Origin: Macrostomum lignano
Taxonomy: Eukaryota
Length of the DNA stretch: 64,000 nt
Direction of reading: 5' to 3'
NCBI GenBank assembly: GCA_002269645.1
Contig: NIVC01002242.1
Coordinates: 62,001-126,000 of the forward strand
Positions within the stretch are counted from its first letter, which is position 1, and each line of letters begins with the position of its first letter. The notes beneath the pieces are model-generated. The model searched no databases. It was not told the origin of the DNA and saw only the letters and a program-made list of their open reading frames with translations. A program made the position numbers and the translations under genes. This document shows, one piece after another, positions 1 to 64,000 of this stretch.

Positions 1-204
1 GTTTCTTAGTCTATAAGTTAAGACTTTTCATCGGCAAAAGTCAATCAGCAAACCTCTTATTTCAGCCTGCGACACTCCGATCATCGCCTGGCAACGTAAA
101 ATTAAATTGTGACAAATTGTAGTGCGCCGATCGCGTTACACATTGAGCTGAACTTTGGCACTTATATTACTGTAAATATTAGTTTATTGGTGTTTTGTAG
201 CTTT

Positions 205-453
205 CTCCCAGACCCGTCAGGCTAAGCCGCTATCCTCCCAGACCCGTCAGGCTAAGCCGCTATCCTGTCACACCCGTCAGGCTAAGCCGCTATCCTTCCA
301 GACCCGTCAGGCTAAGCCGCTATCCTGTCACACCCGTCAGGCTAAGCCGCTATCCTGTCACACCCGTCAGGCTAAGCCGCTATCCTCCCAGACCCGTCAG
401 GCTAAGCCGCTATCCTGTAACACCCGTCAGGCTAAGCCGCTATCCTCCCAGAC
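205..453. repeat. 30-bp tandem repeat (~8 copies, CCCGTCAGGCTAAGCCGCTATCCTCCCAGA) just upstream of DBR1
   Basis: Directly visible near-identical tandem units with no spacers. Confidence 0.95.
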
Positions 454-542
454 TAGGCCGCTACCCTCTTATTGCCTCTCATAAAATTCAAGTTGATATT
501 CTCTTTAATTCCCGCCTCATTCAGACAACATAAATCAGTACA

Positions 543-3500
543 ATGAAAGTGGCAGTTGTTGGCTGTCTGCACGGCGAATTAGACCGCGTCTACGCCACAA
601 TTCGCGATCTTGAAGCGGAAGGCGGCTTCACAGTCGATCTGCTACTTTGCTGCGGCGACTTTCAAGCCGCTCGGAATGCAGCCGACTTGCGTTGTATGGC
701 CGTGCCACCGAAGCACCGCAGAATGTGCGACTTCTGGCAGTATTATAATGAGACTAAGAAGGCGCCAATACTTACTATTGTTGTCGGCGGCAATCACGAG
801 GCCTCGAATTATATGCAGGTGTGGCTTCGCTTCTATTTAGGGGAATTTTGGGCTTCTCTTTAACCGTCGCTTTATCGTGCTGAATATTTGTCTATCGATT
901 GCTGAGAATACTGAAGAGAGCTCAGCGGCTGGTTGAATAAACCGAGAGAATCTGGTGGCTAAGGGGGGGGGGGCTTCACAAGACCGAAATTTCACATCGT
1001 AGAAAACTCAAAATATGCAAGGTGTGTGACTGATTGAACGACCAGCTCATACTCGTAGAATCTAGCAACTGAGCTGATTCTGAATGTATCTGATCAGAAT
1101 GAATCCGAAACTGGTGTAAAAACCTAAAACTTTGCGTCGCCGAAAAGTCTTGTTAGTCACTTCCGGCAGCTCAAAGCCATACGATGTTATGAAAATATCA
1201 AGCTTGTACCCGCCTGGATAGCCGATCCGGTTGTCGTCCGGCCGTCGTCCGCATTGGTCCGCGTTTGGTGGTCGATTCCGGACAAATGCAGCTTTTCGTC
1301 CGGTATTCATCCGGTTTAAGCTGCCGGACAAAGTAGCGGGCCAGTTTCCGGATCAGAGCCGGACAAAGTGGTGATTTTTTTACTTATTTAAGTTTAAGTT
1401 TAAGTTTATTTATCCCATTGAACCCCTAGTAAGAAGGTTGTAGCCTAGTTGTTAGAGCGTCGGACTCGCGACTTGAAGGTCGGGGGTTGGATTCCCCACC
1501 CCACTGGAACAATTTGTGTCTTTGAGCAAGACACTTAACTGTGCATTGCTTCAGTTCACCCAGCTGTAAAATGAGTGCCAGCAATTGAGGGTGTGTGTGG
1601 CGACCCCACTCCAGTCCTTGGACTGAACAGCCCGTATAATAGCTGCGGCTGAACTGTCGGTTGCACACCTTCCCAATAGGCTAGGTGTATCAATTATTAT
1701 TTGGAATTCTAGTGGAAGCGCCATCTCTACAGTATCTCTATTGCTAATCACCATAGGAACTGCCCTACGGCGGCTGGCTGGCTCCCAATATTTGGTATCT
1801 GGGCTACGCCGGCGTAGTGAATTTTGGCGGCCTCCGCATCGGCGGCCTGTCCGGCATATTCAAACAGCACGACTACGCGCTGGGCCATTTCGAGCATCCG
1901 CCCTACGACGATAGCAGTTTGCGTAGCGTCTATCATTTGCGCAGCATCGACGTGTTTCGCCTGCGCCAACTGCAGGCTCCCATTGATGTCATGCTGAGTC
2001 ACGACTGGCCAAGGGGAGTCTACCGCTACGGCGACACGGATGGCCTTCTTCGCCAGAAGTCGTTCTTCCGAGATGAGGTCGAGAGCAATCAGCTGGGAAG
2101 TAGGCCTACGGAAGAGTTGCTAGTCCGGCTGAAGCCCAAGTATTGGTTCTCGGCGCATTTGCACTGCAAGTTTGCCGCTGTCATTCAGCATAGGGACGAC
2201 TTTCGATCCGTAACAAAGTGAGTTGTTGTTGACACACCTGACCCAATCATCTGAGATCTTTCTGTCACACCTGACCCAGCCGTCTGAGATTCTTCTGTCA
2301 CACCTGACCCAGCCATCTGAGATTCTTTTGACACACCTGACCCAATAATCTGAGATCTTTCTGACACACCTGACCCAATCATCTGAGATTCTTCTGACAC
2401 ACCTGACCCAATCATCTGAGATTCTTCTGACACACCTGACCCAATCATCTGAGATTCTTTTGACACACCTGACCCAATCATATGAGATTCTTCTGTCACA
2501 CCTGACCCAATCATCTGAGATTCTTCTGTCACACCTGACCCAGCCATCTGAGATTCTTTTGACACACCTGACCCAATAATCTGAGATCTTTCTGACACAC
2601 CTGACCCAATCATCTGAGATTCTTCTGTCACACCTGACCCAATCATCTGAGATTCTTTTGACACACCTGGCCCAATCATCTGAGATTCTTCTGACACACC
2701 TGACCCAATCATCTGAGATTCTTCTGACACACCTGACCCAATCATCTGAGATTCTTCTGACACACCTGACCCAATCATCTGAGATTCTTCTGTCACACCT
2801 GACTCAATCATCTGAGATTCTTCTGACACACTGAGTTCTTTCTGAGTTCTTTCTGACGCATTTAAACCAATATCTGCGTGTGACTCAACAGTTGATATCA
2901 TTCTGTGGTGTACCTGAAATGCATGATGCAAACTATTCCACTCATCCGGTGATATTTCCGTCATTCGACCTTGATATAACCCCACCCAACCCCCTCTTTC
3001 CCAGGTTCCTAGCCCTGGACAAAGTGCTGCCTGGTCGGGATTTTCTACAAATTCTCGACATTGACGCGCCGCCCGGCGACAAGGTGCTTAAACTAGACGC
3101 CGAGTGGCTGACGGTGCTGCGCTCGACTAACGAGCTGATGTCACTGACCCGAGCCCCCGTCATGCTGCCCACCAGGGCCACGCACGCCAAGCACGACTAC
3201 TCGGCTACACCGGAGGCTCTGCGCGCCACTCTTGAGCAGTTCGACGGCGACCTAACTGTGCCGGAGAATTTCGAACGAACCGCGCCGACGCATCGGGAAG
3301 GTCAGGCGGACAATTCGGCTAGCGGGCCATTAATACCGATTAATAATCCCCAGACTGAGCTGCTGTGCGCCATGTGCGACCTGCTGAATCCCAACGCCGG
3401 AGCCGGTGGCGGCGGCGGCGCTGCTGGCGACCTGCTGAATGCGCCTAGCGACGACGACGACAATGATGATGATGATAATGACGTCGATTCTGATGTTGAC

Positions 3501-4301
3501 AAAGCCCAGATGGCGGACGCTGCGACTGCCGAGACAGCTAATCAAGAAGAGATTGCTATCGGCGATTTATCGGACGATTCGTGCAGCAGCAGCAGCGACG
3601 AGGATGACGGGGTGGGCAACGATATCGAAGAATATTCACCGGTGAAGGTCAGCCAACAGCTGGCTGCCGCCGAAGCTGCCGCTGAAACTGCCACCAAAAC
3701 TGCTGGTGAAACTGCCGCTGAAACTGCTGGTGAAACTGCCGCTGAAACTGCCACCAAAACTGCTGGTGAAACTGCCGCTGAAACTGCCACCAAAACTGCT
3801 GGTGAAACTGCCGCTGAAACTGCCACCAAAACTGCTGGTGAAACTGCCGCTGAAACTGCCACCAAAACTGCCGCTGAAACTGCCACCAAAACTGCTGGTG
3901 AAACTGCCGCTGAAACTGCTGGTGAAACTGCCGCTGAAACTGCCACCAAAACTGCTGGTGAAACTGCCGCTGAAACTGCCACCAAAACTGCTGGTGAAAC
4001 TGCCGCTGAAACTGCCACCAAAACTGCTGGTGAAACTGCCGCTGAAACTGCCACCAAAACTGCCGCTGAAACTGCCACCAAAACTGCTGGTGAAACTGCC
4101 ACCAAAACTGCCACTGAAACTGCCGCTGAAACTGCCACCAAAACTGCTGGTGAAACTGCCGCTGAAACTACCAGCGAACCTGCCGCTGAAACTACCAGCG
4201 AACCTGCCGCTGAAACTGCCACCAAAACTGTAACTACATCCGTAGAAAATGTTAGCCAACAAGAAGGCGGAACGACCGTCGAAACTGCGGTAGACAATTG
4301 A
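543..4301 (+). CDS. DBR1: RNA lariat debranching enzyme; exons 543..818, 1757..2217, 3005..4301
   Basis: Motifs [26 protein letters not shown]|[29 protein letters not shown]|FLALDK. GT/AG sites join in frame (phase 0 and phase 2). Acidic tail is followed by a coding repeat; the C-terminal extent is less certain. Confidence 0.95.
1437..1676 (+). mobile_element. tRNA-derived SINE family A (CORE-like central domain), in DBR1 intron 1
   Basis: A-box-like TAGCCTAGTTG and B-box-like GGTTGGATTCC; second copy in opposite orientation at 24701..24922. Confidence 0.8.
2230..2835. repeat. 33-bp minisatellite in DBR1 intron 2
   Basis: Unit CACACCTGACCCAATCATCTGAGATTCTTCTGA, ~18 copies; explains spurious ORF 2185..2985. 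Confidence 0.95.
3665..4225 (+). repeat. 12-bp-based coding minisatellite ([12 protein letters not shown]) within DBR1 last exon
   Basis: Units GCTGAAACTGCC / ACCAAAACTGCT / GGTGAAACTGCC keep the DBR1 frame open to the stop at 4301. Confidence 0.9.
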
Positions 4302-4364
4302 TAAAATATTGATTGATTTTGTTCTTTAATTTTGTTTCTTAGATAATTTCTGCTGGACTCTCAG

Positions 4365-5095
4365 CTCTGTCTCACCTTACCTGTCCATCTCTGTCTCACC
4401 TTACCTGTCCATCTCTGTCTCACCTTACCTGTCCATCTCTGTCTCACCTTACCTGTCCATCTCTGTCTCACCTTACCTGTCCATCTGTCTAACCTTACAT
4501 ATCCATCTCTGTCTCACCTTACCTGTCAATCTCTGTCTCGCCTTATCTGTCCATCTCTGTCTCACCTTACCTGTCCATCTGTCTAACCTTACATATCCAT
4601 CTCTGTCTCACCTTACATATCCATCTCTGTCTAACCTTACATATCCATCTCTGTCTCACCTTACCTGTCCATCTCTATCTCGCCTTATCTGTCCATCTCT
4701 GTCTCACCTTACCTGTCCATCTGTCTAACCTTACATATCCATCTCTTTCTAACCTTACCTGTCCATCTCTGTCTCGCCTTATCTGTCCATCTCTGTCTCA
4801 CCTTACCTGTCCATCTCTGTCTCACCTTACCTGTCCATCTCTTTCTAACCTTACCTGTCCATCTCTGTCTCACCTTACCTGTCCATCTCTGTCTCACCTT
4901 ACCTGTCCATCTCTGTCTCACCTTACCTGTCCATCTCTGTCTCACCTTACCTGTCCATCTTTCTCACCTTACCTGTCCATCTGTCTCACCTTACCTGTCC
5001 ATCTCTGTCTCACCTTACCTGTCCATCTGTCTCACCTTACCTGTCCATCTGTCTCACCTTGCATATCCATCTCTTTCTAACCTTACCTGTCCAGC
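4365..5095. repeat. 24-bp minisatellite downstream of DBR1 (CTCTGTCTCACCTTACCTGTCCAT)
   Basis: ~30 units directly visible. Confidence 0.95.
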
Positions 5096-7401
5096 CCTAT
5101 CTCATCTGTCTATTAGCATTTTATGATAATGGCTCTTTGCTAAATGGTTAGCTTTGTGTTAGTGGTTCATTTATTTTGTTAACTACATCTTTTAAAAAAC
5201 AGCATTTCTTTTGTTTGTCGTGCTTGTCATTTGTCAAAAATTCAAATAGGTTAGTTGTTTGTTTATTCTGCTAAGATAGCAGTTCAAGAGTGCATGATTT
5301 TACGTTGTGTCTTCGCTGTTGTATTTACAATATTTAAGTTTTTTTATAAACTACTTGCAGTAGCTTATTTGCTCTGCTTGCTATTCTGTAAAAAAATTGC
5401 TAATTCGAATATTTTTAACCTATTCAAATAAATTAAATTGACGCCTTTGTGTTCACAAGCTCGCTTTCTATCTATCGATCATACTATTGTGTCGACTCTT
5501 AGCCGGCGAATTAGCTTATCATTAGCTTAATTCTTTAGATAATGTCACTTTGTGTTTTTTTGTTTAGTTGACTGGCCCTACGTACAACAGTGAGGTTATC
5601 TTATCTGCTGCTGATCCCAGACAAGGGTCGAAAAAGGCTCATTAGAAATGGAACGAAAATTCGCTGAATAAAAATACGTTTGCACTTTTGTAGGTTTCTG
5701 GAGATTTGGCAGTTCTTTACTACTAGTTTGGAGTCTGCAATTCCGAGTCTTCGAATTTCCTTGACTCTATACTTGACGACAGAGCTGCCTTAATTCCGCA
5801 TCTTCACGCGCCTCTCCGCAGACTCTTCTTCTTCTTCTGTTATCCCTTTCGGCCTCAAGAAGGCAATTAACAGGCCCTTTTACTGGCAGGCTAATTAAAA
5901 TAGCTCCCCTGGCATCGGCTTTGAATTGAAAGGTTCTGCAGCCTTCCGTGCGGAGTTGAAAGGCTTTTGGCACTCCTGATTTTGCTGCCCTCTAGGCTGT
6001 AATGAGTTACTGCTGTGATAGCTTGGTGAGGCTTTGAGTCAACAAGAGTGCAAGACAGGCTGACTGAGTGTCCATAGTCACATAGTTTCACCTGCTGAAG
6101 GTGTCGACACCGTCAGGACGATGACTGCTTGCTCGAGTGACTAGTTGAGGATGTCCAGCAATTGGGGTTTGCCCATTGTCGAGGCTTGATCAGAGCGACA
6201 GGGTTTCTATAGCCACCTGTTGAAGGTTCAGAAGCTTCTCCGTCTAGGTGAGTGCGACCACCACCGAAGTCAGAGGTGATGTTTGAAGCCTTGGCTTGGC
6301 CTCACCGAGGCGCACAAGGCAGGAGTGTGCTGAGTGTATTGAAAGGCTCACTAATGCTCAAGAAAGCCACTTCGTTCGACCTTCTGGCAGAATCGATGAA
6401 TACTGGATGGTCTGGAAATAAAGTTCTCTCGTGTTCTTAAATTTCGTGTGCCAATTATTGGCTTGGTATTCCTGGTGTTACTGTCCAATTAACAAGCAAT
6501 ATTGTGTGCCACCATGCACGTATTAAATGGTAGGTCCGGAATCACGGCTTGGCTATTCGGCTGCTTATCGCGCACTTGCGCCCCGGGATAGGATGGAGAC
6601 TACCGATATGTAGAGAAAATCAATTTCAATTAGTTTACATAATCGAGATCTTATCTCTTGCGAATGCATTGTATGGCCTGATCCATGACAACACAGAGCA
6701 TAAGAAATCTCAGATTTGCAATTGTCACTCAATTAATTGCATAATTATAACATTTTTTGTTTACTGTGACTGGCCTGGACCAATTTGCCCAAGCCACCAT
6801 TGCAGGTAGAGGCTTCACAAGTCCAACAATCACCTGCATAAGCGCTTGGCACAATCCTTTATAACCAAATTCTGCACCCACAATGTCCACTCGTGTTTAC
6901 ACAGGCTAGAGATTTCTGCCTTATAATGCGCAGACAGGCCCAGCAGTCACGAACGCTGACTTCTTATCGAGTCTTGTCACTGTCCGCCACTGATCTCTCT
7001 GCATCCAGGGTCCGAGCTGCATGCCCACTCTCTGCCCTGTCCAGGCCGCGCTTTCAATATAATGGACAACTGCCTAGCTAATGGCATTAGCGGACAGAGA
7101 GACAGGCCCAGCCCGCTTTTCCCAGGCTGTGTACAGTCTAATAAAAGCAAATTCGCAGGGTTGATCAAGTCCAAAGATATAAAAATTTGCTCGTTTGATT
7201 TTTATTACTCTCCAGCTGTATATTGGTTCATTTGTTAAAAGCACTTGAGTGGATGATAAGATCTTGCTGCTGCAGCTTAAGACATCTCTTTAGCTGTCAG
7301 TGAAATTCAGCCGCCTCAGTTAGTTGCTGGTTAAAAACCCAACAAGAGCGACAGCGAGTGTCCCCTCTGGCTGGGGCAGTCATAGCGATTTCGACCCAGT
7401 C

Positions 7402-10400
7402 ATGCCGAAGAAGTATAGCAGCAGTAGCGGCGGCGGCCTCGGCGGTAGCGCAGCTGGTGGCAGCGCATTTCTGGATTCGTCCGCGACGATGGCCTCCAGC
7501 TGCGGCGGCGGCGGCGACTTCGGCGCTCACAAGGCCGAGCGGCTGCACAACTACAGCCGTGAGTATCAGCTGTTCCACCGGTACAACGGCGCCGTCTTCG
7601 GCGGCTCGGAATCCTCCGAGGAGGTCATGGAGAAGCGCGGCTTTGCCATGTTCTCGCCGAGCGGCGGGGGCGGCGGCAGTCCGCCTTCATCGGCAGCGTC
7701 GACGTCCGGGTCAACTGCCACCGCAGTCGGTGGTACCGTCGGATCAACATCGGCTCTTGAGCGGCACGCCGGGTCGCCCAGGCAGCCAAAAACGGTGAGC
7801 TGTCGTTATTGGAATTCGACTGGTTAGCGATGGCCCATTTTACTGTGTCTAAGCTTTCCGGTGTGGTTTCATTGGATTTCCAGCTTTCCGATATGGTTTC
7901 GTTGGATTTCCAGCTTTCCGGTGTGGTTTCGTTGGATTTCCAGCTTTCCGGTGTGGTTTTGTTGGATTTCCAGCTTTCCGGTGTGGTTTCGTTGGATTTC
8001 CAGCTTTCCATTGTGGTTTTGTTGGATTTCCAGCTTTCCGGTGTGGTTTAGTTGGATTTCCAGCTTTCCGGTGTCGTGTGGTTTAGTTGAATTTCCAGCT
8101 TTCCGGTGTGGTTTCGTTGGATTTCCAGCTTTCCGGTGTGGTTTCGTTGGATTTCCAGCTTTCCGGTGTCGTGTGGTTTCGTTGAATTTCCAGCTTCCCG
8201 GTGTGGTTTCGTTGGATTTCCAGCTTTCCGGTGTGGTTTCGTTGGATTTCCAGCTTTCCGGTGTGGTTTCGTTGGATTTCCAGCTTTCCGGTGTGGTTTC
8301 GCTGGATTTCCAGCTTTCCGGTGTCGTGTGGTTTAGTTGAATTTCCAGCTTCCCGGTGTGGTTTCGTTGGATTTCCAGCTTTCCGTTGTGGTTTCGTTGG
8401 ATTTCCAGCTTCCCGGTGTGGTTTAGTTGGATTTCCAACTTCCACTCATACTGCATTGTTTGCTTTTGTTTGACTTAGTTTTCATTATTCCTAAAAAGGG
8501 GGCATCGCAGTGCTTGCGCTTCCGCAGGACAAAAGTGCGAAATGGTTTCCAGGAAATAAGCTGTTTCGATAACTTGTTTAGCTCTGCTTTTTGCAACATT
8601 AGCTTAGGCGCATTGCGTACTTGATCATCATGCGAAAACCGAGTTTGTACCGAGAAACTTACATCAAGTTTTTCCGTTCGGATTCCATTGCCAAGGACGC
8701 GCACTGTCCTGTGCCATGCCAGCTCTCTGTGCGCGAGGCTTTCCCGTGCTGTTTTCGATACAAAAATAGCAACCGGGGCTTCGCGCGCAGCTGCAGTATA
8801 AATTTATGGTACCCTGCTTCATCCATGCTTAAGCTCTGGACCCGAAACTCGCAATGCAGCTGGACGCGACCCCATCATTCCACCTCGTCTTCCCCATCCA
8901 TCAGGTGATGGTGCAGCCGCCGCGCCGAGTGAAGCTGGAGGCCATCAAGAAGGCCGCCTTCAAAGAGAAAAGCCCCGACGTCTCCAAGGATATCGGCCGG
9001 TGCAAGACCAACTCGGAGACGCGCCTGGACCTGTCCGGCCAGCGGCTGCTCGCCCTGCCTTCGACTGTGCGCGACTTGAACTTCGTCACCGAGCTCTATC
9101 TCTATGGCAACAAGCTCAGCCAGCTGCCTGACGAGATCGGCGCCATGGTGAGCCTGGAGAAGCTGATGCTGCAGCAGAACCACCTGTCCTGCCTGCCAAT
9201 GTCCATGCAGTACCTCACCAAGCTGCGAGTGCTGGACCTGCGCCACAACAAGCTGGAAGGCCGCCTGCCGCCAGTGATCTACAAGCTGTACGGCCTCACC
9301 CAGCTGCTGCTCACCTACAATAAAATCAGCGAGATCGACCCGGAGATTGGCAGCCTCATCAGCCTCATGGTGCTGGTTGTCAATAGCAACAACATTAACG
9401 GGGCCATACCGTCCAGCATCGGCACCCTGCGCCAGCTTGTGAAACTCGACCTGTCGCATAACAAAATCAGATCGGTGCCGGAGGAGCTGGGCCGCTGCCT
9501 GCTACTCTCTGACTGCAACCTGCAGCACAACTGCCTCACCAGCCTGCCGGACCACATGGGCGACTTGCGCAACCTCACCCGCCTGTGCCTGAAGTACAAC
9601 AGCCTCACCCAGCTGCCTCGCACTCTGGCCAACTGTCAGAAACTGCAGGAGCTCAACATCGAGAACAACAGCGTGCAGGCGATGCCAGACGGCCTGCTGG
9701 CCTCGATGCGCGGCCTCAGCACCATCGTGCTGTCGCGCAATCGCTTCCGCCGATTCCCAACTGGAAGCAGCGCGCAGTTCACGCAGACGCAGAGCCTGGC
9801 GCTCGATCACAACCAGATTGCGGAGATCCCGCCCGGGGCCTTCGCTGCTGCCCGCCAGCTGGCCAAACTGAGCCTCAGCTCCAACGAGCTGACCCAGCTG
9901 TCGGCCGAGACTGCCGCCAGCCTGCGCAATCTGGTGGAGCTCGACCTCAGCGGCAACGGGCTCGAATCCCTGCCGGAGGAGCTCGGCCACCTGAGGAAGC
10001 TGCGCAGCCTGTTGCTAAGCGACAATCAGCTGACTGGCCTGCCGGACAGCATCGGGAACTGCGCCTCGCTGCGCTCTCTGCTGCTGGACTACAACCAGCT
10101 CACCGACCTGCCGCTCGACATCAGCCAGCTGGGCGAGCTGCGGGAGCTCAGCCTCACTGGTAACCGCATGGCAACCGTTCCGCTCGGAGTCACCCTGCTG
10201 TCCCAGCTGACCCTGCTCAGGCTAAACGAGAACAAGCTCACCGAGGTGCCGCGCGAGATTAGCCGAATGACCTCGCTGCAAGAGCTTTACCTGAACGACA
10301 ACCACGAGTTGGACAATCTGCCGTCGGCTCTGTCGCAGTGCGCCCGGCTGGAAATCCTCAACATCGACCAGTGCCGGATGAGCCACGTGCCAGCTGAGAT

Positions 10401-10485
10401 TGTGAGCTGCGGCTCCAACGTGATCATGCGGTTCCTCAAGCAGGTGTTTGTCTACGAGAAGAACTGTCTGGTGCATGAGATTTGA
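7402..10485 (+). CDS. SHOC2: Leucine-rich repeat protein SHOC2/SUR-8; exons 7402..7794, 8905..10485 (~657 aa)
   Basis: RLDLS..LP..V..L..VTELYLYGNKL, LRVLDLRHNKL, LQELYLNDNHELDNLP.L..C..L.ILNI.C and the C-terminal I.RFLK match the SHOC2 LRR array. ACG|GTGAGC donor and CATCAG|GTG acceptor are in phase 0. Exon 1 (Ser/Gly-rich) is less certain. Confidence 0.88.
7855..8440. repeat. 30-bp minisatellite in SHOC2 intron
   Basis: Unit GTGTGGTTTCGTTGGATTTCCAGCTTTCCG; source of several spurious ORFs. Confidence 0.95.
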
Positions 10486-10599
10486 GTAGACTGAGTTTTT
10501 TGGTTGACTGTGTTTTTGTTTTTGCAACACGTGATTTTTAAAATCAGTTGACCTTTAAAATTTGAGTGATTTCGACTTATAGCTGCTTTCTGTTCAGTA

Positions 10600-11135
10600 C
10601 CAGGCTTCAAGATTCCAAGGTTTCAGAGCACCTGGGTTCCAGAATTTCATGGCTCCAAGGTTTCAGAGCACCTGGGTTCCAGAATTTCATGGCTCCAAGG
10701 TTTCAGGGTACCTGGGTTCCAGAATTTCATGGCTCCAAGGTTTCAGAGTACCTGGGTTCCAGAATTTCATGGCTCCAAGGTTTCAGATTTCCAAAGTTCC
10801 ATGGTTCCGGAGTTCCATGGTTCCAGAGTTCCAGAGTTCCATGGTTCCAGAGTTCCATGGTTCCGGAGTTCCATGCTTCCGGGGTTCCATGCTTCCGGGG
10901 TTCCATGCTTCCGGGGTTCCATGCTTCCGGGGTTCCATGCTTCCGGGGTTCCATGCTTCCGGGGTTCCATGCTTCCGGGGTTCCATGGTCCCGGGGTTCC
11001 ATGCTTCCGGGGTTCCATGCTTCCGGGGTTCCATGCTTCCGGGGTTCCATGGTCCCGGAGTTGCATGGTTCCGGAGTTCCATGGTTCCGGAGTTCCATGG
11101 TTCCGGAGTTCCATGGTTCCAGAGTTCCAAGGTTC
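10600..11135. repeat. Compound minisatellite 3' of SHOC2 (40-bp unit grading into 16-bp CCATGCTTCCGGGGTT)
   Basis: Directly visible. Confidence 0.92.
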
Positions 11136-12024
11136 CAGAAACCCACAGACTTTCTTGGCATTTCATTTCCTAGAAATAAACCAGCAACAACCGGCCTTCA
11201 AAATTTCTACTAATCAAGCATGCATTGTTTCGCTTCCGTTTGGGTTGGAACTTTGCCAAAAAACTTTCCAAACAATTTCGGAATGTTTGAAATGTTCAGT
11301 GACAAATGAGTCTTTTCAATTTATAGGCCCCTAGAATCATGTTTTGACGTATGTCATATGTAATCAAAACGTATGTCATTCTTAAGTCTTCATGTTTGAC
11401 TGCAACAATCATTTTTTATTTAGCAAATTCCATTCCTTAATTCTAAAACATTTTGCAGCCAGCTTTCAGTAGTTTTTGTGCAATATTAATGCGCCTAACA
11501 ATATTTATTGCTCATACAGAAGTGCTCAGTTCGTTCACAATCGTTTTTTTATTGTATTTTAAATTCGTTTCAATTGTAAAGACGCGCAGCTTTTAAAAGG
11601 TTGCAAATTTCAGTCACGTGACAACAATATCAATAAACGGGCAAATCCCGTGACCACTAATATAAAGTCTGACAACATGAGGAAATTGACAACTTATCTA
11701 TGCCAGTTTTGTTCAAAATCATCAGCTAGCTCTATAAACTTAGGCCTACCTATAAATAAACTTCCTGCTAACCCCATATTTTCATCTTATCAATGACCTC
11801 ACTTGACCTCCCCTCGAGACCTTCCTTAACATACTTCCCACATAAACTCTATCACTATGACCTCTCTCAATCATGACCTTTATTGTGACTTTCGATATGA
11901 CTTCTCAAATACCTTTCTATGACCCCCTATAAGATCTCTCTAACGAACCATTACCCACCATTACCTACCTAATTACCCTCATGACTTCTCATGATTTCCC
12001 AATGACCTCCCTAATGATCTCCTT

Positions 12025-13450
12025 CATGACCGTCCCTCATGACCGTCCCTCATGACCGTCCCTCATGACCGTCCCTCATGACCGTCCCTCATGACCGTCC
12101 CTCATGACCGTCCCTCATGACCGTCCCTCATGACCGTCCCTCATGACCGTCCCTCATGACCGTCCCTCAAGACCGTCCCTCATGACCGTCCCTCATGACC
12201 GTCCCTCATGACCGTCCCTCCTGACTGTCCCTCATGACCGTCCCTCCTGACCGTCCCTCATGACCGTCCCTCATGACCTCATGACCTCCCTCATGACCGT
12301 CCCTCATGACCGTTCTCATGACCTCATGACCTCCCTCATGACCGTCCCTCAAGACCGTCCCTCATGACCGTCCCTCATGACCGTCTCTCATGAACGTCCC
12401 TCATGACCGTCCCTCATGACCGTCCCTCATGACCTCCCTCAAGACCGTCCCTCATGACCTTCCTCATGACCGTCCCTCATGACCTCCTTCATGACCGTCC
12501 CTCCTGACCGTCCCTCATGACCGTCCCTCATGACCGTCCCTCATGACCGTCCCTCATGACCTCATGACCTCCCTCAAGACTGTCCCTCATGACCTTCCTC
12601 ATGACCGTCCCTCATGACCTCATGACTGTCCCTCATGACCGTCCCTCATGACCGTCCCTCATGACCTCATGACCTCCCTCATGACCGTCCCTCAAGACCG
12701 TCCCTCATGACCTTCCTCATGACCGTCCCTCCTAACTGTCCTTCATGAAGTCCTAATGACCTCCTTCATGACCGTCCCTCCTGACCGTCCCTCATGACCG
12801 TCTCTCATGAACGTCCCTCATGACCGTCCCTCATGACCGTCCCTCATGACCGTCCCTCATGACCTCCTTCATGACCGTCCCTCATGACCGTCCCTCCTGA
12901 CCGTCCCTCATGACCTTCCTCATGACCGTCCCTCATGACCGTCCCTCATGACCGTCCCTCCTAACTGTCCTTCATGAAGTCCTAATGACCTCCTTCATGA
13001 CCGTCCCTCATGACCGTCCCTCATGACCTTCCTCATGACCGTCCCTCATGACCTCATGACCTCCCTCATGACCGTCCCTCATGACCGTCCCTCATGACCT
13101 CATGACCTCCCTCATGACCGTCCTTCAAGACCGTCCCTCATGACCTTCCTCATGACCGTCCCTCCTAACTGTCCTTCATGAAGTCCTAATGACCTCCTTC
13201 ATGACCGTCCCTCCTGACCGTCCCTCATGACCGTCTCTCATGAACGTCCCTCATGACCGTCCCTCATGACCTTCCTTTATGACCGTCCCTCATGACCTCC
13301 TTCATGACCGTCCCTCATGACCGTCCCTCATGACCGTCCCTCATGACCTCCCTCAAGACCGTCCCTCATGACCTTCCTCATGACCGTCCCTCCTGACCGT
13401 CCCTCATGACCGTCCCTCATGACCGTCCCTCATGACCGTCCCTCATGACC
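12025..13450. repeat. 13-bp satellite (CATGACCGTCCCT), ~110 units
   Basis: Directly visible; degenerate copies extend left to ~11790. Confidence 0.97.
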
Positions 13451-13468
13451 TCCATTGCAATCTTCTCT

Positions 13469-14753
13469 TCAAACTTCCACGCCGCCCTGGCCGCCATCCG
13501 CGGCTTCAATCCGCTGCCTGCTGCTGCCTCCCCGAAGCGACGATGCCGCCTGCCCGACGTTGGTCGCCTGCTGGCCGCCGCCACCGCCGCCGCCGCAACA
13601 GCCGCCGAAACGGCACAGCGGCACTCGCATGAGAATGTCTACAGGGCCTCGAGAGAGCAGGCAAGCGATGGCCAGGTAGATGGACTGCATAGCCTGCAGC
13701 ATGTGGAACAGGTACCACAGGCAGAGTGCCTCGCAGTTGGGGTGCAGCGCCAGCGCCACCAAGCCACAGGGCCAAACAGCCGCCTGACTGGCCGCCAACC
13801 GGCAGAGCAGCTGCACCGCGTTAGCGGCCGATTCAGCGCCTGCGGCGGCCGCGGCGGCTGCGGCGCTACGCGCGGTGGCGCTGACAACCCCGGCGCGTCC
13901 AGCCGTCGCTGCTGCCGCCGCCGCTGAGGCCGCCGCCGCCTCCTCAGAAGCAGCTTGCGCTTCCGGAAGCAGATCGTCTCGCAATAGCAGCAACGGCGGA
14001 AGCAGCAACCAGTAGATGAAGGTGGCTGGACCGGCTAAAAGCAGGGCGTAGCCAACTGCGGCCGGGTGATCGGAGCCGCTGCCGCCGCTGCAGTTGCGGA
14101 AGAGAAGAGCGGTGCTGACCCGGGTGTAGCCAGTGTCCAGCGACTCTGTGAATGGCAATTGTTGCGTTTTATGAGCCGTCTCAAGGTTCAGAGGGTGGGG
14201 TTGTGTGTTTGCTGGGTTCAGAGATGGGTCAAAGCTATCATTGCTGACCGGAGATCCAGCGACCTGTCGCTCCCAGCGCCACCGGCACTCCGGCGAAGAT
14301 GCCGCAGGTGGCGAGACCCGCAGCCAGTCGGCGACGCCAGCCGCTCGAGTCCATCACTATCAGAGCGGCCGTCGAGGAAGGCGGCGGCGGGCGCCGGACC
14401 AGTCGACTTCGGACCCGCCGGCGGCGCCGATGCCCGATCCGGCGCCACAGGCTGGCGGCGCCCATGGCAACCAGACCGGCGCACAGTAGGTGACAGAAAT
14501 GCCCGACGGAGTTGCCGACAGCCAGGAGAACCGGCGAACTGGCGATGCCGGCAATCAGATTGGCGGCTCCGCCGGCTGCGTGAGCAACCAGTGCGGAAAC
14601 CTGCGCCCAGCCGTACAGTCTGCGCAGTTCGGGCAGGTAAGCCAGCGGCGCCAGGTGCAGCGCCATCGCCGCTTGGCCAACTGCCAGACACGTGAGCGGC
14701 AGCTGCATGTAGAAGTTTCTATCTGCTATCAGCATCCTTTGGGAGCCAAGCAT
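13469..14753 (-). CDS. Divergent class-B (adhesion/Methuselah-like) 7TM receptor; exons ~14753..14264 and 14145..13469; 5' end unresolved
   Basis: Seven hydrophobic segments with class-B-like signatures: YLPELRR after TM1, GHFCHLL in TM3, LLLAGP in TM5, VWPCG in TM6, LWYLFHMLQAMQSIY in TM7. A 118-nt GT-AG intron (phase 1) joins the two ORFs in frame. Confidence 0.65.
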
Positions 14754-14879
14754 CCCTATTTTATTTGAATTCTCAATCTCCCAACACTGAGCCAATAGTG
14801 TCTCGTAAATCTCCGGAGCAATGAAAGCAGCTCCTAGCTGGATTGTGTGGGACTCTACTACCCTACACACTGTTCTACT

Positions 14880-15240
14880 TCCACTGCGCACTCCACCCCA
14901 TTCTGTGCCACCCCTCCCCACTCAGCACGTACCACCTCATTCTGTGCTACCCCTCTCCACTCAGCACCCACCACCCCATTCTGTGCTACCCCTGTCCACT
15001 CAGCACCCACCACCCCATTCTGTGCTACCCCTGTCCACTCAGCACCCACCACCCCATTCTGTGCTACCCCTCTCCACTCAGCACCCACTACCTCATTCTG
15101 TGCTACCCCTGTCCACTCAGCACCCACCACCCCATTCTGTGCTACCCCTGTCCACTCAGCACCCACCACCCCATTCTGTGCTACCCCTCTCCACTCAGCA
15201 CCCACCACCCCATTCTATGCTATCCCTCCCACTCAGCACA
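14880..15240. repeat. 39-bp minisatellite (CCACCACCCCATTCTGTGCTACCCCTGTCCACTCAGCAC), ~9 copies
   Basis: Directly visible. Confidence 0.95.
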
Positions 15241-15764
15241 CAAGCTGGAAGAACTATTTAATTAGCAGACTATGATACCCTATATGCCAAACCTACGCTC
15301 GTAGACTCTAGCGGCAAAAAATCTTGCAATTTTCCTAAACCTTTAGCGAGTACAGTACAGTGCAGAGTTTAAAAAGTTTCACCCAACCCAAGTAGAAGTT
15401 CCAGCTTCTTGAGCCGTTCTAAGAAAGTTCCCTGATTAGTCACGCACTGAGGGAAAATATTCGAAACGATAATTGCCGGATGAAGCATGAATTCAGCCTG
15501 AGAAGAGACAAAATTATTCAGCCGAAGAGCAGACAGAACTTTTTTATAACGGATTTCGAATTCTTGTCGTTTTGAAGATAGAAAAAATTCTTGTTAGGAA
15601 AGACTGAGAAGAAAATGATTTATATAAATTAGTAATAATAGCATTTTTAATTTCAAAGTCCCTTTGAGGAACCTCTGCAACTGTGGGATTACTTCAGAAT
15701 AATCCCCGTATTCGCTAATTTTTTTCATTAACAACTTTAAGAAGCTTCATAGAATTCACTTCAT

Positions 15765-15960
15765 CACGGGGCCACAGCAGTCAACGCGCCTGACTCGGGT
15801 AGCCCGGGGTTCGATGTCGTGCGCGGCCATATTAGGAGCAATTTGGGGCTTGCGAACGAAAATTTACACATAGCTGAGGCTTGTGAGGTGAGGGCCAACC
15901 CATTAGGCACAGAGAGTGTGCATGTCTGACGATTAGAAAGTCGGGGCCGTGGTACAACCA
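15765..15960 (+). mobile_element. Diverged copy of SINE family B
   Basis: GGTTCGAT B-box, ATTTGGGGCT and AGGCACA..GTG..CATG blocks shared with 33848..34115. Confidence 0.5.
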
Positions 15961-16215
15961 AGGATACTCAAGTAGAAAACTTTCATATACAAAAAGCTTC
16001 TATTCTAATTATATATATGCTACGTACAGGTCCTGTGCCTAAAAATCATTTTAAAAGTGGCACGACTTGACTCATTGGTTTTATGAATCTACTTTTATCA
16101 TTCTGTTACACAGAATTATCAAGCTAAGAATGATTGTTACTATAATATTACTTCCAGTAGCAAGACTGGCTTTGTTGAAAAATCGTATGTTTTTTATTTA
16201 TTTAACCGCATGTAA

Positions 16216-16965
16216 TATAGCATTTTGCAGCCCATTTGGGCTTACGCGCATTTAATTTAATCCAAGATACGTTTGCCAATGTAACAGAGCTTTTGTCTAT
16301 GGTAGCAAGGCTGGCGCAGCGGCATTTAATTTGGTCCAAAAAGCATCTATTTGGTCCAAACACTCGTGAGCCATTGGACAAACTCTTGCCTTCTCTCAAC
16401 CGTCTGCAGGTTGTTGCGCACCGCTGGAATGTCAGCGTCTCTACCAAAAGTTTTCAGTTGCTTTTCTAGAGCTCTGCTGATAGTCGAAATCTGATAACCA
16501 ACTGGAGCTGTTCCCTCAACTTCTGCTGCATTTCGGCAACGTCAACAAAGGGTTCGTCTCCACTGCATCGAGTAGCAGTTGGACCTGAGGCTCTCGAGCA
16601 ACTTTCCTTGGCGATTGCCACCCTTTCGCAGGCAATCTCTGCCGGCAGAGTTTCAAGACGCTGCTGGATGCTGTAAACCACCTTTTCTTTTACATTCAGC
16701 AATCTTGCAATGTCCTTTGGGTGTTCACCTCCGTCGAGTGCTTCGATCACAAGCCAATGACATTCGTTCAACAGCCTAGCATATGGTCCACAATTCTGGG
16801 ACTGAGCTGCAAATGAACTAAATGGACCAAATTGATGCTTTTTGGACCAAATTAAATGCCGCTGTGCCAGCCTTGCTACCGTAGACAAAAGCTTCATTAC
16901 TTTGACAAACATATCTTGGATTAAATTCGATGCGCGTAAGCCCAAATGGGCTGCAAAAAGCTATA
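16216..16965 (-). mobile_element. Non-autonomous Tc1/IS630-like DNA transposon with ~140-bp terminal inverted repeats
   Basis: 16216..16358 is an imperfect inverted copy of 16823..16965. The interior encodes a decayed HTH (ALDGGEHPKDIARLLNVKEKVVYSIQQR) and a RRQEFVQW-like segment; no DDE domain. Confidence 0.75.
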
Positions 16966-17364
16966 CTCTGATTTTTAATAAATGAATAATTAAGTAAATA
17001 TCCGCCATTTAATTCGTATTCTATGTTTAAAACGTCCTCAGCAGCACTCAATGGTTCTCGGCTCTCGGGATGCAGCCTCGTTCATTGAAACCATAGACTA
17101 TATGAATTTTTAACCTACAGATATGACGGTTCACACTAAATTCCTAGGCTCCTTCTTTTCTAGTAAAACGATAGTCTATGGCCAAACCTCACTAAAAAAC
17201 GAAGCCTGAGAACTCAAAACGAGGCCTAAGAACAAGGCCTGAGAACTCAAAACGAGGCCTAAGAACAAGGCCTGAGAACATTTTAGAACGACTATAATTT
17301 GTCAGTTAGTCCGTTAGAAGTATAAACTATCAACAGCAGTAACGACCGATTCATTCTTGCCGAT

Positions 17365-18642
17365 TCACTCGAACATGATTTCTACGGTGTTGGTGTCACC
17401 GTGGACAGTCATGCGCATCTTCTTGGTAGTACCCTCAGACACGACATCTTGCTCATTGGTCCACCCGTTGGACTCCACGGCTCCTCCGGCGTGTAGAGCG
17501 TAGGTCATACGCGAATGGTTCTGGACGTCTAGCCGTATGTGCCTCTCAATTGCGTTGGATGAATGTCCAGTGACGCGGGCTATATCGTCCCTAGCCAGTC
17601 CAGCCCGATGCAACGTGCTGGCACAAGTCTTCCTTAGAGACTGGTTTGAGAATTTACCATCCGTAGACACGGGCTTGGTGATATTCGCCACAATGGAGTC
17701 GAGAGTATGCCGGCCGATAGGTCCATTCTGGTACCATCTGCCGCTGTTAATGGCAGACTCACTTCGAAACCAAGTCAGAAAGAGGTTCTCGTGCTTACAT
17801 TGCTCCGGTCGTTAGCCGTCGTAGATTTTATAGATGCACGGAAGGCAGCGCTCATGATCTGGGGTGTGCGAAGCCATGACAACCTTCACAGGACGATTCT
17901 TGCTTCTGATCCCAGCGTTGTTGATTTTCGTGCTCCGCTCCTCTCTGTAGACCAACATTTCCTGGCCATCGTGTAGTTCCAAGCAAATCTCTTTGCTCTC
18001 TCTTTAGACTGTGCAGCTCTGTACCACCACGTATGGCGAAGTTTTTTCTGATATAGAACACGAGCGTATACACCAGAGTCTTGGGATCGCCTGTACCAAG
18101 GAGTTTCTTATCCCATAGATCTTTTTCCATGTCGAACGGAATCGGGTCAGAAGCAAACTTTCCAGCAACGTTGCCCTCCTTGGTCGTCTCCTTCATCGCA
18201 GCATCAAGCGCTCTTCGAGCACCCAGAAAATCGTCATCTTTTCATAAATTCCAGTTAGTGCCAAGTCCAAAATGTACGTGTCGCTGCAAAATGTTAAACA
18301 TATCTCTCAGACTGCTCGAGTTATAATTGGTACTGTGTAACCTCGAACAGGAAGGTCTTTAGTACGAGCTAGATAGTTCCAATCCGATTTTCCCCATTCG
18401 GAACGCTCCTTAAACACAAAAAAGCAGGCGTCTCCATGAAGCAGTTTGGTTTGCCTCTCCTGAAACCAGTCGTCAAATTGCTTTAGTGCCCATCGTTCCT
18501 TCCGGCGTGTCGATTCCGGCACAGCAGCGTCAATCCTTTCAGCAACCTCGTTATCGGACAGTAAAGCAAATCTAGAAGCCTCGTTTTCTCTCAATTCAAT
18601 GTCATTCAACCAGTCGAAAGCGAGTTCCAAGTCGTGTTCCAT
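17365..18642 (-). pseudogene. Inactivated Crypton-type tyrosine recombinase (DUF3504-like) of a DNA transposon
   Basis: Fragments VPESTRRKERWALKQF, F.GARRALDAAMK, LWDKKLLG..DP..LVYTLVFY...NFAIRGG.E, WY.NGPIGRHTL, FSNQSLRKT.AS.L, TGHSSNAIERH. Frameshifts and in-frame stops (~18243, ~17813). Confidence 0.85.
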
Positions 18643-20020
18643 GATTCTCAGTTCTCTCTGATTTTCTCTAGCTGCCCAAACCTTTCCTTTCTCGCTTTTA
18701 ATTTAAGCATCGAATCTTTTACTTTAATTTTTGTGTCTATGGTTAAATGTGGGGGGGCTGCGCCCCCACACCCCCGCTTTTGACGAATACCTCACTCGCA
18801 CTCCCAGTCGCTTCCAATATCTGTAGATTAAGTACGATCTTCGTCTGTTCTTTTGGTGTCTATGGCAGAAAGACCTCGGACGCAATTCTCGGCCTTTCTC
18901 TGCCATAGGAACCAAAAGAACAGACAAAGATTATATACAACAGCGTTTATCATACATGAAATACGATTGCTTATTTACATGAAACTCCCTCGTCAGCAGT
19001 GTCCCCGTTGGGAATTGGGGGTGTAGGCACGAAGACGCACATTCTGACCATAGACAAAAATATTCATCAAGAAAACTTTACAGTAACAGTCACAAAGGTC
19101 CGAGAAACGCAGGCACACGAAAGTCAAGAACACACGGCCTGAATCTTGTTGCACCACCTTCTCAAACAAGAAGAAAGTCGTCAGTCGTCCAAGATCGTCG
19201 AGATTTTCAACGATTCTGCCAGAAGGTCGGATTTGTGCGCCAATCAGCATTGCGCCTCGGTGCAGCCTTGCCAAGCCTCCAAATTTCAAACACGTCGTAC
19301 TCTGCTGCTGTAATCCCCATTTCCCCTAAATAAGGGAACTCCCCCTTGGTATAGTTCGACGGGCGAAAAAATGGCTTGGTATTCCTACTGTTCCGTCATA
19401 CTTCCACAGACTACTGTACAGTATAAGATCCAAATATTAATTAATTTAAAACGACTTCTGTTTACCGAATTGTGATTACTTCAAGTATCGCTTTTTTATT
19501 GGCCATGTGTAATGCCAGAATTTTTAAAAAATTTTTGTTATAATTACAGATAAAGATCAGCCGACCAGCGAACTGACTGATTAAGTTCTCAATCAGCAAT
19601 TATTAATCAAAATACGATAATTTTACAGAGCAGACAATTTTTGCTTCTCGTGAATAAAAATACATTCAGCCTAAATAGAGTGAAAATCCTTTCGCTATGA
19701 AAAATGCACCACATACTACTTTAAGACGTTTGATCATTAATCTTAAGGATGAGTGAATTACTTATAAATACTAATTTTAGCTGAGTAGTACAACGCTTGC
19801 GGGGAATTTTTTATCGGGTCAAGGTTGGTCACGTGATATAGCAGGACCTCTAGATTGTCTGGAGCGAAAGCTGCAGACTCGTAAGCAATGTAAAAAATCT
19901 TTCTAGCGAATTGAAACTTCGGCCTGGCTTCTAGTCCAAGTTTCTAGAGATCCCTGCTAGTCGGCTTTCATATAGTATTTCACATTTAGTCCCCGCGGAA
20001 TCCGGCCTACGGGTGGAGAG

Positions 20021-20581
20021 TCATCGGATGGTAGCCAGAGTGGCGATGGCCAGCAGGATGCCGACCCCGTGGAAGGCGAGCGCCACGCTGCAGGTGACCA
20101 GCTCAGCCGTGAGGGTGTAGCTCTGCCACAGGATCAGGTAGATTGAGCCGATAATTGGCGGCACCGCGAAGCCGATTCCCAGCGCCAGGGACACCCGATT
20201 CTCGGCCAGATTGCCGTGCATTGACAGGCCGATTCGGGCCAAGTCGAGGCCGCAGATGACGAACACGAGGATCACCTCAGACGCCAGGATGCCGTTGGCG
20301 AATGGCAGATTCTCTCCTTTCCAGGCGAAAATGAGTATCTGGCAGAGGCAGAACAGCCCGACATAGTACTTGTTTAGGTACAGAATGGCTTGGAAGATCA
20401 TTAGCGAGCGGACATCGCTGTTGGCCCGTTGCGCCGTAGCTGGCGCCGGTGAAGTCCCGGATGGCCCGGTCCCAGACCCTGCTGCCGCCCCCGCCGCCGG
20501 AGCGGGTGCCGCTGTGTCGGCCGGGGCTGCCGCTGCAGCCGCCGCATCGCCGGTGAGTGGAGCCTGCTCCTCGCCGCTCAT
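20021..20581 (-). CDS. TMEM216: Ciliary transition-zone protein, TMEM216/TMEM80 (Transmemb_17) family, intronless CDS
   Basis: QAILYLNKYY, IFAWKG..LP, RIG...HGNL.E, YLILWQSY.L..E match the TMEM216/80 pattern; four TM segments. Exact paralogue is uncertain. Confidence 0.8.
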   Translation of the reverse strand: MSGEEQAPLTGDAAAAAAAPADTAAPAPAAGAAAGSGTGPSGTSPAPATAQRANSDVRSLMIFQAILYLNKYYVGLFCLCQILIFAWKGENLPFANGILASEVILVFVICGLDLARIGLSMHGNLAENRVSLALGIGFAVPPIIGSIYLILWQSYTLTAELVTCSVALAFHGVGILLAIATLATIR

Positions 20582-22409
20582 GACAATTCTTTCACTGCTG
20601 CAGTGGACTGGAATTCAAAAATAAAATACATAAAATTTACTTTTATTATGACTCTGGCTGCACCAAAAATAAAATAACGCAAAAATCTCCAATCCATGCA
20701 CTTTGTTTAGCAATTCGAGTTACATATAAATCTCAGTAGAGCTTATATACATTTGAAAATAGAACAAAACTTAAAGAGCTTTATCTTGTACTAATCTCTA
20801 CACTACAGAATTACTGTGCTGCTTTTTTCATTAGAAGCATTGCAATATGTTAAAAACCTATACATACTAATACCATCCCTTTTAATTTTGGCTTTTGTAG
20901 TAAAACCAGCAATATACTATTTTTCGAATTTAGTACGCATTTTTATGGTATAAAAATTACTGTGAGAATTCAATCAATAATAGATGAAATTTTCTGTTTT
21001 GAGTGCTTAGATTAGCGCTAGATAAATATGTGTTCATAAAGTATATTTAGAAATCAGAACATCTGTCTAAATTTGCATGTAAAAATAGAATGAAGTATGC
21101 AGCTGGCTGTATTATAAAAATAATAACCCAATAAATTCCTCGAAGAACCTATGAATTTTTCTTCTTAAATCCTGAATCAAACAAATATTGCCTAACTGTG
21201 TACGGTTGAACAGAAAACAAAAAATTGTTGAATTTACTAAAATTATAGAATGACTAAAACTAATGAAAATAAAGAATTTATTCAAGTTGATTTAACTTTT
21301 ATTTGCATAAAAACTAAAACTTGCGGAAGTATTGCTTAAAAATGTGTCAAGCTCGTTAAACAATAATATAATTTTAAAAAAGTTGTTATAACGCTTAATT
21401 CCGTAGTAACACGACACCCACAAATCGGAACAAAGGAGTTTCAATTCACATGTTTTAAATTTATTTTTTGTACGGTGCGGGTTAGATAACTAGGTACGTA
21501 CAATATATCATTATAAATCTCATAATATCTTTTGTTGAGAGATTTTACAGCTGCTAGGTCAATATTATTCGCTGAACCTTTTGTTCGCGAATTGGAGCTG
21601 AAGTAATGGTTGTATAGCTAAATTTGAAAATATGAGAATATTTCTTCAGATATTTTTGTGACACTATACTAGGTAATATTATATATAATTAGTTTGTCTG
21701 GTGAATTAAAAAAAAACTCTTATGAAAATTTTACTGCAAGATTTAGTTAAAAGAATGGTATCATATCACATGTTGATATAGACAATTGATGGATAAAAAA
21801 GTATTTTTTTAAATGTATTATTAATATTACATTTAAAGCTTAAATTCTTTTTCCACAAAGAGCTATGTTAGCCCCCAAAACTCATTCCACCACTACTATT
21901 GAATAGTATAAAAAGTTTTATATTTCTCTAATAGCTGTCAAATTTCCCAGAGTCTGTTTCACTTGCTAGTTTAAATTTTATTTTGTATTTTAATGTAATA
22001 TATTATACATCTTAATAATACATGAAATATGGGTTGCAAATAGTATTTATTTATTTACTCTGATGAATTATATTTAATTAGTTGTTTTAGCTTTGCATTC
22101 AGATATTTCAATGCACCCATGTCAATAAATATGCCATTTAAATAGACAAACTTATGGATTTTAATATTTTTTGTCAATCTATCATTTGATTTAATTTTTA
22201 AACTGCCAGTATGCTGTTTCCTCTATACTCTGAACATGCAGTTACCTATATGTGTTCTATATTGGAGCCAAACGCATTTTATTAAATAAAAAATAGTCAT
22301 GTTAATAATGATACAGACTAGTTAGGTGACGATGCATTAATAAAGTTCTAGCTGCTCACGCCATTAACCCACAGAGTTCCTATAGAGATCCTAAATTGAA
22401 TCGCCGGCA

Positions 22410-24662
22410 ATGGATCGCTACACTATACTGGGCAGGATTGGCGAGGGCGCCCACGGCATTGTGTTTAAGGCGAAGCATATTGAAAGCGGCGAGCTTGTCG
22501 CCCTAAAAAAAGTCATGCTTCGGCGCATTGAGGAGGGCATCCCAAATGCGGCGCTGCGCGAGATCAAAGCGCTGCAAGAAATCGAAGACAATCCCTACGT
22601 GGTTCGGCTGCGCGACGTCTTCTCGCACGGCGCCGGCTTCGTGCTCGCGTTCGACTTCATGTCCTCGGATTTGGCTGAGGTTATTCGCAACTGCGATAAA
22701 CCGCTGGCCGAATCCCAGGTGAGAAGATATTGAGAACATGATTGCCTCCCATTTATCCCCACCAACTTCCCATATCTCCAGGTAGGGAATCTTTAATTTA
22801 TCCCCACCGACTTCCCATATCTCCAAGTAGGGGATCTTTAATTTATCCCCACCGACTTCCCATATCTCCAGTAGGGGATCTTTAATTTATCCCCACCAAC
22901 TTCCCATATCTCCAGGTAGGGGATCTTTAATTTATCCCCACCGACTTCCCATATCTCCAGGTAGGGGATCTTTAATTTATCCCCACCGACTTCCCATATC
23001 TCCAAGTAGGGAATCTTTAATTTATCCCCACCAACTTCCCATATCTCCAGGTAGGGGATCTTTAATTTATCCCCACCAACTTCCCATATCTCCAGGTAGG
23101 GGATCTTTAATTTATCCTCGCCGACTTCCCATATATCCAGGTGAAGAGCTACATGGTGATGCTGCTGAAAGGCGTCCACTTCCTGCACTCGAACCAGATC
23201 ATGCACAGAGATTTGAAGCCGGCCAATTTGCTCATTTCGGCCACTGGGATGCTGAAAATTGCCGACTTCGGACTGGCCAGGGTTTTCCAGCGCCTGCAAG
23301 GCGACCGGCAGTACAGCCATCAGGTTGGTTGCTCTCGAAATAATAATCGCTCGTACGAAGTTGATTGGTTTTCGAGTACAAAGTACTTAATGTACTAATT
23401 TTATTAGTTCGTGACCACAAGCTGGGCGCGTGATTCTAAGAATACATTCGGCTCTAATTAATGTCCAAGAACCACAAGAAGCTGCAGTTATATCAGGACG
23501 TTACAGTCTTTATTTAAAGGCCAGTGTCGCTTAAAAATTCGGCCTTCAAATATATTGTCCATTTTCTACTATAAGTACACGAGTATTATAGATACGTCCC
23601 GATACAACAGTAACTTCTTGTAGTCCTTGACAATATCTTTGTCAAGACGACTTACTATTTACTAGTACATAGAGTGCATCAACACCTCCCCTCACGTCAA
23701 TACATAGCCTGTAAAATTTTTATTTTACTCAAAATCGTCTGATCAAACTCTCAGCTTCATCCGACAGAAGAAAGTAGCCGGTCAGCCCCAACCCCCATCA
23801 GCCCCAACCCCACCAGCCCCAACCCCCACCAGCCCCAACCCCACCAGCCCCAACCCCCACCAGCCCCAACCCCACCAGCCCCAACCCCCACCAGCCCCGG
23901 CCCCCACCAGCCCCAACCAGCCCCAACCCCCACTAGCCCCAACCCCCACCAGCCCCAACCAGCCCCAACCCCCACTAGCCCCAACCCCCACCAGCCCCAA
24001 CGTCTCCGTTTTGCTCTAAATAAGTTGTATTTGGGGGATGACAGTTTGTTAAACATTTCTGGGAACTTTTAAAAATCAAAATGTACTTGAAAACGACAAG
24101 TACCACCACCCTCCCGCAGGTGGCCACCCGCTGGTACCGGGCACCGGAGCTGCTCTATTCCGCCCGTCGCTACGACGAAGGCGTCGACCTCTGGGCTGTC
24201 GGCGCCGTGTTCGGCGAAATGTTGGCCAACTCGCCGCTGTTCCCCGGCGAGAGCGACATCGAGCAGCTGTACTGCGTCACGCGGGTGCTGGGCACGCCGA
24301 GCGAGGCCAGCTGGCCTGGCATGGGCGACCTGCCGGACTACAACAAGATCAGCTTCGACCAGCTCAGCCCGGTGCCCTTCGAGGAGCTGCTGCCGGACGC
24401 CAGCCAGGCGGCCGTGGACCTGTTGAAGAAGTTCTTGGTGTACAGGTCCGACCGGCGAGTCCGGGCGGGCAAGGCGCTGCTGGATCCGTACTTTTTCACC
24501 GAGCCGCTGCCGTGCCATCACAGCGAGTTGCCGCTGCCAGCGCTGAGCAAAACTGGGCCGCTGCATCACGCGTTCGAGTACAGCACGGAGGCGCCGCTGG
24601 AGGACTCGCTGGTTGATCCGGCGCTGCTCATCGACGGAGCCGCGCTGTCGGCACTGTACTGA
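22410..24662 (+). CDS. CDK20: Cyclin-dependent kinase 20 (CCRK); exons 22410..22718, 23141..23323, 24120..24662 (344 aa)
   Basis: [55 protein letters not shown]|[13 protein letters not shown]; all introns phase 0 with GT/AG. Confidence 0.95.
22750..23140 (+). repeat. 45-bp tandem array filling CDK20 intron 1
   Basis: 8 units of GTAGGGGATCTTTAATTTATCCCCACC(A/G)ACTTCCCATATCTCCAG and variants. Confidence 0.95.
23782..24000. repeat. 15-16-bp C-rich repeat (AGCCCCAACCCCCACC) in CDK20 intron 2
   Basis: Directly visible. Confidence 0.92.
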
Positions 24663-24700
24663 ACAGTGTACTTAGCAGCAACTTTGTAGGTCATATTAAT

Positions 24701-24922
24701 GGGCAGATGTGCAACCGACAGCTCAGCCGCAGCTATTATACGGCCGGCTGTTCAGTCCAAACACTGGGGAGTCGCCACACACACCCTCAATGGTACCCAT
24801 TTAACAGCTGGGTGAACTGAAGCAATGCAGAGTTGAGTGTCTTGCTCAAGGACAAAAGTTGTTTCGAGTGGGTCGAGAATCGAACCCCCGACTTTTCAGT
24901 CGGACGCTCCAGCCACTGGCAT
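24701..24922 (-). mobile_element. SINE family A copy, 40 nt after the CDK20 stop, antisense
   Basis: Reverse complement aligns by eye with 1437..1676; B-box GGTTCGATTCT. Confidence 0.8.
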
Positions 24923-25889
24923 TAGAAAGTTTGAGAAGAGTGATTGTTCAAAGAGCGGTAAGGCTCAAAATACAACTGATTGTTGTGTTTTCTGAATGGG
25001 GTCTTGCCAAAGACAAATCTGGTCGAAAAACACCCGCGCTAGATAAAAAACACCGGAACTTAGCTTTCTTGTCGGGTTCCGGTAGTTTTTCAAAGGAAAA
25101 ACACAGAAAATCGCATCGTCTATATACTGAGTCTTTGTTCATACTTTTAATGCAGCCAATGTACTTATCTGTACTGAAATTGTTCGTTAAATTTTTTGTA
25201 GTGTCTTCTGGTTGCATTTTTGACCATGCGATCAAGTGCATATGTAATTTATGCCTATTAGTAATTTCGAAATCAATAAAAAACGGAATCTCATATCAAT
25301 TGTACATACTTGCAAGTAAATCTGGCAAAGTTATTTTTGTTCGTTTCTTATTTGCAAGACAAGGCAGCAAGACTGGAGTAAATAGATGCAGCAGTTTCAA
25401 TAGAGCAATATTAAATACAATTTTAACTGGGAATATTTAGCCGAGCTACTAAAATATTCGTAATTGTATAAATAAGATGCATTGCAATTATGTTTAAAAT
25501 GAAAAAATAAATAGAAAAGCGATACGTGATAAGCACGGACTAATTATTTAGTACACGCATGTACTTTGAAACGGAATGAAATTCCGGAGAGGTCAATAAA
25601 GTGAAAAAATGATGCATTGAATGTAACTGTACTTACAAAAGTTCTAATGTACTTAAAATCACTAGTTTTTGCTCTCTAGTCAGAGGGACAGTAAAATTGT
25701 AAAGTTCACCGAGTACTATCAAAACGCCTACACATATCCACCGTTTTATTCTGTCTATCTTTGACGTATTTGATTGATTAAAGAGAATCAGTGAAACGCA
25801 CTCAAATGTACACCTGTCCTTATCCCTTAGCGAACAATTGTATCACTTAGCTTCAATAATTTGCTCCTTAGCACAGAATGTTCACAGAC

Positions 25890-26110
25890 CCAATTCCTTA
25901 CCCCTTCCCCGCGCAGAATGTACATAAGCTCTCTATTCCTTACCCCTTCCCCGCGCAGAATGTACACAAGCTCTCAATTCCTTACTCTTTCCCGCGCAGA
26001 ATGTACACAAGCTCTCAATTCCTTACCCCTTTTACCACCCAGCGCAGAATGTACAAAAGCTCTCAATCCCTTACCCCCCCCCCCTCCACCAGCGCAGAAT
26101 GTACGCAAAA
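25890..26110. repeat. ~42-bp tandem repeat (~5 copies) 3' of CYP26-like gene
   Basis: Recurring GCGCAGAATGTACA.AAGCTCTC.ATTCCTTAC. Confidence 0.85.
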
Positions 26111-26152
26111 GTTACACGTAAACTTCTAAACTCTCCAATGAAAGTACAATAG

Positions 26153-31330
<5,178 letters not shown>

Positions 31331-31758
31331 TGCTGTTGTCACTTAATTAAAATAAATGATAAAGCCAATATCGAAACTGCCGAATTAATTTCAATTATAC
31401 TAACTGGATCTGGCTGGTCAGGGAAACCGCTCTTCAATCTATTTATAATATCTGCGCAGAGGCTGATGCCCCAGCCTTCTCCACGCTTTGACTGACTGAC
31501 CGCACGTGATGACCCCGCTTCGCCCTCGCTCCGAAGCTGAGGTGGGCGCCGCTGACCCCTTTCTCTCTCCCCATCTGTCGACCCCATTGTTTAGCAAAGA
31601 TTCGCGTCTCGGGTTAGGAAGATCTATTTTTAGCATCGTCAGCCCCGATGACGTCATGGAAAGGAATAGAATCGGATAAATGTGAGTGCTTTTCTCCGTC
31701 TGGCTAGGCCCTGCCTCTCGCCTCGGAAGACTCCGCCATGGGCCTCGGTGTCCCGCTA

Positions 31759-31775
31759 GGGTCAGGCTCGGGTCA
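31759..31775 (+). promoter_or_regulatory. DR5 nuclear-receptor element GGGTCA-GGCTC-GGGTCA (RARE consensus)
   Basis: Exact match to RGKTCA(N5)RGKTCA, ~430 bp upstream of the inferred CYP26 ATG; function untested. Confidence 0.5.
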
Positions 31776-33371
31776 CGAGGGTAAATGGAGCTCGAGCGGC
31801 CAGACGGGGGTCTGACTAAAGAGGGCTCCCGGGATTGGTGGGGAGCAAACTGGGATTTTCCTATCCGCCCTATACTTGCAGAGAAATTGAGGGCACTGGG
31901 TTTAGGGAAGGTGGGCGAGGGCCCGGGAGGGTTGAGACGCCCTTTGGAGTAGGTGACCGCGGGCCCTGAACTCAGACTGTGGGGTCGCGCCTGGGTTTTC
32001 TAGGCGTCAGGGTCCAACCAACATCTCTACCCAACCTCTTTGGCCCACAGAACTGTTGCAGAAATCTGCAGACTCCAGCTTAGAAAAAGCAGAGTGCCAA
32101 TTTTGACAACCGGGATCCAAATCCAGGATGCCAACAATTAAAGGTTGATGTGTCGTGACGCTCGCTATGACTCAGAAACCCAGGGTCACGCGGACTGATT
32201 CAAACTGTGTAAATGGTGTTAGTTGCTTGTAACTGTGCGGTGATGTCAAATTTTATGCCTAGCATTGACTCATCGGACAACGGGGGGGGTCACCAGTCGT
32301 GTAGCTTAGAGAATTTCTGCTTTCAAGGCTTCACAATTTGAAGAACAATGTCCATCTCACATAGGTGTGAAAGTTACAAGATTGCTCACGTCATATGTAA
32401 GCCCCTCAGTGCGCAGTTTTGCGATAAATTTTTACTTAAGAAGCGAATCAGCTACTCGTTTCAAATGAATCAGTAGTAGTATCGAGCATCAATACTGATA
32501 CAACTGAAATTTATTTATTTTATTCATCATTTTATTTTTCATTTATCAATTTTGTACATTTTAACTACTGCATTTTTTATCCTAGATACAAGATTTAGAA
32601 GTATTATTCTCTCAATACTACTGAACTTACAATTTCTGAAAGTTGATTTCGTTATAATTTTCAAGGAAGATTCCGCATGACCGCCCATATCATAGCTTCC
32701 GGGAGTCAAAGATTGATCAAATCAATTTTAAAATGAGTCTAAACCAATTGTACACTGATTTGAGCAAAAGTATGTGTACATTGTCAGAACACTAATTTAT
32801 TGTAGTGATAAATATGAAACGAAAATTTCATTGGATGTTTTACCTAAGAGAATAATATCATAACACATCAGAAAGCTTAATGACTAAGTACATAGTTAAT
32901 GTCACATACTCGTATCTGGGTGGAACTGCCTGGTTACAGAGCAAGTTCATTTCAGACCCGTTGTTTTTGCCAACGAATGCTCGGAGCAGACGGTTAGCCT
33001 CCCCCCGTGACCATCTGATAATAGGTCGAGTTTGTTGATGCGATTGCAAAAGTCTAATAGCCTTAATCAGTTCCTGTTGTTCAGCATCGAAACAGCTGTT
33101 ACAAGTGAGCAGAAATGCTCATTAGTGCTCTAAAACTCTATCTAGTCCTAGTCAGTCCTAGTTCAGGAACTACTCAATACTCTGTCCTAGTTGCTTGATT
33201 TTGTTTATGTATAGGAAATGCTCTGGTCCTCAGAGCAATGGCAAATTGTCTATCATATTGAGCTGAGCTGTTTTGGCTATGCATACTATCACCCAGACAC
33301 AATAGCAATCAGTTTTGGCCATTATTCCACAGCTGCTACCCACAGTTTTTATAGTTAGTAGAGGCCCAAGG

Positions 33372-33672
33372 GCTGGCGCACTTTAAGCGACATTGTCACA
33401 CAACTGGCGAGAGGCATTGCTGCCCATTCCGTACGCAGTCATACGCACAGGCTGTACACACTCACACAGGAGTGTACAGCGGCCCTAACTTTATTTATCG
33501 CTAGGCATGTACACTTTGTGCCTTGGGGGGGTTGGCTCTCAAGGCCGTTAATTGCACGAGCAGAGCCAAGCCGAGATTCCAATTCAGCCCCAAATTAATG
33601 TGACTGCACTTGGAATCGAGCCTGGGCCGCTGGCACATCAGAGCGCCGCACTGGACCACTGGGCTACACCCC
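33372..33672 (-). mobile_element. tRNA-derived SINE family B
   Basis: A-box TAGCCCAGTGG, B-box-like GGCTCGATTCC; homologous copies at 33848..34115 and 62939..63266. Confidence 0.85.
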
Positions 33673-33847
33673 CCCGGTGGAAGGGAGAAATCCGCATGTA
33701 AGATGCACTTGTTGAGCCGATTTGAACATTGTAAGAAACAATTTACCATTTCCACACATGGCAAAAGCTGAGGGGTGGTCAGGTGGATAAAAATAGACAT
33801 GCAAAAGCAGTCACGCGATGAACTTTGTACATGGGGGTTAACTGTAC

Positions 33848-34115
33848 ATTAGCCCAGTGGTCTAGCGCGCAGCGGCCCAGGCTCGATTCCAAATGCAGTC
33901 ACATTAATTTTGGGGCTAAATTGGAATCTCGGATCGGCTCTGCTCTTGTAATTAACACCAACCCCAAAGGCACAAGGAAGTGTACATGTCTAACGATAAA
34001 TAAAGTTAGGGCCGCTGTACACTCCCGTGCGAGTGTGTACCTGCTCCGGGGAGTCGGTGGAATGGGCAGCAATGCCTCTCGCCGGATGTGTGACAATGTC
34101 GCTTAAAGTGCGCCA
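33848..34115 (+). mobile_element. tRNA-derived SINE family B
   Basis: Inverted homologue of 33372..33672, ending in GACAATGTCGCTTAAAGTGCGCC. Confidence 0.85.
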
Positions 34116-35230
34116 GGGTGCACACAGCCCCCCTGCCTTTAACTAAAAAAACTGCACATTGGGAGCAACTGTAAAACAATTGTCGGAACTAATTGCTATT
34201 GACGTCGCGTGTCGAAAAGCCAGGTGTAAGCAAACAAATGATGTAAGCAGAACAGAGTACAATGAGCAACCTGCGACATCAAAATTAAGATCCGCGGTAG
34301 TTATTGGTACATTGGTGCATTGTATGCAATATTTATACTTTTACCCAGCACCATGTCATTATTCCACACTTTTTGCCGCCATTATTCAACACTTTGGCTC
34401 TTGCGATTGGCTGTTTTGCGATTTAGTTTACCATAGACGAAACACACGAGCGCTATACGAGGTCTACCGTATACTTAGATGGGCCATAGACAAAATTTCC
34501 CCAAAGCTGTCTTTGATTATCTCATGCGGTTCTCAAAAATTAAAACTCCCTCTCTACAAAGCAACTATGGTTGCATGCGCTTATTAATGCAAACATCTTC
34601 CCGCGGACTCGCTAAACGGAGTCAAGATGGACGAGTTGCAACTGCTGTCTGAGCTCAGTTCAACGGACCACCACGATGACCAGGCCTGGCGGGATTTCAT
34701 TGATTGGATTGAGAACGACCACGGAACTGAAGAACTGCCGGACCTGCCGGAAGTGAGTGGCTTCATTGAGCAGATGGGTACTGCCGCTTTGAGAACTGCA
34801 GCTTTATTTCGGGGCGATAAGTAAACACTCGCTGTAAAATGTTGACTATACAAACTGATGAAGTGTGTTGCAAAAGTTAAGCTTAAATCTTTTTTCATGC
34901 AATTTGGCGTTTTCAACATTGCATTTGTTCAATATCAACTAATATGTATATAATATTTCAAGCAAGCCTCTACTGTCAAATGGTTCACGGGCTTATCTGT
35001 TAAAATACACTTAATAACGGCTACGTTATTTCAAATCCTTATGTCTATGGCCTAGAACCTGAAAAGTGTGGAATAATGGCCAAAAGATTTTGTTATTGCG
35101 TCTGGGTATAAGTATAATTACAATGACCCATAGACAAGACTATAGAAGAAAACCTCTAATATAGGCATATCAAGTCTGCTAAGATGAGACTATATCGATC
35201 CACAAGAGACATTACCAAGTAGAGCCGGTG

Positions 35231-38200
35231 ATGACGGGCCCGCACGAAGAAGACAGCGGCGGATTAGTCATGAGGCCGGCCAATTCCGACGCCATTCTGC
35301 CGACGCCGCCGCCGCCGCTGCCTCAGTCGAAACTGACGACTGCCGGAGACAAAGCGATGGAAGAAGCCGATGGAAGGAAGGTGCTGACGTCTCCTTACCT
35401 GGCGGAGGCTTGCTGCTCAAGGCTGCTCAATCAGTTCTCTGGCAGACTGGGCCTCTTCGTTGCCGGCCGGCCAAGGAACTATGCCTTCAGAGCTAACAGA
35501 AACGCGTGAGCTGAGACTTTTTAGATGCTCATGAGACTTATTGGCTCTGCCCTACTCTATCCCGAACCTTAAGTGAGCACTGCTACCCTCCCCAATTCTT
35601 TAGTGAGCACTGCTACCCTCTCAAATTCTTTAGTGAGCACTGCTACCCTCCCAAATTCTTTAGTGAGCACTGCTACCCTCCCAAATTCTTTAGTGAGCAC
35701 TGCTACCCTCCCCAATTCTTTAGTGAGCACTGCTACCCTCCCCAATTCTTTAGTGAGCACTGCTACCCTCCCAAATTCTTTAGTGAGCACTGCTACCCTC
35801 CCCAATTCTTTAGTGAGCACTGCTACCCTCCCAAATTCTTTAGTGAGCACTGCTACCCTCCCCAATTCTTTAGTGAGCACTGCTACCCTCCCCAATTCTT
35901 TAGTGAGCACTGCTACCCTCCCAAATTCTTTAGTGAGCACTGCTACCCTCCCCAATTCTTTAGTGAGCACTGCTACCCTCCCCAATTCTTTAGTGAGCAC
36001 TGCTACCCTCCCCAATTCTTTAGTGAGCACTGCTACCCTCCCAAATTCTTTAGTGAGCACTGCTACCCTCCCAAATTCTTTAGTGAGCACTGCTACCCTC
36101 CCCAATTCTTTAGTGAGCACTGCTACCCTCTCAAATTCTTTAGTGAGCACTGCTACCCTCCCCAATTCTTTAGTGAGCACTGCTACCCTCCCCAATTCTT
36201 TAGTGAGCACTGCTACCCTCCCCAATTCTTTAGTGAGCACTGCTACCCTCCCAAATTCTTTAGTGAGCACTGCTACCCTCCCAAATTCTTTAGTGAGCAC
36301 TGCTACCCTCCCCAATTCTTTAGTGAGCACTGCTACCCTCCCCAATTCTTTAGTGAGCACTGCTACCCTCCCAAATTCTTTAGTGAGCACTGCTACCCTC
36401 CCAAATTCTTCAGTGAGCACTGCTACCCTCTCCTATCCTTCAGTGAGCAGCAGGATTCTCCAACGTCAAATTGTCTTTCCAGAATAATGGAAACAGTCAG
36501 CCACCTTGGCTACCGAGTCCTTGACTACAGTTCCCTGCGCGAGAATCTGCAGCTTCAGTTAGACAATGGGGATTTAGAGAAAACTGAGGCCGCTGCAACT
36601 GAGACTGAGGCCGCTGCAACTGAGGCCGCTGCAACTGAGGCGGCGGCAGAGGCGGCAGCGGCAAGTTTGGCTAGCAAAATTTCCTCACTGCCTGAGACCA
36701 CATTAAGTCTGGTGTTTCTGAAGCCGCAGAAACTCGACTGGAACTGTCTTGGTAAAAAAGCTGATTGAGTGAGATATCAATTGCCATGATGAGTTAAGCA
36801 GTGGTTTTGAACAGATCAGCGAGCCGCCCATTAAAGGACCCGGGAAGCGAAAGATCTAAGAAATTGGGGAGCTATCTCAAAGGGTTTGCCAAGAAATGAC
36901 CCGTTGTCAGTATAATCAATAATAAATGTAAGTACAAACGCTTACCCACAGGCAACTGTTTAATATTCGAGCCGTACCACCAGCCCAGCCTGTTCGCCTC
37001 GGACAAATGGAACATGGCCAGAATTCTCAGCCGAAAGGCCGGCCAATCCGGCCTGAAATTCTTTGACGCCTCTGGGGCCGAATTCAATTATCGCCGGTTC
37101 ACGATGTACACAGCCAATCCCGGCCTGGGGGGTAGGCAGCAGCTGATAAGGCATCTTGGTGAGCGCGAAGAAAGAGGGTCGGGGGTTGGGGTTTGGCAGG
37201 ATGAGATAAGAGTGGTGTACATTTACGGCGTTCGTAGATGAATAAGGCATCTTGGTGAGCGCGGAGGAAGGGGGATTGGGGTTGGGGGTTTGACGTGCTG
37301 AGAGAGAGGGAGAGAGGGTTGTGTACATTTGCGGCGTACATTAGATGGATAAGGCATCTTGGTGAGCGCGGAGGAAGGGGGATGGGGTTGGGGCCTGGGG
37401 TTTGACGTCCTGAGAGAGAGGGTTGTGTACATTTGCTGCGTAGATGCACATTCTCGTCCCCACGAGAAAGTTTGTGGCAGCCAATAAGCGATCAGGAGTT
37501 AAATCCTATCTAGGACTGCGTTTATAGTTTGTTTATACATCAATGAAGTAATTTAAATAGCATGCACTTTGGCGGAATACGTTTGACCCACAAGGGCCAG
37601 CCCCAAGGCACAGAGAGTGTACGCTGTACACCTTGTGTGAGCGTGTGTATGAGCGCATGACTGGAATCGCCGACTTCTGTGTTAGCTCGTACTTTGTTTG
37701 AGAAGTCTCAATGCTAATACTGAGGTTTTGATTTATTTCAGACGCAAACCCAGGAGTCTACGTACTCAAAAGGACCAAGTAAGAGCTGACTTGTTTAATT
37801 AGTTGCTTTGCTTACCTGCTGCTATACTCTCTTTTGATGCTAACTCTTTGTTGGGAGTAATTATATAACATTTTTATCTGCCAACAGTCTATCCATTTAG
37901 CTTTGATGACAGCAACATCTCTTAGAAATTCTAACATCAAACACATCTGTCAATCTTGCTGATTGTGAGTATATACGAGGGTAACTAGTAAGTAGCTAGT
38001 AGATAGTAACTAGTAGATAGTACTAGTAGATATAGCAGCTAGTAGATAGAAGTTTTAAATTCAAATCGGAATATGAGTAAATGCTAAAAATACTCGTAGA
38101 ATCTGAGTTATGAGTATATAATTTGTTAAATCCAATGAGAATGACATGCTTGAAGGTGACAAATATGCGAGGTGAGATGGGACGGGATGAGCCGAGGTGA

Positions 38201-39729
38201 CAAAGTGAGGTGAGGTGAGGTGAGATGAGATGAGATGAGATGGGATGAGCTGAGCTGAGGTTAGGTTAGGTTAGGTTAGGTGATGTGAGGAGAGGTGTGG
38301 GGAGGGAGATGAGGTGAGATGAGATAAGGTGAAATGAGGGAGATGAAATGAGATGAGGTGCAGTGAGGTGGATGAGATGGGAGATGAGATGAAGTGAGGT
38401 GAGATGAGATGAGGTGAGATGGGGGAGATGAGATGAGATGAGATTCTGTCAGTCACTGAAATGTAAGCCAAGCTCTGGCAAGCGGGGCCAAACCCGCAGT
38501 TCATCGCAGGGCATCGGCATCCACATGTACCGGGCCCAGCAGCCCAACAGCATCGATCTTCTCCAGCGCTGCATCGGTCAAAAAGCTCGCCTTCAACGCT
38601 ACGTACTGCAAAAGTACATCGAGCGTCCTCTGCTAGTTGATAAGAGAAAATTCGATCTGCGAGTCTACCTGCTGGTGCTGAGCTGCTCCTGTCCCGGCCG
38701 GCCAGGCGACCGCGGCTACTTCGCCTTCTGCCATCCCGGCTACGTGAAGGTCAGCAGCCGGGCCTACGCTGGCGACAGCCGCGACCCTCGCGTTCACTTC
38801 ACCAACCAGTGGGTGCAGCGGCGCGGCGGCCGGCAGTACGAGTGCGTCAAGGAGGCGACAACCTGGCTGCCGGACGAGCTCGACGCCTACTTGGAGCGAC
38901 GGCGACGGAATGGCAACGGGCCGGCTGTGCCCGAAGGCTGGTGCCGGCAGAAGCTTTACAGACAGGTCGGTCAGCATTGTTGCAAGCCGAATTGGAATGC
39001 TGAGAGGAGATAGGAGAAAGTAGAGAGTAGGGAGTAGAGAGGAGAGTGGAGAGAGGAGAGAGAAGAGAGTAGAAAAGTAGAGAGGAGAGAGGAGAAAGGA
39101 GAGATTAGAAAGGAGAGAGTAGCGAGTATAGAGTAGAAAGGAGAAAGGAGAGAGAAAAGAGGAGAGATTGGAGAGTGAGAACGGAGAGAGAGAGAGAGGA
39201 AAGGGACAGCGGAGAGAGAAAGAAGATAAGAGATCGGGGCGCATGGATGGACAGGCCATTGTGCAATTGTAAGCCGAAAATTCCTAGAAACATCCAACCA
39301 AAATATTTATTTAAAGCAGCCTAATTTCAAAATATTATACAAATAAAATGCTAATGAAATAGCCGGATTCCCCTCAAGGTGGCGGCCATCGCAGGCTACC
39401 TGGCCTGGTCCTGCCGGCCCTACCTGGCCAGCCGCAGGCCCGGCTGCGTGTTTCGAATCTACGGGCCCGACCTCATTGTTGACGAGGATCTGCGAGTGAG
39501 CCTGCTAGAATTCAACTGCTTCCCCTGCTACGCCAAGAATACGATGGCTCTGTCTACTAGCCTCGGCTCGATGTGGCGCGAGGCCGTTGCCATAGCAACC
39601 GAAGCCTCGCTGCGCTACCGCGACGGTCTGCCGGTGGCGGCGCCGACAACGGCTAGAAATTTTTGCCAGGTGTTCAGCTCGCAGAATCCTGCCGTACTGG
39701 GGAAATTGATTAGCAGCTGTTTTCCCTGA
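35231..39729 (+). CDS. TTLL10: Tubulin tyrosine ligase-like glycylase, TTLL10-like; exons 35231..35505, 36483..36751, 36952..37131, 37742..37778, 38500..38965, 39379..39729 (~525 aa)
   Basis: VYVLKRT(N)SSQGIGI, QKYIERPLLVDKRKFDLRVYLL, HFTNQWVQ...KEATTW..DEL..YL, GPDLIVDEDLRVSLLEFN. The TNQ..Q...KE.T.W block resembles TTLL10. All introns are GT-AG and frame-consistent; 5' exons are less certain. Confidence 0.78.
35570..36445. repeat. 30-bp minisatellite (~29 copies) filling TTLL10 intron 1
   Basis: Unit TAGTGAGCACTGCTACCCTCCC(C/A)AATTCTT. Confidence 0.97.
37140..37440. repeat. ~110-bp repeat x3 in TTLL10 intron 3
   Basis: Recurring ATAAGGCATCTTGGTGAGCGCG ... GTGTACATTT. Confidence 0.85.
38170..38440. 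repeat. (GAGAT/GAGGT)n low-complexity repeat in TTLL10 intron 4
   Basis: Directly visible. Confidence 0.9.
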
Positions 39730-39844
39730 GCTCAGGTGCATGCGGGCGAAGGAATTACAGTGTTTGTCGGAATTTGCTGCGATTTTGGGACAGAGAGGAG
39801 TCACGAAATACGTGGGACAGAAGGCCAAAAACATCTAGGAAAGA

Positions 39845-40145
39845 GGGCCATAAACACCCGGGCAGAGGGTCATAAACACCAGTGACAGACGGCTATAAAC
39901 ACCCGGGACAGACGGCCATAAACACCCGGGACAGACGGTCATAAACACCTGGGACAAAGGGCCATAAACACCAGTGACAGACGGCTATAAACACCCGGGA
40001 CAGACGGCCATAAACACCCGGTAAAGAGGGCCATAAACACTCTGAACAGAGGGCCATAAACACAAAATTCGTACGAGCGTAAGGTCATAAACACCTGGGA
40101 CAGAGGGCTATAAACACCCGGGACAGACGGCTATAAACACCTTGG
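39845..40145. repeat. ~22-bp degenerate tandem repeat (CATAAACACCCGGGACAGAGGG) 3' of TTLL10
   Basis: Directly visible. Confidence 0.88.
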
Positions 40146-40740
40146 ACAGGGGAGAATACATGAAGTAGACGGTTATGAACACCAGATGCAGTGTAATAAG
40201 CACACGCAGCTAAAAACGGTCACGAGCATCGGAGCATGGATTCTCAAATGTCTGAAGCGGAGGAACACAAAACAGCTGTCATAGCAAATAAAATTTCTAG
40301 ACTCAAACAGATCCCAAACCAATTAAAATCGCAGACGGTACCGGCAATAAAAAAGCAATGGCAGACGTATCGCTTCTTAACTCCATTTTGTTCATCATCT
40401 TTAAATTTTTCCAGTCGCGCAACTTTGCTTCTTTTGTAATTTGCCGCAATTGAAAAGCAACGATTTAAATAAAAAAGACGACATGCTTTGGAAATTTCGG
40501 ATAAAATTGATTTTGCCTTCGTAATTTCTCAATTCTAAATGGTATTAAACCGTTGGTCATGACACTCCGGATCCTGATAAAATTGTCTGCGACTGCGCCA
40601 GCCGAGACACCCATTGTTTGGCCATAGACATTCTAAGTCACTACACAGAGCACAGATTCTACTTCGTATACACCCCTAGATGGGCCACTCCAGCCGCCTG
40701 GCTGCAGCGCAAAAACACCCGGGTTAAGACCATAGACTAT

Positions 40741-40934
40741 GGGCCGTATGCAGAAAGCTCTGTCTAGGGTAGTCCGGTCTTGAAAAGCTAGTCTGGACTT
40801 GGATTTGGTATGCAGAAACACAAAGTTAGACCGGTCTACTATAGACAGAACTAAGGTAGCTAGACCATAGACTATAGAATGAACTACCCAAGTCCGGACT
40901 AGCTAGTCTGGACTAAGCTTTCTGCATACGGCCC
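40741..40934. mobile_element. 194-bp MITE, Harbinger/Tourist-like
   Basis: Perfect 19-bp TIR GGGCCGTATGCAGAAAGCT with a 3-bp duplication TAT on both sides; removing it restores CCATAGACTATAGC as in the adjacent repeat. Confidence 0.85.
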
Positions 40935-41310
40935 TATAGCTTCTGCTGCTCTCAAGCATTAGCAGCAGCAGCTGGTGTCTGTGGTCCTAATATCGGGGTT
41001 CAGACCATAGACTATAGCTTCTGCTGGTCTCAAGCATTAGCAGCAGCAGCTGGTGTCTGTGGTCCTAATATCGGGGTTCAGACCATAGACTATAGCTTCT
41101 GCTGCTCTCAAGCATTAGCAGCAGCAGCTGGTGTCTGTGGTCCTAATATCGGGGTTCAGACCATAGACTATAGCTTCTGCTGCTCTCAAACATTAGCAGC
41201 AGCAGCTGGTGTCTGTGGCCCTAACCCTGGGGTTCAGACCATAGACTATAGCTTCTGCTGCTCTCAAGCATTAGCAGCAGCAGCTGGTGTCTGTGGCCCT
41301 AACCCCGGGG
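40935..41310. repeat. 78-bp tandem repeat (~4.5 copies)
   Basis: CCATAGAC recurs at 41005, 41083, 41161 and 41239. Confidence 0.93.
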
Positions 41311-42364
41311 ATTTCGGGATCTCGGAGACGGCCGCTAAATACATTAGCGAATGTTGGAGTGACGCATCTTAGTAGTATAGAATCCGTGACTCATAGCTTG
41401 TAACTTTTGTCGTTAGATTTACAAATTAGTCCATGAAACGCAACTCCGTAGCACTATATGAAACTTTTTTTAACTTTTCGCTTCCCACTATTTACCAGTA
41501 ACTTGTAGCATCTATGAAACACTCCCTCCCCGGCAGGCAACAGGAAAATGAGTTCATAGAGGGAGTGGCGCAGGTTCAGACAAAGCAGCAATTAGTTTGT
41601 TGTCTTGGAAAATCGCCGGCCTCTTTAGACAGGAAAAAGCCATTGTTAAGTAGTAATTGTTGCTTTTGAGTTGTACAGCTGCAGGCTAATTAGTGGCAAT
41701 CGGGGTATTAGCAAAGCTAAGCTGTGTAATTTCGTATTTTGCATTCGATTGCAGTCAGAGCCTAGAAAGTTTTGTACAAAGCGAATCTCTATTAAAGCTA
41801 AACGAGCATTTAATTTAGGGTTTCAGCTTTGCCGAGGCACTTAGCCGGTTGCTAGGGGAAGTCTGCCTATGCAGTGTCAGCTCTTATCAGCTTCAATCCG
41901 CGTAGCTTCCAAAAATCGCAGGTATAGCCGCGTGCCCTATGACGTCACTTGCCTAATATGGCAAGTTTTTTATTTCAATCAATATTTTTACATACAAGAC
42001 AAAGCGACTCAATAAGTAAATTAATATTTATTGTTTACATCTATGTTAATTACTTCAGGCAAGCCTGCTGCCCACAGATAAAAAACATGCTATCAATGTA
42101 TTTTTAACATCAATTAAAAAAAGTGCTACATGCTGTTTAACAAACCCTGACACACGGTGAAATATAACAAAATTTGAGTATAAAAAATACATTTAAAAAA
42201 CAAATTACAATGCTTTTATTTAAAATGAGCACAGCCATCTGTACGCTAACAAACGTACTGTAAGGTCCCGAGTTCGATTCCCCGGCCATGGACTTTTCTA
42301 AATTCTGTCAGTATCTCGTGCGATTTTCGCGGACCAGCAAAAAGGCAGCACTCATTCGAAAGTG

Positions 42365-45300
42365 TCACCGCAGCGCCGACTCAGCCAGGTCCTGGGCCAC
42401 CTGGTTGAACGCCGACGTCAGCTGGCGAACCTTCGCCTCCAGCCGCTGCTTCTGCGCCTCCGTGTCCTTCAGCAGCTGCCGCATCTCCTCCTCGACTTCG
42501 GCAACTCGACTGTCGGCGTCTGACCGCGCCTTGGCCAGCTGGCGCTCCAGCTGCTCCACCTGGCGCCGGTGCCCCGTCTGCTGGGCGTCCAGCTGAGCCC
42601 TGAAGGCGTCGTCAGCTGTCCGCAGCTGCTCGGTGGCGGCGGTCGCCGCGGCCGCCGATTTGTCCCGTTCGGCGCGCAGTTCAGCCTCGCGTCGTTCGAA
42701 TTCCGAGCGCAGCTGCTCAACCTGCGCCTCCATGCGGCTGATTTGGTCGGATTTGTCCCGCCATCGGCTCGTGAGCTGCGCAGCGTTGCGCTCAGCCCGC
42801 TGGCACCGGTCGGTGAGCTCCTCAACCTGCTGCTTCAGCTCGTCCTTGCGCTCAGTTAGCGCCTTCACCTGGTCCTGTGGTAGGGGCGGAGGCAGGGCTC
42901 CCATTATGATTATCCCATTTCTCCCCAATCCCAATGTAAATTATCCCATTTCTCCCCAATCCCAATGTAAATTATCCCATTTCTTCCCAATCCCAATGTA
43001 CATAATCTCATTTCTTCCCAATTCAAATGTACATTATCTTATTTCTTGCCTATCCCAATGTACATAATCTCTTTTCTTCCCAATTCCAATGTAAATTATC
43101 CCATTTCTTGCCAATCCCAATGTGCATTATCTCTTTTCTTCCCAATTCGAATGTACATGATCCCATTTCTTGCCAATCCCAATGTACATAATCCCATTTC
43201 TCCCCAATTCCAATTTGCATTATCCTATTTCTTCTCAATCTCAATGTACATTATCGCATTTCTTCCCAATTCAAATGTACATTATCTTATTTCTTGCCAA
43301 TCCCAATGTACATTATCCCATTTCTTGCCAATCCCAATGTGCATTATCTCTTTTCTTCCCAATTCGAATGTACATTATCCCATTTTTTGCCAATCCCAAT
43401 GTACATTATCCCATTTCTTGCCAATCCCAATATACACTATCCCATTTCTTCCCAATCCCAATGTACATTATCCCATTTCTTCCCAATCCCAATGTACACT
43501 ATCCCCTCTCAAGGCTGCGATCTCTCACCTCGGCATCCCGCCGGCTCTCAGTCTCCAACTGCAGCTGCTCCTCGAGCTGGCGCGTCCTCTCAATGCCCTC
43601 CTCTTGGACCCGTTTCACTGCGGCGTCCTTCTCAGCTAGGCTGTCCTTCAATTTCCGGACAGTGTCCAGCAGGTCCTCGGCCACTTTAGTCTTGATCCGC
43701 AGCGCGTCAGTCTCCTGCTCTAGCTGGCGCTTCAACGAGGCCACCTCGGACTGGAGCAGCTCCACCCGGCTCTCCAGCCGCCCCCTGTCCTGAGCCAGCG
43801 CGCTGCCCTGCTGCGCCAACTCGTCCGCCCACAGGCGTTTCTCAGCTCGGAGGCCCTCGATGAGGGAGTCTTGAGCAGCCAGCTGAGCTGTGAGCCGCTT
43901 GTTCTCCTTGCGCAGCGACTCCATGTCCGTCAGGCGGCGCCTGGCATCCTCCAGCTGCTCCTCCTGCTTCTGGTCCCGAGCCTGCCAGGTGCGAGAGTAG
44001 AGAGAACTGGGGTGAGATTATTGGGCTAGAATGGTGAGATTTAGGGAGTAGATAGTGAAATAGAGATAAAGTAGATGGAGATAGAGAGAGTAGATGGTGA
44101 AATGGAGTAGGTAGTAGGACAGAGACATCGGGAGGGAGAAAAAGAGAGAGAGAGAGTAGACGGTGAAATTGAAGGATAAGATAGTGAGATAGACGGAGTA
44201 GATGATGGGGGTAGAATGATTAGACAGTGAGAAAGAGAGAGTAGACTGTGAGATCAAGAGAATAGACGGTGAGATCAAGAGATTAGACAGTGAGATCAAG
44301 AGAATAGACAGTGAGATCAAGAGATTAGACAGTGAGATCAAGAGAATAGACAGTGAGATCAAGAGATTAGACAGTGAGATCAAGAGATTAGACAGTGAGA
44401 TCAAGAGAATAGACAGTGAGATCAAGAGATTAGACAGTGAGATCAAGAGATTAGACAGTGAGATCAAGAGATTAGACAGTGAGATCAAGAGATTAGACAG
44501 TGAGATCAAGAGAATAGACAGTGAGATCAAGAGAGTAGACAGTGAGATTTAGTGAGACTTGAGTAAGAGACGTAACTCAGCAGCAATCTTAACAATCTTC
44601 TAAAACACAAAATGAGCCTCGCCTTCTGAGCCTTGATCTCCTCCTGTCGGGTTTTAGCCGCAGTCTCCAGTTTGATTTTCTGCTCCTTGGCCAGCTGAAA
44701 TTTGAAGTTAAAAACAATCAGTTTAGGCTAAAATCTGAGACACGGAGAAATAATTCAAATGGTAGAGGTGAGCGCACTGGAGACCAAAACAGGATAGCGG
44801 AGGGTCGACGGTAAATGGGAGGTTTAAGGATGAATCACGGGACGCGAACATAGCGTTAAGCAGAGGGCGGTTATTAAGAGTGTGGCCTGGATTCTTCTTC
44901 TGGACCTCTCATTTAGCGTCAGGAATTTTAATTACGGGTGCCTGACATCAGGTCGATGGCCGACAAATGAGCCACCTGGGCCCGCTTTGAGCTGCGCTGT
45001 TCTTGGAGCGGAATCGGATACAGTAGAGACGGGACCGATGCGCACAGACAGACAGCCAGACACACAGACACTAAGACAGACACTAAGGCAGACAGACAGA
45101 CAGACAGACACTAAGGCAGACAGACAGACAGACACTAAGGCAGACAGACAGACAGACACTAGGGCAGACAGACAGACAGACACTAAGGCAGACAGACAGA
45201 CAGACACTAGGGCAGACACTAAGGCAGACAGACAGACAGACACTAAGGCAGACACTAAGGCAGACAGACAGACAGACACTAAGGCAGAAACTAAGGCAGA

Positions 45301-45527
45301 CAGACAGACAGACACTAAGGCAGACACTAAGGCAGACAGACAGACAGACACTAAGGCAGACAGACAGACACTAAGGCAGACGGACAGACACTAAGGCAGA
45401 CGGACAGACACTAAGGCAGACACTAAGGCAGACGGACAGACAGACACTAAGGCAGACAGACAGACAGACACTAAGGCAGACGGACGGACAGACAGACAGA
45501 CGGACAGACAGACAGACGGACAGACAG

Positions 45528-45565
<38 letters not shown>

Positions 45566-48500
45566 GGACAGACAGACAGACGGACAGACAGACAGTCAGG
45601 CAGACAGACAGTCAGGCAGGCAGACAGACAGTCAGGCAGACAGACAGTCAGGCAGACAGACAGTCAGGCAGGCAGACAGACAGACAGTCAGGCAGACAGA
45701 CAGTCAGGCAGACAGACAGTCAGGCAGACAGACAGTCAGGCAGGCAGGCAGACAGACAGTCAGGCAGACAGACAGTCAGGCAGACAGTCAGGCAGACAGA
45801 CAGACAGTCAGGCAGACAGACAGGCAGACAGACAGACAGTCAGGCAGACAGACAGACAGTCAGGCAGACAGACAGTCAGGCAGACAGACAGTCAGGCAGG
45901 CAGACAGACAGACAGTCAGGCAGACAGACAGTCAGGCAGATAGACAGTCAGGCAGACAGACAGTTAGGCAGACAGACAGTCAGGCAGGCAGACAGACAGT
46001 CAGGCAGACAGACAGTCAGGCAGACAGACAGTCAGGCAGACAGACAGTCAGGCAGACAGACAGGCAGACAGACAGACAGTCAGGCAGACAGACAGACAGT
46101 CAGACAGTCAGGCAGACAGACAGACAGTCAGACAGACAGACAGTCAGGCAGGCAGACAGACAGACAGTCATGCAGACAGACAGTCAGGCAGACAGACAGT
46201 CAGGCAGACAGACAGACAGTCAGACAGACAGGCAGGCAGTCAGACAGACAGACAGTCAGACAGACAGACAGACAGACAGACAAAACAGACCTGCGACAGC
46301 TCAGCCAGCAGCTTCTCCCGCTCGGCCTCGCGGCCCCTGGCAGCCTGGTACAATTCGCGCAGTCCGGCCGCCTCCTCGGTCGCCTCTGCCGCCTGCCGCT
46401 TCAGCTGCTCCTCAGACTGCGCCTGCAGCCGCAGCGCCAGCCGGAACTCATCCTCCAGCGCGCGGTACCGCTCGCCGGCCTCCGCCAGCCGCTCCTCGAG
46501 TCGGCGAATCGCCTGAGCCGCACATCGCCTCTCCCTGTCAGCCTCCTTAGCAACCAGAGATTCGAGCTCGGGACTGCCCAGCCGGTAGCAGCCGGCCAGC
46601 TGGTGCTGGAAGTCCCGCTCCCGTTCCGCTAGCAGGTGCTCCGCCTGGCGCAGCGACTCCCCTAGGCGCTCCGCTTGGTCGCGCTGCGTCGCCGCTTCCA
46701 CCTCGGCACGGGCGGCGCGCTTCTCGGCTTCGGCCGCCGACTGGGCGCGCCGACGCTCCTCACCGCTGGCGGCGCGGCGCAGGCGCTCCAAGCCGGCGCG
46801 CATCTCCTCGACGCGGCGCTCGGCCTCAACGCGCGCCGATTCCGCTGCGGCGCCGTCGGCCTCCGCTTTGGCGGCGCGAGCCTCAGCCGATTCGCGCATC
46901 TCGCGCTCGTCTGCCGCGGTCGACTTCAGCTTCTCGGCTGCGTCGACGGCGGCGGCGCGAACGGCGGCGTCTTCGCGGCTCTGCGCCTGCAGCAGCTGGG
47001 CGTGCTCGGCGAGCCGGCGGCAGGCCGCTTCGCTTTTCCAGCGCCGCTCGCGTTCGAGGTCGAGCTCGCGGAGCAGCTCCTGGGTTGGTGGGAGGCGGGG
47101 GTTCGAGCGTAAGGATTTCTCCCTTTTGGGGATTCGAGTTTGAGTATTTCTCCTGTTTGGGGAATCGAATTTGAGTATTTCTCCTGTTTGGGGATTCGAG
47201 TTTGAGGATTTCTCCTGTTTAGGGATCCGAGTTTGAGAATTTCTCCTATTTAGGGATTCGAGTTTGAGGATTTTTCCTGTTTGGGGATTCGAGTTTGAGG
47301 ATTTCTCCTGTTTGGGGATTCGAGTTTGAGGATTTCTCCTGTTTGGGGATTCGAGCTCTGGGATTTTTTAGGTTCAAAGATAAAAGAGATTACTAGTGAA
47401 AAAATGCGAGGCTGTGGGATTTAGTATGCAGCTGTGATGATGGGGCAGTTGTGATGCTGGGGCAGTTGTGATGCTGGGGCAGCTGTGATGCTGGGGCAGC
47501 TGTGATGCTGGAGCAGTTTTGATGCTGGGGCAGCTGTGATGCTAGGGCAGTTGTGATGATGGGGCAGCTGTGATGCTGGGGCAGTTGTGATGCTGGGACA
47601 ATTAACAAATGATAGAAAAGCCATCGGAATAACCGGAGGCGATAAGAGCGTGAGCCAGCGGAATCCGGGGGGGGGGCGGCTCAGGTGTGAGTAATTACCG
47701 AGCACTCAAAGCCACAGGTGCGCGGGTTGCTAACGGAGGCTAATTCCGTCATCCCAGTAAGCCCGTATGCTTCTGTTTGGCCACAAAGGGTCCCTAAAAT
47801 ACACATCGGCTGGGAATTGAATCAGGAAGGGCGCGGACGAGGATTCGGCTTCTCCCTAAAAATCCCCAATTAATTAACCGAAGCCAGAATTAGAGGGACG
47901 CAATTGACGGTTTTTGTCTAATTGGGAAAGAGCATAGAGTGAGGTCTGCGAATTTATTCGAAGTAGATATGGGGAATAAATTTCATTCTCAGTTAATACG
48001 ATTAAACTGCAGTCTTGAAAAGGTCCGAAGCTACCTGTATTCGGGTGAGAAATTGCGTGATGGGAAGTGATCTCGTTTGGCACGTCTCGGCGTCTCTGCC
48101 TTCATGAGTCTACCTCTCTAACTAACCTTCCCTTGCCTACTTCTCTGACTACTTATTCCTATCAATTTCTCTGACTACCCATTCCAGTCTACTTCTCTGA
48201 CTACCCCTTCCAGTCTACTTCTCTGACTAGCCCTTCCAGTCTACTTCTCTGACTAACTCACACTTCCTACTTCTCTGGTTACTTCTACGTGTCTACTTCT
48301 CTGACTTACCCCTTGCTATCTACTTCTCTGAATAACTCTACCTGTTTACTTCTCGTCCTCTGTCTGTCTACACTTCTCTGACTACTCTTTTCTGCCTACT
48401 TCTCTGACTACCTTTCCTTATCTACGGCTCGCACTTCCAACTACCTCCCTTGTCTGCTTCTTTGATTAATTCTACTTTTCTATTTCTCTGACTATCTATC

Positions 48501-51500
48501 AAGACTACCTTTTTGACTACTTCTCCCTATCTACCTCTCCTTACCCACCTCTGTCTACCCTTAATCTATTAAAAGGACAACTGAAGAAATCATTTTTCCG
48601 ATATCAGGTAACAAATGAGCTTGGAATTGAAGCAGATATTCTAAAAATATTCTAACAAAAGACCAATCCACGAAACTTTGAAACTTTTGTTCAACTTATC
48701 CACTCGAAAATAAAAGGGATAAGCTAAGCAAGCTGAGTGAGTGGCCCCCTAGTAGCTGAAAGCAACAATCATTGCCCTTGTTCTATAGAATGCGGCACAA
48801 TAGCCACTGCGCAAGTGAATTCGACACGTCAAACAATAGATAATTTACGCTGCCTTTGAACTTTGCAGCCCTATTGAAATCCTGCGCAAAGAAAAAGCCT
48901 GCGTCTAAAAATAAAACACAACTGCCATTCTCTACTGTGTGTAGCATGTGTGTGCCAGTCATTCCTTGTGTCCCACTATCCATGTGTGTGTCTGCCTCTC
49001 CATGTCTGTCTGTCTCTCTATGTGTCTGCCTCTCCGTGTGTGTGTCTGCCTCTCCGTGTGTGTGTCTGCCTCTCCACGTCTGTCTGTCTCTCTATGTGTC
49101 TGCCTCTCCGTGTGTGTGTCTGCCTCTCCGTGTGTGTGTCTGCCTCTCCACGTCTGTCTGTCTCTCTATGTGTCTGCCTCTCCGTGTGTGTGTCTGCCTC
49201 TCCGTGTGTGTGTCTGCCTCTCCACGTCTGTCTGTCTCTCTATGTGTCTGCCTCTCCGTGTGTGTGTCTGCCTCTCCACGTCTGTCTGTCTCTTTATGTG
49301 TCTGCCTCTCCGTGTGTGTCCACGTCTGTCTGTCTCTTAATGTGTCCGCCTCTCCGTGTGTGTCCACGTCTGTCTGTCTCTCCATGTGTCTGCCTCTCCG
49401 TGTGTCCACGTCTGTCTGTCTCTCTATGTGTCTGCCTCTCCGTGTGTGTGTCTGCCTCTCCACGTCTGTCTGTCTCTTTTATGTGTCTGCCTCTCCGTGT
49501 GTGTCCACGTCTGTCTGTCTCTCCATGTGTCTGCCTCTCCGTGTGTGTCCACGTCTGTCTGTCTCTCCATGTGTCTGCCTCTCCGTGTGTGTCCACGTCT
49601 GTCTGTCTCTCTATGTGTCTGCCTCTCCGTGTGTGTGTCTGCCTCTCCACGTCTGTCTGTCTCTTTTATGTGTCTGCCTCTCCGTGTGTGTCCACGTCTG
49701 TCTGTCTCTCCATGTGTCTGCCTCTCCGTGTGTGTCCACGTCTGTCTGTCTCTCCATGTGTCTGCCTCTCCGTGTGTGTCCACGTCTGTCTGTCTCTTCA
49801 TGTGTCTGCCTCTCCGTGTGTGTCCACGTCTGTCTGTCTCTCCATGTGTCTGCCTCTCCGTGTGTGTCCACGTCTGTCTGTCTCTCCATGTGTCTGCCTC
49901 TCCGTGTGTGTGTCTGCCTCTCCACGTCTGTCTGTCTCTTTATGTGTCTGCCTCTCCGTGTGTGTCCACGTCTGTCTGTCTGTCTCTCTATGTGTCTGCC
50001 TCTCCGTGTGTGTCCACGTCTGTCTGTCTCTCTATGTGTCTGCCTCTCCGTGTGTCCACGTCTGTCTGTCTCTCTATGTGTCTGCCTCTCCGTGCGTGTG
50101 TCTGCCTCTCCACGTCTGTCTGTCTGTCTCTCTATGTGTCTGCTTCTCCGTGTGTGTCTCCCTCTCCATGTGTGTCTGCCTTTCTATGTGTCTGCCTCTC
50201 CATTTGTGTCTTCCTCTCCATGTGTGTCTGTTTCTCATTGAGTCTGCTCTACTGGGTCTGTCTTAGCTCTAGTAAAATTATAAATTCCAGGTGACAGAAA
50301 CCGAAAAACGCCCATCAAAAGTACAATAAGCACTGTTATTAAGGGCACTCACACCGTAGGTGAGACTTTCGCCTCTCTTTTGAGCAGCAGCCGGTTGGCC
50401 TGTCACGGCCAGATTGACAGCTCCGGCCGTTGCTGACGCTGTGGCGGCTCCGCTACCGCTCGATCCGCCTTTGTCGTCCTTCTTTGTCGCGGAGTCCCCC
50501 TGCGGCTGGCGGCTGGAGTGAGTAGTTTAACGATTTTTGCTTGACATATGATGCTTAACGTCCTTCAGCTGGCGCCAAATCCTATCCTAATCCCTTCGGT
50601 CCTTCAGCTGGCGCCAAATCCTATCCTAATCCCTTCGGTCCTTCAGCTGGCGCCAAATCCTATCCTAATCCCTTCGGTCCTTCAGCTGGCGCCAAATCCT
50701 ATCCTAATCCCTTCGGTCCTTCAGGTGGCGCCAAATACAATCCTAATCTCTCCGGTCCTTCAGATGGCGCCAAATCCTATCCTAATCCCTTCGGTCCTTC
50801 AGATGGCGCCAAATCCTATCCTAATCGCTTCGGTCCTTCAGATGGCGCCAAATCCTATCCTAATCGCTTCGGTCCTTCAGATGGCGCCAAATCCTATCCT
50901 AATCGCTTCGGTCCTTCAGATGGCGCCAAATCCTATCCTAATCGCTTCGGTCCTTCAGATGGCGCCAAATTCTATCCTAATCCCTTCGGTCTTTCAGATG
51001 GCGCTAAATCCTAATCCCTTCGGTTCTTCAAATGGCGCCAAATCCTATCCTAATTCCTTCAGTCCTTCGGATGGCGCCAAATCATATCATAATCTCAGTC
51101 CTTTAGATGGCGCCAAATCCCAAACGACTCGGCCCTTCAGTGAGTTTCCCAAATTTTTTCTCCGTAAGACATATATAAATGGAATTCTCCCAAGGAATTG
51201 GCCGGGCTACTTAATTAGGAGATTAATAATACTAGTAGGAAAAAGGAGGAACGAGTGGGAGGTTCCTGTGTTCCTGTTCATGAATTCCGCTAGGACTGCA
51301 GCTTTGACCGAAAGCAAAGGAGAATGTCTACATTAATAAGTGGGCATTTACACCCATATTAGTAGCAGACTAGCAATCAGCGCCCCCCAACGGGGGGCCA
51401 ACAAAGAATGGAATAATTTTTTTGAATAAACTGCATGTAGCTTCTGACCTTAGCCTTGACATAAAAAAATCCCGCCCCCACTAAGCCTTAACATCTCAGC

Positions 51501-53333
51501 TATTCCTCCTATAAGCCCTGACACCTCAGAAATTCCTTCCGTAAGCCTTGACATCCCAGAAATCCCCCCGTGAGCCTTGAAATCTTAGTAATTCTCCCCA
51601 AGAGTCACAGCATAGTTTCACGTGACGTTTTTTTCTGTTTTATATGACGCTTATTTTATGCCTTCATGAAGCTTTTTTATTTTTTACATGACGTTTTTTT
51701 ATGTCTGACATGACGCTTCTTTTATGTCTGACATGACGCTTCTTTTATGTCTGACATGACGTTTCATCTATGTCTGACATGACGCTTCTTTTATGTCTGA
51801 CATGACGCTTCATCTATGTCTGACATGACGCTTCTTTTATGTCTGACATGACGCTTCATTTATGTCTGACATGACGTTTCATCTATGTCTGACATGACGC
51901 TTCTTTTATGTCTGACATGACGCTTCTTTTATGTCTGACATGACGTTTCATCTATGTCTGACATGACGCTTCTTTTATGTCTGACATGACGTTTCATCTA
52001 TGTCTGACATAACGCTTCTTTTATGTCTGACATGACGCTTCATCTATGTCTGACATGACGCTTCTTTTATGTCTGACATGACGCTTCTTTTATGTCTGAC
52101 ATGACGTTTCATCTATGTCTGACATGACGCTTCATTTATGTCTGACATGACGTTTCATCTATGTCTGACATAACGCTTCTTTTATGTCTGACATGACGCT
52201 TCTATGTCTGACATGACGCTTCATCTATGTCTGACATGACGCTTCTTTTATGCCTACACCACGCTTCTTACATCATCTTCACATCACCTGTCTTATCTCC
52301 AACACCAAAAGGAGAAAGGGTTCAAGACAGTAGAAAAGCAGAGACAGGCCAAAGTTATAGGTTCGATTCCGTGCGTGGCCCACATTGATTTGGGGCTTGT
52401 GCATGAAAATTATTGCCTATGAAGGCCAGCCCCCAATGACAATATCAAGGCTGCTGTGTCGGGCTTTCTGATTGGCTGGACAAAATCAGGCCCAGTAGGG
52501 CTACACGGAGAGACATTGTCGCAGAGCAAACGCATAGGTATAACATCGTTAGTGTCTATCCATTCCCAGACTTACAAATAATTCTTAGTTACCATCTCTA
52601 TTCAATATCCAGAATAAACAAAATAGCATCCACTATAAAAGTTTCAGGAGCAGCAATGCAGCACGATTGGAATGGCACAGTGCAGGAGCAGCAACGGCTA
52701 GTCAGACTGCAGCTCTATCTGTGGGGCTATTTCGGCACCGGTCTCAGTCTATTAGGCATGGCCGGCAATGCTCTTAGCATTCGAGTACTCTGCTCACGCA
52801 GAATGTATTCGTCCACTGCGCTGTACCTGGCGGCGCAAGGCTTCTTAGACATTATTGTGCTGCTATTGTTCGACATCTGCATGGGCCTGCCGCTTGTGTC
52901 GGCTGTGTTTGCCCGCCTAGCCAGGCCCGACTCGCTGCTGATCGGCATACTCTACCCGCTGTCCCTGTTCATTCACATGTGCGGCATGTACGTCACAGCC
53001 TGCTTCACTGTGGAACGCTGCCTCTCAGCAAAATTCCCACTTCGCTCCACTAGCGCCTGCAGCCGCAGACGAGCTCGAAGACGCCTAATGGCCATCTTTC
53101 TGTTCTCTTTAATCTACAATGCGCCTCGAGGCTTCGAACGAATGCCATTCGGGAATGAGACTGAGAACAATTCGAGGAACGGCACTTGGACTCTGATTGA
53201 CAATTGGTGGTATCGCGGTATCTACAGCGGCGCAATGTACTCGCTATTTATGTACGTGCTACCTCTAACTCTAATCACTGTGTCTAATGCTGTTCTTGTT
53301 CACACTGTACGGAAGTCAACTCGCAGGACTACT

Positions 53334-53406
<73 letters not shown>

Positions 53407-56195
53407 TGATGCCCAGTAGCCCAAGGGGACCCAGCAGGCAATCAAGCCAACAGTTGAAACGGCTGGAACGGGACCGCAGCATCAGCAGGATGCTTGCCGG
53501 AGTGGTTGTTGTGTTCGTCCTCTGCCAGACCTTCGCTCTAGTGGACAATTTGGCGGCAGTGGTGCTGCAGACTCCGCCTAACCCGTTGGCGCACTGGCAG
53601 CAAGCGTTTTACATCGTCGCCCAGTTTATGATTGTCCTCAATTCGTCAGTAAATTTCATTCTCTATTGCTTTTTTGGCCAAAGATTTCGGAGGGAATTGC
53701 AATTGACTCTGTGCGCCGGCGGTGGCGGAGTCGGTGGACAGCAGAATGCCGGACGTCAAGCCGGAAGCAACATAGCTTTGCAGAATATGAACGGAAGTCG
53801 AACGCCCAGCCAGTTGCACGGCAGTGCCAGCCCGTTATGGAGCAGTCCTAGTCCGCAGCACGGCTGCGCCAGTCTGCTGGCCAGTCCCGAACCAAACCGA
53901 TCAAAGCTTGCCCGAGCTGTCTCAAGCAGGCGAGAGCAGCGAAATTGGCTGATGGCCGAACAGGAGCCAATGCAGATTGATGATTCGCCTCCGGCGTCAA
54001 TTTGACTTTCTGATGCTTTGCTAGGCTTTTGTACTATATTATATTCATTCTCATAGCAGAGTTCCCCTGTCTTTGTTCGCTTAGCAGTGTATCTCAATGC
54101 TACCTCACAAGAGTCTTTGTTGTTCGCTTAGCAGTGTCTCTCAATGCTACCCCACAACAGTCTTTGTTGTTCTCTTAGCAGTGTCTCCCAATGCTACCCC
54201 ACAACAGTCTTTGTTGTTCTCTTAGCAGTGTCTCCCAATGCTACCCCACAACAGGTCTTTGTTGTTCGCTATCCCAGATTTCACAAGTCTTTGTTTACGC
54301 AACAGACTACAATTATTATCTTTGTGATTAAAAAACGCAGGTTTATTTTAATCTGAAATAAGAATACCTTAATTTAGCACGCTAGAACCTGCCTCGCCGC
54401 CTACGAGCACTTACTTAGCTTACGGCCACTCCATCCTAATGCTGGAATTTCTTTATACCATACTTTCTGCTTGTTTTTTTCTTTCACCACTCAGTTTCTG
54501 TTCGTGACTTTTCCAGACTTTTCCTGGCAAAAATTTTGAGCACAACTCCTAAACCAAATTGTTGTGATAATTGTCTCAATTTTGAGTCGAGACTGACATC
54601 CATTCTTTATTACATCCGCATAGAAAAAATACACGTGAATAGCACTGAAAAAAATGGTAAATTTCTGGAAAGATAAAGTTCAAATCGCTAGCAAACATGT
54701 ACATCTAAATCGGATAGAGGGCATCAAAGATTGAACTCACTGTTTTGTACTTTTTTGCTGCCCTCTGGCCGACTTTGCTTCAAGTTGCTTGTTGTCCTCT
54801 TCTGCGAGAGTTTGAGGAGAGGGAAAGGATTAAGGGGAGAAGGGAAGGATTAATCAGATTTGGAAGGAATGAGAAGAGAGAGAACAATTACGGAGAAAGG
54901 GAGGAATAATGAGGGATTAAGTAATGATTAAGGGGAAAGAAGGATTAAGGAGATTAAGGAAGGATTAAGCAGTGGGAATCGAGAATCAGGAAATATCGGT
55001 GTTGAAAAGGTGACGCAGAGCAAGATATCTAATCTGGCCTAAAAGTTGCACAAAAGGCTTCAAGACAGGAGATAAAATATTCGAGTGGGGGGTGTCGGTG
55101 CAAACTTGGCAGACCAGGTTTGCGAAGTTTAAGGGGCTAGGGGAGCTAGACAAGAGGGTAGCGGGATAACAGCTCGTGGAAGATTTACAGGCACGGGATT
55201 AGAGGCCTTTAGCTTTTCTATCTAATGGCTACTGTGAAAGGGCTAGTGTTAATTGCTTAATGCTAATAGGCTAATGCTAATGGACTAATGCCGATGGACT
55301 AATGCTACTGTAAAAATGCTAATGGACTAATGCTACTTGAAAAATGCTAATGGACTAATTCTACTGGACTAATGCTAATAGACTAATGCTAATGGACTAA
55401 CGCTACTTGAAAAATGCTAATGGACTAATGCTAATGGAGTAATGCTAATGGACTAATGCTAATTGACAAATGCTACAGGAAAAATGCTAATGGACTAATG
55501 CTGATGGACTAATGCTACTGGAAAATGCTAAAAGACTAATGCTAATGGACTAGTGCTAATGGACTAATGCTGATAGGCTACCAAAAATAATCAGGAGCAA
55601 ATATTCACCCTGCTCAGCCCTCGGCGCCGCGCCGCCCTCTGCCAGCTGCTCAAGCCGCCGCTCCAGCTGCTCCAGCCGCTCTCGATAAGCCTTCTCACCG
55701 TCGGCTTTGCCGGCCTCGTCACCTTCGCCGCTCCGACGCTCGTCAGCATCGGCTCCGTGATTGTCGTCGACACCATCGTCGTCCAACTCGCCAGCCGGCC
55801 TCCGACTGCGGAACCGCTTGTAGGCCGCGTCAATCTTCGGAGTCGGCAGCCTTCTCGACTTCGATTCATCTTCGTTGCCGCCTCCTCCAGCGTCGGTGGC
55901 GGCCGACGAGGAGCCGAGGAATTCCAGGAATTCTTCCAGTCCGGGCACATCGGCAAGAACCTCGACGGCCGCTCGATCGCCCTGACGGTCCAGCTGGTCA
56001 AGCGAGTCGAGCTGCGGCAGGCCGGCAAGCAGCTGGCGCCGGTAGTCCCGCTGCCGACACGCCGGGTTGTCCGCCGACGCCAGGCTGAGCGTCAGGTGGC
56101 GCAGGTTGCGGCACTGCCTGAGCGACTTCGTCAGCTGCGACACCGCGCGAATCTGCCGACGTTTGGGGAGCTGCTACGGTTCACTGAATTGCCTG

Positions 56196-56228
<33 letters not shown>

Positions 56229-56351
56229 GCCTGTCTGTCTGTCTGTTTGTCTGCCTGTCTGTCTTTCTGCCTGGCTGTCTGCTTGCCTATGTGTCTGTCT
56301 GTCTGTCTGTTTGTCTGCCTGTCTGTCTGCCTGGCTGCCTGCTTGCCTATG

Positions 56352-56389
<38 letters not shown>

Positions 56390-56530
56390 CCTGTCTGTCT
56401 GTCTGCCTGGCTGCCTATGTGTCTGTCTGTCTGTCTGTCTGCCTGTTTGTCTGTCTGTCTGCCTGGCTGCCTGCTTGCCTATGTGTCTGTCTGTCTGTCA
56501 GTCAGTCTGTCTCCTGTCTGCCTGCCTATG

Positions 56531-56569
<39 letters not shown>

Positions 56570-59250
56570 GTCTATCTGTGTGTGTGTGTCTACCGTATCT
56601 GTGCCTGTCTGCATCTTTGTGTCTGCATATGTATCTTGTCTGTGTGTCTTTATCTGTCCATGTGTCTGCATTCCTGCCTGTGTTTGTCTGTCGGCCTGTC
56701 ACGGTGTCTGCTTGCCCATCTTTCTCCGTTGTATCAAGAGAACTCGCACAAGCAGTCAGTTGGTAATTACAAAATGAAAGCCTTGCATTCACACAATAGC
56801 TTTTCACAGGTGTCCATTAAAATTCGCCATTTGAAGAGTTTCGACCGACCTTATCCTTCGCTCTCCTATCCCTGCGCAAGACCGTAGCTATTGTTGCAAG
56901 AAAATTTCAAAGAGTAACTTTCGATATCGCAAAGAGTTGAAAGATTTGGTTTAAAAGTTTAATTATCGGTTTAGTAGGAAAAAATCCCTTTCAGCCGCAT
57001 CTTAGTTCTTATGGATTGACCTGAACCTTCAATGCTCAGAACAGAAATGCTCTTCAGTAAAGTTCATTTCAATAGAAGATCACTCAATAAATTATTTTGA
57101 ATAAAAGAAAAATCACCAATAGCTAACTGTGTTTTGAATCCCAATCTAAATATTCCTCTATTGGGGAAATCCCAATCTAAATATTCCTCTATTGGGGAAA
57201 TCCCAATCTAAATATTCCTCTATTGGGGAAATCCCAATCTAAATATTCCTTTATTGGGGAAATCCCAATCTAAATATTCCTCTATTGGGGAAATCCCAAT
57301 CTAAATATTCCTCTATTGGGGAAATCCCAATCTAAATATTCCTCTATTGGGGAAATCCCGATCTAAATATTCCTCTATTGGGGAAATCCCAATCTAAATA
57401 TTCCTCTATTGGGGAAATCCCAATCTAAATATTCCTCTATTGGGGAAATCCCAATCTAAATATTCCTCTATTGGGGAAATCCCAATCTAAATAATCATCA
57501 ATTAGGAAAATCCTAATCTAAATAATCGTCAATTGGGGAAATCCCAATCTAAACAATCGTCAATTGGGGAAATCTCAATCTAAATAATACTCAATTGGGG
57601 AAATCCTAATCTAAATAATCCTCAATTGGCAAAATCCCAATCTAAATAATCGCCAATTGGGGAAATCCCAATCTAAATAATCGTCAATTGGGGAAATCCC
57701 AATCTAAATAATACTCAATTAGCAAAATCACAATCTAAATACCTCGTAATCATCAATGAGAAAAATCCCAATCTAAATAATCGTCAATTGGGGAAATTCC
57801 AATCTAAATAATCCTCAATTGGGGAAATCCCAATCTAAATAATACTCCATTGGGGAAATCCCAAACTAAATATTCCTTAATTGGGAAAATCCAAATCTAA
57901 ATAATCGTCAATTGGGGAAATCCCAATCTAAATAATCCTCAATTGGAGAAATCCCAATCTAAATAATACTCCATTGGGGAAATCCCAATCTAAATATTCC
58001 TTAATTGGGAAAATCCCAATCTAAATAATACTCCATTAGGGAAATCCAATTAGATTAACCCCCAATTGGGAAATCTCCTAAAGCCCCGCCTCGGGCGCAA
58101 GACTCGCCTGATTTCCATGCAGCTCAATGCAGGTGAGCCGATACGCCGGGCCCCGCATCTCGGCAAAGCCGGCCACGTCTCTGATGGCATTGTAGGACAA
58201 GTTGATTCGAACCAACGACTTCAATCCGGCCAGGCCTTCAACCTTTGCCAGGCGATTGCCAGCCAGATTAAGAGTTCGCAGGCTGGCCAGACAGTCGAGG
58301 TCACTAATCCGGCTGATCCTATTAGAGGACAAATCCAGGTGGCGCAGGTTGGGGGCGCGGTCCAGGCCGGCCAGGGCCTCGATTCGGTTGCAGTGGCAGT
58401 TGAGCACGGACAGCCGATCGTGCAGCGGCAGGTCCAGCAACCGGCCGACTCCGCAGTCGATGTAGCTCAACTCTGAGGCTTCCGTCGGGTCCGCTTTGAA
58501 GCCGCGAGCGCCGCCGGGGCGCTTGACCACCTCCTGCTGCTGCCGCTTTGACTGCTGGGTCCGCTGAAGCGATGCCAGCAACTCAGTTCATATATTGCCC
58601 TCCCAGTTCCAATCTCAATGACAGGGGAGATGTCCCTCCCAGTTCCAATCTCAATGACAGGGGAGATGTCCCTCTCAGTTCCAATCTCAATGACAGGAGA
58701 GATGTCCCTCCCAGTTCCAATCTCAATGACAGGGGAGATGTCCCTCCCAGTTCCAATCTCAATGACAGGAGAGATGTCCCTCCCAGTTCCAATCTCAATG
58801 ACAGGGGAGATGTCCCTCCCAGTTCCAATCTCAATGACAGGGGAGATGTCCCTCCCAGTTCCAATCTCAATGACAGGGGAGATGTCCCTCTCAGTTCCAA
58901 TCTCAATGACAGGAGAGATGTCCCTCCCAGTTCCAATCTCAATGACAGGGGAGATGTCCCTCCCAGTTCCAATCTCAATGACAGGAGAGATGTCCCTCCC
59001 AGTTCCAATCTCAATGACAGGGGAGATGTCCCTCCCAGTTCCAATCTCAATGACAGGGGAGATGTCCCTCCCAGTTCCAATCTCAATGACAGGGGAGATG
59101 TTCCTCTCAGTTCCAATCTCAATGACAGGAGAGATGTCCCTCCCAGTTCCAATCTCAATGACAGGGGAGATGTCCCTCCCAGTTCCAATCTCAATTACAG
59201 AGGAGATGCCCCTCCGTTCTGCAGCTGACTGTTTTATAGTTCCCTGGCAT
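42365..59250 (-). CDS. LRRCC1: Leucine-rich repeat and coiled-coil centrosomal protein 1 (CLERC); exons 59250..59230 (tentative), 58563..58108, 56152..55609, 54801..54741, 50512..50353, 47079..46291, 44694..44623, 43981..43529, 42874..42365 (~1020 aa)
   Basis: N-terminal LRRs ([50 protein letters not shown]...YR..L...LPQL) and coiled-coil signatures [12 protein letters not shown] and [21 protein letters not shown]...DALRIKTKV match LRRCC1. Phases are consistent if two GC donors are accepted. Confidence 0.88.
42900..43505. repeat. Degenerate ~29-bp repeat filling the last LRRCC1 intron
   Basis: Recurring CCCAATCCCAATGTACATTATCCCATTTCTT. Confidence 0.9.
44020..44545. repeat. Purine-rich tract and 21-bp repeat (AGACAGTGAGATCAAGAGATT) in a LRRCC1 intron
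   Basis: Directly visible. Confidence 0.92.
45045..46285. repeat. (GACA)n-based compound microsatellite in a LRRCC1 intron
   Basis: Directly visible; runs up to the exon boundary at 46291. Confidence 0.95.
47105..47600. repeat. 31-bp repeat (47105..47360) and 18-bp repeat (47430..47600) in a LRRCC1 intron
   Basis: Units GAGTTTGAGGATTTCTCCTGTTTGGGGATTC and GGGGCAG(T/C)TGTGATGCTG. Confidence 0.9.
48990..50235. repeat. TG/TC-rich compound minisatellite in a LRRCC1 intron
   Basis: Recurring ATGTGTCTGCCTCTCCGTGTGTGTCCACGTCTGTCTGTCTCTC. Confidence 0.95.
50565..51120. repeat. 39-bp minisatellite (CCTTCGGTCCTTCAGATGGCGCCAAATCCTATCCTAATC)
   Basis: Directly visible; explains ORF 50548..51336. Confidence 0.95.
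51700..52255. repeat. 23-bp minisatellite (TATGTCTGACATGACGCTTCTTT)
   Basis: Directly visible. Confidence 0.95.
52656..54005 (+). CDS. Rhodopsin-class peptide GPCR, FMRFamide-receptor-like, intronless, nested antisense in a LRRCC1 intron
   Basis: Seven TMs; GN in TM1, YLAAQGFLD in TM2, TVERC (DRY position), NAPRGFE in TM4, VLP..LI.VSN in TM5, VVVVFVLCQ in TM6, [10 protein letters not shown] in TM7; polyQ in ICL3. Confidence 0.9.
55260..55570. repeat. (GGACTAATGCTAAT)n repeat in a LRRCC1 intron
   Basis: Directly visible. Confidence 0.9.
56190..56560. repeat. (CTGT)n compound microsatellite in a LRRCC1 intron
   Basis: Directly visible. Confidence 0.93.
57135..58050. repeat. 31-bp minisatellite with internal inverted repeat (GGGGAAATCCCAATCTAAATATTCCTCTATT)
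   Basis: ~29 units. Confidence 0.95.
58600..59215. repeat. 36-bp minisatellite (~17 copies) filling the tentative first LRRCC1 intron
   Basis: Unit CCAGTTCCAATCTCAATGACAGGGGAGATGTCCCTC. Confidence 0.97.
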
Positions 59251-61282
59251 CTTTGTTAGTGCACCACACGAAAATAAAATCAGGGTTTCTATGTATTTTA
59301 GGATTTTGCAAGATTGTGCAAACAATGCTAACCATACTACTGTCAAGCATATAAGTTGTTGATGACACTAAAAACCTTTTTTGAACAGAAAAGCAACACT
59401 AATTGATAGTCGAGAAAAATCAATATGCTTTTGATTTAGTATGCTATTTGTCTTAGTTTTCTTAGTCAAAGCACTTGTCAATATGTGTTTGTTATAGTTA
59501 TATTTAAACTTTTACTTCATTCAACTATTGATATGGTTAGTTTTCTATTAGCTATGTGTTAAAATTTATATCAGTTTGTTTCTCAAACTCAATACATTAT
59601 AGCCATATGAAATTAAGAAAAATGGTATAAATGGATGATAGTTAATATGACAAAATCATATGACAAATGTGCTAATGATAAATTTGACCCAAATCTTCAT
59701 TGTCCAAGACAAATAAGACACAACAAGAAATCCTGAAATTTTTCTTGTCTTTTGATAAAATTACCTAGTAAAAATTATTTCAATTTATTTAAATAAAAAT
59801 GCTTAGACAAAATTGTCTTATTTTATATTTTTTATTATTTTGGATAATTATAGGGTATCTTTATTACTTATTTTTTAAACTAGCCACTTTTTCCTAATCC
59901 CAATTTCTGTTAATGTGCATTTAAACAAATTTGTAACTTTTTTACTATATTCATGTAAGTTTAAAAAAACTTTCTATAAAAGTTCATTACTTTTGTTGAA
60001 TAGATTTTTCAAAAATACAAAATGAATAGCTTTATGTATATTTGGTAATCTTTTACTTTACTAAAGGTTTATTTTTTCTTGGAAAAGTTGCAATTATAAT
60101 AGGTATAGAATGACATGGCTTGAAAGATTTGTTTTTTGCATAAAGTCTCTGATAAATTGTCTAATAGGTAGACTTAGCCTATGCAAGATAGATACACTAG
60201 ACTTAGCTCATATAACTAAAGCAATCAAATAAGTCAATTATCTTAGTCCAGCTTCATCTATAGCTCTATCTATTATACTAGTTGATAACTTGCTTGACCT
60301 TGTTTATGACCTTGATATTACAATATAGCTTCCTATAAAGTTTTTGAAACTTATCAATCTATCTATTGAACCTATTTAGTAATAAATCTAGGAAGAGAGA
60401 ATGGGGGTGGCTGCCCTCCTTTTTTGCTATGGCTAGACTAGACTTGTATGTAAGGAGGGTATTTTAATTTTCGACTTCTTCTAGCCCAACCTGAACATTT
60501 TGGCTAATCTGCCCCCCATATTTAAGAACCCTAGATTTTTTGCTACTGAATCCAATATAGTATTCATCATTAAACTAAATGAAATAGCAAACTTTCAAAA
60601 TAAAGTACATTTTAACAAGTAAAGATAAAAGATTGCCATAATGCTATATATATTTATATGCTTTAAGGCCTCAAAATGGTTGATTAAAATAAACAATTTA
60701 TGTATTATAATTTATAAATGCCTATAGGGCCTAGGCTATATTTAAATAAGAGATAGGCCTAGGCTAAGTGAAAATGATACGAAATAGGAAAAATCAATTT
60801 TAAATCAAGAAATAAATAATGGCCTTTAAGAAGGTATTCAAATTATATAGTGAAATCTTTACAAAAAAGAAAAAATCTTATTTATACATAATGTTGTTTT
60901 CAAATAACAATTAATCATAATAATAGGCATTAACTAATAGTTACATGATAAAATTGAAAAATATAGAGTTGAAGCATTTTATTTCAACTTTTAAGTACAT
61001 GTTTTTAAATTGATTTAAGAATTAACAACATTGAATCATTATATAGGCTTTTGATACACAGGAAGTGGTTTAAATTTTTTGGCTAGTAGAAAAATGCAGC
61101 ATTTTTGTTTAAATCATATGGAATGCTACTAAATTTTATTAAATTGCCCAAGACTTTAAGAAAATAATATAATTTAGTTTGTAGCTGTAGAATTAAATTT
61201 AATAATACACTAATAAGATACATGCAAAATTAATTAGAAAGGGAAGTAAAATAGGCCTAGTAAAGCACAAAGTCTCCAAAAA

Positions 61283-61662
61283 TAGGCTTTTCACGAAGAT
61301 CGGTTCTAGAACCAAAATAATTCTGATTCCAGAACTAGAATCGGTAGGAAAATGAAAAGCTTCGAACCCATTTTATGTTTGTCAGTCTTTACAGTTTAAT
61401 TTTGTTTTTCCTTGACTTTGTTTCCTTTTGGATATTACAAAAACGGAATAATTATATATATAAACCAAAAATAAAATTTGACGATTTCAAATAGATTTCA
61501 CTGTTAAAGTGTACTTCAGTAAACATGACAACGGATCAAGAAAATTTCTCGATCCAAATTCCAGATCCAGAACATGGTTCTGGAACCGATTCTGAAAACG
61601 GAACAGACAATATGAAGCTTCGAACCGATTCTGGTTCTGAAATCGGTAATATGAAAAGCCTA
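61283..61662. mobile_element. Probable MITE (~380 bp)
   Basis: 11-bp terminal inverted repeat TAGGCTTTTCA / TGAAAAGCCTA with internal repeated GGTTCT/AGAACC motifs; TSD ambiguous. Confidence 0.55.
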
Positions 61663-62096
61663 AAAGACAAAGAGCAGCATTGTTAAAAAATCGTCAGATG
61701 GATAGAAGTTGAACATAACCAATTTAGTGAGAGAAGCCTTTCTTTCTTTAACAATATTTTACAATTCATTAGCTTTTTTTTAAACGAAGACAAACATACG
61801 CAGGAAAACGTTTAAATTTGACTGGTTGGTACAGTCCGTACGTTTTTGTTAAACTGTTAAGGTCTAATATAAAATATTGAAACGATCTCAGCGACAGGCT
61901 TATACACTCTAATTGTTTTCGGACTATATAGGTTATAGGTTACAGGCCGTTTGTAATTTTATCGAATCTTTTACGACTGACAGGGTATTTGGAACTCTTC
62001 TCATGATGGTTAAATTTGCATACACTAGTGCAGTTTGACACGATTCAGTTGCCAGGAATACGCGCGTGTACGTCATGCATTATAATAAGTTTTTGA

Positions 62097-62160
62097 GTAG
62101 CTTAGCGGTAAACACGTCTGACTCTCTCGCACCACGATCGTGCGTTCGATACCGATAATT
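62097..62160 (+). mobile_element. tRNA-like Pol III head (A-box TAGCTTAGCGG, B-box-like GTTCGATACC), probably a SINE
   Basis: Box spacing is tRNA-like but the D and anticodon stems do not pair. Confidence 0.4.
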
Positions 62161-62938
62161 TAGCCCTTGTGCGAAAAATGGCTAGGGTTGTCGTGCGATT
62201 CACACACAAGAATCCCCCAATTGCGCCAATCCCCAAGGCCCAGCTAAGGGTGTACATACCTGTGACGTAATTCGGGCTGCATGAAAACACCTGTGCAAAC
62301 CCTTGGGATATATGAGTCATCACGGGGGGCACAGGGATCACAACTGGGAGGAAGTGAGGGTGCGCAAACATTAGTGGGGAGGCCCACCAGGATTTCCCCA
62401 CGCAATAATATGTCATAGCTGCAGCCTGCAAAATTCAGTGTACTTGTGCTTTATTAAAAACAAATAAACGAATGCGAAACGAAAATTAAATTTTATTTTA
62501 AAAAGAGGAACTTTCAGATATGTGTTACGAACGTGGACGTTTGTGTTACACAATTTCTTAGACTATTAAAAAAGTAACATTTCACATACGGAAGTGGAGC
62601 TGCTGATGTTTTTCGAATGTTTCATTCGAAGCATTCTATATTTGTAAAAGTACGATGGACTGTATAAATTAGCGAACTATAAGGAACTAATAAGAACTAT
62701 TTGATTTGTGACTTCTATCACAGAGACGCCAGCGCTGTAGTATCGGAAAATAAGTCTAGAAAAGATTTCGCATTTCGTGATCAACAGAGCAAAATTAAAG
62801 GAAGAAATTGCATGGCTTTTCATTTTCTTCATTTGGATTCGACTAATTGTTCTCATGCTACAGTGTAGTTCTTACCTGGTGTGCCGCTTTTCTGAAGAGT
62901 AGGAGGCATTTAGGAGGCATTTTAGGATTAGAGTCAGG

Positions 62939-63266
62939 GGCGCACTTTAAGCGACATTGTCACACAACCGGTGAGAGGCATTACGGCCGATTCCGCAGAC
63001 TCCCCTGAGCAGGCACACAAGCGCGCGGATCCGTACGCAGTCATACGCACAGGCACACACTCACACAGGAGTGTACAGCGGCCCAAAAATTTATTTATCG
63101 TTATGCATGTACACTTCACGGTGCCTTGGGGTGGCTCTCAAGGGCGTTAATTACACGAGCAGAGCCAAGCCGAGATTCCAATTCAGCCCCAAATTAATGT
63201 GACTGCACTTGGACTCGAGCCTGGGCCGCTGGCAAATCAGAGCGCCGCGCTGGACGCACTGGGCTG
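62939..63266 (-). mobile_element. tRNA-derived SINE family B
   Basis: Same orientation as, and highly similar to, 33372..33672. Confidence 0.85.
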
Positions 63267-63579
63267 ATGGTATCCTCCCTCCTCTGAACTGGTGGACGGG
63301 AGCAATCCACCGGTGAACCGGGGATATTTAGAAACCCACACCAGTGAAACGGGGAATCCGCAGGGTAATCGAAGAAATGGGGCAATGGCCACATCTATGG
63401 ACTGGGGTTAGTCTAGCAACTTTAGACTGCATCGATATGATCCAAATGAAGAAACACGTCAAGCTTGATTGCTAAGAGGAAATTCTACTAACCAATTGAG
63501 AGAAGTGTAAATGAACAATTGTGACTCGTAGGTCAAAAAATGTAAGACAACCATCGCCACTTTCAAACGATCCAATTAA

Positions 63580-63735
63580 TTACGATCGAAAGTCCTCCAC
63601 GCCCGCCTGGGTCATCAGGTCGGCGACGCTGCGCTCGAGTTCGTCAATCCGCCGGCCCATTTCGTCGATTCGGCCGGTGATGCGGTCGCTGGTGTGGCCG
63701 AAATTGTCGGTCATGCCCTGCAGCATGGCCTGCAG
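63580..63735 (-). CDS. HSBP1: Heat shock factor binding protein 1, last coding exon (not in the ORF track); first exon not located
   Basis: CTGCAG|LQAMLQGMTDNFGHTSDRITGRIDEMGRRIDELERSVADLMTQAGVEDFRS* matches the HSBP1 motif SD.I.GRID.M..RID.LE...ADLMTQAGVE. Confidence 0.9.
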   Translation of the reverse strand: MQAMLQGMTDNFGHTSDRITGRIDEMGRRIDELERSVADLMTQAGVEDFRS

Positions 63736-64000
63736 CTGCAGGTGGCGAGGAGGGTAGCGGATCGGTAAGCATATCCCGGACTACAGATATTAAAAAACCA
63801 TAGACAGTTCGTTAGTAATACTCGTTTAAGCTAATCTTAATTTAGTAGCTTGAACGAACAGGCAGATCCACGCAGACTGTCGCTTTAATTTTCGACAGTG
63901 CCCAAAAAAGCAAACGCTAAAAACTGTTGGCTTGAATCCGGTTCTAACATGGTGTTCCTTAAAGCTTTGTGTTTTTGCCAACTTCGGGTTCGTAAAGACG

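What the first reader, a model, noticed from the sequence alone, without database searches (positions are those of the whole stretch)
31759..31775. Perfect DR5 retinoic-acid-response-type element upstream of the CYP26-like gene
GGGTCA-N5-GGGTCA lies ~430 bp 5' of the inferred ATG, in a GC-rich stretch that also holds CACGTG (~31503) and TGACGTCA (~31648) (seen). Vertebrate Cyp26a1 is induced through DR5 RAREs (established). Rough odds at uniform composition are ~1e-6 per position: ~1e-3 within 500 bp on both strands, ~0.1 for the whole window. If real, this indicates an RA-type feedback loop in a lineage (possibly flatworm) where RAR presence is doubtful, or its capture by another nuclear receptor (inference).
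Basis: partly seen in the sequence, partly recalled or inferred. Interest (0 to 1): 0.7.

Follow-up and report, generated by a model that had tools for sequence, protein, structure and literature searches.

The report
Receptor-site cluster upstream of flatworm CYP26-like gene
A perfect GGGTCA-N5-GGGTCA repeat really does sit about 430 bp upstream of the likely start of a divergent CYP26-like P450 gene in a flatworm, at the core of a clearly non-random cluster of the same motif; it is probably a regulatory module, but nothing here shows that it responds to retinoic acid, and flatworms are reported to lack the retinoic acid receptor.

Summary
GGGTCAggctcGGGTCA lies at 31759-31775, once in the window. 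It is 429 bp upstream of a plausible 9-codon first exon (31330-31304, minus strand) of a six-exon P450 gene.

The element is not isolated. Six GGGTCA and ten GGGTC cores fall within 31510-32292, about ten times the expected number. Unbiased k-mer enrichment ranks this motif family first.

The host is a flatworm: its SHOC2 protein is 73% identical to that of Macrostomum lignano. The P450's best matches are animal CYP26 proteins, but only at 29-35% identity, and its tree placement is unresolved.

Published surveys report RAR missing from flatworms, while RXR, TR, COUP-TF, TR2/4 and HR96 are present. Five invertebrate CYP26 loci fetched here have no DR5. Mouse and catfish Cyp26a1 have several, including a distal GGGTCA-N5-GGGTCA.

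The most likely reading is a promoter module bound by a receptor other than RAR, or by another factor that recognises GGGTC. It is not an inherited RARE. Conservation, receptor binding and inducibility could not be tested. Interest is moderate.

The parts
31759..31775 (+). Perfect DR5: GGGTCA ggctc GGGTCA. It reads TGACCCgagccTGACCC in the orientation of the gene.
31779..31784 (+). Third, imperfect half-site GGGTAA, 3 bp after the DR5 (DR5 + DR3 arrangement)
31510..32292 (.). Homotypic motif cluster. GGGTCA at 31510(-), 31553(-), 31759(+), 31770(+), 32183(+), 32287(+). Further GGGTC cores at 31580(-), 31808(+), 31982(+), 32010(+). One AGTTCA at 31967(-). Copies below about 31650 are on the minus strand and copies above it on the plus strand.
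31440..32050 (.). GC-rich (58%) single-copy island. GC skew changes sign at about 31650 (negative at 31400-31650, positive at 31750-32000).
31649..31656 (.). Palindromic CRE-type site TGACGTCA, followed on the minus strand by a TATA-like TAAAAATAG (31633-31625)
31503..31508 (.). E-box CACGTG, embedded in GGGGTCATCACGTGCGGTCAGTCAGTCA on the minus strand
31439..31447 (-). TATAAATAG, 109 bp upstream of the putative ATG, with no other ATG in between
32168..32292 (+). Two TGACTCA (AP-1/bZIP-type) sites at 32168 and 32266. Each lies 8-14 bp upstream of a GGGTCA (32183, 32287).
31304..31330 (-). Putative exon 1 coding part: MENIFACEH, context gcaATGG, donor GTAAGT, phase 0 (model only, no RNA evidence)
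29369..31303 (-). Putative intron 1 (or outron). It contains the 23-bp satellite at 29447-31267, 79 copies, each with GGGTCA or GGTTCA on the minus strand.
28858..29368 (-). Exon 2: membrane anchor and the PPG...GE motif. The acceptor cag|TTC at 29368 is the only phase-0 acceptor after the in-frame stop at 29407-29405.
28198..28373 (-). Exon 3
27853..28015 (-). Exon 4
27307..27560 (-). Exon 5: I-helix (ASYDTL) and ETLR
26153..26542 (-). Exon 6: FRPERW, heme-binding FGFGRTRCLG, stop TGA at 26155-26153

Best explanation
The DR5 is the densest part of a cis-regulatory module about 0.8 kb long. The module is a GC-rich, single-copy, promoter-like island just upstream of the putative first exon of a divergent clan-26 (CYP26-like) P450 gene in a macrostomid-like flatworm. 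It is built from repeated GGGTC(A) / GGGGTC motifs.

The most likely mechanism is this. One or more nuclear receptors that flatworms do possess occupy the GGGTCA half-sites, and a dimer sits on the DR5. Candidates are RXR alone or as a partner, TR, COUP-TF, TR2/4 or HR96-type receptors. Together with bZIP-type (TGACGTCA, TGACTCA) and E-box factors, they would set transcription of the P450. The element is not an orthologue of the vertebrate Cyp26a1 RAREs; if it works, it arose independently.

Shown: the motif, the cluster and its statistics, the gene and its family-level affinities, and the lineage.
Inferred: that the island is the P450 promoter, that nuclear receptors bind it, and any ligand dependence.
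For: - The motif is unique in the window. The targeted chance of finding it is 0.002-0.014.
- GGGTCA occurs 6 times in 1 kb against 0.6 expected (P = 5e-5 by local shuffles; p = 1.2e-6 against the unmasked window).
- It is an ordinary hexamer elsewhere: 20 copies in 44.7 kb of unmasked sequence, rank 948 of 2080, and 6 of those 20 are here.
- Unbiased k-mer enrichment ranks GGGGTC (6 vs 0.12, p = 4e-9) and GGGTC (10 vs 0.9) first.
- GGGGTC occurs 11 times in the whole window, and 6 of those are here.
- The region is single-copy, is not derived from the satellite, and has no internal repeat that could create the cluster.
- It contains no RNA gene and no protein domain.
- Promoter context: TATAAATAG, the first ATG in a good context, a CRE and an E-box.
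- Flatworms have RXR, TR, COUP-TF, TR2/4 and many HR96 receptors (PMC8363021). SmTRalpha binds half-sites and DR0-DR5 (PMC2045677).
- The vertebrate Cyp26a1 distal enhancer is likewise a half-site cluster around GGGTCA-N5-GGGTCA (PMC9249609).
Against: - There is no expression, binding or conservation evidence of any kind.
- The enriched core is GGGTC/GGGGTC, not the receptor consensus RGKTCA. Four of the ten cores lack the final A. The usual variants AGGTCA and GGTTCA are absent from the cluster, and AGTTCA appears once. A factor other than a nuclear receptor could fit as well.
- Given four same-strand GGGTCA sites in about 530 bp, an exact 11-bp spacing has roughly a 1% chance (hand estimate), or about 3% for any DR1/2/5. 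The spacing itself is therefore only modest evidence.
[quoted passage not shown] The start codon could therefore be donated at the acceptor at 29368, which would leave the promoter undefined.
- The island lies between two head-to-head genes (P450 and TTLL) and has a GC-skew switch. It may serve a divergent transcript.
Confidence: 0.37

Rival explanations
1. The cluster is a real regulatory module, but it is read by a factor that is not a nuclear receptor and that recognises GGGGTC / GGGTCAC-type sites (for example a zinc-finger protein). The 5-bp spacing of two copies is incidental.
For: - The top enriched words are GGGGTC and GGGTC, not RGKTCA.
- Four cores end in G, T or C instead of A.
- Two sites share the longer string GGGTCACGnGG.
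- Canonical receptor variants are nearly absent.
- Motif strand follows the GC-skew switch.
Against: - Six of the ten cores are exact receptor half-sites.
- Two of them form a perfect DR5 with a third imperfect half-site at DR3.
- A G-extended GGGGTCA resembles RXR/NR2-type preferences (from my memory of HT-SELEX motifs, not tested here).
Confidence: 0.28
2. The DR5 has no function. It is a by-product of local sequence composition or history in a repeat-rich genome.
For: - 30% of the window is tandem repeat.
- Several satellites carry receptor-type half-sites, including 79 copies in intron 1 and six AGGTCAtgAGGTCA repeats at 12.2-13.1 kb.
- A relaxed DR5 also occurs at 14215.
- Protostome CYP26 loci have no DR5.
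Against: - The cluster survives dinucleotide shuffling, satellite masking and a window-wide scan.
- The region has no detectable similarity to the satellites and no internal repeats.
Confidence: 0.25
3. It is a genuine RARE. An RAR/RXR heterodimer induces this CYP26-like enzyme in response to retinoic acid, which would be a classical negative feedback loop retained or re-evolved in this flatworm.
For: - The half-sites and spacing are the same as in the distal DR5 of mouse and catfish Cyp26a1.
- The gene's best matches are animal CYP26 proteins, and the nearest solved structure is CYP120A1, entry 2ve3.
Against: - RAR is reported missing from all flatworms surveyed, including M. lignano (PMC8363021).
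- No DR5 was found at five invertebrate CYP26 loci, nor at annelid and mollusc loci in PMC5247814.
- There is no flank similarity to the vertebrate element.
Confidence: 0.04

Closest known systems
Vertebrate Cyp26a1 RAREs: proximal R1 (AGTTCA-N5-AGTTCA) and the distal RARE2/3/4 cluster
   Same: - A direct repeat of RGKTCA with a 5-bp spacer lies upstream of a CYP26-type gene.
- The distal element of mouse (GGGTCAcaggcGGGTCA, about -2.0 kb) and of catfish (GGGTCAgcagcGGGTCA, about -3.07 kb) uses exactly the same half-sites.
- In mouse that element is embedded in a cluster of further half-sites. Such a cluster was not examined in catfish.
- RA responsiveness and RARalpha occupancy of the distal cluster are documented (PMC9249609).
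   Different: - There is no sequence similarity outside the hexamers.
- The window has no AGTTCA-type proximal R1.
- The lineage is reported to lack RAR.
- Protostome CYP26 loci lack such elements (PMC5247814). The relationship is therefore analogy at most, not orthology.
Amphioxus CYP26 cluster DR5 elements (Carvalho et al. 2017, PMC5247814)
   Same: Several DR-type elements lie around CYP26 genes of an invertebrate, and they were predicted from sequence first.
   Different: In amphioxus, 12 of 13 DR5 elements were shown to bind the animal's own RAR/RXR in vitro, and the genes respond to RA. Nothing comparable exists here, and no RAR is expected.
Flatworm nuclear receptor-DNA interactions (SmTRalpha; SmRXR1 as its protein partner)
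   Same: AGGTCA-type half-sites and DR0-DR5 are bound in vitro by a flatworm TR as a monomer or homodimer (PMC2045677). This shows that a flatworm receptor can read such elements.
   Different: - Those assays used synthetic AGGTCA oligonucleotides and schistosome proteins.
- TR/RXR1 mixtures gave no heterodimer shift in that study.
- No natural target element upstream of a P450 has been described.
CYP26 family / CYP120A1 (clan 26 retinoic acid hydroxylases)
   Same: - All P450 signatures are intact.
- The best full-length matches are animal CYP26 proteins (up to 221 bits; named hits from Lingula, Branchiostoma, Anneissia, molluscs and echinoderms).
- The best PDB match is CYP120A1, entry 2ve3.
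   Different: - Identity is only 29-35%, below the 40% family convention.
- The protein sits on a long branch, and support for grouping it with animal CYP26 is 42%.
- The substrate is unknown.

Membership tests
RARE (RAR/RXR-bound DR5 response element) | Two RGKTCA half-sites in direct orientation with a 5-bp spacer | tested here: met
   GGGTCAggctcGGGTCA at 31759-31775
RARE (RAR/RXR-bound DR5 response element) | Lies in the regulatory region of the regulated gene | tested here: inconclusive
   The DR5 is 429 bp upstream of a modelled mini-exon ATG and about 310 bp upstream of a TATA box. There is no RNA evidence, SL trans-splicing is an open alternative, and the island is shared with a head-to-head TTLL gene.
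RARE (RAR/RXR-bound DR5 response element) | An RAR exists in the organism and binds the element together with RXR | not testable with these tools
   Only this window is available. The literature reports RAR missing from all flatworms surveyed, while RXR is present (PMC8363021).
RARE (RAR/RXR-bound DR5 response element) | Confers retinoic acid inducibility | not testable with these tools
   This needs exposure and reporter experiments.
RARE (RAR/RXR-bound DR5 response element) | Conserved at orthologous loci | tested here: not met
   No close orthologue exists in the public protein collections, and the source contig is not on record, so no sister-species test was possible. At the level of more distant CYP26 genes, 0 of 5 invertebrate loci have a DR5 against 2 of 2 vertebrate loci. 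There is no flank similarity to the vertebrate element.
CYP26 family (P450 nomenclature) | P450 fold signatures (I-helix, ExxR, PERF, FxxGxRxCxG) | tested here: met
   ASYDTL, ETLR, FRPERW and FGFGRTRCLG are present. The homologues found carry PF00067.
CYP26 family (P450 nomenclature) | At least about 40% amino-acid identity to family members | tested here: not met
   Identity is 29-35% to vertebrate and invertebrate CYP26 proteins.
CYP26 family (P450 nomenclature) | Nearest relatives are CYP26 proteins | tested here: met
   The full HMMER scan with exon 2 returned mollusc, priapulid, crinoid, lamprey and marsupial CYP26 proteins as top named hits. Full-length BLASTP gave 181-221 bits to animal CYP26 and 159 bits or less to CYP120-like and plant proteins from the first search; in the comparison set, P0355 (JGI 'retinoid hydroxylase') and cyanobacterial P0376 scored 173-174 bits.
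CYP26 family (P450 nomenclature) | Groups with animal CYP26 in a tree | tested here: inconclusive
   NJ tree with 300 bootstraps: window protein plus animal CYP26 42%; animal CYP26 without the window protein 84%; long branch.
CYP26 family (P450 nomenclature) | Retinoic acid 4-hydroxylase activity | not testable with these tools
   This needs expression of the enzyme and an assay.
Nuclear receptor half-site cluster (generic hormone response module) | Local over-representation of RGKTCA half-sites beyond what composition predicts | tested here: met
   Six GGGTCA against 0.6 expected, P = 5e-5. This is the only such cluster in the window.
Nuclear receptor half-site cluster (generic hormone response module) | The enriched motif matches the receptor consensus and not some other word | tested here: inconclusive
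   The top words are GGGGTC and GGGTC. Four of the ten cores lack the terminal A, and AGGTCA/GGTTCA variants are absent.

The most novel reading that the evidence does not exclude
A flatworm that has no RAR has independently coupled a CYP26-like retinoid-type hydroxylase to a DR5 element read by RXR (alone or with TR or another partner). This would give a retinoid or other lipid-ligand feedback loop that does not depend on RAR. It would also mean that the pairing of CYP26 with a GGGTCA DR5 arose twice, in deuterostomes and in flatworms.
Probability: 0.08. Interest if true: 0.75.

Novelty: new variant of a known kind. Interest (0 to 1): 0.45.

Why it matters
Direct control of CYP26 by retinoic acid through DR5 elements is thought to be a deuterostome innovation, and flatworms are thought to have lost RAR. 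A functional DR5 module on a CYP26-like gene in a flatworm would therefore mean one of two things: a receptor other than RAR controls a retinoid-type catabolic enzyme, or retinoid sensing in this phylum has been underestimated. It would also offer a concrete handle, testable with Macrostomum transgenesis, on what the expanded flatworm nuclear receptor set regulates. If the element is inert, the case is a useful warning: a textbook-perfect response element next to the textbook target gene can arise without the receptor being present.

Tried and rejected
- Source genome: exact look-ups of the SHOC2-like and GPCR proteins found no record. No sister-species promoter could be fetched, so conservation remains untested.
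I used exon 2 alone instead.
- The first homologue search suggested cyanobacterial CYP120 and plant CYP85-clan affinity. This was an effect of the word filter. BLASTP against real CYP26 proteins and the unfiltered scan reversed the ranking.
- The first bootstrap tree timed out. A tree with only vertebrate CYP26A1 gave 7% support; adding invertebrate CYP26 proteins raised it to 42%. The placement is still unresolved.
- The idea that the DR5 derives from the neighbouring 23-bp satellite, which also contains GGGTCAG, was rejected. BLASTN of 31270-32450 against the window found nothing but itself, and the half-sites lie on opposite strands. A finer alignment was lost when the script machine failed.
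- A cryptic internal repeat as the cause of the cluster was rejected.
- An RNA gene, tRNA or protein domain in the island was rejected.
- The idea that the enriched unit is only the bZIP-like core TGAC was partly rejected. TGAC/GTCA is enriched 3-fold, but the longer words GGGTC and GGGGTC are far more enriched.
- Homology of the DR5 flanks with the mouse and catfish distal enhancers was rejected.
- My search query differed from the final gene model by five residues at two junctions. This is too little to affect the results.

Full report

Yes. GGGTCAGGCTCGGGTCA occupies 31759-31775 on the + strand. It is the only perfect GGGTCA-N5-GGGTCA in the 64 kb; shuffles give 0.01 expected, and 1 of 100 contains one. 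The stretch 31440-32050 is 58% G+C.

**2. The gene and its 5' end.**

The P450 lies on the minus strand. From the sequence I derive six exons with consistent phases:
- exon 1: 31330-31304
- exon 2: 29368-28858
- exon 3: 28373-28198
- exon 4: 28015-27853
- exon 5: 27560-27307
- exon 6: 26542-26153, including the stop codon

The total is 1521 nt, or 506 codons. The I-helix (ASYDTL), ETLR, FRPERW and the heme-binding FGFGRTRCLG are all intact.

The large exon 2 has no ATG before its membrane anchor, and an in-frame TGA lies at 29407-29405. The only phase-0 acceptor after that stop is cag|TTC at 29368.

Upstream of a 1.82-kb satellite (23-bp unit, 79 copies, 29447-31267) lies ATG GAA AAT ATT TTT GCC TGC GAA CAT|GTAAGT at 31330-31304. 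This is the first ATG after TATAAATAG (31447-31439). It has a good context (gcaATGG) and is in phase with the acceptor.

The exon remains a model. In Macrostomum 20-30% of genes are trans-spliced, and the M. lignano spliced leader ends in ...TTGCATG (PMC8629364; PMC10468722). The leader could therefore donate the AUG at the same acceptor. In that case the DR5 is 2.39 kb from the first coding exon and the promoter is undefined.

**3. Lineage.**

The window also encodes a single-exon SHOC2-like protein. Its best hit is Macrostomum lignano soc-2 (73% identity over half the query), followed by schistosomes at 44%. Other genes in the window (a rhodopsin-type GPCR, DBR1, a CDK-like kinase, a TTLL) fit an animal. 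The source is a flatworm related to M. lignano but not identical to it. Neither the contig nor a close P450 orthologue is in the public collections I could search.

**4. Is the gene CYP26?**

The word-filtered search returned cyanobacterial CYP120-type and plant CYP85-clan proteins at about 31% identity. The best solved structure is CYP120A1, entry 2ve3.

A full HMMER scan of 1.84 billion representatives with exon 2 gave animal CYP26 proteins as the top named hits: Solemya, Pinctada, Physella, Sinanodonta, Priapulus, Anneissia, lamprey 26B1-like and marsupial 26C1.

The best full-length BLASTP scores are 181-221 bits to animal CYP26 proteins, including those of Lingula, Branchiostoma, Argopecten, Haliotis and Apostichopus. 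CYP120-like and plant proteins from the first search score 159 bits or less. In the second comparison set, a JGI 'retinoid hydroxylase' (P0355) and a cyanobacterial P450 (P0376) reached 173-174 bits.

Identity is only 29-35%, however. The protein sits on a long branch, and an NJ bootstrap groups it with animal CYP26 in only 42% of replicates. It is a divergent clan-26 P450. 'CYP26-like' is fair; formal family membership is not shown. No flatworm protein appears among its named relatives.

**5. How unlikely is the element?**

Twenty thousand dinucleotide shuffles of the 1 kb upstream of the ATG gave these chances:
- perfect motif: 0.00025
- any RGKTCA DR5: 0.002
- any DR1/2/5: 0.007
- any DR0-5: 0.014

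More important, the DR5 is not alone. GGGTCA occurs six times in that 1 kb against 0.6 expected (P = 5e-5).

After tandem repeats are masked (30% of the window), GGGTCA is an average hexamer: 20 copies in 44.7 kb, rank 948 of 2080. Six of those 20 lie at 31510-32292, and no other 1-kb interval comes close.

An unbiased k-mer comparison with the rest of the unmasked window ranks this motif family first:
- GGGGTC: 6 vs 0.12, p = 4e-9
- GGGTC: 10 vs 0.9, p = 5e-8
- GGGTCA: 6 vs 0.32, p = 1e-6

GGGGTC occurs only 11 times in the whole window, where shuffles predict about 23, and six of those copies are here. By hand, that is about 1e-9 for a fixed interval and about 1e-7 after allowing for scanning.

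The region is single-copy in the window and shows no similarity to the satellites. It has no internal repeat that could generate the cluster. It holds no Rfam family, tRNA or Pfam domain. The cluster is therefore a real local feature.

Conditional on four same-strand GGGTCA sites in about 530 bp, an exact DR5 spacing has about a 1% chance (hand estimate). The spacing therefore adds only modest evidence beyond the cluster.

**6. Anatomy of the module.**

In gene orientation the order is:
- the DR5 (31775-31759), preceded on the far side by an imperfect third half-site (GGGTAA, DR3)
- a palindromic CRE (31656-31649), followed closely by TAAAAATAG
- three minus-strand GGGGTC cores (31585-31511), one of them fused to the E-box
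- TATAAATAG (31447-31439)
- the ATG (31330)

Distal to the DR5 lie further plus-strand cores at 31808, 31982, 32010, 32183 and 32287. The last two are each preceded by TGACTCA at 8-14 bp.

Motif strand and GC skew both switch at about 31650. This would fit a divergent promoter. The next plus-strand gene is a TTLL whose recognisable exons start beyond 38.4 kb.

**7. Comparison with known systems.**

I fetched real CYP26 loci, in each of which the ATG is at position 4001.

Mouse Cyp26a1 has AGTTCAcccaaAGTTCA 118-134 bp upstream, and GGGTCAcaggcGGGTCA about 2.0 kb upstream inside a cluster of further half-sites. Catfish has AGTTCAcacaaAGTTCA at about -0.16 kb, GGGTCAgcagcGGGTCA at about -3.07 kb, and four more DR5 elements. 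The distal vertebrate element thus uses exactly the half-sites seen in the window. It corresponds to the documented RA-responsive, RARalpha-occupied RARE2/3/4 region (PMC9249609). Outside the hexamers the flatworm sequence shows no similarity to it.

Five invertebrate CYP26 loci have no RGKTCA DR5 anywhere in the gene plus 4 kb on each side: Physella, Priapulus, Anneissia, Pinctada and Sinanodonta. One caveat is that their annotated 5' ends may be incomplete.

Carvalho et al. 2017 likewise found no such element in Capitella or Lottia. They concluded that direct DR5 control of CYP26 arose at the base of deuterostomes (PMC5247814).

RAR is reported missing from all flatworms surveyed, including M. 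lignano. RXR (2), TR (2), COUP-TF (2), TR2/4 (2) and HR96 (16) are present (PMC8363021). Schistosome TRalpha binds half-sites and DR0-DR5 without spacing preference (PMC2045677).

**8. Interpretation.**

- Best reading (about 0.37): a promoter-proximal regulatory module of the CYP26-like gene, in which the GGGTCA sites, and the DR5 in particular, are read by a nuclear receptor other than RAR.
- Close rival (about 0.28): the module is real but is read by a different factor that recognises GGGGTC/GGGTCAC. The enriched core is not the receptor consensus, and the usual half-site variants are missing.
- Non-functional coincidence (about 0.25): this cannot be excluded for the DR5 arrangement itself.
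- A true RAR-dependent RARE: unlikely (about 0.04).

None of these can be separated without RNA mapping, sister-species alignment, binding assays and reporters.

**9. Novelty and score.**

A DR5 upstream of a CYP26-type gene is a known kind of element. In an RAR-less flatworm it would be a new variant, and a convergent one. The sequence evidence for a non-random motif cluster is good, but functional evidence is absent. Interest is moderate (0.45). It would rise to about 0.75 if an RAR-independent retinoid-type feedback were demonstrated; I put the probability of that at about 0.08.

Noticed in passing
window 29447-31267: A 23-bp satellite (79 copies, unit TTCTACCTGAGCTACTGACCCAA) fills the putative intron 1 of the P450. 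On the gene strand each unit carries GGGTCA or GGTTCA, so half-sites recur every 23 bp for 1.8 kb.
   Followed up: partly
window 26611-26914, 27601-27794, 28434-28834: Three more introns of the P450 hold their own tandem array: (CTAT)76, a 59-bp repeat and a 19-bp repeat. With the intron 1 satellite, that is four of the five introns; no array was found in intron 3. Overall 30% of the window is tandem repeat, in 44 blocks.
   Followed up: partly
window 12002-13450: A satellite containing AGGTCAtgAGGTCA (a DR2-type repeat) six times. Receptor-type hexamers are thus common in this genome's satellites.
   Followed up: no
window 14215-14231: A second, relaxed DR5 (GGTTCAgagatGGGTCA) in a GC-rich region with long overlapping ORFs on both strands.
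   Followed up: no
window 26153-31330: A CYP26-like (clan 26) P450 in a flatworm. No flatworm protein appears among its named relatives, and no hit better than 1e-30 was found with its largest exon in 1.84 billion representatives. The gene itself may be unreported for the phylum.
   Followed up: partly
window 32161-32292: Two copies of a composite, TGACTCA followed 8-14 bp later by GGGTCA, lie 98 bp apart with partly similar flanks (CTCGCTATGACTCA / CTAGCATTGACTCA).
   Followed up: partly
window 31400-32000: The GC skew changes sign sharply at about 31650, next to the palindromic CRE. This may mark a divergent promoter between the P450 and the TTLL gene.
   Followed up: partly
window 31339-31587 (-): If transcription starts at the upstream TATA-like element (about 31630), an 82-codon upstream ORF would end 6 nt before the proposed P450 start codon.
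   Followed up: no
window 33501-34106: Two ORF-like stretches in opposite orientation encode nearly the same peptide (…RPRLDSKCSHINLG…). This suggests an inverted repeat or the remnant of a mobile element.
   Followed up: no
window 8854-10485 and 52656-54005: Two intact single-exon genes: a SHOC2-like LRR protein (543 aa) and a rhodopsin-type GPCR (449 aa) with a long polyglutamine tract in its third intracellular loop region.
   Followed up: partly
L006 (Pinctada CYP26-like locus) 2752-13792: Nineteen DR2-type RGKTCA repeats at regular spacing of about 146 bp lie upstream of and inside the gene. They are evidently a repeat family that carries receptor-type half-sites.
   Followed up: no
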